Source of the DNA: a virus
Lineage: Duplodnaviria; Caudoviricetes
Virus record (IMG/VR): IMGVR_UViG_3300005805_000111
Span: 1-56,018 of that record
Reading direction: 5' to 3' (one strand)
DNA: 56,018 bases
Shown one piece after another: positions 1 through 56,018 of the stretch. The translations under genes were made by a program, and so were the position numbers. How positions within the stretch are numbered: the first letter of the stretch is position 1; each line of letters starts with the position of its first letter. The notes beneath the pieces are model-generated. The model ran no database searches. It saw only the letters and a list, made by a program, of their open reading frames with translations, and was not told where the DNA came from.

Positions 1-160
1 GTAGGGGTAGGACCAGGTACAGCAGGCGTAGGTACGCGGGGAGTAGGGGTAGGACCAGGTACAGCAGGAGCAGGTGCGCCGGGAGTAGGGGTAGGACCAG
101 GTACAGCAGGCGTAGGTACGCGGGGAGTAGGGGTAGGACCAGGTACGGCAGGAGCAGCGC
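1..160. repeat. 42-bp coding tandem repeat (14 aa unit PAVPGPTPTP-RVPT/GAPA), at least ~4 copies, alternating variants
   Basis: gtaggggtaggaccaggtac starts at 1, 43, 85 and 127. Confidence 0.95.
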
Positions 161-860
161 CAGGGACACCAACCCCGATTCCCTGTTGCGCGCGACGACT
201 CAGGTCATCATCCTCATTCCAATCCCAGTCAATTCTCCGACCTAGTTCGCGAAGACGCGAAACACGATCCAAAAGACGATCACGCAGTTCTGTCGCACGC
301 GTCCGTCTAGCAACACGCGGAGATGGTGTTCCATCTGGCAGGATGCCACGACGGGCAAGCGCCCGAGCACGACGCGCGGCCATAAGCGGAGTATCAACTC
401 CCTCTTGCGCCCAATCCTCCAACGCGGCACCAGTGCGGCGCGCACCAGCACCAAGACCAAGTTCCGTATCTCTACCACTAGCAAGCCTTCGAGCACCCAA
501 ACCCAAGCCAAGGCTTGTTAGTCTTTCCCCAAGTCGTGCCGCCAGTCGGCGCACAAAGCCAGTAGTACAGCCTTCTCCAAGGCGATTAGTGAACTGTCCA
601 GCGGCCGGTGTTTCTGGCGGACAGCGGAACTGTCCTGCCACTGGATCCCACACAGCGCGCTTCTGTTGAATCTCAAAAAGCAGAGCATTTTTTGTGGAGT
701 CTGACTCAAAGGCAACAGCCTTGTAGTTGACCATGTCATTCCATGCGTTGAATGACGAGTGGTCAATAATTGCGTTTACTACCCTAGGCGAACGTTGTCC
801 GCTATTGATTGTTTTTGTGCGCACGCCATCATTGGCCAGACTCTTAGTTTCAAATGTCAT
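1..860 (-). CDS. Head-operon protein, partial (runs off the left edge; not in ORF track); RCP..GQF..C motif, Arg-rich segment, Pro/Thr-rich repeats
   Basis: ATG at 860-858 overlaps the TGA of the upstream gene (ATGA). Hand translation is open to position 1: MTFETKSLANDGVRTK...FRCPPETPAAGQFTNRLGEGC...PAVPGPTPTPRVPT. Confidence 0.85.
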   Translation of the reverse strand, partial: MTFETKSLANDGVRTKTINSGQRSPRVVNAIIDHSSFNAWNDMVNYKAVAFESDSTKNALLFEIQQKRAVWDPVAGQFRCPPETPAAGQFTNRLGEGCTTGFVRRLAARLGERLTSLGLGLGARRLASGRDTELGLGAGARRTGAALEDWAQEGVDTPLMAARRARALARRGILPDGTPSPRVARRTRATELRDRLLDRVSRLRELGRRIDWDWNEDDDLSRRAQQGIGVGVPGAAPAVPGPTPTPRVPTPAVPGPTPTPGAPAPAVPGPTPTPRVPTPAVPGPTP

Positions 861-2947
861 GTCAATCCAACGAATTCAAAAAGTCTCTTCTTGGAGGAGC
901 GCAGCGTTTGAAGCCTACGTTCAAATATTTCTCTCATCAGGTCAAGCCTAACCTGTTCAGGCTTGGTCAGTTTACCATCGGCCGTAAGTCGCCTAATGTA
1001 ATCCTCCCACTTAAATTCCTCGGCCCTTTTAATTGTGTCATTATAAAGGTTGAGCAGAACCTGTCGTTGCCTTGCTGAAACATCAGCAAAAACATCCCTA
1101 TATGCGCCACCGTCCCTGTCATACCAGGCTCCAAGAACCTGCACCCGCCGTTGACGCAACTCTTCGGCAGATAGGCCGACACCAGCAGCCAACGGGTCTC
1201 CAGTAGAGAACGTTCTATTACGATTACCAACACGAACGGTAGCCAAATTCTGTTCATTTCTGCCACGGTTATCTAAAAGGTAATCAGCAATCGTCAAAGT
1301 AAAAAGGTCCTTAATATTTGGACGCAAAAGCGGATCGGCATCAAAAGAGCCATCGACAATATTAGACCTATCTTCAAATATTGAACCCCGCATCTCGTTT
1401 TCGCCGTCAGGGAAAACGCGACCAGACCTCAGGCCAAGATAACTCTGAATATCCGAAGAGACACGGCGGGAAAGATGTTCAAAGTCATCTTTAGCAGGAG
1501 CAGAAACCCAGCGATTACCACGACCACCATCAAAGATGGTCGTTCGATTTTTCCCTCGCTTTTTATCAAACCGGCTACTCCGAGCGAGAGCGCGTCCCAA
1601 AAATTCGGGTGGCACATCCGCAAGAGACCCACCACCGTTAATATGTGCTATAGCCTCTTCAAGAGATGAGATGTTCTTCTCTGATGCAGTCCCAGCAGAT
1701 TGCCTTGCTACGCGTTCTGTTTTCCAGGGAGCCTGCGAACGGTCTCGACCAGGAGCATTCGCTGCCATAAACTTTCGGTAAACCCACCGCCTCACGTCCA
1801 CCTTCTGGCCGTTCCTGGTGGCAGTAATAATATCGTTGGCGTCCTCTACATCAGGAATATTTTCCCTATAGGTCAAGGCCCCCTCCGACTGTTCCGCAAT
1901 AGCCCTCAGGCGGTCGCCGCCATCGAACGGTTTTGCATCAGCCCGAGAAGTTTGTGCCCACAGCCGACCAAGACGACGACGGTCGCCGTTGCTTAATTCA
2001 CGAGTTGCTTCTAGTGTTGTAGTGCCACCACCTGGCAATACATTATGTAGGGCTCGAACCTTATTCTGCCAAATAAGCGGAGCATGCTCAACGCCAATAT
2101 TTGACGGGCTTTTTACCCCAGCAAAAAACGATGCACCCTCCATGTCGGGACTTTTGCGCACCCCCGCTAAAAATGTGGACGATACAGCGGGAGCCAAAAT
2201 AAACCCGTCGCGCCGCGCCATAAATCTGGCGTCAGGATTCTTCTGGATAACACTGACAATTCCATCAAATGCTGTTTGCACACGACGCGCACTGGGCCCA
2301 CCGATCCTAGGAATCTGAGCATTACGCTGAATCTGAATTGTGCTACCGCTCAGGGGGCCGCCACCAAGAGCACGAATCATTGCCTCAGACGGCGGAGCCT
2401 TCAAAAATGGTCTATTCAATGCCGTAAGTCCCAGCAAGCGCCGATTAGGTAACTCAAAAAGAATTCGACCACAATTGCCGAAACCGCGAGTAGCAAATCT
2501 TCCGCCGTTCTCGTAGCCCGCAGGGCAGCGCAACTGGGCTCGACGCGCACGCCTTGCAATACCCAAAACCCCAGGAACACCGCCCCCTCGACCAATACGC
2601 CCGAAGCCTCCCCCACCACCGGGAGTGATAGCAGAAAATACTGCTGATCGCGGGTTTGTGAACGGGGTCGTGTCGCCTGGAAGAAGAAGTGAGCCAAGGG
2701 CCTGTCCGGCGCGACCAACAGCGCTCTCGTCGCGAATAATGCCAGCCTTTATATCAATACTGCTCTTAGTCTGCTTGTATTCGTCAAGCAATTTGAGAGC
2801 AACGGTCGCCTTCAAATTGATCACATTGCGGGACGCTAAGCCAGGCTTATTGGCGACACGTGCCGTCGGTTCATACTCGAATACACGACGAACAATGGGG
2901 ACAACTAAACCATTCTTGTCGTCGTCTTCGGGTTTTTCATCCCACAT
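857..2947 (-). CDS. Putative internal virion protein with RCP motif and C-terminal degenerate HipA/PI3-PI4 kinase-like domain
   Basis: Long ORF; likely start ATG 2947 (MWDEKP) after AAGGGTG. EHLSRRVSSDIQSYLGL and ADYLLDNRGRNEQN resemble the kinase alphaC helix and DxLLxNxDRxxxN catalytic loop. Confidence 0.6.
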   Translation of the reverse strand: MWDEKPEDDDKNGLVVPIVRRVFEYEPTARVANKPGLASRNVINLKATVALKLLDEYKQTKSSIDIKAGIIRDESAVGRAGQALGSLLLPGDTTPFTNPRSAVFSAITPGGGGGFGRIGRGGGVPGVLGIARRARRAQLRCPAGYENGGRFATRGFGNCGRILFELPNRRLLGLTALNRPFLKAPPSEAMIRALGGGPLSGSTIQIQRNAQIPRIGGPSARRVQTAFDGIVSVIQKNPDARFMARRDGFILAPAVSSTFLAGVRKSPDMEGASFFAGVKSPSNIGVEHAPLIWQNKVRALHNVLPGGGTTTLEATRELSNGDRRRLGRLWAQTSRADAKPFDGGDRLRAIAEQSEGALTYRENIPDVEDANDIITATRNGQKVDVRRWVYRKFMAANAPGRDRSQAPWKTERVARQSAGTASEKNISSLEEAIAHINGGGSLADVPPEFLGRALARSSRFDKKRGKNRTTIFDGGRGNRWVSAPAKDDFEHLSRRVSSDIQSYLGLRSGRVFPDGENEMRGSIFEDRSNIVDGSFDADPLLRPNIKDLFTLTIADYLLDNRGRNEQNLATVRVGNRNRTFSTGDPLAAGVGLSAEELRQRRVQVLGAWYDRDGGAYRDVFADVSARQRQVLLNLYNDTIKRAEEFKWEDYIRRLTADGKLTKPEQVRLDLMREIFERRLQTLRSSKKRLFEFVGLT

Positions 2948-2957
2948 GGGGCACCCT

Positions 2958-4709
2958 TCAGTTTTCGACGTCTTTGTTTTCTTCCAAGGCCAGCAACTCA
3001 AACTCAAGAATGCTAGCCATCAACTCAGGATCATCTTCGATGGTTAGGGACTTCGCCCCATCAGACCATTCTGCGGGGAGCATGTCTTGAAGACCAAGCG
3101 CACGGGCACGCTTCTTGATATGGGCCTTTGCGGCATCAATGTCTTTCGCTCGACCATGAGCCTGAATAGCATTGCGCAAGTCGGCCTCGTCCTTGATCGG
3201 GAATGAACCATCGGGCATGGCCTCACCGGAGTCAGCCATATCCTGACGGGCCTCTATGCCGTACGCCCGCTTCAGGGCAATTTCAGCAATTTCTGCTTCA
3301 ATCGCTAGCGCTTCGACTGCGTCATAGGTATCGTACCCAAGAACTTGCCCGTCGAGACTGACATAAACATCATAAGAGTTTCCGTCAGCACCGCTAATTT
3401 CAACCGCATACGACTCGTTCCCCTCAAACTCGTCTGCGTCGATAGAAACAATTTCTCCCTCGATTGACTTAACGGCAATTTGTCCGGCCTCTTCGAATGA
3501 AATGATTTTCTGGGCAGAATCGGCAGACTTGACATCGATCTGTTCGGAGTCAAGTTCCTTCCAGCCCTTGCATCGTGCATCCTGACCATCAAAAATTGCT
3601 TCGATGATCGCATTATCACGCTTAACCTGTACGACGAAAACATCCTTAACGTCGGAATATCCGGAGGTCAGAATCTTACCGCCAAAGGTTCCTTCGGCGA
3701 TGCCCTGAATTTCAATGAGCGTCGGAAGACCCTGTTCTGGGGCGCATCCACCAGGACAGGCAACGCAAGGGGCGGAAGTTCCAGCAAGCATTTTCTGCTG
3801 GAATCCGCAGACATAGGCGTCGTCATCCCAGTCTTCGGACTTGACGCCCATCGACTGCATGCGCTGCATGCGTGCCTCGCGTCGCTTTCTCATTTCTTCC
3901 TCTGCCATGCGCTCCATCTCAGATGCGCCGTCGCCGCCCATTCCCATGCCCATTTTCTCGTCAGACATTTCGTCATCCTCGGAGTTGGCGGTCATAAGTT
4001 TGGTTCCGCACTGCGAGCAGAATTTTGCGTTCTTGCTGTTCTTGTAGGAGCACTTTGGGCAAATGGTCTTGTCCTCGTCAGCGGCCTCTGGTTCGGCTTC
4101 CGGCTCGGCTTGCCCTTCCGGCATTCCTGTCGGTTCGGGCATTTCGCCCTCTGGGGTCATCATTTCCTTACGGCGCATACGGCGACGCAACGCACGGAAC
4201 ATGCCCTTTTCCTCATCGTCGAGCATGTCTTCGTCTTCGTATTCGTTACCATTTTCGTCCATTTTGCGCATGCGACGACGAAGCATTCGCAACATTCCCT
4301 TTTCTTCGTCGGAGAGAAGGCTTTCGTCCTCGTCAAAATCTTCGTCATTCATCATCTTCTCGTCCAACTTCTGCTGGACCGCGAGGGCGCCACACTTGCC
4401 GCAAACTTTTGCGCCCTTCTCGTAGCCGCATTCGCCAGCAGGGAGGTCTTTCGCGCAGGAAAGAAGGCCGCCATCGGCATCAATTTTCACTACGGCCTTT
4501 TCATCCATGTCCATTGTTTCGTTCTCCTTGTATTGCATTGATCGTGATGTGCAGGTTTTGGGTGACGAGCAACTTGGGCACGGGGCCATGCGCTTTTCGG
4601 CTGTCACCATACACTGATATTTTGGTTGTGTTTTATCCAGTGCTTTGGCTAAGCCATCTCCTTGCGGAGAGTCACTTTGTTCTACAGAATCATTCTCCCT
4701 GTTGGTCAT
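2958..4709 (-). CDS. Multidomain head-associated protein: Cys-rich zinc ribbons, acidic/Met-rich linker, two PepSY-like repeats, C-terminal PDGSFPI domain (DUF6582-like)
   Basis: CPKC..NAKFCSQCG; ISFEEAGQIAVKSIEGEIVSID...YAVEI..ADG..YDVYVSLDGQVLG; AMPDGSFPIKDEADLRNAIQAHGRA...HIKKRARALG. Confidence 0.65.
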   Translation of the reverse strand: MTNRENDSVEQSDSPQGDGLAKALDKTQPKYQCMVTAEKRMAPCPSCSSPKTCTSRSMQYKENETMDMDEKAVVKIDADGGLLSCAKDLPAGECGYEKGAKVCGKCGALAVQQKLDEKMMNDEDFDEDESLLSDEEKGMLRMLRRRMRKMDENGNEYEDEDMLDDEEKGMFRALRRRMRRKEMMTPEGEMPEPTGMPEGQAEPEAEPEAADEDKTICPKCSYKNSKNAKFCSQCGTKLMTANSEDDEMSDEKMGMGMGGDGASEMERMAEEEMRKRREARMQRMQSMGVKSEDWDDDAYVCGFQQKMLAGTSAPCVACPGGCAPEQGLPTLIEIQGIAEGTFGGKILTSGYSDVKDVFVVQVKRDNAIIEAIFDGQDARCKGWKELDSEQIDVKSADSAQKIISFEEAGQIAVKSIEGEIVSIDADEFEGNESYAVEISGADGNSYDVYVSLDGQVLGYDTYDAVEALAIEAEIAEIALKRAYGIEARQDMADSGEAMPDGSFPIKDEADLRNAIQAHGRAKDIDAAKAHIKKRARALGLQDMLPAEWSDGAKSLTIEDDPELMASILEFELLALEENKDVEN

Positions 4710-6889
4710 TGTTTGCGACTTATCTTATACTGGGTGCCACCTGCAGATTTCTTGCCGTAAGTAGCGCTAAAAGATTTTAGTGCATTTGTAATGGCTTTCT
4801 CGGCATCTACGGAAAGTGTTTCTTTAGAAAACTCTAGACCACTTTCTGTGGCTTTACAGTCAATCTTGTGATAATTGATAATTGGGTTGAGGTGCTCCCT
4901 GAGAGAGAAAAGTTCCGAAATTGGTGCTTCGATGAGGACCTTCGTTTGACCTGTGCTTCGCTTCGGCTCACCATCAATAATTGCACTATCTATAATTTCA
5001 GCCAGTTTGATGAGTTGCTTGGCGTCGGACGAACTGATTATCTCAACAATCTGATCCAAGGGATCCTGCTTCTTGCCGCATCCGCAGTTACATCCGCCGC
5101 CCGCCCCCTCAGGCTTGAACCAATTATGCTCTACTTCATTATCATAATCGTCATCGCCAACATGGACCCAGTTTGAATCGTCGCCAATGAACTGCATGAA
5201 CTCGGGCTCATCGTCCATGAATTCTTTCAGAACCATGTTCGCAAACTTTACATCTGTTTCAGTGACTGGACCGTCATCGGTGTCATCATCTTCTGAGTAC
5301 ATGCCCATCATCGGATCAGCCTTCTTGGGATTGGCAAGCCTAGAAAGTCGAGTATTAAACTGATCATCGGACCAGAGGGAGCCGCCAACAACCCCGCGAA
5401 TCTTCTTTCGACAGTTCTTCATCCCAGGATGATGACAACCCTCGTTTGGCCATAGTCCAGTCGTTTCATGGTGAAGCCACGCGCAGATATTCTGCAATGG
5501 GTATAGTTCTGGGTGGTCGGCCAAGATGACCAGGCAACGACGAAAGCCGCCTGGCTTGCGCATGATGGGTCGCCAGTAGCGAAGAAGCCTTTCCAGGTTC
5601 CCTCGACGCGGACCGTATCCGCGCAATATGTCGCCAGTGATATTTTCCTGCGGAATGACATCCGGTGGGATCGGGGCCTTTTGCTCTTCATCGGGCCAGG
5701 AGGCGAAGTTTTGTCCGACGCGACCAGCGACCGGGGTAAACACTGTCTGTGCTACAACTCGTTCCGGTTCGCCAACCATGAACTCGTTTTCATCTTCCTC
5801 ATAATGATACGAGACCCGCATTGTTTCAGCCGGTGAGTCGTTACGCTCAATATCGAATACAACAATATTTTCGTCCATTACTCGGATGCGGACTCGACCA
5901 GAAAACTTTTCAGAAAGCGCCTTTGCCAATGCAGTTGCCCGCTCTTCGCCGCTCTCAGTCAGCGTGTTCGCACCGTAATAGCCTTTTTCTTCCGGCCCTA
6001 AGTCAAGCCCCTTCTTTTTTCGGTCCTCGATTTTCGCTATTTCTGCGCGCACTAAATCTTTCATATGCTTCTCGCCACGGCTGCCAATCGCCAACCACTT
6101 TATCTGGGCTATGACGCCTGGAAGACGGAAGTCCTTCTCGTGCCTTGCGACCCACGCCTCGCGCAGTTCGAGCGCCGCTATTTGCGCGTCTGTCGTTGCG
6201 CTGCCCCCTGCTTCCGCGATTTTTGAAAGTATCTCGTATTGTGCGTTTCCCTTGATGTTGCCGCCCTTGCGCCACAGTTCTGGGTACTCCGTTCTAATCA
6301 TCTCTGCAAACGCCCGATCAAACATCGGCCACTTGCTCTTACGGAATGACGTCACCTTGTCTTCTGGCTTGTCTGACTTGATGGAGATCGTTGCGGTCAG
6401 TTGATTTGCGCCATGAAGAACTGGCGAAACTTCGTAGAGTTCAACCTCCTTAAGAATATTGGCTTGACGCTGACTATCGTAAATGGCATCAAGGGTTTTG
6501 TATCCGATTGACCATTCCTGGTCTGCTCCGAAGAACATGACATCGGAGAAAGCCTGACGGCCCCTTTCTGACTTCAGGTTAAACTGGACGCGGGCGTACA
6601 GTCCGCCAACGTTTGCCTGACGCATTTTTCCTGGTAGACGGGGGTCGCCGGGACGAACCTCATAGATTTCAAGGACCTTGCCGATCGGGCTATTCCAGTC
6701 GTGTCCCCAGACAACTCTTGGATTTCGGCGACGCAGGCTCGAATCAAAGGCTCCAGGGATGATGATGTCTCCGACGGAGTCCTTATTGCCAATGGCGGCA
6801 ACAAAACATTCGACGATGCCCTGGGCTTCGTCGATATTGAATTGTCCTGGATTTGCTTTGAATTCAAAAAGGTCTGTCGCGGCGGGCAT
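4706..6889 (-). CDS. HK97-family prohead (capsid maturation) protease with ~550 aa C-terminal extension
   Basis: GNKDSVGDIIIPGAF, VVWGHDWNSPIG (His), WSIGY (Ser), LYEVSPVLHGAN (Glu); directly downstream of the portal. Confidence 0.92.
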   Translation of the reverse strand: MPAATDLFEFKANPGQFNIDEAQGIVECFVAAIGNKDSVGDIIIPGAFDSSLRRRNPRVVWGHDWNSPIGKVLEIYEVRPGDPRLPGKMRQANVGGLYARVQFNLKSERGRQAFSDVMFFGADQEWSIGYKTLDAIYDSQRQANILKEVELYEVSPVLHGANQLTATISIKSDKPEDKVTSFRKSKWPMFDRAFAEMIRTEYPELWRKGGNIKGNAQYEILSKIAEAGGSATTDAQIAALELREAWVARHEKDFRLPGVIAQIKWLAIGSRGEKHMKDLVRAEIAKIEDRKKKGLDLGPEEKGYYGANTLTESGEERATALAKALSEKFSGRVRIRVMDENIVVFDIERNDSPAETMRVSYHYEEDENEFMVGEPERVVAQTVFTPVAGRVGQNFASWPDEEQKAPIPPDVIPQENITGDILRGYGPRRGNLERLLRYWRPIMRKPGGFRRCLVILADHPELYPLQNICAWLHHETTGLWPNEGCHHPGMKNCRKKIRGVVGGSLWSDDQFNTRLSRLANPKKADPMMGMYSEDDDTDDGPVTETDVKFANMVLKEFMDDEPEFMQFIGDDSNWVHVGDDDYDNEVEHNWFKPEGAGGGCNCGCGKKQDPLDQIVEIISSSDAKQLIKLAEIIDSAIIDGEPKRSTGQTKVLIEAPISELFSLREHLNPIINYHKIDCKATESGLEFSKETLSVDAEKAITNALKSFSATYGKKSAGGTQYKISRKQ

Positions 6890-6982
6890 GCAAGTTTCTC
6901 CAACTTCGCTTATTTACCAATAATACAGTTTTTATTCGTAATTCTGGGGAATGTTTGTCGCCTATCTAATTTCAAGACTTTA

Positions 6983-9217
6983 CTATTTCTTGTCGATTCT
7001 TAGTCTGCATCTGCAGTTGATCGTAAGACTAGGCGGTGCAAGCGGGTCTCCGGGGAACCTGAGGACAGTTCCTTCCTCTATAAAGGAGTTGTTTAGTTCC
7101 ACGGACTTGCCGTCAAGAGATGCGTGGGCGGCCCGAACCTTTGCGTCTCGTCTGGTTATCCACCGCTTTTGAAGGCTGGTTTCGTCATTCTTTTTGCCAA
7201 CTAGATACAGGCCAGCGTTATAGGCGGTTTGTGCCTCGTGTTCTGCGATTATCCGGCGACGGTCTTTCATCAGGTTGGCAAAAACTGCTAGTAGCGCCGT
7301 CTTCAGAAGGGCAGACCGCTCCTCCTCATTTTCCATCGCCATGGCGACCAGGATTGCGGCAGTCAGTTCGTCTCGGGTGGTTTGATTAACCAACTGCAGT
7401 CTGCTGATCTGCGAATCTAGATATTCGTCCAGTTCTTTTTCTTGTATCTGTTCTGAGGCGTCAGGGAAAAGAGTAGTGGAGTTTTGTGCCGCATCTTTAA
7501 TAATCGCTGCAAGAATTGGGCGGGCCTCGGCATTCATTTTTGTATTCCAAGCCTGCATATTGAAAATGGCTCCCGCAGTCATCTTGCCGCTTTCTAGCAA
7601 CTTCTTATTTTTTTCGCCAAGCGCTTTTTCGAGAACTAAACTCTGCTGGTTTTCAAACATTTTTTGTAACCGCAGATCAAGTATTTCAGTCCATCGTTCT
7701 GATGTTTGAACTGCCTTGATGTCTATGTCGTCGAATGGGATAAACGCAGCCTTGGTCATCAGTTCGCCACGATCTTCCGAGAGCGCTCCCCCTGGGACGG
7801 GAGCAGTCGTTGTTTCGACCGGAGGAACTTCTTCGGGAGGAGTGAAGCCCATTCCTGGCTCAACTGCTGGGGCCTGCTGTCCCTGTGGTGGGGCCATCTC
7901 AACTCCGGGCAACGCTCCAGCCTGAACTGCGCTTGTCATTACAGTCTGTGGTCCAGGTGCAGCGGCGCCAGGTTCCGGCACCACGGTGGGCTTTTCGGTG
8001 TTTCCAATTGGGGCAAGGTTCGGGTTTGCCAGCATGGAGTCCATTAGGTCAGATGTGACGCGACCCCTTCCCGTGTTCAAACGATATTCATTGGCGGAGA
8101 TGAGTCCACTACCAAACTCTTGCAAAAGATGCTGCTCTCGCTCCTGTTTTGCAAGGATCAAGGCCGGAACGTCAGTGGTATCAAAATCAATGTAGTAGCG
8201 CGGGTGGAGCACATCAAGGGCGCGCGCAATCGGTTCAAGGTGAGGAAGCATGGTTTCCATCCAGAAAACCTTGATTTCTTCCCCGGCATTAGAAAAGGTT
8301 CGTCCGCTGGCATTGCCTATAACTGACTCGGGCACGCCGAATGCTGCAAGTATTTCTTCCTTTGTTATCTGCCGCATTGAACTGTAGGCGGCATCCCGAG
8401 GTGATGCCCCTGTATCAACAAAGTCCACGCCATCTTCTGAAGCAATGACCGTGGTCCCTCCGGCTCTATTGATATTTCCGCGGAACCTGGAGCGAAGTTC
8501 GTCCTTGTCGTCCTCGTCCATTTCTCCGCGAACAACTATCAACCCACCGGGTCGTCCGTCGTTGACAAGGAAGTTTCGGTTATAGATCTTGGCAAGGTTT
8601 TCAATTTCGATCGCTACTCCGGCTGCTTCCATCGGCGTCAACGAAAGATATGGGTCTAATGGGTGCGGCCGCCTGATCCAAATGACGTCTTCTGGTTTTA
8701 CTCTAATTTTGATGCCGCTGGGCATATCTACTTCGTATCCGGCAACAAATTTGCGGGGGTCGGGAATTGGCGAAGTGTGTTGCGGTGGAAGCAGGTGAAG
8801 CGCAATAAGTTCCCCATTGCGTCCACGCACCTTTTCAATAAACACCCCTCGGGTGCTCATCAAAAGTTGCGACGAAAGCCGGTAGCGGAAAATGAAGGAA
8901 TCCTCTCCCTCGTTGGAGCGCGAGTTGAGGATTTCGAGGATTTGGTTATCCTCTTCAATGACTGTACCGTTCGGTGAATTGTCGGCGCGCAGGATGATTG
9001 GAAGCCTGGCTTGGTTGCCCGCGATGGCGTCGATGCAGCGGAAAACCCAGGTGACCTTCTGCATGCCTTCTCGGTATGCGCGCTGCATGTCCCAGCCATC
9101 GCGGTATGCCCGCCCTGCCCTAGACGTGTCGAATGCGATCGGTGCACCCGCGTTGAGTCCAGAAGCCTTGACTTGCTCGTTCGCTAGACTTTTAGATTCT
9201 GGCTTATTCCAGGCCAT
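6983..9217 (-). CDS. HK97-family portal protein fused to C-terminal MuF (minor head) domain
   Basis: WVFRCIDAIA, ILAAFGVPESVIG, ISANEYR portal motifs; C-terminal KRWITRRDAKVRAAHASLDG...RFPGDP...INCRC is a MuF signature. Confidence 0.92.
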   Translation of the reverse strand: MAWNKPESKSLANEQVKASGLNAGAPIAFDTSRAGRAYRDGWDMQRAYREGMQKVTWVFRCIDAIAGNQARLPIILRADNSPNGTVIEEDNQILEILNSRSNEGEDSFIFRYRLSSQLLMSTRGVFIEKVRGRNGELIALHLLPPQHTSPIPDPRKFVAGYEVDMPSGIKIRVKPEDVIWIRRPHPLDPYLSLTPMEAAGVAIEIENLAKIYNRNFLVNDGRPGGLIVVRGEMDEDDKDELRSRFRGNINRAGGTTVIASEDGVDFVDTGASPRDAAYSSMRQITKEEILAAFGVPESVIGNASGRTFSNAGEEIKVFWMETMLPHLEPIARALDVLHPRYYIDFDTTDVPALILAKQEREQHLLQEFGSGLISANEYRLNTGRGRVTSDLMDSMLANPNLAPIGNTEKPTVVPEPGAAAPGPQTVMTSAVQAGALPGVEMAPPQGQQAPAVEPGMGFTPPEEVPPVETTTAPVPGGALSEDRGELMTKAAFIPFDDIDIKAVQTSERWTEILDLRLQKMFENQQSLVLEKALGEKNKKLLESGKMTAGAIFNMQAWNTKMNAEARPILAAIIKDAAQNSTTLFPDASEQIQEKELDEYLDSQISRLQLVNQTTRDELTAAILVAMAMENEEERSALLKTALLAVFANLMKDRRRIIAEHEAQTAYNAGLYLVGKKNDETSLQKRWITRRDAKVRAAHASLDGKSVELNNSFIEEGTVLRFPGDPLAPPSLTINCRCRLRIDKK

Positions 9218-9420
9218 TAGTCACGCCCCAAAAGGAACCCGTAGAAGCCCGCCGATACGCCTGCTACTATTAATCCAGCACCTGGCGTGAAGACCATGGA
9301 AACTCCTATAGACGGTAGAACAACAAAACACACCATTAAAAAGTGTGCTGAAAATTGACGCGAAGTAAGTATAGCAATAATTTTAGCCCACTTTATGGGC
9401 TTTTCGGTGGACTCTGCCAT
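9217..9420 (-). CDS. Small membrane protein preceding the portal
   Basis: Two hydrophobic segments; GGAG SD; stop overlaps portal start (TAATG). Confidence 0.75.
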   Translation of the reverse strand: MAESTEKPIKWAKIIAILTSRQFSAHFLMVCFVVLPSIGVSMVFTPGAGLIVAGVSAGFYGFLLGRD

Positions 9421-9480
9421 TACTATGTCTCCGTTGAGTGAGTTCTTATGCTCTCGTCATCCTACACAACATGAGGTTCA

Positions 9481-10788
9481 TTGGTGACAGACTGGAATAA
9501 GGTACTAGATTATTTACAGCCGAAGGAGCCCCTTTACTGCCCTGAGGAACCATCGCTAACTCAGAAGGTTTTTTTGCGGACTAATCAGTTGGAGGCATTA
9601 TTTGGGGGTGCTGCCGGTGGAGGAAAATCGTCTGCTCTCCTGATGTCGGCACTGCAATATGTAGATGTTCCAGGTTATTCTGCCATTCTTTTTCGTCGTA
9701 CATTTGCCGACTTGGCCTTGCCTGGAGCCCTCATGGACCGTGCCCGTGAGTGGATGTCTAATTATGATGAGGTGCGTTGGAACGCCGTTCAGAACACTTT
9801 TACTTTCCCGTCTGGGGCGCGCGTCACATTCGGCTATCTAAACAACACTAATGATTACCTGCGCTATAAAGGCGCTGAATTTCAATTCATAGGTATGGAT
9901 GAAGTTACAGAAATACGCGAAGCAGACTATCGTTACTTGTTCTCGCGTTTGCGCCGCCCGTCATCTGGCCCCTTGGCAAAAGTTCCGCTCAGGATGCGCT
10001 GCGCCTCGAACCCCGCTCCGAACTGGGTGAGGCAAAGATTCATTATCGAGGGCAAAGAACAGGGAAGAATTTTTGTTCCATCCAAATTGACAGATAATCC
10101 TGGTATCGATGCCAGTTCCTACCGGTCCGCCCTTCAGGCTCTTGATCCGATTGAGCGTCGCCGCCTTGAGGAGGGCGACTGGTGGTCCACCACGCTCGGA
10201 ACAATGTTTGAACGGGAGAACTTTATTCTAGTAGATCCTACGGATATTCCACAGTTAACATCGTCAGCCAGGGCGGTTAGATTCTGGGACCTGGCGGCAA
10301 CGGAACCCTCTTACTCGAACCCGGACCCCGACTACACTGTTGGAACTTTAGTCCTTTTTGATGGTGGCGTCTGTTATGTCGTAGATGTTAAGCGGGCCCG
10401 TGTCAAGTCTGAAAAGGTAGAGTCCCTTATTGCACAGACTGCCGCAGAAGATGGGCCAACCGTTTCGATCCGAATGGAACAGGAACCAGGATCATCTGGC
10501 AAGGCGCTAGCCGACCAGTATGCGCGGTATGTGTTGCCGGGATACGACTTCATGTCATTGCGTGCTACAGGAGATAAGGTGACTCGGGCGAGGCCGTTCG
10601 CGGCCGCCGTCGCAAACGGAAACGTGAGAGTCGTGCGAGGCCCATGGCTAACGCAATGGCTGGACGAGTTCTCGTCTTTCCCAGAGGCGGCCGACCACGA
10701 CGACCAAGTTGACAGCGCCGTGGGAGCATTCACATATTTGACAGGTTTGGGGTTGCCTCAAAGAAAGAGAGCCAGTATCATCATCTAG
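9481..10788 (+). CDS. terL: Terminase large subunit
   Basis: Walker A GGAAGGGKS, Walker B FIGMDE, ASNP coupling motif, nuclease WDLA and HDDQVDS. Confidence 0.96.
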   Translation: MVTDWNKVLDYLQPKEPLYCPEEPSLTQKVFLRTNQLEALFGGAAGGGKSSALLMSALQYVDVPGYSAILFRRTFADLALPGALMDRAREWMSNYDEVRWNAVQNTFTFPSGARVTFGYLNNTNDYLRYKGAEFQFIGMDEVTEIREADYRYLFSRLRRPSSGPLAKVPLRMRCASNPAPNWVRQRFIIEGKEQGRIFVPSKLTDNPGIDASSYRSALQALDPIERRRLEEGDWWSTTLGTMFERENFILVDPTDIPQLTSSARAVRFWDLAATEPSYSNPDPDYTVGTLVLFDGGVCYVVDVKRARVKSEKVESLIAQTAAEDGPTVSIRMEQEPGSSGKALADQYARYVLPGYDFMSLRATGDKVTRARPFAAAVANGNVRVVRGPWLTQWLDEFSSFPEAADHDDQVDSAVGAFTYLTGLGLPQRKRASIII

Positions 10789-10811
10789 ACCAGCCACGGA
10801 GGAGGCTATAA

Positions 10812-11303
10812 ATGGACATAACTGCCTGCATAAACACGATCAGGAAATGCATTCTTGACCTTGACGAACTCGTTAGCAAGGATCTGCAGTCTGCCGAACT
10901 TTCACAACTCTGTGAAACGCTCGTCGATATTCACAGACTCAAAGACGAACTATCCATTGTTTACGCGACCGCAAGCCATATCGCCTCAGAGTCACTGGGA
11001 GAACAGAGCGAACTCCTCCTCAACGATGGGTCACGCATCGAAAAGAAAACATCTTCAGACCGCAAGGCATGGAGACACAAAGAAATCGCATCAATGGTGG
11101 CACGAAGACTTTCCTCGTTAGCGGTTGACATGGATACCGGCGAACGCGTAATGTCAATGGAGGAGGTGGCTGAACGAGTCCTAGATTACGTTCAGCCGTC
11201 ATACTGGAGAGTAAAACAACTATCTGAACTCGGCATCAACGCAGACGACTACTGCGAAGTCGGGGAAACGAAGACAAACCTAATCATCAGAAAGGCAAAG
11301 TGA
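10812..11303 (+). CDS. Hypothetical protein
   Basis: GGAGG SD; stop overlaps the next start. Confidence 0.8.
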   Translation: MDITACINTIRKCILDLDELVSKDLQSAELSQLCETLVDIHRLKDELSIVYATASHIASESLGEQSELLLNDGSRIEKKTSSDRKAWRHKEIASMVARRLSSLAVDMDTGERVMSMEEVAERVLDYVQPSYWRVKQLSELGINADDYCEVGETKTNLIIRKAK

Positions 11304-12031
11304 TGGCAGCAAAGGCAACCACAAAGACCGACGAAACCACTGAAGTCAAGTCGGCTCCCCAAAGCGACAACAGCACACTGTTCGCTGAACTAAGCGCACC
11401 CTTCCCCCCCGGTGTTGAGCGCGCTCTTAGCAAGGGCGGCACCACGTTGACATACATCCCGGTCAGCGAAGTAATCAATCGGCTTAATCGGGTAGTTGGT
11501 GTTGACAACTGGTCTTCGGAGATTATCCGCTGCGAGCGTGACGCACTTGATCCCGACTTCATTGTCGCTCATGTGAGGCTCACAATCAGAGGAACAAAGC
11601 CCAACGGAGCAGACCACAATATCTGGAAAGATGGACTTGGAGGACAAAAGATCAAGCGCACACGCGACGGGTCGATTGTCGATCTTGGCGACGAGTTCAA
11701 GGGTGCCGTGTCGGATGCCCTCAAAAAGGCCGCCCAGCAGTTGGGAATCGGACTGTATCTTGCGCGTTCCGAAGAGGCACTATTGATGGATGCGAAAGCA
11801 GATGTCGACCCGGAGGTGGATGCACTCTGGGAGCAGTTCACCTCTCTTGCAAAGAGTCTTGACGCAGACGGTCGTACCGCACTGAACAAGCATTGGGCGG
11901 ACATGAGCGGTAACGCACCCAAGCCTCGCCGTGAAACCGCCGACGCAGCCACGCTTATCGCCCTTATCGATGAGTGCATCCGCATCACTGTTGGTGGCAA
12001 TTTTGAAAGCGATGTTGCGGATGGCTCTTGA
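11300..12031 (+). CDS. Rad52/Rad22-family (Sak-like) ssDNA annealing recombinase
   Basis: LTYIPVSEVINRLNRVVGVDNWS and FKGAVSDALKKAAQQLGIGLYL. Confidence 0.88.
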   Translation: MMAAKATTKTDETTEVKSAPQSDNSTLFAELSAPFPPGVERALSKGGTTLTYIPVSEVINRLNRVVGVDNWSSEIIRCERDALDPDFIVAHVRLTIRGTKPNGADHNIWKDGLGGQKIKRTRDGSIVDLGDEFKGAVSDALKKAAQQLGIGLYLARSEEALLMDAKADVDPEVDALWEQFTSLAKSLDADGRTALNKHWADMSGNAPKPRRETADAATLIALIDECIRITVGGNFESDVADGS

Positions 12032-12785
12032 GCCGCCGCCGTATCTTTCGCCTTCATCAATAGCAACTTTTAGGCAGTGTCCACTGCGCTTTAAGTACAA
12101 CAAGATTGATGGTATGCGTGAGCCTGACACAGAGGCAACGATCATGGGGACTTTTGTCCATCAAATTTTGGAGATCGTCTTCAAACTTGACTCAAAGTCT
12201 CGAACCATAGATGCAGCAAAGAGCATTGCGTCGTCCCTATGGAACGATGGCGAATGGCAGGCGCGCGTTGCCGAAGTGATCGGTTCAGAGGCGGCTCGCT
12301 TACGCGAGTTTCGCTGGAAGTCTTGGTGGTGCGTGGAGAACTACTTCGCCATCGAAGATCCGTCTAGCGTTCATCCATCCGGCATTGAACACGAGGTCAA
12401 CGACACTATCGCCGGGGTGCCCATCAAGGGGTTCGTGGACCGATGGGTGGACAACGATGATGGTCTAGTCATCTCTGACTACAAGACAGGGAAAACTCCA
12501 GCCCAAAAATATCGTTCCGACAAGTTTATTCAGTTGCTGATCTATGCAATTCTGCTTGAACAGGAGACTGGACGCCCTGCACGAAAACTGGAACTTCTGT
12601 ACCTTAAGGACGGGACGCTCCTTTCTAGTGATATAGACCGGCGAAGCATTGAGTCGGTAAAAACAATGATCTCAGGAGTTCATGGCGACATTCTGGCGCG
12701 CTGTGACCGGGAGTCATTTGAACCAAAAACATCGGTACTGTGCGGTTGGTGCAGTTTTAAGCCAATCTGTCCAGCCTGGAAATAG
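12021..12785 (+). CDS. PD-(D/E)xK RecB/AddB/Cas4-like exonuclease with 4-Cys Fe-S motif
   Basis: LSPSSI..FRQCP, GTFVH, GFVDR, DYKTGK, QLLIYA, CGWCSFKPIC; likely start ATG 12021. Confidence 0.9.
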   Translation: MALEPPPYLSPSSIATFRQCPLRFKYNKIDGMREPDTEATIMGTFVHQILEIVFKLDSKSRTIDAAKSIASSLWNDGEWQARVAEVIGSEAARLREFRWKSWWCVENYFAIEDPSSVHPSGIEHEVNDTIAGVPIKGFVDRWVDNDDGLVISDYKTGKTPAQKYRSDKFIQLLIYAILLEQETGRPARKLELLYLKDGTLLSSDIDRRSIESVKTMISGVHGDILARCDRESFEPKTSVLCGWCSFKPICPAWK

Positions 12786-12798
12786 GAGAAAAATAAAA

Positions 12799-13302
12799 AT
12801 GAATGATGATGCCTTTGCACGGCTTGTAGCCGAAGAAGTTAAGAACAATGTGTCCAATGCTCAGCGCGAATACCTGATGCTTCCTGACAATCGAAATCGT
12901 TGGGAGCGCGCGCTTCGCGCTCTGCTAGACAACCTGGACAGTCAGATCGCAAACATCAATAGGCAACGCGCCGATGAGATTGCCAGGTATGAGGCGATGG
13001 GCGATGAAGGGTTTAAACTTGTCGCAGAAGCGGCAAGTAGCCATGATCACCGGTCAAAAAAGATCTCTCGTTTCCGCTTCTATGTTGAGTCAAGGCTAGA
13101 CGAAGTAAGCCGTCTCATTGCGATGGGTTCTGATGATGACGAAGAAAAGGTTGCGTTCGTTCAGTTCCTTAGGTCGGCCATTGCCACGCACAAGAAAATG
13201 CTTGAGGAAAATGACCTTGAGCCAACAAGTATTGATGTTGCCCTGTGGGATGCCCTCGATGGCGTCTGGTCATTTGATAGCGTGGATCTGAGTGATCTGT
13301 GA
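12799..13302 (+). CDS. Hypothetical alpha-helical protein
   Basis: AGGAGA SD before ATG 12799; coupled to the next gene. Confidence 0.75.
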   Translation: MNDDAFARLVAEEVKNNVSNAQREYLMLPDNRNRWERALRALLDNLDSQIANINRQRADEIARYEAMGDEGFKLVAEAASSHDHRSKKISRFRFYVESRLDEVSRLIAMGSDDDEEKVAFVQFLRSAIATHKKMLEENDLEPTSIDVALWDALDGVWSFDSVDLSDL

Positions 13303-14369
13303 TGAAAATTGGAATTGCCTCTACTGACTGGTCTAGAAGTCTTTTTGACTCCACTGGAATGAATGTTCCTGGTGGCGCAAATTGGGTGCGCCTTCAACAG
13401 ATGCGCCCATATCTAGGGCACACTTCCGCTACTGGGTGGCTTGTCTGGCAGGACGAACTTGGTTTCGGCGTCAGTAACGGCAAGGACAAATTTGCTTTTG
13501 ATTTTGATGTTCTTGTGATGCAAAGAATTATGTTTAAGAATCTGGTTGGACAACTAGAGAAGTATCGCGATAAGAATCCGCGCACCTACATTATTAACGA
13601 TGTAGATGACTGGTACTGGGGTCTTGACCCCAGGAACGCCGCGTATTCAATGACGCGCCCAGAGAACAATCGTGAAGAAAATATCGACCACTATCGGAGA
13701 ATTCTGGAACTTTCTGACATGGTAACTGTGTCAACGCCGTTTCTTAAAACCGCGATTGAGCAACAATTTGGTCATAGCAATGTTCATATCATTGAAAACT
13801 GCATAACGGTTAAAGACTTTACTCAAAGGGCATTTACCGGCAAGCAACCAATTATCGGCTGGGTCGGCTCCACCAATCATCGCAGCGGTGACCTAGAGGA
13901 ACTATATGGAATATTCAACAACTCTTTTCGATTTCATCACAGTGGACATTACGGTTCGGAAAATAAATTTGCTAAGGCTCTCGGATTAAAGAGTTCTCGT
14001 GTTTCTCGTAGTCCGATGCGTCCACCTTTGGAATATGCAAAGATGTCGTTCTGTTTCGATATTGGATTAGCCCCATTATCTAATATCGAGTTCAATCATG
14101 CTAAATCGTGGATTAAATTGATTGAATATGCCGCGTGCGGGATACCGTTTGTTGCGTCGCCGCTCCCTGAATACATTCGTCTCGTAGAAAAACTTGGAGT
14201 TGGACGAATTGCATACGATTCAGTTGATTGGCTTAAGCATGTTTCAGAACTGCATGACACTGATATAAGAATTAACGAGGGACTTCTTTTAAGGGAGCGA
14301 GTTAGTGAACTGTTAGATGTTAAGGTTATGGCCGCGCGCTGGCTGGATGTGGTATCTTCGGCCTTGTGA
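13299..14369 (+). CDS. Glycosyltransferase (GT-B, GT4-like)
   Basis: DVDD, VTVSTPFL, IGWVGS..H..DL, DIGLAPL...FNHAKSWIKLIEYAACGIPFVASP. Confidence 0.85.
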   Translation: MMKIGIASTDWSRSLFDSTGMNVPGGANWVRLQQMRPYLGHTSATGWLVWQDELGFGVSNGKDKFAFDFDVLVMQRIMFKNLVGQLEKYRDKNPRTYIINDVDDWYWGLDPRNAAYSMTRPENNREENIDHYRRILELSDMVTVSTPFLKTAIEQQFGHSNVHIIENCITVKDFTQRAFTGKQPIIGWVGSTNHRSGDLEELYGIFNNSFRFHHSGHYGSENKFAKALGLKSSRVSRSPMRPPLEYAKMSFCFDIGLAPLSNIEFNHAKSWIKLIEYAACGIPFVASPLPEYIRLVEKLGVGRIAYDSVDWLKHVSELHDTDIRINEGLLLRERVSELLDVKVMAARWLDVVSSAL

Positions 14370-14665
14370 AAAAGAGGTCTAAAAAGCAGGAGGCTCTATA
14401 CAACCAGCGCAGGCCGCTTGTCAAAAGACTTTTAGAAGAGCGCGAATGGTGCGAAGCGTGCCCTATCTTTGCAAGTTATGACGGCAGAGTCACCTATGTC
14501 AGAAACCGCTCAATGGACATCCACGAATTGGTCCGCAGGTCACAGGGCGGATCTATACTAGATATAGATAATTTGCTTGCTGTTTGTCGCCCCTGTCATC
14601 GGCGGATAGGTAATTACCCTAAACTCGCATTCGAACTTGGTTTGGCTAAGCACGCCTGGGAATAG
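14366..14665 (+). CDS. HNH endonuclease (possibly packaging-associated)
   Basis: CEAC...DIHELVRRSQGG..LDIDNLLAVCRPCH. Confidence 0.88.
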   Translation: MKKRSKKQEALYNQRRPLVKRLLEEREWCEACPIFASYDGRVTYVRNRSMDIHELVRRSQGGSILDIDNLLAVCRPCHRRIGNYPKLAFELGLAKHAWE

Positions 14666-14690
14666 TCGGGCAAAAACTGGGGGGCAAATA

Positions 14691-14699
14691 TGATAAAAT
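14691..14699 (+). promoter_or_regulatory. Putative extended -10 promoter of the neck operon
   Basis: TGATAAAAT in the intergenic gap upstream of an AAGGAG SD. Confidence 0.5.
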
Positions 14700-14719
14700 G
14701 TTTTCTGTAAAGGAGTTTT

Positions 14720-14890
14720 ATGATTCCCCGTCAAGACGAAGACGAAGAGCCTGACCAGGACCGAAATAATGAAGACGAGGGCCGCATTGGTCGTCGTCGT
14801 CCTGGACTGATTCGACGCGCCGCTGGTCGTGCTCTTCGCGCTGCCGCCAGGGCGGCTGATAGGCGACGAGCAAGACGAAACCGTAGGTAG
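14720..14890 (+). CDS. Small 56-aa acidic/Arg-rich protein (not in ORF track)
   Basis: AAGGAG SD; MIPRQDEDEEPDQDRNNEDEGRIGRRRPGLIRRAAGRALRAAARAADRRRARRNRR*; fills the gap up to the next gene. Confidence 0.8.
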   Translation: MIPRQDEDEEPDQDRNNEDEGRIGRRRPGLIRRAAGRALRAAARAADRRRARRNRR

Positions 14891-14895
14891 GGCAA

Positions 14896-15519
14896 ATGCT
14901 GGTTTCAGTAGATGAACTTGTTAGATACATGGATATCCGCTTCAGCAATACCCAAGAGGACGCTGCCGGATATGTCTTAGAGGGTCTCCAGCATGAGTTG
15001 GAGAGTTATCTTCGTCGCCCGATTGAGGTTCTTGATCGGGAAGAAAAGCATGTGATTCAAGGGACGATGATTGGCATGCCAACTTCTTCGTTTTTCTATG
15101 ACGCTAGCCTTGACACTACGCTGAATACAGGGTTTTTTATGGTTCAGCCTCCGGTAACTATCTATCTGGATAACACTCCAGTCGTTTCTGTTGATTCGTT
15201 GACGCTCACTAATCCTGATGGCGTGGCAACCCCGCAGCAAGAGGGCAGAGACTTTGTCGTTCAGCGTTATGGGGTGGATCTTTTCAGGGGATACCCAAAT
15301 GACCTTGTTACTATTAACTATAGTGGCGGCCTGGATGGAGATTCCTATTCCGTTTTTCGCCTAATGATTCTCCGTGCCGCAGCAAGAGAAATGCAGAACA
15401 TGCACGACGATGTGGTCGGCATCAAGGACCTGAATCCTCGTGATGTTGCCCCCCTACAAACAGGCTTCCTTGACAGTGAACTGCGCGTACTTAAGCGCTA
15501 TAAAAGAATGATGATCTAA
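14896..15519 (+). CDS. Head-tail adaptor/connector
   Basis: LVSVDELVRYM..., ELESYLRRPI, VTINYSGG, LKRYKR pattern and position. Confidence 0.7.
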   Translation: MLVSVDELVRYMDIRFSNTQEDAAGYVLEGLQHELESYLRRPIEVLDREEKHVIQGTMIGMPTSSFFYDASLDTTLNTGFFMVQPPVTIYLDNTPVVSVDSLTLTNPDGVATPQQEGRDFVVQRYGVDLFRGYPNDLVTINYSGGLDGDSYSVFRLMILRAAAREMQNMHDDVVGIKDLNPRDVAPLQTGFLDSELRVLKRYKRMMI

Positions 15520-15980
15520 TGTCACGAGTCAAGGTTGACGTCGACGTTGACGGCGCCAAGGAAACGATTGCTTATCTTCAGGGCATGAAGATACGGATGG
15601 ACGACCATCGTGTTCCTTTTGCCGGTGCCCGACAGTTGCTTGCTGCGGCTAATTCGGAGAACTTTGCTTCCAATGGTCTGCCAGTTGGGGGATGGGCTCC
15701 GCTCGACGCCCAATATGCGGCGTGGAAAGCAGTCAGATACCCCGGCGCCCCGCCTCTTATTCAGGAAGGGCAACTGTTCAGGAGTCTGATTACTCTGACT
15801 GGCGGCGTGAATTCCATCGGCAAAACAACGGCAGAGTTCGGCACAAATATTAAATACGCAAAGTTCCACCAATATGGAACCACTAAGATGCCTAAGCGAG
15901 AGATCGTATTTGAACCAGCGGGCTTTTCTGCACTTTTGGCTGAGCGCGTAGCAAAATGGACAGCAGACGGGTTGATCTAA
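15519..15980 (+). CDS. Virion morphogenesis / tail completion protein (Mu gpG/P2 gpS-like)
   Basis: WAPL...Y..WK, GTNIKYAKFHQYGTTKMPKR. Confidence 0.8.
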   Translation: MSRVKVDVDVDGAKETIAYLQGMKIRMDDHRVPFAGARQLLAAANSENFASNGLPVGGWAPLDAQYAAWKAVRYPGAPPLIQEGQLFRSLITLTGGVNSIGKTTAEFGTNIKYAKFHQYGTTKMPKREIVFEPAGFSALLAERVAKWTADGLI

Positions 15981-15981
15981 A

Positions 15982-16641
15982 GTGCAGGGCGCCCATCTCG
16001 CAAAGTCGTTTGTAACATCATATTTGGAAAGCGACATCCCAAGTCGTATCGACAATTATCGGTATGGTCGTCTTGTTGGGACGAACTGGAACGTTGATAA
16101 CGAGACGCTTCCAGAGCCAGTTACTTTCTTAAGTTATGAACCAGTTGCCCTCGATAGATGGCCAATGGTTATTACGGTTGCAATTTCGGCTAGCAATTTC
16201 GTTCGTGGTGATTACGGTCCATCGCTTGACCCTATTTATAACATTACCTATTCAATGCGTACATATGTTTGGGCTCGCGCTAACGGAACCGAGGAATGCA
16301 CGATAATGCGAGACAGACTGATTACGGTCATCCGTGCCGCGCTTCTCGACTATCCCTGCTTAAAGGCAAATAAGCCAGCCGAATATCTTGAGGTGATGAT
16401 TGACGACACGACAATGCGAGAAGAGTACTCAGATCTCACGCCGATCAAGGGTGAAAGGTATTTGGCTGGGGCTTATATTGGCTATGACATGGTTGTCAGA
16501 GAGGTAATTACCCGAAAGACGCTCGGCACAGCCGACGAATTTGATCTCGATCCTGTTGTTCTACCGCCCGATGAGGGGTTGCCGGACTGCGACAATGAAG
16601 AAAATATGACCGACTTGGAAATCGAAATAAATGAAATTTAA
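15982..16641 (+). CDS. Putative tail terminator/neck protein
   Basis: Position between morphogenesis gene and sheath; no strong motif. Confidence 0.5.
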   Translation: MQGAHLAKSFVTSYLESDIPSRIDNYRYGRLVGTNWNVDNETLPEPVTFLSYEPVALDRWPMVITVAISASNFVRGDYGPSLDPIYNITYSMRTYVWARANGTEECTIMRDRLITVIRAALLDYPCLKANKPAEYLEVMIDDTTMREEYSDLTPIKGERYLAGAYIGYDMVVREVITRKTLGTADEFDLDPVVLPPDEGLPDCDNEENMTDLEIEINEI

Positions 16642-16769
16642 TAAGTTTTTCTTAAACTGCTACACTTGCACCGTACTGCCGTCCTGCCATGTAGCATTGT
16701 ATGGCGGCTTCAGTTTATAGCCCCAACAATATTGAGCATTGTTCCCCAAACTACTCGATATTCATGGGC

Positions 16770-16775
16770 TATAAT
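16770..16775 (+). promoter_or_regulatory. Putative -10 (TATAAT) upstream of the sheath gene
   Basis: Consensus hexamer in a 176-bp intergenic region. Confidence 0.45.
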
Positions 16776-16817
16776 GAAAAGCAATAACATTCGATCATTT
16801 TTCGGAAGGAACAACCA

Positions 16818-18308
16818 ATGCCTGGTGTAGTGGTAACAACGGCGGTTCGTACTGGGCCGACTGTTCCAAACCTTCAGCCCTCGTCGACTTTCTTTATAGT
16901 CGGAGAGGCAGAGCGCGGACCCACTGATCGTGCGCTGCTGGTTACTAGCCTCGAAGAGTTCGAGGACTTTTATGGCGGCTTCGTATCCTACGGGCATCTC
17001 CACCCTCAGGTTCAAGCATTCTTTGAAGAGGGCGGCGCCCGCTGCTACGTGAGTCGTGTCGTTGGGGCTAGCCCGAGCGCCTCCTCCGGTGATATAGAGG
17101 TTGGAACCAAGACTCTGAACACCGCTGGTGGATCCCCTGCGATCACCCTTACCGCAGTCGGTGCTGGCGATTGGTCAGAAAACCTTGAGGTGTCCGTGAC
17201 TGCTCTCGGTTCTGGCTTTGCCATCAAGTTGTTCCTGAACGACGATCAAGTTTATTCGACGGGCGAGTGCAATAACGCTGAGCGTGCCGTCAACCGAATC
17301 AACGCATCTGTAATTGCTGCCAGGTATATTACGGCATCACTTCCTGGGGCTGGAAGCCTTGTGCCCGCTGTTGCCGCCTCCTCGGCATTCTCTGCCGGAG
17401 ACGACAACCGGGGTGCAATCACTGTTGACAACTACACGGAAGCGCTGACTCTGTTCACGGAGAATCTTGGAGCAGGGGCAGTCGCCGCACCCGATATTGT
17501 CAACGATGGCTTTAACATGGCCGAAGTGCACGAAGCGCTCATTACCCATGCCAAGGATAACAACCGGGTTGCTCTGTGCTCGTTCCCGCTGTCCTACTCC
17601 GCAGATGACGCCATCGGCTCGATGTCCGACTATGCTGAACTTGACGGCTCTCAGAACGCAGCCTTCTTCTGGCCATATGTGAGCGCAAACCGCGCACCGA
17701 ACACGCCGATTACCATGTCGCCAGAGGGCTATGTGGCCGCAAAGCGATCGGTTGCGTTCAATGCTCGTGGACCCTGGGCTCCGTATGCTGGTCTCCTGTC
17801 TGAGGCTTCATACGTGACTGGGTTGACTACATCTGTCGGAAAGACGGTCGGCAATCAACTCGACGATGCTCGCGTGAACGCTCTTCGCTTCATCAATGGA
17901 CGAGTTCGGGTCTATGGTGCCCGCTCGGCTTCGTCTGACGAAGACAATTTCCGCTACATCACCGCTCAGGAAACCCTGAATTACATCATCACTGAGTCGG
18001 AAAATCGTCTTGAGGACCTGGTCTTTACGGCAATCGATGGACGCGGAGTGCTGTTTGGTCAGATTGAGGCCCGCCTGCGTGCGCTTCTTGATCCGATCCG
18101 CCAGGCTGGCGGCCTGTATGAGGCGTTTGATGCCCTTGGTGAGCGGATTGACTATGGCTACACGGTCGTCGTCAACGATGCCATCAACCCCGCCTACCAG
18201 TTGGCTCAGGGTGTTGTCCGGGCCAAGGTTGGTGTTCGTATCTCAAGCGTTGGCGATCAGATAGTTGTCAACGTTACTAAGTCCAACCTAACCGCATCAG
18301 TGACCTGA
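16818..18308 (+). CDS. Contractile tail sheath protein
   Basis: MPGVVV, GEAERGP, FFEEGGARCYVSRV, AAFFWPYV, RGPWAPYAG, VRVYGARS, LVFTAID. Confidence 0.93.
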   Translation: MPGVVVTTAVRTGPTVPNLQPSSTFFIVGEAERGPTDRALLVTSLEEFEDFYGGFVSYGHLHPQVQAFFEEGGARCYVSRVVGASPSASSGDIEVGTKTLNTAGGSPAITLTAVGAGDWSENLEVSVTALGSGFAIKLFLNDDQVYSTGECNNAERAVNRINASVIAARYITASLPGAGSLVPAVAASSAFSAGDDNRGAITVDNYTEALTLFTENLGAGAVAAPDIVNDGFNMAEVHEALITHAKDNNRVALCSFPLSYSADDAIGSMSDYAELDGSQNAAFFWPYVSANRAPNTPITMSPEGYVAAKRSVAFNARGPWAPYAGLLSEASYVTGLTTSVGKTVGNQLDDARVNALRFINGRVRVYGARSASSDEDNFRYITAQETLNYIITESENRLEDLVFTAIDGRGVLFGQIEARLRALLDPIRQAGGLYEAFDALGERIDYGYTVVVNDAINPAYQLAQGVVRAKVGVRISSVGDQIVVNVTKSNLTASVT

Positions 18309-18321
18309 TAAGGAGTATTAA

Positions 18322-18783
18322 GTGGCAAAGATAGCACAGCGGCAAGTACTCGCCCAGATCGTTCCTAACCGGGAGCGTGGGGCAGAGCGTGGTCCTGATG
18401 TTCCTGGATATTTTGCTCAGGTTTCCGGGGGCGAAATTACCGCATCTGTAGAAAAAATTTATGTTGGTGGAACGAACTTCCCTGAGGTGCTCTGCGCACC
18501 TGCGGAAATTGGCGACATCACTTTGACCAAGCATTTCGATGACGATGAGGTCATTGGAGACAAGCCCTATCTGGCAAAGTTGCGTCAGATGGTTGGGCGA
18601 GTCTTTTATGACATCACCGTTTTCACCACCGACTGTGACCTGCGCCAGCCGGGCTCTGACCGGGTTTATCCTGCCTGCCTGCTGGTTGGGATCAGCGAGC
18701 CGGACGGAGATTCGTCTTCTGGCGCACCTGCGGTGTTTGCCTTGACTTTCGCCGTTTCTTCGGTGTCGGTGCCCGCTAACTGA
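18322..18783 (+). CDS. Tail tube protein
   Basis: Follows sheath; YFAQVSGGEI, GDITLTK; 153 aa. Confidence 0.8.
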   Translation: MAKIAQRQVLAQIVPNRERGAERGPDVPGYFAQVSGGEITASVEKIYVGGTNFPEVLCAPAEIGDITLTKHFDDDEVIGDKPYLAKLRQMVGRVFYDITVFTTDCDLRQPGSDRVYPACLLVGISEPDGDSSSGAPAVFALTFAVSSVSVPAN

Positions 18784-18789
18784 CAGTTT

Positions 18790-18830
18790 GCCCCCGGCTT
18801 TTCATGGCTCACGACTGAGGAGCCGGGGGC
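18790..18830 (+). terminator. GC-rich hairpin after the tube gene
   Basis: gcccccggct ... agccgggggc is a perfect 10-bp inverted repeat; no clear U-tract on the plus strand. Confidence 0.55.
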
Positions 18831-18886
18831 TAAAAATATAGCAATACCTTCCCTAAACTAGACTTACTGTGCTAACCTACTGACCT

Positions 18887-19411
18887 ATGAGTGAAATTTT
18901 TGAACTTGATTCCGTTGAAGAGCAGACCCGCCCTTCTAAGAAGTCGTCCGACAAGAACCCAACTGTTCTTGACCAGTTGAAAACTGCCTTGTCAAAAAAG
19001 GTCGAGAGGGACCCGATTTATATTGAGGTTCCCGAGCGGCCTGGCGTCTTGCTGAAGGTAAGTCCGAATATTACGCAGCATCAGATGCGTTCTTGGAGAA
19101 AGAACGCTGGCGAGGATTCCAAGAATGGACTTGACGCCCTTCGTTTTGCCTGTTCTGTTATCGGTCATACGACACTTGGCTTTGAAATCAATGGCCAGGA
19201 GGTCACTAATTCTGACGGTGTTGCGCTGACGTTTGCCTCGCCTGAGGTGATGGACATGACCTCGACATCCCGGCCGCTGCCTGATTGTGTCCGGGCTTTC
19301 TTTGGCATTGACCCCCATGTGGAGGCGGCTGCTGTCGCGATCATGGAGGCTGCCGGATATGGCGATACCGTTGAGGCCGTAAACCCTACGACGGGGTCCT
19401 CGACGAATTAG
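18887..19411 (+). CDS. Tail assembly chaperone (gpG-like)
   Basis: Lies between tube and tape measure; ends just past a slippery site. Confidence 0.8.
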   Translation: MSEIFELDSVEEQTRPSKKSSDKNPTVLDQLKTALSKKVERDPIYIEVPERPGVLLKVSPNITQHQMRSWRKNAGEDSKNGLDALRFACSVIGHTTLGFEINGQEVTNSDGVALTFASPEVMDMTSTSRPLPDCVRAFFGIDPHVEAAAVAIMEAAGYGDTVEAVNPTTGSSTN

Positions 19412-19581
19412 TTGAGGACAGCCGGGTTCAGACCGCAGCCCGGCTAGGTGAACTTTTCGGCACCAATCCGCTCAGTATTCTGGATTGCACGGATGATGAG
19501 TGGCTGATTCTTTATGCGTGCGCAAAAGTTATTGCTCAGGATAGGGAAGAGCAGCAGAAAAAGGCAGAGAAGTCACGCTAA
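19381..19581 (+). CDS. -1 frameshift extension of the tail chaperone (gpGT-like; not in ORF track)
   Basis: A AAC CCT at 19381-19387; the -1 frame reads PYDGVLDELVEDSRVQTAARLGELFGTNPLSILDC...KSR* and has no start codon of its own. Confidence 0.8.
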   Translation, partial: KPYDGVLDELVEDSRVQTAARLGELFGTNPLSILDCTDDEWLILYACAKVIAQDREEQQKKAEKSR

Positions 19582-19624
19582 AATAGGCTTGTACTGTAAA
19601 TACCGTTATGTAGATTGGTTTTAG

Positions 19625-22600
19625 ATGGCTGACCAGCGCGTTGTAATTACATTGAATGTTAATTCGCGCGGCAGTGCTCAGATTACGGCGCTGCAAAAGC
19701 AGTTGGCTGCGCTGGATCGACATCAAAATAAGTTAAATAAAACCAGCAAGATTGCTGACGAGTATTTTTATAAGTTGGCTCATCGTACGGATCTGGTTAG
19801 TAGAACGTTCAACAAGATGCGTTCTGTTGTTGGGACGATGGTCGGTATCTTTACCAAGTTCAACGCTGTTTTGAGTGTTTTGGCTGTCGCAACCCTGCCG
19901 CTGCTAAACGCTGCTTTCGCGGCTGGTCGCTTAGCGGTCAAAGCATATAATGTTGCTTTACAGTTATTGGCTGTTGGCGTTGCGGCAGTGGGTTCAGCGG
20001 TGGCCGTGGGCCTTGCAGCGTTTAAGGAATATAATGCGGCACTTCAGTCTTTTGCTTACAGGGCCAATGGTGCTGTTACGTCGACCAGCCGAGCATCAGG
20101 GGCGATGAGGAACTTGCAGCGAGATGCAAAACTCGCAGTATTTGGTATTACTGGCCTGAATGATGCGTTTGCTCAGGTTAATCAAAGCAGCACGTTTACC
20201 GGCGAATCACAAAAGATGTTGCGAGCATTGGCTGATTTTGCTGCCGCTGGCGGTGATCCAGCAAAGAATATTGCTGCCGCTGGCGCTTTTGTTGGGCTGC
20301 TGCAAAAGGAAGGGAAACTTACTCAGGAAGTTTTGGAGGCTGGACAAAAAATTGGTCCGCAGTTTGCTAAGGCTTTAAGTGAAGCAAAAAAGAAGGGTAT
20401 GTCTTCTGCTGAGGATTTGAAGCGGATGCTGTATGCAGGGGATTTGGCGTTGCTTGGTGGTGTTGCTGGCCAGGCCGATCGCGTTAATCAAACGTTGTTT
20501 GCGCAGTTTAAACGTTTGTTTAGCGAAATTATGGTCATTGGCACGGACCTGGGTGATTCAATGCTTAGCCCAGCAAAGAAGGCATTGGGAGAGATCGGCC
20601 AGTCGATGCTGAGAACGCTTCGGCGTGTTGCCCCTGCTTTTGCGTCGTTTGGCAAAGGCACATTTTTGGACAGTCTTGTTGATGGCTTTATCAAACTTGA
20701 GGACATCCTGGTCAATCTTTTTAGAAAGTATCTCCCTCAGTCTGTAGGAATGTTAAGGAAGTTTGCCGACTGGTGGGGCAAGGTTGTCTTTGTTTTCAAG
20801 AATCTGCGTGAGCGCATGCAGCCGCTTCTTGAGGCCGGGCGGGCCATCATGGATGTTTTTGGTCCGGCGTTTACTCAAATATTTGACCGGTTCGGTGATA
20901 AGTACGGCGAGATCGGGAAACTTATTCAGGATAACCGAGAGGAGTTTGACCGCCTAGGGGTCAACCTCGAACGGTTTGTGAACCTATTTTTCGATTTCGG
21001 TACTGTTCTAGAGACCGCGTTCGCTAAAGCGCTTCCAATTATTAATAGTGTTGCTGAAGCGTTTATGACTATTGCCGAGACGGTTCTTGCAATTATCCGT
21101 GGGTTGGCTACGTTGGGTTCTGGCGGCCTTGGCGGCTTTGGGGCGGGCATTGGTGGCATGGCTGCATTGTATGCAATGTTTGCTGGCAAGGGACTTATTA
21201 TCGGTAATAAAACTCCCGGTGGCGGACGCCGGACTCGTGGCGTAAAGGGAATGCCTCGTGGCGCGCAGGCTGCAGCCGCAAAAGTTGGAGGCTTTAACTC
21301 AAAATTGGGCCTATTCGGTTTGCAGACGGGCGGCTTTTTTGGAATCAACCAAGTACCCGGACGACAGCCCGTTCCCGGAACGCCACCGTCTGGTATGTAT
21401 ATGGGGCTTCCTTACGGTCCTCAAGGGCCAAGGCCTCTTCCGTGGTTCGAGAAATTACAACGGCAGGCCGACTATGCAGGTAAGTTGAGCGCTTCAGGTT
21501 TAGGTTTCCGCGGACGGATGGGCGTAATGATCGCAGGAGATCCCGAAGCCGGAATAGACCCAATGAAACGAAGGCAAGCGTTCCGCCAGGCGATGAAACA
21601 GGCGAGGGGGCAGCGACGCTATGCTCGTGGCATTGCCCCGACTGGCTTGGGTACAGGCATAGCAGCAATGCTTGCATCGCAGGCTCTTATGGGTCAGATG
21701 AGTATGGCCAACACGGGTTTGGGTAACGTTGGCGGAACCCTCGCTCAGACTGGTTCGATGGTCGCCATGTTTAACCCGCTCGCTGGCCTGGGTCTGACCC
21801 TTGGCGGTGGAGCCCTTGGCGCAAAAACTGTTGGGGGGGGCGCTTTGGCTGGTGCTGGTGCTGGTGCGGCGTTTGGAACAATGGTCGGTGGAGCGCCAGG
21901 CGCTGCTGTTGGCGCAATGTTGGGGGGCATTCTTGGCGCAGTTTCTGGTTCTATTAACCGGTTTAAGGAAGAGGGTAAGAAACTTAGGGATGCCGCCAAA
22001 AAACGAGGTGATGAAGTTTTTGGCGATGTTGTACGGGGTTTTGTCTCTGCCGGAGATTTTTCTAATGTAAAAAAACAAACTGACGCCTTACGAAAAGAAG
22101 CAGACAGAATAAGGAATTTGGACCTGCCCGGTTCAGATCGTACGGGGCGCACAATAAAACTTGCTGAACTTCTCAAAGCAGGACAAATAACAAAAGAGCA
22201 GCATGACATTCTTTTAAACGGGGTAAAGGGATATGTTGACGGACTAGATAAGCAGGCTGACAGCATAGATAAGGTAACCGGGATTATTGAAACCGGCTTT
22301 AACCAAAAGATGTCTGCGATGATTTCCATAACAGGGAAATCGCAGGAAGAGATTATGGCTCTGGCCAACGAGATTGGCGTGAATCTATTTGATGCAACTC
22401 TTTCAACTACTGACGCCCTCAGCAAAATGGGTTTTGCAATGAAGGCGACAGCAGAGCAGGTTCGCGGCGCAATAGTAGATATCCAGCAAAATGCCCTTGC
22501 CCCTTTGCGGCGAGAAATTGAAATTGAAAACGCCAATGCGCAGATAGCAACCCTGGTACAGAGTCTAGGTGATATGGGGGCCGCAGCCGGAAAACAGGAC

Positions 22601-23716
22601 GTTTTAACGTTCGGCGACGATCTAATAACTCAATTAAACATATTGAAGCCCGAAGACATTTACGGCAATATTTTCAGGGCAATTGATCGAATCAAGGCCG
22701 CTAGTGCGCCAGGTGGTCCGCTTGCTTCGGTTGCCACGGACCTGATTAATAACCTTTTGTCAACGCTACAAAATGCGGCAGTTAATCAGCGTGGCGAAAC
22801 CGAAAAGTATCTTGCTTCAACTATCGCTCAGGGTTTTGCCGCTGATGGTATTCAAATCTCTCAGGCCGATCTTCTTACCCGAATATCTGGAATGTCTAAT
22901 GACCAGATTTCAGCGCTTTCTCAGGCTGTTGCAAGCGGAGATATTTATGGTGAATTTGGGGCGACGCGCTCCGTTAGGGGGGCGGGTGGAACTGCTGATA
23001 TTGGAGAATTTTTTAGTGATGTTGGTTTTGGTCGCCTTATCGCTGGATCTAGAGAAGCATTTCTTGCTGGTCTTTCCGAACAGGAACAAGCAATGTATAA
23101 CGGGGTTATGGAGGGCATTAAGGCAGGGTTTGAAGATGCGCCAGGCTGGTGGAACGAATATCCGGCCTGGTGGAAAGATCCTCCTCCGGACACATCAACT
23201 CCGCGCGCAAAAGCGATAGGCGACACAGCCACTTCCCGCCTCAGGGGAACGTTGAACAAGCATCGGATGATTGATTCTGCCATTCCTGGCAAGCGGCGCG
23301 TGACGTCCGCAATGCGCAACTTTAATCTCGGTTCGATCAACTCCGATCACGTGACCGGAAATGCGTATGATCTGACCGGCCAAAATCTTGGCAAATATGC
23401 TTACACAGTTCAAGCAAACGGCGGGCTTGCAGAGTTCCATGGTTGGGGTAGTAGCCGTCATCTTCATGTTGTACCAGGCATGGACCCGCTCGGCAGGTGG
23501 TTTGAGGACTATAAGTGGGGCAGGGAGTTGGCTGGTAAAACCGGCGATACCCCAACTCCGGCTGTACCAAAAATGACCGCCGCAACGTCAGTTTCTGGCG
23601 CAACATATAATTATGCAGTAAATGTTAACGGCACTAATGCTGATCCAAATCAGATCGCTGACGCCGTAATTAATAAGATTCAGCGTATGGAGCGCGATAG
23701 GAAGGAGCGTCGCTAA
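19625..23716 (+). CDS. Tape measure protein with C-terminal M15-like peptidase motif
   Basis: 1363 aa, Ala/Gly-rich helical, follows the chaperone; SDHVTGNAYD and HLH. Confidence 0.88.
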   Translation: MADQRVVITLNVNSRGSAQITALQKQLAALDRHQNKLNKTSKIADEYFYKLAHRTDLVSRTFNKMRSVVGTMVGIFTKFNAVLSVLAVATLPLLNAAFAAGRLAVKAYNVALQLLAVGVAAVGSAVAVGLAAFKEYNAALQSFAYRANGAVTSTSRASGAMRNLQRDAKLAVFGITGLNDAFAQVNQSSTFTGESQKMLRALADFAAAGGDPAKNIAAAGAFVGLLQKEGKLTQEVLEAGQKIGPQFAKALSEAKKKGMSSAEDLKRMLYAGDLALLGGVAGQADRVNQTLFAQFKRLFSEIMVIGTDLGDSMLSPAKKALGEIGQSMLRTLRRVAPAFASFGKGTFLDSLVDGFIKLEDILVNLFRKYLPQSVGMLRKFADWWGKVVFVFKNLRERMQPLLEAGRAIMDVFGPAFTQIFDRFGDKYGEIGKLIQDNREEFDRLGVNLERFVNLFFDFGTVLETAFAKALPIINSVAEAFMTIAETVLAIIRGLATLGSGGLGGFGAGIGGMAALYAMFAGKGLIIGNKTPGGGRRTRGVKGMPRGAQAAAAKVGGFNSKLGLFGLQTGGFFGINQVPGRQPVPGTPPSGMYMGLPYGPQGPRPLPWFEKLQRQADYAGKLSASGLGFRGRMGVMIAGDPEAGIDPMKRRQAFRQAMKQARGQRRYARGIAPTGLGTGIAAMLASQALMGQMSMANTGLGNVGGTLAQTGSMVAMFNPLAGLGLTLGGGALGAKTVGGGALAGAGAGAAFGTMVGGAPGAAVGAMLGGILGAVSGSINRFKEEGKKLRDAAKKRGDEVFGDVVRGFVSAGDFSNVKKQTDALRKEADRIRNLDLPGSDRTGRTIKLAELLKAGQITKEQHDILLNGVKGYVDGLDKQADSIDKVTGIIETGFNQKMSAMISITGKSQEEIMALANEIGVNLFDATLSTTDALSKMGFAMKATAEQVRGAIVDIQQNALAPLRREIEIENANAQIATLVQSLGDMGAAAGKQDVLTFGDDLITQLNILKPEDIYGNIFRAIDRIKAASAPGGPLASVATDLINNLLSTLQNAAVNQRGETEKYLASTIAQGFAADGIQISQADLLTRISGMSNDQISALSQAVASGDIYGEFGATRSVRGAGGTADIGEFFSDVGFGRLIAGSREAFLAGLSEQEQAMYNGVMEGIKAGFEDAPGWWNEYPAWWKDPPPDTSTPRAKAIGDTATSRLRGTLNKHRMIDSAIPGKRRVTSAMRNFNLGSINSDHVTGNAYDLTGQNLGKYAYTVQANGGLAEFHGWGSSRHLHVVPGMDPLGRWFEDYKWGRELAGKTGDTPTPAVPKMTAATSVSGATYNYAVNVNGTNADPNQIADAVINKIQRMERDRKERR

Positions 23717-24603
23717 TGTCGCTATCTAGTTTTGGTTTCTTGGATGGTTCTAGCGTTTACGGTGCAACAACGTCGCGATCGGTGAGATCTGGCAATTATA
23801 GGTTGTCGGACTTGCGTTCTCTTCGTTTCCGTACACAAAGCAGGCAGGCAAGACGAAAGACTGGCGCTCCGGTAACTGTTTCGTCTTCTCGCGTTCAGGC
23901 AAAAATGGTTTTGGGTAGGTCAAGTTATAGAGAAACTGGATATGAGTATGTTTTCCCGTTTCCACCTATTGATGTTCAGTATTCTGGCATCGCTGGCCAG
24001 TGGGTTGATATTGCTCGACCTGGGCGAACCGCAATTGTTGATTATGCTGGAGCACAGTTGCTGCAGGTTTCTTTTAAGTTTTTGGTAGCGCGCCCATGGG
24101 ATGGGCTAGAGTATTCAGTAGATCGTGACTTGGAAACTCTTAGGTATATTTGCTCTTCTCAAAACACAGTTACTTTTTATGGTTTTGATGGAATGTTGAC
24201 CAAGCCTTTCCAGCAACCCGGACAGACAACTAGGCGTCGTGGCGGATTCTTTTTTCATGTTATAGATTTTTCAATTAATTCTTTACGACGAAATGAACGA
24301 AACGAAATCACTGCCGCGGAATGCTCTATAACCGTTCAGGAAAACAATAACCCTAATATTTCGTATAGATCATTTCCTGCTATTTCTTACCCGTCTTCCG
24401 CAACGACGCCAATCAAATCAACTTCAACGTCGGGCGGCCTGTTCCCCGGTCAAACGGCTGAACAGTGGGCCTCATTCCAGGCCCTGTATCCCACGATCGC
24501 AACCAATGCTACGGCTAACTATAGCCAGTATTTCCCATCTAAAGATCCTGTTAATGCGTCACTCGGGTTGCTTAGTCTTTCCGGTGCTACATTTAGTTTC
24601 TAG
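23716..24603 (+). CDS. Putative baseplate/tube-initiator protein
   Basis: Immediately after TMP; FPFPPIDVQYS...IARPGR. Confidence 0.55.
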   Translation: MSLSSFGFLDGSSVYGATTSRSVRSGNYRLSDLRSLRFRTQSRQARRKTGAPVTVSSSRVQAKMVLGRSSYRETGYEYVFPFPPIDVQYSGIAGQWVDIARPGRTAIVDYAGAQLLQVSFKFLVARPWDGLEYSVDRDLETLRYICSSQNTVTFYGFDGMLTKPFQQPGQTTRRRGGFFFHVIDFSINSLRRNERNEITAAECSITVQENNNPNISYRSFPAISYPSSATTPIKSTSTSGGLFPGQTAEQWASFQALYPTIATNATANYSQYFPSKDPVNASLGLLSLSGATFSF

Positions 24604-24622
24604 CAAACAGAAGAGATGTTAG

Positions 24623-25540
24623 ATGATTACTGGAAGCACAATCAGCATTGGCGGCTTATCATCTAGCGGTCGTGGGCAAATAGCGGAAATGACAACGGAT
24701 TTTACCGTTGACTACACGCTTGATGGGTCCTCTCAAATCACGTTTACTGTCGTCGACCCAGATCTCAAAATGTTTAAGCGCAACTATTTTATGATTAGGC
24801 GCGAGGCGGTTTATCGTGGTATTGAATTCGAGATTGCTTCTGTTGAAGTTGGCGGAGGGCCAGGGCTTGCTCCTCAGGTGATTGTTCAGGCTCGTTCTGC
24901 TGTTGTTCAGCGCATGAAGCGAGACAAGAATTTGCGTCCATACTCTCGTTTGACTGCGTTTGATTTTGCTGCGACTGTTGCCGGTAATTATGGCCTGAGA
25001 TTCTTTGGTCAGCCTGTAGTTTCTAGTCAGGGCTACTTTAGGGTTATTAACGGCAATAATGATGAGTCTGTGTGGAATGTGTTATCTCGGGCAGCACAAT
25101 TCTTGCAATACACAGTTTATGAATATGATGGAACACTCTTTTTTGCTAGTGAGCCTTTTATTTTTGGAAAAATAGGCACAACCATAGATCCGTCAAGTTT
25201 GTATGGCGCAACCTCACCGGTCACGGCGTTTGGCATCTCCAGCATGAAATATATCCCCATCAGGTGGCCAGCGCCTGCTTCTGGTAGCGGAATGATCTCT
25301 CTTGAGATGCCGAGGATGAGGGTGAGCGATAATGATCCGAAGGCTTCTTCTGGTACAGCAATTTTAGAGCGCACTAATGCTAGGCAGGTCCGCCCTGGAA
25401 TGACCGTCGGGGTGAGCGGACTGCATTATTTCGATGGCCTGTATTTGGTTTCTAGAGTTAATTTTCAGGAGGGTGTGCCAGATCCAGTTACTGTAGAGTA
25501 CAGGACACCAGTTGTCCCGGATAAGGCTACGACATCCTGA
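24623..25540 (+). CDS. Baseplate hub protein (gpD/gp27-like)
   Basis: SQITFTVVDPD, ESVWNVLSRAA, YDGTLFF, RPGMTV..GL..FDGLYLVSRV. Confidence 0.75.
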   Translation: MITGSTISIGGLSSSGRGQIAEMTTDFTVDYTLDGSSQITFTVVDPDLKMFKRNYFMIRREAVYRGIEFEIASVEVGGGPGLAPQVIVQARSAVVQRMKRDKNLRPYSRLTAFDFAATVAGNYGLRFFGQPVVSSQGYFRVINGNNDESVWNVLSRAAQFLQYTVYEYDGTLFFASEPFIFGKIGTTIDPSSLYGATSPVTAFGISSMKYIPIRWPAPASGSGMISLEMPRMRVSDNDPKASSGTAILERTNARQVRPGMTVGVSGLHYFDGLYLVSRVNFQEGVPDPVTVEYRTPVVPDKATTS

Positions 25541-25836
25541 TGCAGTACGTCAATTTCGAAAAAGGTTCATCCTCCGCAACAGAGCAGCCGCCCCAATATC
25601 TATTTATGGGGCGGGTTGCCCGCATAGAAGAAACAAACGTTTTTGTTGAAATCCCTGCTTTGGGTCCTGGGACTGTCGTAGGTCCGTGTGCGACCATACA
25701 TAGTGGCATTAAGCCTCTTCCCGAAGTTGGCGATATGGTTGTATGTGGGGCTATCGGAAATGCGTCTGACTATTTTGTTGTGCTCGGTAAAATAGTGTCT
25801 TATACGTTTTCGACTGTTAATGGCGGTTCTGCGTAA
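25540..25836 (+). CDS. Short baseplate spike protein (gpV/gp5 OB-fold-like)
   Basis: [12 protein letters not shown]...PLPEVGDMV...VVLG. Confidence 0.65.
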
Positions 25837-26471
25837 TGCCTAGGGAAACATTGATTCAGGTTCGTCGGGATACCGCCGCCAATTGGACCGCTGTCGACCC
25901 TGTTCTTGAGTCGGGTGAAATCGGTTTTGAAACTGATACTAATCAAATTAAGGTTGGTAATGGTTTAAATTTGTGGAGCGAGTTGCCATATGCGATTGGT
26001 CCGACTGGTCCGCTTGGCCCTACTGGTCCAACTGGTGCAGATTCGACTGTAACTGGCCCCACGGGGGCTGATTCTTTTGTTACGGGACCGACCGGCCCTA
26101 CCGGTCCAACGGGTGCAACTGGCCCGTCTGTAACTGTTTCCGATTCATCTCCTGAGATGTATTCACAAGGAGACCTATGGTTTGATTCGGCTAATGGCAA
26201 AGTTTTTATTTATTACGATTCTTTTTGGATTGAGTTCACTGGATCTCCTGGTGATTTTGGCCCGACGGGCCCGACGGGTCCCATTGGGGCAGACTCTACA
26301 GTTACGGGACCAATGGGGGCGACGGGGCCGACTGGGCCGACTGGGCCAACGGGGCCGACTGGGCCAACGGGGTCTACGGGACCCCAAGGACCATTATTTG
26401 CCCAGTTGGATGGTGGGGAGCCAAATACCATATATGGTGGCACTGCTATAATAGACGCGGGAGGAGTGTAG
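25836..26471 (+). CDS. Collagen-like fibre protein with Mtd/hyaluronidase-type N-terminal domain
   Basis: [11 protein letters not shown]...[23 protein letters not shown]; GPT repeats; GDLWFDS module. Confidence 0.8.
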
Positions 26472-27305
26472 ATGGCAATCCAAATTCAATTTCGTCGTGG
26501 TCTTGCTTCTGAGTGGATTTCTGCAAACCCAATTTTAGCGATTGGTGAATCTGGTTATGAAACCGACACCGGTAGGTTTAAGGTTGGTGATGGAACATCT
26601 AACTGGATTGCGTTGCCTTACTCTTCTGGCGAACCTGGCCCCACCGGGCCCTCTGGTCCGACTGGTCCGCTTGGCCCTACTGGTCCAACTGGTGCGGATT
26701 CGACTGTAACTGGCCCCACTGGGGCAGACTCTACAGTTACGGGACCGACCGGCCCTACCGGTCCAACGGGCCCTAGTGGGCCAACCGGCCCCAGTGGCCC
26801 TACCGGCTCTGCGTCAACAGTTACTGGCCCGACGGGCCCAACTGGTCCTGCTAGCGGGCCAACCGGGCCAACCGGGCCGACCGGTCCCTTGAGTGTCGTT
26901 GTTTCTACCTCTGAACTTTCTGCAGATGTAACGATGACAACAGCAAACCAGTTTTACAATGGTCCCAGCCTGACGCTTGACGCCGGTAACTACGTGATAC
27001 TTGCGCAGGCAGTTGTTAATACAACAACGACAAACGCAGGGCAGAGAGTAACGGTTAGGGTCTCTAACACATCAACTACATATTATGCAGAAGCGGAGCA
27101 ATCTAATGCTCCGAGCGGAAGCGGTGGTAGCGCTGCGATAGGTACTGTCACTGTTTTCTTCCATGTGTATGTGACGCTGGCAGCGAGCACTACTTTGCGC
27201 GTCGAGGCAACAAGCACTTTGGCTGGATCAACTCTTAAAGCGCAGGCTACGGACAATAGTTCGGTCGCAAACAAGTCAACAATTTTAACTGCAATTAAAG
27301 TATAG
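26472..27305 (+). CDS. Collagen-like fibre protein with Mtd-type N-terminal domain and beta-rich C-terminus
   Basis: [32 protein letters not shown]; GPT repeats. Confidence 0.8.
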
Positions 27306-27378
27306 CAAATAGGTGTAGGTGTCTTAAATATGACAAGACATCACTCAATCTTCATCAAAATATAGGATAATGTAACCA

Positions 27379-27675
27379 ATGGACACAATCAAACTTCCTT
27401 TTCGCCTCTTTAACGGCTCGTTCAGAACAATAGACGAAGGCACCGACGAATATTATGCACATCTAATTTACTGTCTTTCTTCAACCGAGGCAGGGGAAAT
27501 CATTATGCGCCCAGAAGTAGGCCGAGGCGACATCATCTTTGACGAACGCCAAATAGAGACTCTGGCCGCAAACGTTTCAGAGTTCATCCCAGAAGTTAAC
27601 ATTGACACATTTGAGGCAACCCTAGAAGAAGACGGCCAACTGAGGATCGAACTTTCATTCGAAAGGATCAACTGA
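27379..27675 (+). CDS. Baseplate wedge gp25/gpW-like protein
   Basis: IKLPFR, TEAGEIIMRPEVG; size and position. Confidence 0.7.
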   Translation: MDTIKLPFRLFNGSFRTIDEGTDEYYAHLIYCLSSTEAGEIIMRPEVGRGDIIFDERQIETLAANVSEFIPEVNIDTFEATLEEDGQLRIELSFERIN

Positions 27676-27676
27676 C

Positions 27677-29161
27677 ATGGCATCACCCGACTTTACCCAA
27701 TACGTTGACCTAACAATATTTGACCGCCAGCCAGGCGACGTTTATCTGGATGCTATTGACTACGCCCGGACAGTATTGCCTGAGTTCGAGCCGCGAGTCG
27801 GAGCAGTCGAAGACGCCCTACTGCAGTCAATAGCATATGTTGGTGGTGAACTTATTGCAGCAATTAATAGGCTGCCAAACGGACTATTTGAAGGACTTCT
27901 AAACCTTTTTCAGTTTCCTCGTCGGCAGGCCACTTTTGCTCGTGGATCGGCAATATTTACTGCCGTTGATGCAACAGGCGTGCGAATTCCTGCAGGAACC
28001 CAGGTGGGCTATCTCAACGAGGGCAACGATGGTACGGTCCTGTTTGTTTTTCAAACAGAAGAGCCAGCATCAATAGCAACTGGAGAGACGGTCTCTGGTC
28101 CAATACCTATCGCGGCGGTGGATACGGGCAACGTTCCACCAATTGAAAGCGGACAGCAGTTGCTGCTTCTTAGCACTAGCAACAAACTATTCTCAGTTGA
28201 ATTAAGTGGCGATATCTTAGATGGTAAGCCTGGCGAATCTGACTTTGAATACTTTGCTCGCGCAGCCACACATATTGCAAGTCTGTCTGAATCCCTTGCA
28301 ACTTCTCGCCAGATATCCAAAAAGATACTGTCAATACTTTCCGGGTCCGTCGGCACCGACCTAATTTTTGAAGATGTCGAATTTTCTAATGCTTGGCGGG
28401 CCATTACCTATGACCTCACGCAATGTCCGGTAATTCAACCAACCGGAACGTTTTCGCGTTCGTCTGGTACAGTTACAGTTACCGTGCCCGAGGGTCACGG
28501 TGTTACTGCTAGTTTTACGCCTGACTATATTCGTGTTTATACCGCACGCGACCCAGACGATCCAGAGTCAGAAGATGGCTCATCTTTCGATGGACTATTT
28601 TCGGTTGACTCCGTCACAGACACGACCATTTCGTGGTCTCAGGCCGGAGATGATGAAACATTCTCGGCAGATGCAACAAGGATATTTAATCTATCCAATA
28701 TTGCTACTGATGTCTCTAACGTAACCGGAAACGCCACTATCTTCATTTGTGATGAGCACGGAACACCTCCGACTGAGGCCGACGCAGAAGTAATTCTTAA
28801 TGAAATACGTGAACGGGCAATAGCCGGATTAACGCTTCACTACGTTCCTCCCCTGATTATTGACGTCGACATAACCTGCACCATCACCGTTAACGAATCG
28901 TATTCTGCAACAGAAGTTATTGATGTGGCCAAGCAATACATTGAGGACGCCATTTCTCCGCGTCTTTTTCAATGGTCGCCAATCCTTCGCCTCAACTACG
29001 CCATCGCTAAAATTGCGCAGGTTGAAGGAGTCGATGTAGTCAACTCAATATCATTCGATTTACCTGATGATACGGCCGCATCTATTGAGGACGGAGATGT
29101 GGTGTTTTCCTATCGGGGCACTTTGCCGCGAGTGTCAGCAACCATAACATCCGCAATATAA
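27677..29161 (+). CDS. Baseplate J-like protein
   Basis: RRQATFARG, IPAGTQV, ESDFEYFARA, VEGVDVV. Confidence 0.85.
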   Translation: MASPDFTQYVDLTIFDRQPGDVYLDAIDYARTVLPEFEPRVGAVEDALLQSIAYVGGELIAAINRLPNGLFEGLLNLFQFPRRQATFARGSAIFTAVDATGVRIPAGTQVGYLNEGNDGTVLFVFQTEEPASIATGETVSGPIPIAAVDTGNVPPIESGQQLLLLSTSNKLFSVELSGDILDGKPGESDFEYFARAATHIASLSESLATSRQISKKILSILSGSVGTDLIFEDVEFSNAWRAITYDLTQCPVIQPTGTFSRSSGTVTVTVPEGHGVTASFTPDYIRVYTARDPDDPESEDGSSFDGLFSVDSVTDTTISWSQAGDDETFSADATRIFNLSNIATDVSNVTGNATIFICDEHGTPPTEADAEVILNEIRERAIAGLTLHYVPPLIIDVDITCTITVNESYSATEVIDVAKQYIEDAISPRLFQWSPILRLNYAIAKIAQVEGVDVVNSISFDLPDDTAASIEDGDVVFSYRGTLPRVSATITSAI

Positions 29162-29163
29162 CT

Positions 29164-30849
29164 ATGGGCACAGCAGTCAACCTAATCAATGATGCTTCGT
29201 CGAGGTTTATGGACTTGCGCACGCCCACGATTGGGGACTGGGTCGCGGTGAGCGGCAACATACGGCCGACGATGCTTTATCGAAAGACCGCCGGATATGA
29301 CTCTATTCGCCTTTTTCCAGAAATTTCAGGCAATACATGTGAAATATACGTGGACTCAATGTTGTCTGATCCGACCACCGAAAAGTATTTATTTCACTGT
29401 TACATGATGGTTGTGGGCCCAGGTCTTGGACTGACATCTGTCACCGTGGAGGCGTCATCACCGACAACTGATATTAGTGTGTCGCGAGTCAATAGTATTG
29501 GTCGGAGCGAAGACGCCGATCAATGGTATGTAGTTAGGTCCAACCTTCTTGAACTACCGGCTGATAGCAACCCTTATCCAATTAAAATATCTATTTCGCT
29601 AGAAATTCCTAACGATGCGGAAGTGTTCTTGACGCGACCGACATTGATACCGTACTTTCATTTTGCCAATAACTTATTTTTGCGTCGTGTGTATGACTTC
29701 ATACCTGATTTTCTTATTGATCTTGATATCGAAACAAGCGAAAACGACGATCTTCCGGACATGCAGATGACTCGCTTTATGGATGCAGCATTAAAGACGC
29801 ATTTTGAGGTGGAGCAAGACTTTAATGCAATCTCATATGTTGACTTTGAAGAAGGCAGGATTCTCGGAAACCTTTCAACTTATAGTCAAATAGTTGACTA
29901 CGAGGTGATGCGTCGACGCTACACAAAATGGATTGCGGCAGTAACTGGAAACACCCTGCTTAGCCCTGGAATTGTTGCAACACCCTGGGGCAATCTGCCA
30001 ATTACATGGACATCAATGATGCAGGAAATTGACGAAACAGCGAACCCCTCTGTTTCTCCGACTGCCCTAGAACGAGAAAATCTTACCCTCACACCAAGTG
30101 TGCTTGAACGCGAGGACGACGTGGTGACGGCAACTGTACCAGCAACCGACTACTTGCAGGTCGGCGATTTTATAACTCTTAGTGGATCATCGTCAACTAA
30201 CGATGATTTTGACGGCATGTTCCGTATTTCGGCAAAAACCTCAACAACTATTTCTTGGGACGACGCTGGTGAAGACGAAATCGCCTCCGCAGGAGGAACG
30301 ATAACGGCTCTTTTGGGCCTTGTTACTGCCACGGTTCCATCTAGTACTGGGTTCTCTGCTGGCAACCATCTTTCTGTTCAGGGAACAACCGCTGCCGGAA
30401 CTTCGTTTAACGGGAACTTTCCAATATTTGAAACTACTTCAACGACCATAACGTGGCGTCAGCAGGGGACAACTGAAAGCGCCACGGGAACCGGCACCCT
30501 GACGCTGCTTGATACTGAGTGGATTGAGATCATGGGTTTCGATCCAGACGTTATTGATTTGCTCGACTATCAGCGCTGGGTTCTCGGCACCCAAGTTTTT
30601 GGGACACTCTCAGGAACGCGTATTGGACTTGAGACCGCAATAGAGAAAAACCTTATTAATGAGAAGCGATATTCCATTATCTATAACTATGACGGCGACC
30701 CGTGGCACATTAGGATTGAGACGGCTACGCCAGACACCGACTTTGGCGAAGAGGGTGCTGCTAACACAAGATTTCTGGGTGCTCTAGAACTGTGTAGGCC
30801 ATGTGGCTATTTGTTTACGCATGAATGCGTCCCGGCGGAGAATTTTTAG
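29164..30849 (+). CDS. Baseplate wedge protein (gpI-like) with inserted beta domains
   Basis: Follows gpJ; VYDFIPDFL, GTRIGLETAI, RPCGYLFTH. Confidence 0.6.
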   Translation: MGTAVNLINDASSRFMDLRTPTIGDWVAVSGNIRPTMLYRKTAGYDSIRLFPEISGNTCEIYVDSMLSDPTTEKYLFHCYMMVVGPGLGLTSVTVEASSPTTDISVSRVNSIGRSEDADQWYVVRSNLLELPADSNPYPIKISISLEIPNDAEVFLTRPTLIPYFHFANNLFLRRVYDFIPDFLIDLDIETSENDDLPDMQMTRFMDAALKTHFEVEQDFNAISYVDFEEGRILGNLSTYSQIVDYEVMRRRYTKWIAAVTGNTLLSPGIVATPWGNLPITWTSMMQEIDETANPSVSPTALERENLTLTPSVLEREDDVVTATVPATDYLQVGDFITLSGSSSTNDDFDGMFRISAKTSTTISWDDAGEDEIASAGGTITALLGLVTATVPSSTGFSAGNHLSVQGTTAAGTSFNGNFPIFETTSTTITWRQQGTTESATGTGTLTLLDTEWIEIMGFDPDVIDLLDYQRWVLGTQVFGTLSGTRIGLETAIEKNLINEKRYSIIYNYDGDPWHIRIETATPDTDFGEEGAANTRFLGALELCRPCGYLFTHECVPAENF

Positions 30850-30858
30850 GATAACTAG

Positions 30859-33150
30859 ATGACAATTTCACGTACAACACGCTTCGGCCTATACCGCTGG
30901 TCTTCGTTCATTGATGCATTTACTCGCACACAGATGGACGAATCATACGAAAACATTGAGCAGTATGGCTTAAAAATGCTGCGTGGCAGCGCACTTCCAG
31001 AAGCCGGATCAGCAGAATACGCTGGAACATTTTTTCTCAATACATCTGATGGCAAGTTGTATTACTACACCTCGACTGACGCTGATGGCGAGTGGATCAA
31101 GATCGAACCAAATGGAATTCGCTATAACGAAGCCCTAGCCAAGGGCGACATGCTTGTGGCCCCAGGGCCCGCCGAATGGGAAAGGCTGCCCGCTGGTTCG
31201 AGAAGCCAAATCTTAACGGTCATAAGCGAATCCGGAGATGTTGGATGGACCAGCATTCTGAATAATCGTGGCGACATCCTTACATCTGATGGCGCAAATA
31301 ACTCTATTCTTCCTGCTGGCGACAACTTTACGTCTTTGCGGGCAGACAGTTCCCAAACCGGTGGACTTGAGTGGGATCTGATAGTTGAGGCCAACCTCGC
31401 CTCATCATCAATCACCACGCCAAAAATTGCTGACAACAGCATTTCGTCAACAGTCATCGCTGATGGCGCGGTCACGGAAAGTATTCTTGCGCCATCAGCG
31501 GTGATCACATCAAAGTTTGCTTCTGGTGCAGTAAATACAGAAAAAATTGTTGATAATGCGGTAACCAGCGTTAAGATTGCAGACCTAACAGTTTCTTCCA
31601 GTAAATTTGCCAATGGCTCAGTAACTAATTCTAAAATTGTTAGTGGTGGAGTCGTCACCTCGGCTATTACGGATGGCTCTGTTACGACAGCAAAAATCGC
31701 CAATAGTGCAGTTCTTTCTCCAAAGATTGCGGACTCGGCGGTGGTGTCTAGCAAGTTTGCCGCCGGGGCAGTCACGACAGATAAAATTTTGGATAGCGCT
31801 ATTGCATCAGCAAAAATTGGTGTTTCTGCAGTTATCACAGATAAGTTTGCCGCGTCAGCAGTTGATACGACCGCAATAGCCGACGCATCCGTGACGACAG
31901 CAAAGTTTGATTCGTTGAGTGTAACCTCTGAAAAACTTGCGGACTCATCTGTTGTTACTGCAAATATTGTTGATAGTGCCGTAACTACAAATAAAATTGC
32001 CGATTCTGCTGTTACTGAAAGCAAGATCGCAAGCCTGACCTTAACTGCTCAGGATTTTGCTGATGCGTCTGTTGGGACTGACGCCATCGCGTTGAATTCA
32101 ATTAGCAGCGACAAGATGCGACAGTCCGTTGGGCTGAGTGTTGTCGGGAACCCTAATGCTTCTACGGGCAATGTTGCGGATATTGTTGCCGCGACGGACC
32201 ACGCACTTTTGAAGCGCAGTGGCTCTAACCTTTTGTTTGGCTTGATTGAGTCTGGCGACCTCGGCTCCGGCGTAATCACTACTTCTAAGTTTGCTAGCGG
32301 AGCGGTGTCGGATATCAATATATCTAGCGCCGCCGCAATTTCGCTGACTAAACTTGGAACCGGACAGTTAAAAAACGAAACACAGGTTTCAACCGGTAAT
32401 TATTTAAACAGTTCTTTTACTGCGGATAAACTATTTACCGGCGTTAACGGCGTTGGAGTATGGGAGTCCTATACCCCAAATCTATATCTTATCCGCGCCA
32501 AAGAAGTGGTTAAAGATGGGACAAGCGTCTACTGGGCGCCTCAGTTCAATAGGTTAAGCAACCCTACACCCTGGCTTGAGCCCTCGTCGCGGTATACAGT
32601 TAGATCTGCTCGCTACTGCAGAATGAATAACCTATGTATCGTTTATGCAAGCATAGAATATAATTTTGAGAATACTATTTCTCCTAATTACACCTTGCCG
32701 TCTGGTGTCTCATATAACAGTACGACCGTAAAACCTAGTACAATTATTCCATCATGGTTTTTTATAAGTTTGCCATTTCAGCCTGAAAACCAGAGCCTAG
32801 TTAATTGCGGAGTAGTCCGGATTATCTCCACTCGATACATAAGCAAAACTGTTACAGGAGGAGGCATAACGAGTACCCTGTCTGTCCCTATCAACAGAAA
32901 GTTTGCTCCGACAGCGGTTATTTATAACAACATGCTTACAGCAATAGTCTCTGGACCAGATGATCAATGGGACCTAGAAGACTTTACAACCAGCAATACT
33001 TCTACTCTGGATTTAGGTAGAGAAGGACGAACAGAAGATGGCAATATTGGTGCAGACTACGAAATTGCGCTTCGTAACAGGGCAACCGCTGTGACTTTTG
33101 TTCCAGGACTAAGAGTTGATTTCACCATCACCTATGGAATAGCAACGTAG
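30859..33150 (+). CDS. Tail fibre 1 with decapeptide (AVTxxKIADx) repeat shaft
   Basis: TTRFGLYRWS N-terminus, KGD modules, tandem 10-aa repeats, distinct C-terminal tip. Confidence 0.8.
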   Translation: MTISRTTRFGLYRWSSFIDAFTRTQMDESYENIEQYGLKMLRGSALPEAGSAEYAGTFFLNTSDGKLYYYTSTDADGEWIKIEPNGIRYNEALAKGDMLVAPGPAEWERLPAGSRSQILTVISESGDVGWTSILNNRGDILTSDGANNSILPAGDNFTSLRADSSQTGGLEWDLIVEANLASSSITTPKIADNSISSTVIADGAVTESILAPSAVITSKFASGAVNTEKIVDNAVTSVKIADLTVSSSKFANGSVTNSKIVSGGVVTSAITDGSVTTAKIANSAVLSPKIADSAVVSSKFAAGAVTTDKILDSAIASAKIGVSAVITDKFAASAVDTTAIADASVTTAKFDSLSVTSEKLADSSVVTANIVDSAVTTNKIADSAVTESKIASLTLTAQDFADASVGTDAIALNSISSDKMRQSVGLSVVGNPNASTGNVADIVAATDHALLKRSGSNLLFGLIESGDLGSGVITTSKFASGAVSDINISSAAAISLTKLGTGQLKNETQVSTGNYLNSSFTADKLFTGVNGVGVWESYTPNLYLIRAKEVVKDGTSVYWAPQFNRLSNPTPWLEPSSRYTVRSARYCRMNNLCIVYASIEYNFENTISPNYTLPSGVSYNSTTVKPSTIIPSWFFISLPFQPENQSLVNCGVVRIISTRYISKTVTGGGITSTLSVPINRKFAPTAVIYNNMLTAIVSGPDDQWDLEDFTTSNTSTLDLGREGRTEDGNIGADYEIALRNRATAVTFVPGLRVDFTITYGIAT

Positions 33151-33162
33151 GATTTTACTAAA

Positions 33163-35247
33163 ATGGCTGTAACTACTACAACACGATTCGGTCTCTATAG
33201 ATGGTCCGATGATTCTGATCGTATTATTCGAGAACACCTCGATACATCCCATGCAAATATTGAGACCTTTGGGGCAAAGTTTCTTTCTGGCACCTCTCTT
33301 CCGACAATTGGATCAGCCGAGTACGCCCGCACATTTTTTATCAACACCTCGACAAAAGTTATATATTTTTACTCTTCTGACGATGCCTTAGGCGAATGGG
33401 TTGCAATTGGTACAGACGTCATTCTAGTAACGCTTGCAGAAAATAAGGGGGATCTCCTTGTTGCAACTGGGCCAGACGAGTGGGACATTCTTCCTGTTGG
33501 AACATTTGGGCAAGTTCTTACAGTTACTGACAATTTGTCGAATATTGGGTGGGCAACGATACTTGTTACAAAGGGAGATTTACTTTCGCACGATGGCTCA
33601 TCGCTGATTAATCTTGGGGTCGGACTGGATAATTATCTGCTGATTGCAGACAGTACTGAACCTAGTGGATTGAAGTGGTCTTTAGTCAATGAGTCTTCAA
33701 TTAGTGATGGCGCGGTGACCACATCAAAGTTTCAACCTTCGTCGGTTATCGAATCCAAATTTTCAGTTGAGGCCGTTACCTCGACTCAGATTGCTGATGG
33801 TGCCGTTACAACAGAAAAAATCTTGGCCAACTCTGTAACCGAACCTAAACTTGCTTCTGCCTCTGTTATTACTGACAAAATACTAAATGGCGCAGTCACC
33901 GAAATAAAAATTGCTGACAATTCTATTGGTTTTCTAAAGTTCGCCCCTGGTGCGGTTACAACAAGCAAGATAGTTAATTCAGCCGTTGACTCTAGCGCAA
34001 TTGCTTCTGCTGCTGTTGCCACTGGAGTCATCGCGGATGGCGCTGTTATTACTACAAAAATAAGCGATGCAAATGTTCTATCTAGCAACATAGCGGACCG
34101 CTCGGTCACTTCGGCAAAAATTGCTAATGGCGCTGTTATTTCTTCAAAACTTGAGCCGCTATCTATTACGACAGGCAAATTTGCTGATTCATCTGTTCAG
34201 ACCGCGAAAATAGGGAATTCTGCAGTTGTTTCTAGCGCTATTGCGACATCTTCTGTGACTGAATCTAAACTTGCAGATCAGGCTGTGACAGCGCTTAAGT
34301 TTGCTGATGGCTCCGTGACTTCGGCCAAAGTTGCTGATGGGGCTGTAACGGGCGGCAAGATACTTGCTCTGAATGTCACCAGCGATAAGGTTTCTGCCAA
34401 CTCTGTGTTGTCGTCGGTTCTTCGTCAGTCTGCTGGCTATTCTGTTATTGGAAATTCGAGCAACTCGGTTTCTGATGTTACGGATTTGACGGCAAGTTCC
34501 AATGGCGCGCTACTTCAAAGGGCTGCTGGCTCTCTTGGTTTTTCAACGTTGATAACGAACTCTATTTCTGATGGCGCGGTTACAAGCGTAAAAATTGCTT
34601 CAAACACCATTGTTGATAGTGATATTGCCGCTAACGCAAACATTTCGTTGACAAAGTTGGGTAGCGGTATTCTTCAGTCTTCAAATACTGTAAGTACCGG
34701 TAATTATCTGCCTAGTTCTGTTACGTGGCCGAAATTGAGTTCTGCGCCAACTTCCGAGGGGGTAGGCGTCTGGTTGACCTATGTGCCGCAAGTTTATAAG
34801 TATGTTTCTTCATGGGCTACCGTGACCGACCTGGAGTTGCTCCTCCCCAGTCAATATGACGTATTTTATGCCAAGTATTGCAAAATCAACGAAATGATAA
34901 TTGTGCAATGCCGCATTACAATGAATGACAATTTTAACTGGCAGAACCAAAATAACAGCGGTGCAATAGTCACCCTGCCGTTTACGCCGACAAATACTGA
35001 CTATATGTGTATCGGATCTGGGTACTTTACAAACATGGACTCGCCACAAAACCAAAGCAATACTTATGCGCTAAACGTTAATGAGGTCAGTGGGGTTGTT
35101 TTTGGTATGCCAGAGCCAAATCTTCACGCGAACCAGGGCGCCACCGTTAGGCTCCCACCTGGAGATCTAACCCCATACCTCGTTTCAACATTTTTTGAAG
35201 ATTTCGATACAATTAGTTTTAAAGTCCAATACGCAACGACAGCATAG
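33163..35247 (+). CDS. Tail fibre 2, paralog of fibre 1
   Basis: Same architecture as 30859..33150. Confidence 0.8.
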   Translation: MAVTTTTRFGLYRWSDDSDRIIREHLDTSHANIETFGAKFLSGTSLPTIGSAEYARTFFINTSTKVIYFYSSDDALGEWVAIGTDVILVTLAENKGDLLVATGPDEWDILPVGTFGQVLTVTDNLSNIGWATILVTKGDLLSHDGSSLINLGVGLDNYLLIADSTEPSGLKWSLVNESSISDGAVTTSKFQPSSVIESKFSVEAVTSTQIADGAVTTEKILANSVTEPKLASASVITDKILNGAVTEIKIADNSIGFLKFAPGAVTTSKIVNSAVDSSAIASAAVATGVIADGAVITTKISDANVLSSNIADRSVTSAKIANGAVISSKLEPLSITTGKFADSSVQTAKIGNSAVVSSAIATSSVTESKLADQAVTALKFADGSVTSAKVADGAVTGGKILALNVTSDKVSANSVLSSVLRQSAGYSVIGNSSNSVSDVTDLTASSNGALLQRAAGSLGFSTLITNSISDGAVTSVKIASNTIVDSDIAANANISLTKLGSGILQSSNTVSTGNYLPSSVTWPKLSSAPTSEGVGVWLTYVPQVYKYVSSWATVTDLELLLPSQYDVFYAKYCKINEMIIVQCRITMNDNFNWQNQNNSGAIVTLPFTPTNTDYMCIGSGYFTNMDSPQNQSNTYALNVNEVSGVVFGMPEPNLHANQGATVRLPPGDLTPYLVSTFFEDFDTISFKVQYATTA

Positions 35248-35256
35248 TTTATTGCC

Positions 35257-37335
35257 ATGACGATACAAACAACAACACGGTTCCGTCTAACGCGATGGTC
35301 ATCGGATAACGATGCCTTAACACGCGGTCAAATAGATTCTGCTCATAATAATATCGAACTTTATTTGGCCAAAATGATTGCTGGTTCATCCATTCCTTCT
35401 GTTGGAACGGCAGCCTACGCAAAAACAATTTTCTTGAACAGAACTAATAATAAAATTTATTATTACTCTAGTGAGGATTCTTCTGGGTCTTGGATTTTTG
35501 TTGAAACAGACGTTGTTGCGGCAACAATTGCTGACGCGAAGGGCGACCTAATCGTTGCATCTGGTCCAAATGTGTGGTCCAAACTTCCAGTTGGTTCGGT
35601 AAATCAAATTCTTGCAATACTTGACTCGGCCAATACTGTCGGGTGGTCAACAATATTGGCGCAAAAGGGTGATTTGCTGACCATTGATGGGCAATCCTTG
35701 ACTCGTATCCCCGTTGGCACCGATAATCAGATTCTAAATTCTAACAGCGCTCTGGCCACTGGTCTTGGATGGACTCTCGCCACAGAAAATAACATTTCTA
35801 ACAGCAGCATTTCGTCCGTGAAAATTAATGATAGTGCCGTTACGGCACCCAAAGTTGTTGCTTCTGCCGTATTGACGGCAAAATTTGCAACTGATTCTGT
35901 AACTGAAACAAAAATTGCTGATGGCGCAGTGCAGAGTGCCGCGCTTGCGAACGATGGGGTCACAACCAATAAAATTCTGGACGCCGCGGTAACTGAAACT
36001 AAAATTTTATCTGGTTCAGTAACTACTGCTGCGCTAGCAGACAATTCCGTAGACTCACCAAAGTTTGCTGCTGGCGCGGTCACGTCGTCAAAATTTGCGC
36101 AGTCTGCTGTAACGGCACAAAAACTTGCTACCAGTTCAGTGACATCGACAACAATCGCCGCTGGAGCGGTAGATACGCCCGCCCTTGGGACTTCGGCGGT
36201 TACTCAAGCAAAAATTGTTAACAATGGTGTTTCCACTGTTAACATAGGTGATTCATCTGTAATCGCGGAAAAAATTGCCGATGGGGCTATTACTTCGCAA
36301 AAAATTGTGGCACACGCCGTAACCACCGCAACTCTCGGCACATCATCTGTAATTGATACAAAGATTGCCAATGGCGCAATCATTAATAGGCTGATTGGAA
36401 ACTCTGCCGTTACTACGGATAAGTTGGCTAATGATTCTGTTTCGACCAGGACTATAGGAAATCTTGCAATCGTCTCGCCTAAATTTTCTACGAACTCAGT
36501 GACAAATTCTAGAATTCGGAAGTCATCCGGGTTGAGTGTCCTGGGTAACCCTGGTAATACGACGGCAAATATTAGCGATATTGTCGCGGCAAACGATAAT
36601 ACGGTTTTGCGCCGAGCAGGAAACTTTTTGTCGTTTGCACAAATTTCAACGCCGAATTTTGCAGATGGCGCCGTATTATCTGGCGCTATTGCTGACGGCG
36701 CGCTCTTTGATGCACAGTTTTCTCCGTCAGCCAACATTGGGTTGACAAAACTAGCCCCAGGTGCTCTTCCATCTGCAATCAAGACTGGAACTGTTAACTA
36801 TGTTGATAGTTCTATAACTGTATCTAAACTTAGCGCTGAACAAAGTTCTGCTGGCGTTGGAGTCTGGTTGAACTATGTGCCCCAGATTTATGCTCTTGTT
36901 AATAGCGGGTCGACATATAGCACTTTTGTCTTGGTGCCAGGTCAATCTGTGACAAGCATGTATGCGAAATATATGCGAATAAATAAACTTTGTTTTGTTA
37001 CCTTTAATGCGATTATTGCGCCCTCTTTCAGCAACCTAACCAATTTCGATCCAGAAAATTGCGCCCTGGAGATTACGCTGCCTTTCACTGCGGCAACCTC
37101 AAATCGGACTATTGTTGGTAGCGGGCACGTGATAAATGTTGACACGAACACAAACAGCAGGACTGTCCATGCGGTGATAAATAATGGTCGTGTCGCGTTG
37201 GTCTATGAGCACAATGGAGTGGCGTCCACAGGAAGCGCTGACGACGAATACCGAACTAACTCTTTTTCTGATATTGCCTATTTTCTTGAAAACCCCGACC
37301 CGATAGGGTTTTCGATAATATATGAGATTCTGTAG
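35257..37335 (+). CDS. Tail fibre 3, paralog of fibre 1
   Basis: Same architecture as 30859..33150. Confidence 0.8.
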   Translation: MTIQTTTRFRLTRWSSDNDALTRGQIDSAHNNIELYLAKMIAGSSIPSVGTAAYAKTIFLNRTNNKIYYYSSEDSSGSWIFVETDVVAATIADAKGDLIVASGPNVWSKLPVGSVNQILAILDSANTVGWSTILAQKGDLLTIDGQSLTRIPVGTDNQILNSNSALATGLGWTLATENNISNSSISSVKINDSAVTAPKVVASAVLTAKFATDSVTETKIADGAVQSAALANDGVTTNKILDAAVTETKILSGSVTTAALADNSVDSPKFAAGAVTSSKFAQSAVTAQKLATSSVTSTTIAAGAVDTPALGTSAVTQAKIVNNGVSTVNIGDSSVIAEKIADGAITSQKIVAHAVTTATLGTSSVIDTKIANGAIINRLIGNSAVTTDKLANDSVSTRTIGNLAIVSPKFSTNSVTNSRIRKSSGLSVLGNPGNTTANISDIVAANDNTVLRRAGNFLSFAQISTPNFADGAVLSGAIADGALFDAQFSPSANIGLTKLAPGALPSAIKTGTVNYVDSSITVSKLSAEQSSAGVGVWLNYVPQIYALVNSGSTYSTFVLVPGQSVTSMYAKYMRINKLCFVTFNAIIAPSFSNLTNFDPENCALEITLPFTAATSNRTIVGSGHVINVDTNTNSRTVHAVINNGRVALVYEHNGVASTGSADDEYRTNSFSDIAYFLENPDPIGFSIIYEIL

Positions 37336-37417
37336 TGACTAACTTTGCTGTAGATTTGTTCTGAACAATAATCAAATATTTGGCATAATGGTATGAGTCA
37401 TTTCGCGGAGGTGAGCG

Positions 37418-37738
37418 TTGCAGTCGAACATCCTTTATGCCGCCGTGTCTTCAGTTATTGCTGCCGCTATCTCGGCTTTTGTGGCCCTACGTTCAAAAAA
37501 ATCAGATATTTTAATCGCTTCAGCATCTAATAACAGTTTGGAGATACAGCACATTTTTGACGGTTATGCTCGAATTGTTGAGGATCTTCAAACTGAAGTT
37601 CTGCGTCTCCAGGGCGAACTTGAAATGCTGAGGGTTGAACAGCAGGAGTGCGATTCCTATCGTCAGACCCTTGAGATGGAGGTCCTGGAACTGAAGCATC
37701 GGATTGCCGTCGTTGAGGGTCGTTCAAATGGCGACTGA
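37418..37738 (+). CDS. Membrane-anchored coiled-coil protein (possible lysis accessory)
   Basis: GGAGGTG SD, N-terminal TM helix, heptad-like C-terminus. Confidence 0.6.
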   Translation: MQSNILYAAVSSVIAAAISAFVALRSKKSDILIASASNNSLEIQHIFDGYARIVEDLQTEVLRLQGELEMLRVEQQECDSYRQTLEMEVLELKHRIAVVEGRSNGD

Positions 37739-37961
37739 AAAAGAGCAATTCGAAGAAATTATTAAACAGGTTATGCCTGATAGGCTAATCACTAATTTCA
37801 TTCTAATAGTCGAGATTGTTGACGCCGATAACGAGGAACTTTCTGTTAATGTGAGCAGTGGTATGACTCCATGGCTAGCAATGGGCATGCTGTCATATGC
37901 CGAAAATATGATCAAAACAAGAGAAGATGAACTCTTGGACGAAGATGAGGATGATGAATGA
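37728..37961 (+). CDS. Hypothetical acidic protein
   Basis: Likely start ATG 37728; coupled to both neighbours. Confidence 0.7.
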   Translation: MATEKEQFEEIIKQVMPDRLITNFILIVEIVDADNEELSVNVSSGMTPWLAMGMLSYAENMIKTREDELLDEDEDDE

Positions 37962-38311
37962 AAAGTCAGCAAATTGTTGATCAGACAGCCAAGGGTGGAA
38001 TCCTCGGCCTGGTCGGATATTTTCTTATTGAGGTTGGTGTCGATCCTGGGATTGTTGCGGCGCTGATTCCGCTTTTGGCAGCAATTCTGGCTTGGGCGTC
38101 GGGTCGAGTCGGAGATAAGGCAATTGCCTCATTTCTTGGTTCTGAACCGATCCGCGGCGCAGTCAAGAGCGCCGTACGGGCCGTTGACAGGGAGGTTAAG
38201 CAGGCCGAGGCTGCGTCTGATAAGAAGACCGCCGCTAAGCGGGCTGCGGCCAAGAAGCCGGTGGCTAAGAAGACCGTGGCGAAGAAGCCCGCAAAGAAGA
38301 AGCCACAGTAA
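37958..38311 (+). CDS. Holin-like membrane protein with Lys/Ala-rich tail
   Basis: Two hydrophobic segments followed by KKTAAKRAAAKKPVAKK... Confidence 0.5.
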   Translation: MKSQQIVDQTAKGGILGLVGYFLIEVGVDPGIVAALIPLLAAILAWASGRVGDKAIASFLGSEPIRGAVKSAVRAVDREVKQAEAASDKKTAAKRAAAKKPVAKKTVAKKPAKKKPQ

Positions 38312-38327
38312 TTCCCGCTACCTTGGG

Positions 38328-38368
38328 ACGGCAGGCCAGACCCTTAATAAGGGTCTGGCTTTTGCCGT
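38328..38368 (+). terminator. Intrinsic terminator-like hairpin
   Basis: gccagaccctta-a-taagggtctggc followed by tttt, with outer acggca/tgccgt pairing. Confidence 0.8.
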
Positions 38369-38427
38369 TCTGAGGGTCAACGGCTTTATTTAAGCGATAC
38401 AATATTAGTTGCGGTTAAGGAGACTAG

Positions 38428-38775
38428 ATGCTTGCTGGAACACACAATTTTACGATTGACCAGGGCGCATATTGGCAGCGCTCCCTTAAACTATTTAACC
38501 CTGATGAAAGCGTGTATAACCTTACCGGCTATACGGCAAGAATGCACTTGCGCAGGGACCTTAAGGCAACCACTCCTGTTATTGCTCTAACCACGGAGAA
38601 TGGTCGAATTTCGCTTGGTGGGTCCAATGGCACTATTACTTTGACATTGCAGGCTGCTGATACTGCCACCATTCAGCACGATTGCGTGTATGACCTAGAA
38701 ATCGTAACTAACGACGGCAAGCCTTATCGGGTGGTCCAGGGCAATATTAGGCTTAATCCTGAGGTTACGCGGTGA
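38428..38775 (+). CDS. Structural adaptor protein of the appendage module
   Basis: AAGGAG SD; NFTIDQGA...YNLTGYTARMHLR...VYDLEI..G...VVQG. Confidence 0.65.
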   Translation: MLAGTHNFTIDQGAYWQRSLKLFNPDESVYNLTGYTARMHLRRDLKATTPVIALTTENGRISLGGSNGTITLTLQAADTATIQHDCVYDLEIVTNDGKPYRVVQGNIRLNPEVTR

Positions 38776-39287
38776 GCCGGACCACCCCAGTTATCGTTAC
38801 GTCGCAACCTGCTAATCAGGTTGTTGTTGAGGACGTAAAACCAAATTATGTTGTAGTTAAAAATGAGCCAACGAATACGGTTGTAGTTTCTGACAGCGAA
38901 CCCAACACGGTTCTTGTTTCAATTGTTGGCGCTGCCGGTGAGCGCGGCAATAGCATTCTTAACGGCACTGGGACGCCTTTGTCATCTTTGGGGCTAGAGG
39001 GCGATATTTACATTGATTCTTCGAACGGTAATTTTTGGGGTCCGAAAACATCTACCGGATGGCCAGCAACCCCCTTCTATTCAGCCGGACTGACTAGACG
39101 CTATGTGCATGTTCAGAACGTGGCCGCCGATACGTGGAATATTGCCCATGACCTGGGGGGTTACCCCGCCATAACTATCGTTGATTCTGCCTTAACGGCA
39201 GTTGTTGGTGAGGTATCATATATTAGCACTTCGCAAATTAGAGTGGATTTTACGGCACCCTTTTCGGGCTACGCTTACTTGACATAA
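38772..39287 (+). CDS. Virion structural protein
   Basis: VVV repeats, GNSILNGTGTP..LG.EGDIYID, WNIAHDLGGYP. Confidence 0.65.
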   Translation: MSRTTPVIVTSQPANQVVVEDVKPNYVVVKNEPTNTVVVSDSEPNTVLVSIVGAAGERGNSILNGTGTPLSSLGLEGDIYIDSSNGNFWGPKTSTGWPATPFYSAGLTRRYVHVQNVAADTWNIAHDLGGYPAITIVDSALTAVVGEVSYISTSQIRVDFTAPFSGYAYLT

Positions 39288-39296
39288 GGGCAGGGC

Positions 39297-40661
39297 ATGG
39301 CGCAGAAGTTTCTCACAAATATTGACCTCAACGGCAATCAACTCTATAAAGGAACCTTTCAAAAGGTTGCTACCGATCCCGATACCAACCTTTTCGAAGG
39401 TTGGACCGTCTATAACACCGCCGAAGACTGCATCAAATACTATGACGGTACAACCTGGAAGAAACTTATTAAGGGTGTCACGTCGGGTGGAACTTATTCC
39501 AACGCTCTCACGGTCTCCGAAAGCAATGGGGCAATCACCCTTACCCTTAACCTTGCCAACGGTAGTGATGCTGGGCTCCTCTCCTCTACTTTCTATAGCC
39601 TCCTCAATGCCGCCACCGCCAGCCCCACTGTCAGCACACTTGTCCTGCGTGATGCCGCTGGACGCTTTCAGGCAGAGGCTCCTAGTGCCGATAAGGACGT
39701 AGCAAACAAGGCGTATGTTGATGCGGCTCGCTCTGGCCTTGATGTCAAGGCTTCCGTCAAACTGGCAACCGACGCCGTATTGCCGACCTTCACGCATTCT
39801 GCCGGGGTCTTGACCGCCACCACCAACGGTGCGCTGACTATCGACGGAGTTACCCTTCAGGCTGGAACAGACGAGGGAATCCGCGTTCTCGTCAAAAACG
39901 AGACATCAACCAATGCCCCATACAATGGCATATACGTTGTCACCAATACTGGTGGAGCAGGCGCTGCCTATGTTCTAACGCGGGCAGATGATGCCGACAG
40001 CAACACTGAGGTTAATCCCGGACTGTTTACCTTTGTTGAGCAGGGAACCAACTGGGCCGACTCGGGGTGGGTGCTGACGACAGATGGCTCGATCACCCTC
40101 GGGACTACCAACCTCACGTTCGTTCAGTTCTCTGCTGCCGGTCAAAGCATTGCTGGCAATGGTCTTACCAAGACCGGCAACACAATTGATGTTGTCGGAA
40201 CCGCGGACAGAATTAGTGTTGGCGCCGATTCTGTTGACATTGCCTCAACCTATGTTGGTCAGTCAAGCATTACCACTCTCGGTACGATCACGACCGGTAC
40301 ATGGAATGGTACTGATGTTGCGGTTACTGCCGGTGGCACTGGTGCATCGACCGCTTCTGGGGCGCGGACAAATCTTGCTTCCGAGCCAGCAAATGGTTCC
40401 AACGAGGAAACTGGAAGAACCACGACCACACCGGCCTTGGCTCGCATTTCGAGTCAGGGCTGTAGCGCATCTGTTACTGGCATCTCTACGACCACAGTGA
40501 CGCATAATTTCGGCACAAAAAATGTTGTCGTTCAGATTTACGAGAATTCGACTGGTGAAACCGTCATTGGTGACGTCGTCCGAACAAGCACAAGCGCCGT
40601 CACAGTGACATTGCTTGGCACTATCTCTGCCAACGACTACTATATTGTTGTCAGTGGTTAA
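39297..40661 (+). CDS. Tail fibre-like structural protein
   Basis: ANKAYVD..RSGLDVKASVKLAT, RVLVKNE...NGIYVV, LTRADDAD, VTHNFGT. Confidence 0.75.
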   Translation: MAQKFLTNIDLNGNQLYKGTFQKVATDPDTNLFEGWTVYNTAEDCIKYYDGTTWKKLIKGVTSGGTYSNALTVSESNGAITLTLNLANGSDAGLLSSTFYSLLNAATASPTVSTLVLRDAAGRFQAEAPSADKDVANKAYVDAARSGLDVKASVKLATDAVLPTFTHSAGVLTATTNGALTIDGVTLQAGTDEGIRVLVKNETSTNAPYNGIYVVTNTGGAGAAYVLTRADDADSNTEVNPGLFTFVEQGTNWADSGWVLTTDGSITLGTTNLTFVQFSAAGQSIAGNGLTKTGNTIDVVGTADRISVGADSVDIASTYVGQSSITTLGTITTGTWNGTDVAVTAGGTGASTASGARTNLASEPANGSNEETGRTTTTPALARISSQGCSASVTGISTTTVTHNFGTKNVVVQIYENSTGETVIGDVVRTSTSAVTVTLLGTISANDYYIVVSG

Positions 40662-40722
40662 GCACTAAAATTGGCTCACAGGCCCCGAGGGGACTCTTGA
40701 GTCGAACGGATTGACTGAGGTC

Positions 40723-43971
<3,249 letters not shown>

Positions 43972-43972
43972 A

Positions 43973-45310
43973 ATGGCTGTAACAACACGCGAATATGCCA
44001 TTACCCAGGCGACCCCAGCAAATATTATTAATGCTTTGGAAACTGCTTTTGGCGACCTTGGCTGGCACGCTGCAGCCACTAGCGGCTACATTCTAACCTT
44101 TACTAACACCTCTGGGACGACGCTTGCCGCAAAAGCCAACGAGCGATACCTAGTCAAGCAGTCTGCTACCAGCGGCAGTGGAACTGGCGCTGTTTTCGAT
44201 GTTCTTCGATCAGCAACAGGCGCAATCTCCACCGTAACTCTTGTCACCGGTGGCTCTGGTTATGCTGCCTCAAATACAATCACGATCGATGGCGCGGATA
44301 TCGGCGGTGTTACATCCACGGACAACATTACCGTTACTGTATCCACTATTGCAAACAGCCTAGGAAGCACCACTACATTCTTTGACAAGGACGTAACGAC
44401 AACCCCCCTTACCTCTGCTTGGGCTGTTTCTAAAACCGTACATAACTCTAATAAGAAACTTGGAACAACCTTTTGGAATTTTCATGTTGGCACAACTGCT
44501 GCTGCACACGCCCCCATTGGCGGCGTACGTCCAACGCTCTATATTCGTGGCCTGACGGGGTTCAACCCGAGTACTAACACTGGTCAGGGCGTTTCTGTTT
44601 TAGATTTCTTTTCAAGTGGTAGCCCGTCAATTACAACTGTGTACAGTGCCGCCCAGCAGGTCGCATCCTCGGCAATGATCCCATTGACGTTACGAGTTCG
44701 GCAATCTGGAATTGACTCAGGTTTTGCTACATTCAGTTTCTTTGAAGGAAACAACAATCGCAACAACTTTATGATGGCAAACTATAATAACAATCTCCAG
44801 CCGTGGGATCTGGATGATGTGTTCCTCGGTGGCGTATATGAGTTGGCTGCCAACACTGCCATTAACACTAACGAAGCGGGAATTAACTTCCGAACGCGTA
44901 TGACCGGAATTCCCAAGAGAATGGCAGAAGCGGGATACGGCAACTATTTTCAAGTAGACGCAACAACCGTCGCCTACACCAATACCCCATATAGAACTGT
45001 ATCAGGAAATAGACAGGCAACAAGCCCTGGTGCCGCTTACGATGACGTTCTATTTTATGTTCGCATGACTGGAGATATTCAGACGAATGTTTCTAATATG
45101 GCGATTTTCAAGAATGTCCCCATTTGTCCTGCGTTCGCTCCTGTTCCGTATTACTTGCCTAATGACTTTATCTTGGCAGAGGTGCCGTTCGGTAACGCAA
45201 CATGTGGCGATGTATTAGAAGTCAGCGTGTCAGAAAAATATACTGTTGTGCAGTTTTCTGCAAACATCACGACTTTCACTACTCTGGTCTTGGCTGCGAG
45301 AACGACCTGA
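43973..45310 (+). CDS. Virion structural protein
   Basis: Thr/Gly-rich; GSGTGAVFDV..VTLVTGGSGY motif common in phage structural proteins. Confidence 0.6.
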   Translation: MAVTTREYAITQATPANIINALETAFGDLGWHAAATSGYILTFTNTSGTTLAAKANERYLVKQSATSGSGTGAVFDVLRSATGAISTVTLVTGGSGYAASNTITIDGADIGGVTSTDNITVTVSTIANSLGSTTTFFDKDVTTTPLTSAWAVSKTVHNSNKKLGTTFWNFHVGTTAAAHAPIGGVRPTLYIRGLTGFNPSTNTGQGVSVLDFFSSGSPSITTVYSAAQQVASSAMIPLTLRVRQSGIDSGFATFSFFEGNNNRNNFMMANYNNNLQPWDLDDVFLGGVYELAANTAINTNEAGINFRTRMTGIPKRMAEAGYGNYFQVDATTVAYTNTPYRTVSGNRQATSPGAAYDDVLFYVRMTGDIQTNVSNMAIFKNVPICPAFAPVPYYLPNDFILAEVPFGNATCGDVLEVSVSEKYTVVQFSANITTFTTLVLAARTT

Positions 45311-45564
45311 TGGCTACATTCTCATACACGACACCAAAAAATTTGTCGGAAAATTCTTTGGCGGTACAGGCTAATGCCACAAAAACCCTTAGCCCATTCA
45401 CCAGAACTGTGACCACTCAGGGAACTATGACCTTTGATGCCACAACAGAAGTATCCAGTATCTCTTATGTTACTGGAACGAAGTTCGATGTTGTTTCACC
45501 AGAAGAACTGGCAGAAGTAAAACTTCGACCCCAAACTGGGCTTGTGTACCCACGAAACATTTAA
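45310..45564 (+). CDS. Hypothetical protein
   Basis: TGATG coupling at 45308-45312; MATFSYTTPK...GLVYPRNI. Confidence 0.7.
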   Translation: MATFSYTTPKNLSENSLAVQANATKTLSPFTRTVTTQGTMTFDATTEVSSISYVTGTKFDVVSPEELAEVKLRPQTGLVYPRNI

Positions 45565-45572
45565 GGAGACAA

Positions 45573-45806
45573 ATGCTGTACTGGAAAGCAGATTTTCAAA
45601 TACCCGACTCCGGCGCACAAAGTGCGGAAGTCTTTGCCTTCTGTCAACTCAACGATGAGCAGACGGTCATAACTGTTGAGTTCTACGCTGACAATAGTAA
45701 ACAGAACCTGTTATTTATTGAGCAGTATGAGCACGATTCCGATTATGTATCTGCAGAAGAATACCTTTTGACGACCGAGGAGTTCGCCAACTATACATTG
45801 GCATAA
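45573..45806 (+). CDS. Hypothetical acidic protein
   Basis: AAGGAG SD. Confidence 0.75.
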   Translation: MLYWKADFQIPDSGAQSAEVFAFCQLNDEQTVITVEFYADNSKQNLLFIEQYEHDSDYVSAEEYLLTTEEFANYTLA

Positions 45807-48011
<2,205 letters not shown>

Positions 48012-48012
48012 A

Positions 48013-48342
48013 ATGTGGACAATTTGGTTTGATGACATGGAAGTCGAAGGGTCGTCTTTTGACGAGTGGCAGTCATGTAAAAATGATGGCGTTGTTGGTA
48101 TATATATTTCGTTTGGTCGTGGTGAAGATGGTGTGATGCGTGGCGCAGTTTTGTCTGGCGCTGACTGGTATTGGATAAACCCAGACGGAACGATTGACAG
48201 CAATTATGAAACATCAAATGATTCTGGTGTGTGGGTTCCGGTTGATGTTCCTGCTGGCGCCGTGGCGAAGTCTGGTCTATGGGTTTCGGATGAACGCATG
48301 CAGGAGTTTGATGCGGCAGTGAACGTTTTGGTGGTGTCGTAA
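48013..48342 (+). CDS. Hypothetical protein
   Basis: Tightly packed ORF in the operon. Confidence 0.7.
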   Translation: MWTIWFDDMEVEGSSFDEWQSCKNDGVVGIYISFGRGEDGVMRGAVLSGADWYWINPDGTIDSNYETSNDSGVWVPVDVPAGAVAKSGLWVSDERMQEFDAAVNVLVVS

Positions 48343-48343
48343 C

Positions 48344-48856
48344 GTGGCGCGCCTCTATTTTTTTTCTGCGGCGACTTCTGATTTGACTGGTGGTGCAGAC
48401 TTTAACCGTGAGTTGCTACCGAATATTACGACGTCGGCATCTGCTCTTTCGGTGACGATTGCTCAGGCGGTTACGGAAACAAGTTACGGATATACGGAGC
48501 CACTTGATCCTGGTGCGGCGGGCTCTGTGACTGGTGATTATACTGTTTCTATGGATGTGACTACAGCAAACTCAAATATTACGATGTCTTTTGCTGTGGC
48601 TCGTGTTAATAGTTCTGGAACGCAGCAGACGATTTCTTCGACGTCAACTACTGTTTCTTTTTCGACCACTGGTGCAAAAACATTGACTTTAAGTGGAGTT
48701 GATTTAGGGACTTTCACGAGCACTGACAGGTTGCGTGTGAGTTACCTTTTTGCTAACGCCGCTGCCCACTCAAGTCAAACTTTTGGCGTTAATCAGAACA
48801 GTGTTAATTCATACATTTCTACGCCTTTTCGTGTAAAGTATTTTTTGACGACGTGA
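48344..48856 (+). CDS. Ser/Thr-rich structural protein
   Basis: Tightly packed ORF with beta-rich composition. Confidence 0.65.
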   Translation: MARLYFFSAATSDLTGGADFNRELLPNITTSASALSVTIAQAVTETSYGYTEPLDPGAAGSVTGDYTVSMDVTTANSNITMSFAVARVNSSGTQQTISSTSTTVSFSTTGAKTLTLSGVDLGTFTSTDRLRVSYLFANAAAHSSQTFGVNQNSVNSYISTPFRVKYFLTT

Positions 48857-48868
48857 TGAGGTTTAATA

Positions 48869-49285
48869 ATGGCAATTGATTTTCCGGATAGTCCTGTTGA
48901 CGGCCAGGTTTTTACCCCAGTCGGAAGCAATAAAACCTGGGTATACAGTTCCTCTTCCGGTGCGTGGCATGCTGCCTCGGCGCCGATCGGACCGACCGGA
49001 CCCACTGGTGCTGCTTCGACAGTTACCGGACCTACCGGACCCAAGGCTATTACTGTTACTGGCCCAACTGGGCCCGTTGGGGCAGTTACCGGTGACATAT
49101 GGTATGATTCTGAGACTGGAAAAACATATGTTCGCTACGACAATTTTTGGGTGGAGTCCGGTGGAGAAATAGGTCCTGCTGGGCCTACCGGTCCTACAGG
49201 TCCTACCGGCAGCACTGGTCCGACCGGGCCCTCTCCGGCAGGCGACGACGACCAAGTTATTCTATCCGCACAGGTTTTTAACTAG
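48869..49285 (+). CDS. Short collagen-like adaptor
   Basis: MAIDFPDSP, GPT runs, GDIWYDS module, ends VILSAQVFN. Confidence 0.75.
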   Translation: MAIDFPDSPVDGQVFTPVGSNKTWVYSSSSGAWHAASAPIGPTGPTGAASTVTGPTGPKAITVTGPTGPVGAVTGDIWYDSETGKTYVRYDNFWVESGGEIGPAGPTGPTGPTGSTGPTGPSPAGDDDQVILSAQVFN

Positions 49286-49294
49286 GAGTTTATA

Positions 49295-49654
49295 ATGGCG
49301 ACTTTCAGCAAAATTATCTTAAGTGGCTCTACCGACGGCAAGCCTATTCTGATTGACGATGCAGCGACCCCAGGAAAAACAATTCATACATGTTCTTCGA
49401 CGACAACAACAATCGACGAAGTCTGGCTGTATGCAATGAATACGGGGTCCGCTGCTTTAAAGTTAACCATTGAATGGGGCGGGACAACGGCTGGATTTTT
49501 GATTGAACAAACAATACCTTTTGAGTCTGGTTTGGTTCTTGTCGCACCTGGTTTGCTGATGAAAGGCACCGCGACTCCGTGGACTATTGCAGCATTCGCA
49601 GGCAATACTACTGACATAAATATTACAGGTTATGTAAATAGGATTACGGCTTAA
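49295..49654 (+). CDS. Small beta-rich virion protein
   Basis: AGGAG SD; DEVWLYAMN, LTIEWGG, GYVNRI. Confidence 0.7.
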   Translation: MATFSKIILSGSTDGKPILIDDAATPGKTIHTCSSTTTTIDEVWLYAMNTGSAALKLTIEWGGTTAGFLIEQTIPFESGLVLVAPGLLMKGTATPWTIAAFAGNTTDINITGYVNRITA

Positions 49655-49655
49655 C

Positions 49656-50576
49656 ATGACTAAAAGAGATCGGTATCAGGCTGGCGGCCCTGTTTCTTCG
49701 TGGACAACCACACCACAGTATGTGAATCGGAACGCCTTAGTCACGGCGACTCAGGCTTCTGGTTCGCCGACACTTTTTACAACTGGGAACTATAGAGGTT
49801 GCATCTTCACCGGTTCTGGCGATTTCATTGTTTCTGGTTCTGATTTAGTCGGTGCTGAACTCTTGGTCGTTGCTGGCGGCGGTAGTGGTGGCACAGCATC
49901 GAGCACTACGGTTAGTGCCTACGGTGGCGGTGGTGCTGGCGGCATAATTGACCATTCATCAGGAGTATATAAGTTTACGATTCCAATAGGAACATTCGCT
50001 GTTGTTGTCGGAGCAGGTGGCGTAGCATCCTCTACTTCGGAATCTCGCGGAACATCTGGCTCCAATTCTTCATTTCTCGGATTTGTTGCTATCGGCGGAG
50101 GTGCTGGATCTGCTAGAAGTACCAATGTCGCCTTGACTGGCGGCTCTGGTGGAGGGGGCACCTACCAAGCCGGGTCGAGTGGTACTTTCAATAATGGGGC
50201 TGAAGGAACTGCATTACAAGGTAATTCGGGCGGAGACGCCACTAACACAGGAGGGGGCGGAGCCGGTGGAGGTTACTCTGCCGTGGGCGCAGACGGAGGA
50301 GTAGTCTCAAACGTAGGCGGCATTGGCGGTGCCGGATTAACATCCAGTATCACTGGCGTTTCAACAGGATATGGTGGTGGTGGTGGTGGTGGCGGACGAA
50401 CTACTGGTGGAACCGCTACTCATGGTGGTGGCGCGGGAGGTGGCAACGCATCTGGAACAAGTGGTACTGCAAATACCGGTGGCGGCGGTGGTGGTGGTGG
50501 AAGAGATACAATCACTTCGGTTCCGAAGGGTGGCGACGGCGGGTCGGGCGTTGTTATTGTCAGGTGGCCTCTATGA
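49656..50576 (+). CDS. Glycine-rich domain protein (putative adhesin/appendage tip)
   Basis: LLVVAGGGSGG...GGGGAGG...ANTGGGGGG...GGSGVVIVRW. Confidence 0.75.
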   Translation: MTKRDRYQAGGPVSSWTTTPQYVNRNALVTATQASGSPTLFTTGNYRGCIFTGSGDFIVSGSDLVGAELLVVAGGGSGGTASSTTVSAYGGGGAGGIIDHSSGVYKFTIPIGTFAVVVGAGGVASSTSESRGTSGSNSSFLGFVAIGGGAGSARSTNVALTGGSGGGGTYQAGSSGTFNNGAEGTALQGNSGGDATNTGGGGAGGGYSAVGADGGVVSNVGGIGGAGLTSSITGVSTGYGGGGGGGGRTTGGTATHGGGAGGGNASGTSGTANTGGGGGGGGRDTITSVPKGGDGGSGVVIVRWPL

Positions 50577-50767
50577 GTGAGACTTTCACGGCTCAGATTG
50601 TTGACGGAATCGTTGTTCAAGTCATTGTAGGTACTGCCGAATGGGCGATATCCCGTCTCGGTGGAACATGGGTTGATTGCCAAACACTTGTCGGCATTGG
50701 CTGGACGTACGACCAGACAAACGGCTTTCAACCACCTATAATTCAACCACCTATAATTAACGAATAG
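50573..50767 (+). CDS. Small partner of the glycine-rich protein
   Basis: ATGA overlap; AQIVDGIVVQVIV...GIGWTYD...F. Confidence 0.7.
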   Translation: MSETFTAQIVDGIVVQVIVGTAEWAISRLGGTWVDCQTLVGIGWTYDQTNGFQPPIIQPPIINE

Positions 50768-50785
50768 TCGTAAGAAAGACATTTT

Positions 50786-50995
50786 ATGCCCATTGATTTT
50801 CCAGATTCCCCAACAAACGGCCAAACATTTACCGTTGGTAATAAAACATGGATTTATGATTCGACATATCTACGGTGGACTGCGCAACAGGCGCCCATTG
50901 GCCCGACCGGACCGACTGGCCCCGCGTCGACGGTTACTGGCCCGACGGGACCGACCGGCCCAGACCCAATCCCACTGATACTTGCTTTGAGTTAG
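50786..50995 (+). CDS. Short collagen-like adaptor
   Basis: MPIDFPDSP, GPT run, ends PIPLILALS. Confidence 0.75.
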   Translation: MPIDFPDSPTNGQTFTVGNKTWIYDSTYLRWTAQQAPIGPTGPTGPASTVTGPTGPTGPDPIPLILALS

Positions 50996-51005
50996 GAGAA
51001 AGATT

Positions 51006-51329
51006 ATGCCCAATACTTTTAAAAGCGTCGGTAAAGCGCTAACGAATACAGCGCAAACAATTTATACTTGCCCGTCTGCGACGACCGCTGTCGTTATTTT
51101 GTGTCAGGCTGCAAACGAAACCACAACAGCCGAACCGGTGACCGTGCAATGGCGCGATAGTTCAGCGGCTGTCACATACATTTTGGCTAACGCAATTCAG
51201 ATTCCTGTGAATGCTTCATTGAGTTGCATTGGAGGTAAACTTGTTCTTGAAGCCTCGGACTTTATTGAGGCATTCAGTGACGGAAGTAATCAGATAGAGT
51301 TAACTTTGAGTGTTTTGGAGATAACGTAA
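51006..51329 (+). CDS. Small beta-rich virion protein
   Basis: AGGAG SD; MPNTFKS..IYTCPSATTAVVI..AN...KLVLEASD...SVLEIT. Confidence 0.7.
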   Translation: MPNTFKSVGKALTNTAQTIYTCPSATTAVVILCQAANETTTAEPVTVQWRDSSAAVTYILANAIQIPVNASLSCIGGKLVLEASDFIEAFSDGSNQIELTLSVLEIT

Positions 51330-52408
51330 TGGCTGGCGGATTTACTGGCGCTCCAGGAAAACCGGTTAGTTTAAGCCCGACAAACGGTGCTCAGGACCCG
51401 GTTGCTCCTGGGGTGTGGACGATCGATGAAGCCCAATCTCTCATAAAAAGCGAAGAATGGCCGTGGAATAATCGCGCTACTGGAGGAACGATCAGTGACC
51501 GTTTGGTTAACGGATATGTTATTCATAGGTTTACGGGTCCTGGCACGTTTGCCGTACAGCAAGGGTCTTTTACTATTGAATATATAGCCGTTGGAGGGGG
51601 TGGTGGGGGTGGAGCAGGAAGCCCCTCAACGGAATGTGGTGGCGGAGGTGGAGCAGGATTGTATAATCCTGGAACATTATCTGTAACTCCTGCAACATCT
51701 TTAACAATCACTGTCGGGGCAGGGGGAGCAGCGGGACCTACTACTCCTGGACCTACTCTGCGGGGTGGACAAGGGTCAACAACTTCTATAGGCCCTACAA
51801 TAACCGCTGAGGGTGGAGGATATGGGGGAGGATTCGTACCAAACCCACTCGTGCCCACATTAGGAACTAGCGGTACAGGACAAAACGCAAAGTCTGCTGG
51901 AGGGGGATCTAGCAATAGCCCTACGGGAGGAACTGTTCCCGCTCCGTTAGCACCTAAGGGTTTAGGAAATGCTGGTGGAGGTGGCATTTCAAACTCAAAC
52001 CCCCCACTCCCAGGACTTGGTTACTTTGGAGCCGGAGGGGGAGGGGGATCTGGAGGTGCCGGATCATCAGCGACATCTCCTGGGTTTGAGTCTGTTTTGG
52101 GTGGAAACGGTGGAAGTGGGACAACCACATCTTGGGGTAATTCCCCCGATATCCTCGCAGGTGGTGGTGGTGGTGGTGCTAGCGGGTTTGGTGCTTCAAG
52201 TAGTTCGTCAGGGGGATCTGGAATAGGTGGAAATGGTGGTTACCGTAGTCCCAACAACAATTCAAATGCCGGAAACGGAGCAGTAAACACTGGCAGTGGT
52301 GGCGGTGGTGGTGCCGCAACCCCACCATCTTTTACGGCTTCTGGAACATCAACAGCCGGAGCAGGAGGCTCTGGCGTAGTGATCATTAGATACAAACCGT
52401 ATATGTGA
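51329..52408 (+). CDS. Glycine-rich domain protein (putative adhesin/appendage tip)
   Basis: HRFTGPGTF, EYIAVGGGGGGG, NTGSGGGGG, GGSGVVIIRY. Confidence 0.75.
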   Translation: MAGGFTGAPGKPVSLSPTNGAQDPVAPGVWTIDEAQSLIKSEEWPWNNRATGGTISDRLVNGYVIHRFTGPGTFAVQQGSFTIEYIAVGGGGGGGAGSPSTECGGGGGAGLYNPGTLSVTPATSLTITVGAGGAAGPTTPGPTLRGGQGSTTSIGPTITAEGGGYGGGFVPNPLVPTLGTSGTGQNAKSAGGGSSNSPTGGTVPAPLAPKGLGNAGGGGISNSNPPLPGLGYFGAGGGGGSGGAGSSATSPGFESVLGGNGGSGTTTSWGNSPDILAGGGGGGASGFGASSSSSGGSGIGGNGGYRSPNNNSNAGNGAVNTGSGGGGGAATPPSFTASGTSTAGAGGSGVVIIRYKPYM

Positions 52409-52417
52409 GGTTAGGTA

Positions 52418-52789
52418 ATGGCCCATTTTGCAGAGTTAGATAACAACAATATAGTTCTTAGAGTATTAGTTATTAATGACTACGACTGCCTTGATTCGGA
52501 AGGGAAAGAATCCGAAGAAGTGGGTCGAAACTTCTGCATATCAACTTGGGGCGGTCGTTGGATTCAAACCTCGTACAACAACAAGATACGTAAACGATAT
52601 GCTGGTATCGGTTTTGTGTATGACGAAGAACACGATGTTTTTCTGTATCCTAAACCATTTGATTCTTGGGTACTTGACATACCTACTCTTGAATGGATCG
52701 CCCCTGTTCCGATGCCGGAGGAAGACCCTGGGGATCGAATGTTTTATTCATGGGACGAACCAACGTTGAAATGGATCATCGAAACATGA
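52418..52789 (+). CDS. Partner of the glycine-rich protein (MAHFAELD type)
   Basis: MAHFAELD.NNIVLRVLV, WIQTSYN..IRKRYAGIG..YD. Confidence 0.75.
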   Translation: MAHFAELDNNNIVLRVLVINDYDCLDSEGKESEEVGRNFCISTWGGRWIQTSYNNKIRKRYAGIGFVYDEEHDVFLYPKPFDSWVLDIPTLEWIAPVPMPEEDPGDRMFYSWDEPTLKWIIET

Positions 52790-52801
52790 TAACCTTCGGG
52801 C

Positions 52802-53404
52802 ATGTCAAAAACTAAAATTGAAAGTAAGGCAGCGCAAGTAGTTAACAATCTTTTTGATGAAGAAGTGTTTAATGGCATACAGAAATACGTAGAAAATGTT
52901 GTGCCAGCACTAAGATGCGCTGTTGACAAAGACATTTTTGTTAGAAATTATATACATAACAATAGTTTTTTTGTTGATATTCATCATCAACTTGCAGATT
53001 TTGCATCTGAAATGTTTAAAGAACGCGTAAAGCCCTCTTATTGTTTTTTGTCATTGTATAAAAATGGTGGAAAGTGCCCTTTGCATATTGACAGGCCCCA
53101 GTGTCGATATACAATTGATTACCTTGTTCGCGCAACATCATCCAAACCATGGCCAATATCCATATCTGACCCGTTGTCCAAGTTTGAACTAACAAAAATA
53201 CTGGATGGACATCCGAAAGACCAAGATATAATCGATAGGATTATTTCAGATAATACTTGGACTACGATTGATCTTCAGCCAAACGACGCTGTACTCTATT
53301 CTGGCACAAACTCTTGGCACTACCGCCCTACAGCACTACAGGGAGAAGCAGATCTAGTGTTTTTTCATTTTGTCCCGGAGGGTTTCAGTGACCAACTTAA
53401 TTAA
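52802..53404 (+). CDS. 2OG-Fe(II) oxygenase-like protein
   Basis: LHIDRPQC (HxD), DAVLYSG...WHYR. Confidence 0.75.
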   Translation: MSKTKIESKAAQVVNNLFDEEVFNGIQKYVENVVPALRCAVDKDIFVRNYIHNNSFFVDIHHQLADFASEMFKERVKPSYCFLSLYKNGGKCPLHIDRPQCRYTIDYLVRATSSKPWPISISDPLSKFELTKILDGHPKDQDIIDRIISDNTWTTIDLQPNDAVLYSGTNSWHYRPTALQGEADLVFFHFVPEGFSDQLN

Positions 53405-54011
53405 GCCACACATTGTATTACCTAAGGTGAGTCCTTTTAATTTTGGAGGAGGGAGTTGGCCATTAGAGACACACAAAACAGAGAATTGGGCCTGGTACAA
53501 GGGCGCATTTGAGCCATATGAATTAGATTCCATAATTGAATTGGGAATTAGGTCAGGGCTTGATAAAGGATCAACAATGACCGGAGGCGACGATGCCGTA
53601 CGAAAGTCATTTGTGTCCTTCTTATTTCCTAATGAATACACAGGGTGGATCTTTCAACGCCTTGCAGAAGTTATCAATCATGTTAACGACCAGTTCTTTA
53701 AGTTTGACCTTACAGGTTTAGAGCAGGGGATACAGTTCACAAGTTATACGGCGCCAGGTGAACATTACACATGGCATATCGATAAAGGAACTGGGAATAG
53801 AAAACTGAGCCTTTCATTACAGTTGTCTGACCCAAAGGATTATAAGGGTGGCAACCTAGAACTTCTTTTTGGTGGCAAACCAGTTAAAGCAGAACGCGAG
53901 CGTGGAATGATGACCTTTTTCCCGTCATATGCCCTGCATCGCGTTACTCCCGTTACTAAAGGGACGCGCTATTCGCTTGTTTGTTGGATTTCTGGTCCAC
54001 CATTTAAATAA
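53388..54011 (+). CDS. 2OG-Fe(II) oxygenase, prolyl-4-hydroxylase/PKHD-type
   Basis: YTWHID, RKLSLSLQLSDP.DY.GG.L, FPSYALHRVTPVTKGTRYSLVCW; GTG 53388 follows GGAGGG (track start 53370). Confidence 0.9.
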   Translation: MTNLIKPHIVLPKVSPFNFGGGSWPLETHKTENWAWYKGAFEPYELDSIIELGIRSGLDKGSTMTGGDDAVRKSFVSFLFPNEYTGWIFQRLAEVINHVNDQFFKFDLTGLEQGIQFTSYTAPGEHYTWHIDKGTGNRKLSLSLQLSDPKDYKGGNLELLFGGKPVKAERERGMMTFFPSYALHRVTPVTKGTRYSLVCWISGPPFK

Positions 54012-54050
54012 GCCAGGTGCGGTCAGCATCATTCGTGCTAGATTGCGTTC

Positions 54051-55790
54051 ATGCGAATCGCCGTCTACACGATCACAAAAAACGAAGAACAGTTCATTGA
54101 GCGTTGGGCCGAGTCTTGCAAAGAAGCAGACTATCGGCTAATTGTTGATACGGGATCAACGGACAACACTCTTGATGTCGCGCGCGCTTCAGGTTGTTCT
54201 ACTGCAAGTATTACTGTTTCGCCTTGGCGGTTTGATGACGCTCGAAACGCTGCTCTGGCTTTGATACCGAACGATATCGATATGTGTGTGTCTTTAGATG
54301 CTGACGAAATTCTTATTCCTGGATGGCGCGAACATTTAGAGTCTTTGCCTGAGAACGTGACGCGCCCCCGCTATAAGTACGTCTGGTCGTGGAACCCGGA
54401 CGGTTCGGAAGGAATTACGTTTCTCCGGGATCACATCCATAAGCGGCAGGGTTATCGGTGGAAGCATGCCGTACATGAGATTGTTATCCCAACTGGCGAA
54501 GAGGTTCAGGCTTTCTGTGGCCTAGAAGTTCATCATCATCCTGACAGCACCAAGTCGCGCGGACAGTATTTGCCACTTTTAGAGTTGGCCGTGCGCGAAA
54601 ACCCGAACGATGACCGCAACGTGTTCTATTTAGGACGCGAATACATGTTCTACAACATGCACGAAAAGGCAATTCCTCATTTGTTGAAACATCTGGAGTT
54701 GTCTGGATGGGCTGCCGAGCGTTCTGCCTCCATGCGATATCTCGCTAAAGCAACCGGCAATAAGGAGCATTGGTTTTTGCGGGCATGTGCCGAATCCCCT
54801 GAGCGACGCGAACCTTGGGTTGACCTTGGTCGTTTCTATTACGAGACACAGAACTGGTCTGGATGTCTGTCCGCCTGTTTAAGGGCTCTCTCTATCAGAG
54901 ATAAGCCGTTGGAGTATTTGTGTGAGCCTGAGGCGTGGGGTTCGTTGCCCTATGACTTGGCTGGGATAGCAGCATGGAATTTAGGCATGAAGGCAAATGC
55001 TTTGGCGCACACTGTTGAGGCAATGAAAATTGCTCCGTGGGATGATCGTATTCGCGCGAATGCTGCGATGATGTATCGAGGGAACCGTCATGCCGATGTT
55101 GTGGCGGTCATTCCGTGCAAATCGAACATCGATGGCCTCTTGACTGTTGTTAGACAGTTATCGCATGAGAGGTCTGTCAGCAGGATTAGGGTTGTTGCTG
55201 ATGGAAATGCAGCATTTGCAAAAATTAACGCAGCCCTACAGGAGCATGATTTACGTCAGTTCTGCGACGTACTTTGTGTCAGGGAGGGGTCCGGTATCCA
55301 TGTCATGTGGAATTACGGCGCGGAGAAGTATAAGGGCAAACACATTTTGTATATCAATGATGATGTGACGTTTGATGAGGATGCTATAGATACTTTGGCT
55401 GGGATGCTTGACACCCATCTCGAATTGGGTGTTGTCTGCCCAAACTATGATGGCAGGAAGATAGTGAAACAGTATGAGGCTGTGTCTATCGCGTGTCCTG
55501 GTCGCTATGACGGCACTGATGGGCTTGCAGGTTTCTGTTTTATGGTCCGTTCAGATGTAGATAAGGATTGGCGTTTTGACGAACGCATGAAATGGTATTA
55601 CGGCGATAATGACATTGTCAATTGGGTTCGTCTATCAGGTAAGGTTGCAGCCATTTCTGGTACTGCCGCGATGCAGTTGAATCCGTCTTGGACGAAGACG
55701 CATGACCCGCCTCCTGGATTCGATGAATACACAAAGAACGATGCCAAGATTTTTGCTAGCAAATGGAATGATGACGGAACTTTGGCATGA
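54051..55790 (+). CDS. Glycosyltransferase: GT2 - TPR - second GT2-like domain
   Basis: ITKNEE, VDTGSTDNT, FDDARN, LDADE; TPR-like FYLGREY; second domain MWNYG..YINDDV, WYYGDND. Confidence 0.88.
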   Translation: MRIAVYTITKNEEQFIERWAESCKEADYRLIVDTGSTDNTLDVARASGCSTASITVSPWRFDDARNAALALIPNDIDMCVSLDADEILIPGWREHLESLPENVTRPRYKYVWSWNPDGSEGITFLRDHIHKRQGYRWKHAVHEIVIPTGEEVQAFCGLEVHHHPDSTKSRGQYLPLLELAVRENPNDDRNVFYLGREYMFYNMHEKAIPHLLKHLELSGWAAERSASMRYLAKATGNKEHWFLRACAESPERREPWVDLGRFYYETQNWSGCLSACLRALSIRDKPLEYLCEPEAWGSLPYDLAGIAAWNLGMKANALAHTVEAMKIAPWDDRIRANAAMMYRGNRHADVVAVIPCKSNIDGLLTVVRQLSHERSVSRIRVVADGNAAFAKINAALQEHDLRQFCDVLCVREGSGIHVMWNYGAEKYKGKHILYINDDVTFDEDAIDTLAGMLDTHLELGVVCPNYDGRKIVKQYEAVSIACPGRYDGTDGLAGFCFMVRSDVDKDWRFDERMKWYYGDNDIVNWVRLSGKVAAISGTAAMQLNPSWTKTHDPPPGFDEYTKNDAKIFASKWNDDGTLA

Positions 55791-56018
55791 GTCGTCTTAT
55801 CGATTTGGCTAGGGAAACTGACAAGTTTTTTGCTCATCAGTACATTGAGGTTTATGAGGGTTTATTTGAGCCCATTAGACACAATGTTTTGAATGTACTT
55901 GAAGTTGGCATTAATACTGGAAACTCTCATCGGATGTGGCGCGACTACTTTCGTAACGCAAACATTTATGGGGTTGACATCTACGATTTTTGCGGAGGGA
56001 TGAAGGATGAGGATCGTA
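55787..56018 (+). CDS. SAM-dependent (sugar O-) methyltransferase, partial (not in ORF track)
   Basis: ATGA overlap; TDKFFAHQYIEVYE..F...VLEVGINTGNSHRMWRDYF.NANIYGVDI, open to the window end. Confidence 0.85.
   Translation, partial: MSRLIDLARETDKFFAHQYIEVYEGLFEPIRHNVLNVLEVGINTGNSHRMWRDYFRNANIYGVDIYDFCGGMKDEDR

Follow-up and report, generated by a model that had tools for sequence, protein, structure and literature searches.

Are the large head proteins of an uncultured phage cut by its own prohead protease at recurrent pairs of a lysine and a small residue? The question is raised by the left region of IMGVR_UViG_3300005805_000111 (positions 1 to 56,018; this whole stretch of 56,018 nucleotides is called the window below), in which an original prediction, made from the letters, had picked out 17 Lys-Ala/Ser/Gly pairs and likened them to the HK97 cleavage after Lys. 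CheckV puts the completeness of the contig at about 38%, so the genome would be about 150 kb by our own arithmetic, and the tail of the phage is of the contractile type. The left region is a head-assembly operon in which a portal-MuF gene is followed by an S78 protease fusion, a 583-aa acidic protein, a protein of about 700 aa and the start of a giant protein; all of the sites studied lie on the minus strand. A PF05065 capsid gene is missing from the window's record (0/1), whereas the records of four relatives all have one (4/4), downstream on the same strand and with K/SLG (the slash marks a cleavage site, known or proposed); the HK97-fold capsid gene is beyond the contig end. The clade is uncultured, widespread and large: IMG/VR has at least 591 of its loci, and the protease has 950 homologs. 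The operon proteins are as follows.

6983..9217, minus strand: portal-MuF fusion, 744 aa (PF04860 at residues 57-379, 175 bits; PF04233 at residues 650-739, 43 bits)
4706..6889, minus strand: S78 (HK97-type) prohead protease, 727 aa, of which about 550 aa are further domains (PF04586)
2958..4709, minus strand: acidic head-module protein, 583 aa (Pfam, PDB profile match, AF2)
857..2947, minus strand: 716-aa ORF of a family without known match (homologs of 681-710 aa)
1..860, minus strand: giant head-module protein, N-terminal 286 aa only, the contig end cutting a PGPTPTP tandem repeat

The enzyme that had been predicted to be an HK97-type protease is a genuine member of S78. PF04586 (Peptidase_S78) matches residues 23-168 at 51.0 bits against a cut-off of 21, phrog_80 'head maturation protease' matches at 8e-30, and BLASTP aligns the protein with HK97 gp4 (E=6e-14), placing H63 opposite H65 and S127 opposite S114, the two HK97 residues that we take to be catalytic; each of the 23 relatives compared retains H63, S127 and E153. 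The C-terminal extension holds at least four further domains (alignment and AF2 domain map), one of which is nearly invariant and more conserved than the protease core. The homologs range from 399 to 1273 aa, and none of 344 matching records from cultured phages covers at least 80% of the fusion.

Both Pfam profiles of the portal-MuF fusion exceed their cut-offs within one reading frame, and phrog_2662 'portal protein' spans both domains (residues 37-743 of the 744-aa ORF). The 583-aa protein consists of a Cys-rich N-domain, a zinc ribbon, two PepSY-like domains, a DGSFPI..GRAKD module and a C-terminal helix; PF13240 matches at 217-238, a PepSY match at 403-450 stays below the profile cut-off, and the profile meets the PDB PepSY entry 9vy3 at E=5.8e-5. 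The AF2 models are moderate in quality (mean pLDDT 61 and 73; 72.7 for the 583-aa protein). For the 716-aa ORF, the true start of which is likely M21, giving 696 aa, Pfam and PHROGs return no match. It is labelled 'kinase-like' because of weak Atlas leads only, namely a feature match of 0.93 to a cluster with PF00454 in 16% of its members, and structure rows in which residues 464-713 match HipA-like clusters at TM 0.5-0.7 by target, all below the tool's bar and obtained with a query model of mean pLDDT 0.47; a HipA/PI3K-like kinase fold at its C-terminus is possible on this modelling. The left-edge ORF had been treated as a whole protein and is instead the N-terminus of a giant one: its start overlaps the upstream stop (857/860), and the ORFs next after the 716-aa homolog in relatives run from 1003 to more than 2054 aa. 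Neither the window's proteins nor four giant homologs have an effector domain that reaches its Pfam cut-off; PI3_PI4_kinase (19-20 bits against 27.1) and HipA_C (18.5 against 30.5) come closest.

All 17 listed pairs are present in the translations (portal K17, K489 and K501; protease K11, K171, K302 and K404; 583-aa protein K71, K137, K168, K290, K394 and K553; 716-aa ORF K66 and K87; left-edge ORF K6 and K47), and codons were checked for 12 of them. Raw K[AGS] pairs are not enriched in the five head proteins (40 observed, 39.9 expected from shuffles), and 40 of the 167 lysines there form such a pair, as do 84 of the 439 in 33 further ORFs (Fisher p=0.21). The stricter motif [ILVFE]x[ILVTEQ]K[AGS], which was defined on the same head proteins that it was tested on and fits about half of the listed sites, occurs 12 times against 4.1 expected, a count reached by 3 of 3000 shuffles; it occurs 8 times against 12.7 expected in the 33 other ORFs and 6 times against 9.1 in the 21 neck/tail ORFs. 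The Streptomyces phage Gilgamesh offers a more independent replicate: its four head proteins have 10 matches where 3.4 are expected, and five other proteins have 1 where 0.97 is expected. The hits include the protease-core end, residue 26 of the 4624-aa gp48 and the capsid maturation site.

Conservation was assessed by counting a site as conserved if lysine and small residue are kept in at least 75% of the relatives' sequences. Ten of the 17 sites are conserved, two are intermediate and five are not conserved (protease K302; 583-aa K137 and K168; 716-aa K87, as a pair; left-edge K6). The aligned sequences are mutually related, and apparent conservation is therefore inflated. Within the head proteins, lysines of K[AGS] pairs stand above their flanks in conservation by +0.17, against -0.04 for other lysines (n=40 and 126; Mann-Whitney p=4e-4), and form conserved islands in 10/40 cases against 9/126 (Fisher p=0.004). 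In five non-virion control proteins the excess was 0.07 against 0.02 (p=0.22) and islands numbered 1/18 against 7/49; no tail protein is among these controls, and seven candidates with at most 7 homologs were excluded. When the effect for X-[AGS] pairs was computed for 20 residue types, it was strongest for K. Residues P2-P4 are inconsistent from site to site. The candidate sites are listed below.

9164..9169, minus strand: portal K17/A18, candidate N-terminal processing site (conservation)
7712..7753, minus strand: portal K489/A and K501/A, candidate sites in a variable Pro-rich linker before the MuF region
6854..6859, minus strand: protease K11/A12, candidate site ahead of the core (conservation and AF2)
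6374..6379, minus strand: protease K171/S172, candidate site at the core end (conservation and AF2)
5675..5680, minus strand: protease K404/A405-P406, candidate site in the linker before the hyperconserved domain (conservation and AF2)
4494..4499, minus strand: 583-aa K71/A72, weaker candidate site (pair in 0.65 of 34 sequences; borders the AF2 low-confidence segment 58-70)
3837..3842, minus strand: 583-aa K290/S291, candidate site between a basic helix and the conserved C-terminal half (conservation)
3525..3530, minus strand: 583-aa K394/S395, candidate site in the linker that joins the two PepSY-like domains (conservation and AF2)
3048..3053, minus strand: 583-aa K553/S554, candidate site before the last amphipathic helix, 561-582 (conservation and AF2)
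2807..2812, minus strand: 716-aa K66/A67 (K46 when counted from M21), candidate site that follows a variable N-terminus, in the motif [LIV]-N-[YFL]-K/[AG]
717..722, minus strand: giant-protein K47/A48 (VNYK/A), candidate site that opens a conserved RCP..GGQxTDRxGxxCG region

In the portal, for which 57 distinct homologs from related loci were used (58 sequences in the alignment), the K17 pair is kept in 0.97 of the sequences with a flank identity of 0.38 and variable P2-P4 residues. K501 is followed by Ala or Ser in 58 of 58 sequences and lies inside the Pro-rich variable linker, 16 residues upstream of position 517, where the MuF-type PHROG match begins; K489 is a lysine in 0.95 and a pair in 0.57 of them, and the flanks of both vary in length and sequence. 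K11 and K171 flank the S78 profile match of the protease. The K11 pair occurs in 113/120 sequences, within an AF2 low-confidence segment (1-17) and behind residues that vary in length among relatives. Position 171 is lysine in 120/120 and a K+[AGS] pair in 105/120 (low-confidence segment 156-173), and K171-S172 aligns with HK97 gp4 K159-S160 and with LEVK/S of Gilgamesh gp52. K404 is a K-A-P island among gappy columns (pair in 99/120; low-confidence segment 381-435), retained even where indels shift it.

The K290 pair of the 583-aa protein (motif M-G-x-K/S) is present in 0.91 of 34 sequences. The K394 pair is found in 0.79 of the 34, in low-confidence segment 391-399, and is missing in one subgroup; the K553 pair, also in 0.79, forms an E-K-S island within a linker of highly variable length (flank identity 0.27; low-confidence segment 552-556). 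In the 716-aa family K66 is lysine in 33/38 and arginine in 3, with P1' Ala in 26/38 and Gly in 8/38. Giant-protein K47 is lysine in 14/15 distinct sequences and arginine in 1 (K+[AS] in 12/15), and the segment before it ranges from 47 to about 140 aa among relatives; these two sites share sequence around the lysine and may therefore count as one event. The conserved sites as a set fall in linkers that are variable or modelled with low confidence, namely the portal-MuF linker, N-terminal stretches, both ends of the protease domain and the stretch before the C-terminal helix. The claim that the pairs mark domain borders survives for the conserved subset at the protease ends, the portal-MuF linker and the 583-aa linkers, but fails for the two DEEK/G sites of the 583-aa protein, which lie within predicted helices and are not conserved.

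The capsid proteins of four relatives bear out the analogy with the HK97 cut after Lys. Each begins with a domain of the delta type, about 100 aa long, with K/SLG at its end, and xAK/SLG aligns column for column with HK97 FNK103/S104LG, although these sites (S-A-K/S) are outside the strict motif. The IEEK/SLG of the Gilgamesh capsid protein, gp53, likewise aligns with HK97 K103/S104. In the portions of the published reports used here, the HK97 scaffold domain is given as 103 residues (PMC10275583), and capsid proteins of phage phi12 are cleaved after R128 and K87 (PMC8569155).

We consider it somewhat better than an even chance, judging from the sequence comparisons, that the conserved lysine-small linker sites, about 12 in number, are prohead-protease processing sites. 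Like HK97 gp4 acting on its capsid protein, the S78 protease would cleave between Lys and a small residue, at about 12 conserved K/A/S(/G) sites within flexible linkers. The portal, the protease, the ~700-aa protein and the giant protein would each lose an N-terminal stretch; the MuF part would be freed from the portal and the protease core from its own C-terminal domains; and the 583-aa protein would be trimmed and lose its last helix. What the sequences show is which genes these are, how well the sites are kept and where they lie, and that the capsid proteins of relatives have an HK97-like K/SLG. The cleavage as such, its assignment to the S78 protease, and the retention of the products in the head until they pass into the host along with the DNA are inferred, as are the 'small effectors for delivery' of the original prediction.

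A reader's artefact, in which look-alikes were picked from among common Lys-small dipeptides, would fit the chance-level count of the raw pair, of which the reader listed 17/40, and a formal motif that was framed afterwards. The homologs were not available to the reader, and conservation among them nonetheless singles out 10 of the 17, the signal is specific to head proteins and to lysine, and the motif is enriched again in the head proteins of the distant cultured phage Gilgamesh; we judge this explanation improbable. The pairs might also be structural or binding features (strand ends, helix caps, contacts with DNA or the portal) of proteins that act at full length. Equally conserved pairs occur within folded elements, at protease K106 (110/120), portal K531 and K536 and 583-aa K87 in the Cys-rich domain; these are probably structural, so that a site is not proved by its conservation alone. 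The far shorter HK97 gp4 has lysines at the positions of K11 and K171 (E-I-K-F and A-M-K-S, the first lysine being followed by Phe and not by a small residue), and on this alignment K11 and K171 may be part of the protease fold. The sites of the giant and 716-aa proteins fall at the first conserved element of a domain, and portal-MuF fusions are common and annotated as single proteins. Against this, the effect is particular to lysines that precede A/G/S and absent from the control proteins, and the capsid maturation site of relatives bears the same dipeptide. The best sites (portal K489/K501, protease K404 and 583-aa K553) stand moreover as single islands within linkers that vary in both length and sequence, which makes a structural constraint unlikely there; overall we hold a purely structural role to be unlikely.

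It is a serious, if still rather unlikely, alternative that the sites are real targets whose products are not delivered, the 583-aa protein and the protease extensions being scaffold, core or targeting parts that are degraded and expelled before the DNA is packaged, as happens to the delta domain of HK97 and the core of T4. Besides being acidic and in part helical or coiled, the 583-aa protein is encoded at the usual place of a scaffold gene. A 1348-aa protease fusion in a related locus (L006) ends in the same DGSFPI..GRAKD module, and the module also matches phrog_80 'head maturation protease' within the C-terminal part of that family, as would be expected of a shared assembly or targeting module, and in SPN3US propeptides mostly leave the head, as far as the sections cited here go (PMC10052503). 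On the other side, the relatives' capsid proteins already have their own delta-type scaffold domain, so that a separate scaffold is not obviously needed; the giant protein and the extension domain that is more conserved than the protease are unlike disposable scaffolds; and MuF-type proteins are described, in the parts of the article drawn on, as head components able to carry effectors (PMC5512222).

The reading of the sites as processing sites may be set against known systems. HK97 gp4/gp5 share the S78 family with the window protease, with aligned catalytic His and Ser and a K-S pair after the protease core. The HK97 enzyme is 225 aa long and lacks the extension of about 550 residues and at least four domains; unlike in HK97, the portal is fused to MuF, and three large extra genes lie between protease and capsid gene. 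To our knowledge, the HK97 protease has no substrates beyond the capsid protein and itself.

T4 gp21 carries out head maturation on multiple substrates, and proteases of the T4/phiKZ/SPN3US type cut after Glu, whereas Lys is proposed for the window phage from sequence alone. No protease of the T4 gp21 type was found with Pfam and PHROGs, S78 being the sole protease family detected. In the phiKZ/SPN3US type (gp175 and gp245), according to the sections cited, one prohead protease acts on many head proteins at a short consensus, and many of the products are internal and ejected with the DNA (PMC10052503). SPN3US gp245 is reported there to cleave nine head proteins, the portal among them, at 14 sites, mostly in the removal of N-terminal propeptides, and to remove its own C-terminal propeptide, with preferences for Val at P4 and Ser at P1' (PMC10052503). 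The window system may function like these systems, though outside their protease lineage.

Jamet et al. (2017) reportedly treated polyvalent proteins or MuF- or portal-fused effectors. In the portions used of Iyer et al. (2017), multi-domain proteins fused to MuF or portal domains are encoded among virion genes, a context that the window shares; they include ones with kinase domains and are proposed to be packaged, processed by peptidases and injected (PMC5512222). Processing is ascribed there to embedded peptidase domains such as MPTase, and 'prohead protease' appears in those portions in a reference title only (PMC5512222); in the window the proposed processor is the prohead protease itself, at lysine-small linkers, and the proteins are without a recognised effector domain above the Pfam cut-off. 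The Dar system of phage P1 also has a giant protein encoded beside the portal and prohead protease genes: a localisation signal at the N-terminus of DarB (251 kDa) directs its packaging into the head, and the P1 capsid protein loses 120 N-terminal residues, in the parts of the study cited (PMC9024508). We found no sequence relationship between the Dar and window proteins, and the former were placed in the head by proteomics, whereas the latter are known from genes.

Gilgamesh (gp46-gp53) is the nearest cultured relative, yet distant. Its gp46, which aligns with 58% of the query at 41% identity, is annotated as a portal-MuF fusion in which the equivalent of portal K501 is missing. Its giant gene, for the 4624-aa gp48, precedes the protease gene, so that the gene order differs, and its S78 protease (gp52, annotated 'hydrolase') is fused to another domain, a Nudix-like part by eye from the sequence, and not to the window's domains.

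The operon, from a large clade of uncultured phages, is a new candidate for head maturation in the T4/phiKZ style in a variant run by an S78 protease. A wider proposal, which we hold tentatively and consider doubtful, is that the S78 protease is the processing enzyme of a capsid-borne cargo system in phages of roughly 150 kb. Targeting stretches at the N- or C-terminus would bring the portal-MuF protein, the C-terminal domains of the protease, the HipA-like kinase protein and the giant protein into the prohead; these stretches would then be clipped at K/Ala or K/Ser linkers, and the freed domains would be injected with the DNA. If true, this cargo system would be the S78 counterpart of the T4/phiKZ internal-protein systems, and its sites would form a readable code from which phage cargo could be predicted by sequence.

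The 56,018-bp viral contig that makes up the window is linear and 38% complete (CheckV), with no circularity or terminal repeats, its left end being an internal tandem repeat, and no tRNAs were found in the window. Five translationally packed minus-strand ORFs occupy positions 1-9217. The large terminase gene, at 9481, is divergently transcribed from them and is followed on the plus strand by sheath, tube, chaperone and tape-measure genes; no capsid gene was found in the window. The five head ORFs are:

6983-9217, minus: portal-MuF fusion, 744 aa (PF04860 at residues 57-379 and PF04233 at 650-739; phrog_2662 spans both)
4706-6889, minus: protease fusion, 727 aa, the first 170 residues being an HK97-type S78 prohead protease (PF04586, 51 bits; cut-off 21)
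2958-4709, minus: acidic 583-aa protein with zinc ribbon and PepSY-like domains
857-3007, minus: 716-aa ORF without a family match
1-860, minus: left-edge ORF, 286 aa, running off the contig

The left-edge ORF is the N-terminus of a giant ORF found in relatives. A tandem repeat encoding PGPTPTP(R/G)(V/A)PTPAV lies inside the giant protein (window 1-200, minus); the left contig end breaks within it, and it is probably the cause of the assembly break. Twenty homologs of the 716-aa ORF are 681-710 aa long and align from M21 (window 2947), so the TTG start is probably wrong and M21 the true start, giving a 12-base overlap with the stop of the 583-aa gene. A kinase identity for this protein is suggested by Atlas leads (feature and structure clusters) below the tool's bar, to which the giant homologs add nothing beyond sub-threshold Pfam matches. 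A Cys motif, RCPxG..GGxF[TA]xRxGxxCG, is common to the 716-aa protein (window 2340-2520, minus) and the giant protein (540-610, minus), and a BLASTP comparison of the 716-aa protein with one giant homolog gave nothing significant, the best match (E=0.5) falling at the RCP motif.

Elsewhere on the plus strand, three paralogous ORFs in tandem (30859-37335; 692-763 aa each) have a common N-terminus, TTTRFGLYRWS..D.....D.SH.NIE, and are probably fibre or receptor-binding proteins; an ORF with this type of N-terminus comes after the capsid gene in one relative (L080, 2438-3289). ORFs with collagen-like Gly-X-Y runs lie amid the tail and fibre genes (25836-27305 and 45810-48011), and the right end (52802-56018) holds glycosyltransferase-like and methyltransferase-like ORFs, the final one cut by the contig end.

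In the protein collection, 950 homologs of the protease fusion were found, ranging from 399 to 1273 aa. Scanning IMG/VR with a 23-sequence protease alignment matched 599 stretches; a relative is encoded in 591 of them, and the analysis retained 79 loci. Single-sequence search of IMG/VR returned no relatives of the 583-aa protein, which were reached through the protease alignment instead. Gene order in the loci is conserved (terminase, portal-MuF, protease fusion, 583-like, sometimes inserts, 716-like and the giant ORF, there 1003 to more than 2054 aa), and all four of the relatives' records searched have a capsid gene of the HK97 fold (PF05065) further downstream. A search of the protein collection for further giant-protein N-termini gave one match, because the collection has a length ceiling of 2000 aa. 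Among cultured phages, none of 344 matching records covers 80% of the protease fusion, and megablast with window 1-9300 found no close DNA relatives. The nearest cultured relative found was Streptomyces phage Gilgamesh, whose head genes encode a portal-MuF protein (gp46), a 4624-aa protein (gp48), an S78-containing protein annotated as 'hydrolase' (gp52) and the capsid protein (gp53). Gilgamesh gp48 (6979-20853) is a hypothetical protein encoded between the portal-MuF and protease genes; in gp52 (22165-24090), the S78 core precedes a Nudix-like box that was spotted by eye.

Cleavage specificity was calibrated on capsid proteins. The window's protease matches HK97 gp4 (E=6e-14), with H63 and S127 opposite H65 and S114, which we take to be the catalytic residues of gp4. 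In four relatives, the capsid protein has AK↓SLG or GK↓SLG (arrow, proposed cut) about 100 residues in, aligning exactly with FNK↓SLG at 103/104 of HK97 gp5, and Gilgamesh gp53 has IEEK↓SLG in the same column. The HK97 scaffold domain is described as 103 residues long (PMC10275583), and in phage phi12 the capsid proteins are reported to be cut after R128 and K87, a basic P1 residue on which the authors remark (PMC8569155). The window's protease also has a Lys-small pair behind its core in common with HK97 gp4 (K159-S160) and with Gilgamesh gp52 (LEVK↓S).

The original prediction named 17 Lys-Ala/Ser/Gly dipeptides in the five head proteins, all of which are present in the translations, and expected enrichment over tail proteins. 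Such pairs as a class are at chance: the head proteins contain 40 K[AGS] against 39.9 expected from shuffling, and their rate per lysine is no different from that in the other 33 ORFs (40/167 vs 84/439, p=0.21). Enrichment held for the stricter motif, [ILVFE]x[ILVTEQ]K[AGS], which occurs 12 times in the head proteins against 4.1 expected (3 of 3000 shuffles reach 12), compared with 8 against 12.7 in the 33 other ORFs and 6 against 9.1 in the 21 neck/tail ORFs, although the motif was derived from the head proteins themselves and several of the listed sites do not fit it. The Gilgamesh genome played no part in deriving the motif; there, it occurs 10 times in four head proteins (3.4 expected) and once in five other proteins (0.97 expected).

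Conservation was assessed in the best 120 of the 950 protease homologs and, for the other head proteins, in ORFs of the 79 loci (BLASTP E<=1e-10, identical sequences dropped) at a minimum coverage of 0.8 for the portal, 0.4 for the 583-aa protein, 0.7 for the 716-aa protein and 0.2 for the left ORF (first 450 aa). A site was called conserved when at least 75% of relatives had Lys followed by a small residue. Ten of the 17 sites reach this threshold, five are not conserved and two fall in between.

Conservation of the 17 predicted Lys-small sites among homologs (K+[AGS] unless stated)
Portal K17: 0.97 (n=58)
Portal K489: K in 0.95, pair only 0.57 (n=58)
Portal K501: 1.00 (n=58)
Protease K11: 113/120
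Protease K171: 105/120 (K itself 120/120)
Protease K302: 4/120
Protease K404: 99/120
583-aa K71: 0.65 (n=34)
583-aa K137: 0.21 (n=34)
583-aa K168: 0.09 (n=34)
583-aa K290: 0.91 (n=34)
583-aa K394: 0.79 (n=34)
583-aa K553: 0.79 (n=34)
716-aa K66: K in 33/38, next residue A or G in 34/38
716-aa K87: K in 31/38, mostly followed by Val
Giant protein K6: pair 0.11 (n=9)
Giant protein K47: K in 14/15, K+[AS] in 12/15

Lysines followed by a small residue were also compared with other lysines of the same proteins. In alignments that contain mutually related sequences, conservation of the K[AGS] lysines of the head proteins exceeded that of their +/-10-residue flanks by 0.17, compared with -0.04 for other lysines (n=40 and 126; Mann-Whitney p=4e-4), and strong conserved islands were found at 10/40 and 9/126, respectively (Fisher p=0.004). 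The controls from the same loci, few in number (the terminase plus four proteins of replication or recombination type, seven further candidates with at most 7 homologs each being left out), gave 0.07 vs 0.02 (p=0.22), with islands at 1/18 vs 7/49. When the X-[AGS] test was repeated for all 20 residues, Lys was strongest in the head set, Ile came second (p=0.0014) and all others had p of at least 0.09; nothing stood out in the controls. Lys did not stand out in a simpler scan, which looked for conserved residues whose context is variable (6/87, compared with 13/119 for Arg and 12/119 for Gly), and this counts against the finding. The 716-aa family, which is poorly conserved, weighed most heavily in that scan, and the within-residue comparison took its place. 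Some pairs may owe their conservation to the fold: protease K106, portal K531 and 583-aa K87 are conserved Lys-small pairs that are probably structural, and protease K11 and K171 may partly be fold features.

Placement within the proteins was examined with the alignments and AlphaFold2 models. Portal K17 comes after a variable stretch behind an invariant MAWN start. K489 and K501 stand alone as invariant lysines in a linker, rich in Pro and variable in length, directly ahead of the MuF-type region, whose PHROG match begins at 517. In the protease fusion (mean pLDDT 61), low-confidence segments (1-17, 156-173, 295-310, 381-435, 521-542 and 590-613) divide the protease core, helical, alpha/beta, hyperconserved and C-terminal domains; K11, K171 and K404 lie in 1-17, 156-173 and 381-435, and K-A-P (404-406) is kept even where indels displace its position. 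In the 583-aa protein (mean pLDDT 72.7), K394 and K553 lie in low-confidence segments (391-399 and 552-556), K553 being in a linker of greatly varying length ahead of a conserved amphipathic C-terminal helix, and K290 comes after helix 264-286; the two unconserved DEEK↓G sites are within helices. Against the PDB, the sequence profile of the protease family had no matches, that of the 583-aa family matched one PepSY entry only, and a fold search with the protease-fusion model gave 0 matches at E<=0.001, the model being too weak and of too many domains.

Residues 413-514 of the protease fusion (window 5348-5653, minus) form a nearly invariant domain of about 100 aa, PQE..GPRRGNLERLLRYWRPIM..HHETTGLWPNEGCHHPG. 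Conservation here exceeds that of the protease core, about 70 columns being invariant across 23 sequences, in relatives just 48-85% identical overall. The domain has low AlphaFold2 confidence and weakly matches phrog_6439 (82 aa, unknown function), and the best score of an Atlas search with residues 405-522 (0.79) was uninformative. The 583-aa family closes with DGS[FY]PI.D..DL.NAI.A.GRAKD..AAKAHI.KRA..LG (residues ~495-553; window 3051-3230, minus), which also matches phrog_80 'head maturation protease' (C-terminal part), ends a 1348-aa protease protein in one relative (L006, 9974-14020) and is duplicated in another (L033). Possibly this is a module for head assembly or targeting that different proteins have in common.

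On the simplest interpretation, the S78 protease would cleave after Lys ahead of a small residue, and the maturation sites would be a dozen linker positions, some in the protease polypeptide itself and others in its operon neighbours. Such cleavage would remove N-terminal propeptides, separate the portal from MuF, release the protease core and remove the C-terminal helix. Cutting of the sites, the location of these proteins in the head and any entry of theirs into the host are inferred. The observation behind the original prediction is partly confirmed, and its interpretation is partly supported. In T4, phiKZ and SPN3US, one prohead protease is described as trimming many head and ejection proteins, the portal and itself included (PMC10052503); the logic proposed here is similar, but the protease family and the P1 residue are different. 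The proposal overlaps with the polyvalent-protein idea as outlined for MuF- or portal-linked, injected multi-domain proteins (PMC5512222), and is reminiscent of phage P1, in which the 251-kDa DarB is reported to be encoded next to the portal and protease genes (PMC9024508).

If the sites are real, they would provide a reading rule (a Lys followed by a small residue, located in the linker of a protein whose gene lies between the portal and capsid genes) that predicts which proteins are loaded into HK97-type phage heads and how they are trimmed. To our knowledge, such information is now limited to the T4 and phiKZ families, where it comes from years of mass spectrometry. Trypsin itself cleaves after lysine, so standard virion proteomics would hide these termini, and the prediction therefore requires another enzyme or N-terminal labelling. 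The rule would also explain the tolerance of portal-MuF and protease-X fusions; in a phage group that is very abundant in the environment, it would mark kinase-like proteins and giant proteins as candidates for host-takeover factors that are injected.

What the first reader, a model, noticed from the sequence alone, without database searches (positions are those of the whole stretch)
30859..37335. Three diverged tail-fibre paralogs with exactly conserved shaft register: candidate heterotrimeric, three-tip fibre
Seen: despite extensive substitution, the Arg of the post-repeat R(Q/K)S motif is residue 421 in all three (1260 nt from each ATG: 32119, 34423, 36517). The GVGVW Trp is residue 535, 537 and 537, after which the tips diverge. 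Tandem decapeptide repeats would normally drift in copy number. Inference: selection to stay in register, as expected if the three chains co-assemble into one heterotrimer or must reach identical length. Phage fibres are normally homotrimers.
Basis: partly seen in the sequence, partly recalled or inferred. Interest (0 to 1): 0.75.

Follow-up and report, generated by a model that had tools for sequence, protein, structure and literature searches.

The report
Probable three-chain phage tail fibre
Three neighbouring, strongly diverged copies of a phage tail-fibre gene keep exactly the same shaft length and place their bulky core residues at heights that never coincide, which suggests that they build one fibre from three different chains instead of the usual three identical ones.

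Summary
The three tandem genes (763, 694 and 692 aa) align without gaps to about residue 527. Each has 24 decapeptide repeats (aa 181-420), Arg421, and the GVGVW Trp at 535/537/537. All 29 of 29 family proteins found in public data have the same landmark distance of 249 aa.

The new evidence concerns repeat position 10, a core position that is usually I, L or F. Within one phage, aromatic residues at this position never fall in the same layer in two chains. There are 0 coincidences in 16 native pairs against 16.0 expected. Only the zero register shift gives 0; the other 48 shift combinations give 6-21. Swapping in an ortholog from another contig creates clashes in 60 of 96 cases. In 13 of 24 layers the aromatic sits on a different chain in different phages.

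This fits an in-register 1:1:1 heterotrimer with at most one aromatic residue per core layer. Presumed homotrimeric relatives carry an aromatic residue there in 2.3% of units, against about 20% here.

Nothing is shown experimentally. The shaft fold is unsolved, and three copies are documented in only 4 contigs. A few heterotrimeric viral receptor-binding modules were published in 2025-26, so I class this as a new variant of a known kind. The scan has noted a putative three-paralog fibre-tip heterotrimer before, on other DNA.

The parts
27677..29161 (+). Baseplate J-like wedge protein (494 aa). Context: start of the baseplate-fibre gene block.
   Evidence: Pfam PF04865 Baseplate_J, E 1.3e-13. 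PHROG 6 baseplate wedge subunit.
29164..30849 (+). 561-aa protein between the wedge gene and the fibre genes. Probable peripheral wedge or fibre-docking protein (inferred).
   Evidence: No Pfam or NCBIfam hit and no tblastn hit in the phage collection. It is 31% identical over 74 aa (E 2e-10) to the 396-aa protein that holds the same place between the J-like gene and the fibre gene in L004.
30859..33150 (+). Fibre chain 1 (763 aa, class 1). Anchor aa 1-85, two roughly 40-aa modules aa 86-180, shaft aa 181-420, neck aa 421-535, tip aa 536-763.
   Evidence: ORF. PHROG 892 and 28766 tail fiber, E 6.6e-44 and 4.7e-33. Landmarks. Orthologs P0020, P0268, P0270, P0011-13 and P0015-17.
33163..35247 (+). 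Fibre chain 2 (694 aa, class 2), same layout; tip aa 538-694.
   Evidence: ORF. PHROG 28766, E 2.1e-56. Orthologs P0002-P0008.
35257..37335 (+). Fibre chain 3 (692 aa, class 3), same layout; tip aa 538-692.
   Evidence: ORF. PHROG 892, E 7.3e-32. Orthologs P0019, P0122-P0126, P0009 and P0121.
31399..32118 (+). Shaft of chain 1: 24 decapeptides. Aromatic residue at position 10 in layers 4, 7, 12, 15, 17 and 22.
33703..34422 (+). Shaft of chain 2: 24 decapeptides. Aromatic residue at position 10 in layers 1, 2, 8, 16 and 20.
35797..36516 (+). Shaft of chain 3: 24 decapeptides. Aromatic residue at position 10 in layers 3, 9, 10 and 23.
32464..33147 (+). Tip of chain 1 (228 aa): fibre-head-like beta domain with an extra insertion. 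A low-confidence loop spans aa 698-735.
   Evidence: AF2 monomer model: pLDDT 70-88 for aa 540-700. VIA match to Noumeavirus NMV_189: Z 9.5, rmsd 3.3, 132 aligned.
34774..35244 (+). Tip of chain 2 (157 aa): fibre-head-like beta domain.
   Evidence: AF2 monomer model: pLDDT mostly 70-90. VIA matches: NMV_189 Z 10.5 (rmsd 3.4, 128 aligned), avian reovirus sigmaC Z 6.4, Zamilon Zav_19 Z 6.3. Weak Foldseek rows to reovirus sigma1 head, adenovirus knob and lactococcal phage RBP heads, E 0.008-0.3.
36868..37332 (+). Tip of chain 3 (155 aa). It is 29% identical to the chain 2 tip. The same fold is inferred; this tip was not modelled alone.

Best explanation
The three genes encode the three different chains (A, B, C) of one heterotrimeric tail fibre of an uncultivated contractile-tailed phage.

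Shown: three tandem paralogs; a shaft of exactly 24 decapeptides in every member of all three ortholog classes; and a rule that, within one phage, at most one of the three chains carries Phe or Tyr at repeat position 10 in any layer.

Inferred: position 10, and probably position 5, of the three chains point into one shared core at the same height. A layer holds either one aromatic residue with two Ile or Val, or only Ile and Leu.

Under this reading a chain paired with copies of itself would stack two or three aromatic residues in 2-8 layers. I infer that only the in-register A:B:C combination packs cleanly, that the pattern therefore acts as a steric code for 1:1:1 assembly, and that the three shafts must have the same length.

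The conserved N-terminal anchors (aa 1-85) dock the fibre on the baseplate wedge, whose genes lie directly upstream. The three unlike fibre-head domains would form one pseudo-threefold head with three different faces or grooves for receptor binding.
For: (1) Length invariance. The Trp172-to-Arg421 distance is 249 aa in 29 of 29 family proteins.

(2) Exclusion. The exact P of no coincidence in the four complete triples is 1.4e-2, 3.2e-2, 3.5e-2 and 2.3e-5. A further native pair, P0270/P0003, also has 0.

(3) Register specificity. When chains 2 and 3 are shifted by -3 to +3 repeats, only (0,0) gives 0 clashes. The other 48 combinations give 6-21.

(4) Position specificity. The between-chain covariance of side-chain volume is negative at position 10 (z -4.72; 0 of 506 shifted nulls as low). 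It is weakly negative at position 5 (z -1.96; 8 of 506) and not at the other eight positions.

(5) Co-variation. Replacing one chain of a native triple by an ortholog from another contig gives at least one clash in 60 of 96 swaps, against 0 of 4 native triples. Among cross-contig cross-class pairs, 72 of 226 clash. In 13 of 24 layers the aromatic residue is held by different chains in different contigs, for example layer 4 by chain 1, 2 or 3.

(6) Layer make-up in 96 native layers. Sixty-four layers have exactly one aromatic residue (FII 51, FIV 7, FIL 4, ILY 1, IMY 1), 32 have none, and 0 have two or three. Leu or Met occurs in 6 of 64 aromatic layers against 25 of 32 others (Fisher P 1.8e-11).

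(7) Comparison with other fibres. In 39 other decapeptide-repeat proteins from the same search, the equivalent position is aromatic in 25 of 1078 units. In this family it is aromatic in 105 of 557 units by the same pattern, and in 131 of 648 in-register cells.

(8) Tips. The tips of chains 1 and 2 match the fibre-head fold (NMV_189 Z 10.5 and 9.5). The abstract of bioRxiv 10.1101/2023.01.23.525297, seen in the listing, describes that fold as a fibre-head fold and mentions a trimer.

(9) Complex prediction. The job on residues 391-end of the three chains gave 'weak support': score 0.51, best of 3 controls 0.20. By the tool's calibration, the mark was reached by 116 of 157 solved complexes and 2 of 215 mismatched pairs. 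At 0.60 or under it was reached by only 18 of those 157 and by both mismatches. The runs agree in at least 95% of contacts and the partner's pLDDT is at least 74. No homotrimer was run, and paralogs of a trimeric fibre may pass by likeness alone.

(10) Gene layout. The three genes are 9-12 nt apart on one strand.
Against: There is no experiment, and no solved structure of this decapeptide shaft was found. That position 10 faces a shared core is therefore inferred from the statistics alone.

Co-location of paralogs in relatives is inferred from identical 'longest contig' lengths, not from DNA. No DNA of close relatives could be fetched.

Complete triples are documented in only 4 contigs including the window. 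No class 2 protein was found for contigs 35347, 53016 and 11885, no class 1 for 54105, and no class 3 for 27274.

The lineages are related, so the per-contig P values are not independent.

AF2 monomer models fold the shaft as a single-chain beta-solenoid, but at pLDDT below 50 in W2 and at most 67 in W1.

Phage fibres studied so far are nearly all homotrimers. A distant relative with the same anchor has one fibre gene at this place.
Confidence: 0.72

Rival explanations
1. The genes encode three separate homotrimeric fibres, that is, alternative or co-displayed receptor-binding proteins that share one anchor type. Equal length is kept either by geometry (all must reach the cell surface together from the same baseplate sites) or simply because the diverged repeats cannot slip.
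For: Homotrimers are the norm: P-SCSP1u gp28, which has weak profile similarity to this shaft, is a homotrimer (passages of PMC10575957). The fibre atlas paper treats fibres as homotrimers (passages of PMC12143355). The repeats are not similar at the DNA level, so a constant unit number needs no selection. A distant relative has a single gene at this place. Tips diverge faster than anchors, as in host-range proteins.
Against: This reading gives no reason why aromatic core residues of different paralogs should avoid the same layer, only at zero shift, nor why they should hop between chains without ever doubling. It would require 2-8 all-aromatic layers per homotrimer, although such residues are 8-9 times rarer in other fibres of this repeat type.
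Confidence: 0.15
2. Each shaft is a single-chain beta-solenoid (pentapeptide-repeat-like). The three proteins are monomeric arms, or associate only through the anchor or the head.
For: AF2 monomer models of W2 and W1 build the shaft as a solenoid. VIA matches for the W2 model are Z 9.1-9.7 to pentapeptide-repeat proteins such as Qnr, MfpA and AlbG. For the W1 model they are Z 9.2-10.8 to solenoids of several kinds. The family profile weakly hits designed and natural pentapeptide-repeat proteins in the PDB (E 0.015-0.39).
Against: Shaft pLDDT is below 50 in the W2 model and at most 67 in the W1 model. A monomer-only predictor cannot build an intertwined trimer. No Pfam pentapeptide family is hit. 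Position 10 would be buried within one chain, which leaves the cross-chain exclusion unexplained. By the tool's own note, Z of about 8-13 is common for repeat folds.
Confidence: 0.07
3. The chains form hetero-oligomers of other or variable make-up (A2B, AB2, random mixing, or a larger bundle like the phiKZ hetero-hexamer).
For: A hetero-hexameric fibre complex of gp131 paralogs is described for phiKZ (passages of PMC13250141). The present data do not measure stoichiometry.
Against: Exclusion holds for all three pair types, A-B, A-C and B-C. Any trimer with two copies of one chain would double its aromatic layers. Three classes are kept in each of the four complete sets.
Confidence: 0.05

Closest known systems
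Tripartite tail proteins of virophage DSLV2 (J Virol 2025, PMC12724248; abstract and passages read)
   Same: Three consecutive paralogous fibre genes are proposed to form one 1:1:1 heterotrimer. The paper reports that the tripartite architecture is widely conserved among related virophages.
   Different: The DSLV2 proteins are short (about 58 kDa for the whole complex, a fibre of about 16 nm) and gp37-tip-like. They sit on a virophage capsid. Their case rests on AlphaFold3, molecular dynamics and co-purification. Here the chains are about 700 aa with a 240-aa repeat shaft on a myovirus baseplate, and the evidence is a core-residue exclusion rule. Sequence relatedness between the two was not tested.
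ORF60-ORF61-ORF62 heterotrimer of mycobacteriophage Jabs (bioRxiv 10.64898/2026.07.24.740622; passages read)
   Same: A heterotrimeric, probably receptor-binding module built from ORF60, ORF61 and ORF62, seen by cryo-EM on a tail tip.
   Different: Jabs is a siphophage and the module is anchored to Dit. It has beta-sandwich domains and no long repeat shaft. Whether the three Jabs proteins are paralogs was not checked here.
Hetero-hexameric fibre complex of phiKZ gp131 paralogs (Nat Commun 2026, PMC13250141; passages read)
   Same: Several paralogs with a shared N-terminal region and different C-terminal domains join in one fibre complex.
   Different: The phiKZ complex is a six-chain alpha-helical bundle with propeller tips, not a three-chain beta-repeat shaft.
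Decapeptide-repeat tail fibres of T7-like cyanophages and many other phages (PHROG 892, 28766, 21412; P-SCSP1u gp28, PMC10575957)
   Same: The same shaft repeat type: PHROG E values down to 2e-56, and tblastn hits in 98 phage records at 31-47% identity over 24-46% of W1.
   Different: gp28 is reported as a homotrimer. Whether the others are single-copy homotrimers is assumed, not checked. By the pattern counts, aromatic residues at position 10 are 2.3% against 18.9% here. Unit numbers vary. None covers 80% of W1.
Complement C1q (A, B, C chains) and 'steric matching' designed heterotrimeric coiled coils (recalled from general knowledge; no call)
   Same: As recalled, three paralogous chains from neighbouring genes form one stalk and a heterotrimeric globular head. 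In the designs, one large core residue packs against two small ones per layer to enforce A:B:C.
   Different: These are a collagen triple helix or an alpha-helical coiled coil, in animals or in design work. This is an analogy of principle only.

Membership tests
Phage tail fibre with decapeptide-repeat shaft (PHROG 892 / 28766) | Significant match to the family profiles | tested here: met
   All three proteins match PHROG 892 and 28766, E 7e-32 to 2e-56.
Phage tail fibre with decapeptide-repeat shaft (PHROG 892 / 28766) | Encoded in the tail or baseplate module of a tailed phage | tested here: met
   The sheath, tube, tape measure and Baseplate_J genes lie upstream on the same strand. The same order J - wedge-like - fibre is seen in L004.
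Phage tail fibre with decapeptide-repeat shaft (PHROG 892 / 28766) | Trimeric fibre with a terminal receptor-binding head | tested here: inconclusive
   The tips match the fibre-head fold (Z 10.5 and 9.5 to NMV_189). The oligomeric state was not measured.
Heterotrimeric viral fibre built from three paralogs (DSLV2 type) | Three consecutive paralogous fibre genes | tested here: met
   the record holds only these three matches.
Heterotrimeric viral fibre built from three paralogs (DSLV2 type) | All three classes kept in related viruses | tested here: inconclusive
   Four of 9 contig sets are complete. In 5 sets only two classes were found. No DNA of relatives was obtained.
Heterotrimeric viral fibre built from three paralogs (DSLV2 type) | Chains contact each other in one assembly (co-variation or predicted interface) | tested here: met
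   Register-specific exclusion and chain-hopping of the core aromatic residues. The complex prediction gave weak support only: 0.51 against a best control of 0.20.
Heterotrimeric viral fibre built from three paralogs (DSLV2 type) | 1:1:1 co-purification or a structure | not testable with these tools
   Needs co-expression, native mass spectrometry or cryo-EM.
Heterotrimeric viral fibre built from three paralogs (DSLV2 type) | Sequence homology to the DSLV2 proteins | not tested
   The DSLV2 sequences were not fetched.
Pentapeptide-repeat proteins (Rfr fold) | Match to the Pfam pentapeptide families | tested here: not met
   No Pfam family at E up to 0.01 for any of the three proteins.
Pentapeptide-repeat proteins (Rfr fold) | Single-chain quadrilateral beta-helix | tested here: inconclusive
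   Low-confidence AF2 monomer models resemble it (Z 9-10). PDB profile hits have E 0.015-0.39.

The most novel reading that the evidence does not exclude
This would be a natural steric code for obligate heterotrimers in a beta-structured fibre. Each of the 24 core layers accepts at most one aromatic side chain, contributed by any one of three paralogous chains. Only the in-register A:B:C assembly is then free of clashes, and self-assembly is disfavoured. Over evolutionary time the aromatic residue can hop from chain to chain but never doubles. The resulting asymmetric fibre would give each chain its own contact with the non-threefold baseplate site, and a head with three different receptor faces. 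Long heterotrimeric tail fibres would then be a real, overlooked class in tailed phages.
Probability: 0.55. Interest if true: 0.85.

Novelty: new variant of a known kind. Interest (0 to 1): 0.72.

Why it matters
Tail fibres decide which bacteria a phage can infect. They are modelled, engineered and annotated on the assumption that three identical chains form each fibre.

A long fibre built from three different chains would change how such gene triplets are read. They would be one receptor-binding organ with three unlike faces, not three alternative host-range proteins. It would also change how fibres should be modelled, with A:B:C input rather than AAA.

The one-aromatic-per-layer pattern is a directly testable rule. 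It could be tested by moving or doubling a Phe and asking whether assembly fails. It could also serve as a design principle for heterotrimeric beta-fibres. The pattern gives a cheap sequence test for co-assembly that could be run on other tandem fibre paralogs.

Tried and rejected
Fetching DNA of close relatives failed. Scans of viral contigs with W2, A1, P0002 and A2, of metagenome contigs with A2 and of genome contigs with A2 gave only distant loci (L004-L012) or nothing. Gene order and copy number in relatives therefore rest on equal contig lengths in the protein tables.

Looking for a split or short class 2 protein also failed. A search of W2 region 421-694 among shorter proteins gave one unrelated 370-aa hit at 33% identity.

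Cluster look-up gave no accession numbers that could show gene adjacency.

A sequence search of the PDB with W2 alone gave 0 hits. Pfam and NCBIfam gave no family for the three proteins.

The repeat-by-repeat similarity matrix between paralogs showed no preferred diagonal. Ordinary alignment therefore neither supports nor contradicts the gapless register.

Promoter and terminator scans were near shuffle background: 23 against 18.0±4.1 and 18 against 11.0±3.1. No clear Shine-Dalgarno motif was seen upstream of the three starts.

I rejected recent duplication or gene conversion as the cause of equal length. The paralogs are 32-47% identical in protein (gapless) and share no exact DNA word longer than 15 nt. 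Each class has its own orthologs in other contigs.

Compensation at position 5 (Ala with Ile) is only a hint: z -1.96, and 7 of 10 Ala layers hold an Ile.

A homotrimer-versus-heterotrimer comparison by complex prediction was not possible because only one job is allowed.

Earlier notes of this scan on this genome: none.

Full report
WHAT IS THERE

The window is a 56,018-base virus record that CheckV rates 38% complete. It encodes a contractile-tail module: sheath 16818-18305, tube, tape measure 19625-23713, and a Baseplate_J protein at 27677-29161. The sheath's nearest cultured relatives are Gordonia and Arthrobacter myophages at about 36-40% identity (92 records, all below 60%). The phage is therefore uncultivated, and its host is unknown.

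After the J-like gene and a 561-aa gene without family hits come three same-strand ORFs, 9-12 nt apart. W1 is 30859-33150 (763 aa), W2 is 33163-35247 (694 aa) and W3 is 35257-37335 (692 aa). They are the only three matches to W2 in the record. All three match tail-fibre PHROGs 892 and 28766 (E 7e-32 to 2e-56). None matches any Pfam or NCBIfam family.

CHECK OF THE OBSERVATION

The Arg of R(Q/K)S is residue 421 in all three proteins. The GVGVW Trp is residue 535, 537 and 537. Residues 181-420 read as 24 decapeptides (A-D-x-A-V-T-x-x-K-I) in each. Gapless identities are 46-47% (aa 1-180), 32-33% (shaft) and 40-45% (aa 421-525).

MAFFT put cancelling gaps of about 10 and 20 residues into the array. 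The zero diagonal of a repeat-by-repeat score matrix is no better than other diagonals. Similarity alone therefore does not fix the internal register.

The repeats are not DNA repeats. Tandem Repeats Finder finds no 30-nt period. Units are 45-47% identical in DNA, and the paralogs share no exact word longer than 15 nt. Equal length by itself could be inertia.

RELATIVES

A search with W2 gave 2722 proteins at E up to 1e-3 among 8000 scored candidates. Nearly all share only the repeat region. About 20 are full-length relatives. A search with W3 added more, and a cluster look-up added two.

These proteins fall into three ortholog classes, each closer to one of W1, W2 or W3. In 29 of 29, the landmark Trp-to-Arg distance is 249 aa. 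The Arg-to-GVGVW distance is 116 aa in 25 of 27 and 114 aa in 2 of 27. Tips range from 137 to 270 aa.

Going by identical 'longest contig' lengths, four contigs including the window hold one member of each class. Five more hold two classes. A class 2 protein was not found for the contigs of 35347, 53016 and 11885 b, even among shorter proteins. I could not fetch DNA of any close relative. 'Always three copies' is therefore not established.

A distant relative, L004, shares the anchor at 31% identity. It has the same gene order: J-like gene, wedge-like gene, fibre gene, then the same four small downstream genes. It has one fibre gene of 437 aa with a different shaft and a His-rich tip. A profile of aa 1-180 found the roughly 85-aa anchor on many short fibres of other architectures. 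The triplication with a 24-unit shaft is therefore a derived feature of a small clade.

THE DECISIVE TEST

I read all shafts in the fixed register from the landmark Trp and tabulated each repeat position. Position 5 is V/I and position 10 is I/F/L. Phe or Tyr occupies 131 of 648 cells at position 10.

Within a phage, the aromatic layers of the three classes never coincide:
- In 16 native cross-class pairs there are 0 coincidences against 16.03 expected.
- The exact probabilities for the four complete triples are 1.4e-2, 3.2e-2, 3.5e-2 and 2.3e-5.
- When chains 2 and 3 are shifted by up to three repeats either way, only the unshifted register gives 0. The other 48 combinations give 6-21.

Against a cyclic-shift null, the between-chain covariance of side-chain volume is strongly negative at position 10 (z -4.72, 0 of 506). 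It is marginally negative at position 5 (z -1.96, 8 of 506) and absent at the other eight positions.

Of 96 native layers, 64 hold exactly one aromatic residue (51 of them F+I+I), 32 hold none, and none holds two or three. Leu or Met is almost confined to the layers without an aromatic residue: 25 of 32 against 6 of 64 (P 1.8e-11).

Inheritance of one lucky ancestral pattern does not explain this. Swapping one chain for an ortholog from another contig produces clashes in 60 of 96 cases, against 0 of 4 native triples. Among cross-contig pairs, 72 of 226 clash. In 13 of 24 layers the aromatic residue sits on different chains in different contigs, and layers 4, 5 and 15 use all three chains.

In 39 other proteins with this repeat, the same position is aromatic in 25 of 1078 units, against 105 of 557 here by the same pattern. 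That those proteins are single homotrimeric fibres is my assumption.

INTERPRETATION

The simplest reading is that the position-10 side chains of the three different chains meet at the same height in one core, which has room for one aromatic ring. That requires an in-register 1:1:1 heterotrimer. It explains why all three shafts must have 24 units, and it disfavours self-association, because each chain would stack its own 2-8 aromatic layers. The contact itself is inferred. No solved structure of this shaft was found: the PDB sequence search gave 0 hits, and the profile search gave only weak or partial hits.

STRUCTURE PREDICTIONS

AF2 monomer models are poor overall (mean pLDDT 51.5 and 50.7), but the tips are modelled at pLDDT about 70-90. 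Both tips match the Noumeavirus NMV_189 structure: Z 10.5, rmsd 3.4, 128 aligned for W2, and Z 9.5, rmsd 3.3, 132 aligned for W1. The W2 tip also matches avian reovirus sigmaC and Zamilon Zav_19 (Z 6.3-6.4). Foldseek gives weak rows (E 0.008-0.3) to reovirus sigma1 heads, adenovirus knobs and lactococcal phage receptor-binding heads. The abstract of bioRxiv 10.1101/2023.01.23.525297, seen only in a search listing, calls NMV_189 a fibre-head fold. I therefore expect one composite head rather than three separate tips.

The models draw the shafts as single-chain solenoids resembling pentapeptide-repeat proteins (Z about 9-10), but at pLDDT below 50 for W2 and at most 67 for W1. A monomer predictor cannot do otherwise. 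This is kept as a rival.

It returned 'weak support': score 0.51 against 0.20 for the best of 3 controls. By the tool's calibration, the mark was reached by 116 of 157 solved complexes and 2 of 215 mismatches. At 0.60 or under it was reached by only 18 of the 157 and by both mismatches. The runs agree in at least 95% of contacts and the partner's pLDDT is at least 74. Homotrimers were not run, and paralogs of a trimeric fibre may pass by likeness, so this adds little.

WHAT IS KNOWN

Full-text searches for heterotrimeric fibres found three precedents:
- The DSLV2 virophage tripartite tail proteins, supported by AlphaFold3, molecular dynamics and co-purification (PMC12724248; abstract and passages).
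- The ORF60-61-62 heterotrimer of mycobacteriophage Jabs by cryo-EM (bioRxiv 10.64898/2026.07.24.740622; passages).
- The hetero-hexameric fibre complex of phiKZ gp131 paralogs (PMC13250141; passages).

The other 'heterotrimer' hits that I opened concern baseplate wedges or ejection proteins. The phrases 'heterotrimeric fiber', 'heterotrimeric fibre', 'heterotrimeric RBP' and three similar ones occur in 2 papers of the library. One is the DSLV2 paper and the other is unrelated. The fibre atlas paper speaks of homotrimer fibres.

I found no description of a long repeat-shaft heterotrimeric phage fibre or of a one-aromatic-per-layer rule. The library lacks most subscription journals, and I saw no supplements.

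I did not test it.

VERDICT

The heterotrimer reading is supported by an independent, register-specific co-variation signal (confidence about 0.72), but it is not proven. It is a new variant of a recently recognised kind.

Noticed in passing
window 37418-38775; L004 11393-12589: Four small genes follow the fibre gene(s) in the same order in the window and in the distant relative L004. They are a transmembrane plus coiled-coil protein of about 106 aa, an acidic protein of about 80 aa, a small membrane protein, and a 115-aa protein (PHROG 1084; weaker match to 'L-shaped tail fiber protein assembly', PHROG 3304). They may be fibre-assembly helpers or lysis genes.
   Followed up: partly
window 25836-27305, 40711-43971, 45810-48011, 48869-49285: There are several further fibre-like genes. 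Many of their PHROG hits are collagen-like minor tail or tail fibre families (for example PHROG 5073, 6320 and 30509). There is also a 454-aa fibre-like gene at 39297-40661. The phage seems to carry an unusually rich set of fibres.
   Followed up: partly
window 30859-31398 (aa 86-180 of each fibre chain): Residues about 90-135 and 135-175 are two copies of a roughly 40-aa module (KGD..., ...G..W). In the profile search this module recurs 5-17 times in many large proteins of up to 3606 aa. It is a widespread building block of unknown structure.
   Followed up: partly
window 27677-30849: By eye, the J-like protein and the 561-aa protein share a short module (…FDG.F.I….T.TTISW…G.DE…). It seems to occur once in the former and three times in the latter. 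This was not tested.
   Followed up: no
window 28000-38000: The baseplate-fibre block has lower G+C (0.44-0.48; fibre genes 0.444-0.460, GC3 0.385-0.419) than the sheath gene (0.561, GC3 0.581) and most of the window (0.50-0.53).
   Followed up: no
window 31122-32024 (-), 33786-34178 (-), 35727-36083 (-), 36204-36782 (-): Long antisense ORFs (118-300 aa) lie inside the repeat shafts. Their translations are repeat-like mirror images. I took them to be by-products of the repeat composition, not genes.
   Followed up: no
window 52802-55790 and 13299-14369: There are auxiliary-type genes: PHROG hits annotated ferrochelatase / 2OG-Fe(II) oxygenase (52802-54011) and two glycosyltransferases (13299-14369, 54051-55790).
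   Followed up: no
window 9481-10788: The terminase large-subunit ORF (435 aa) matches only the C-terminal part of PHROG 979 (profile positions 364-600 of 642) in its best stretch, in two stretches. The gene may be split or interrupted. Not examined.
   Followed up: no
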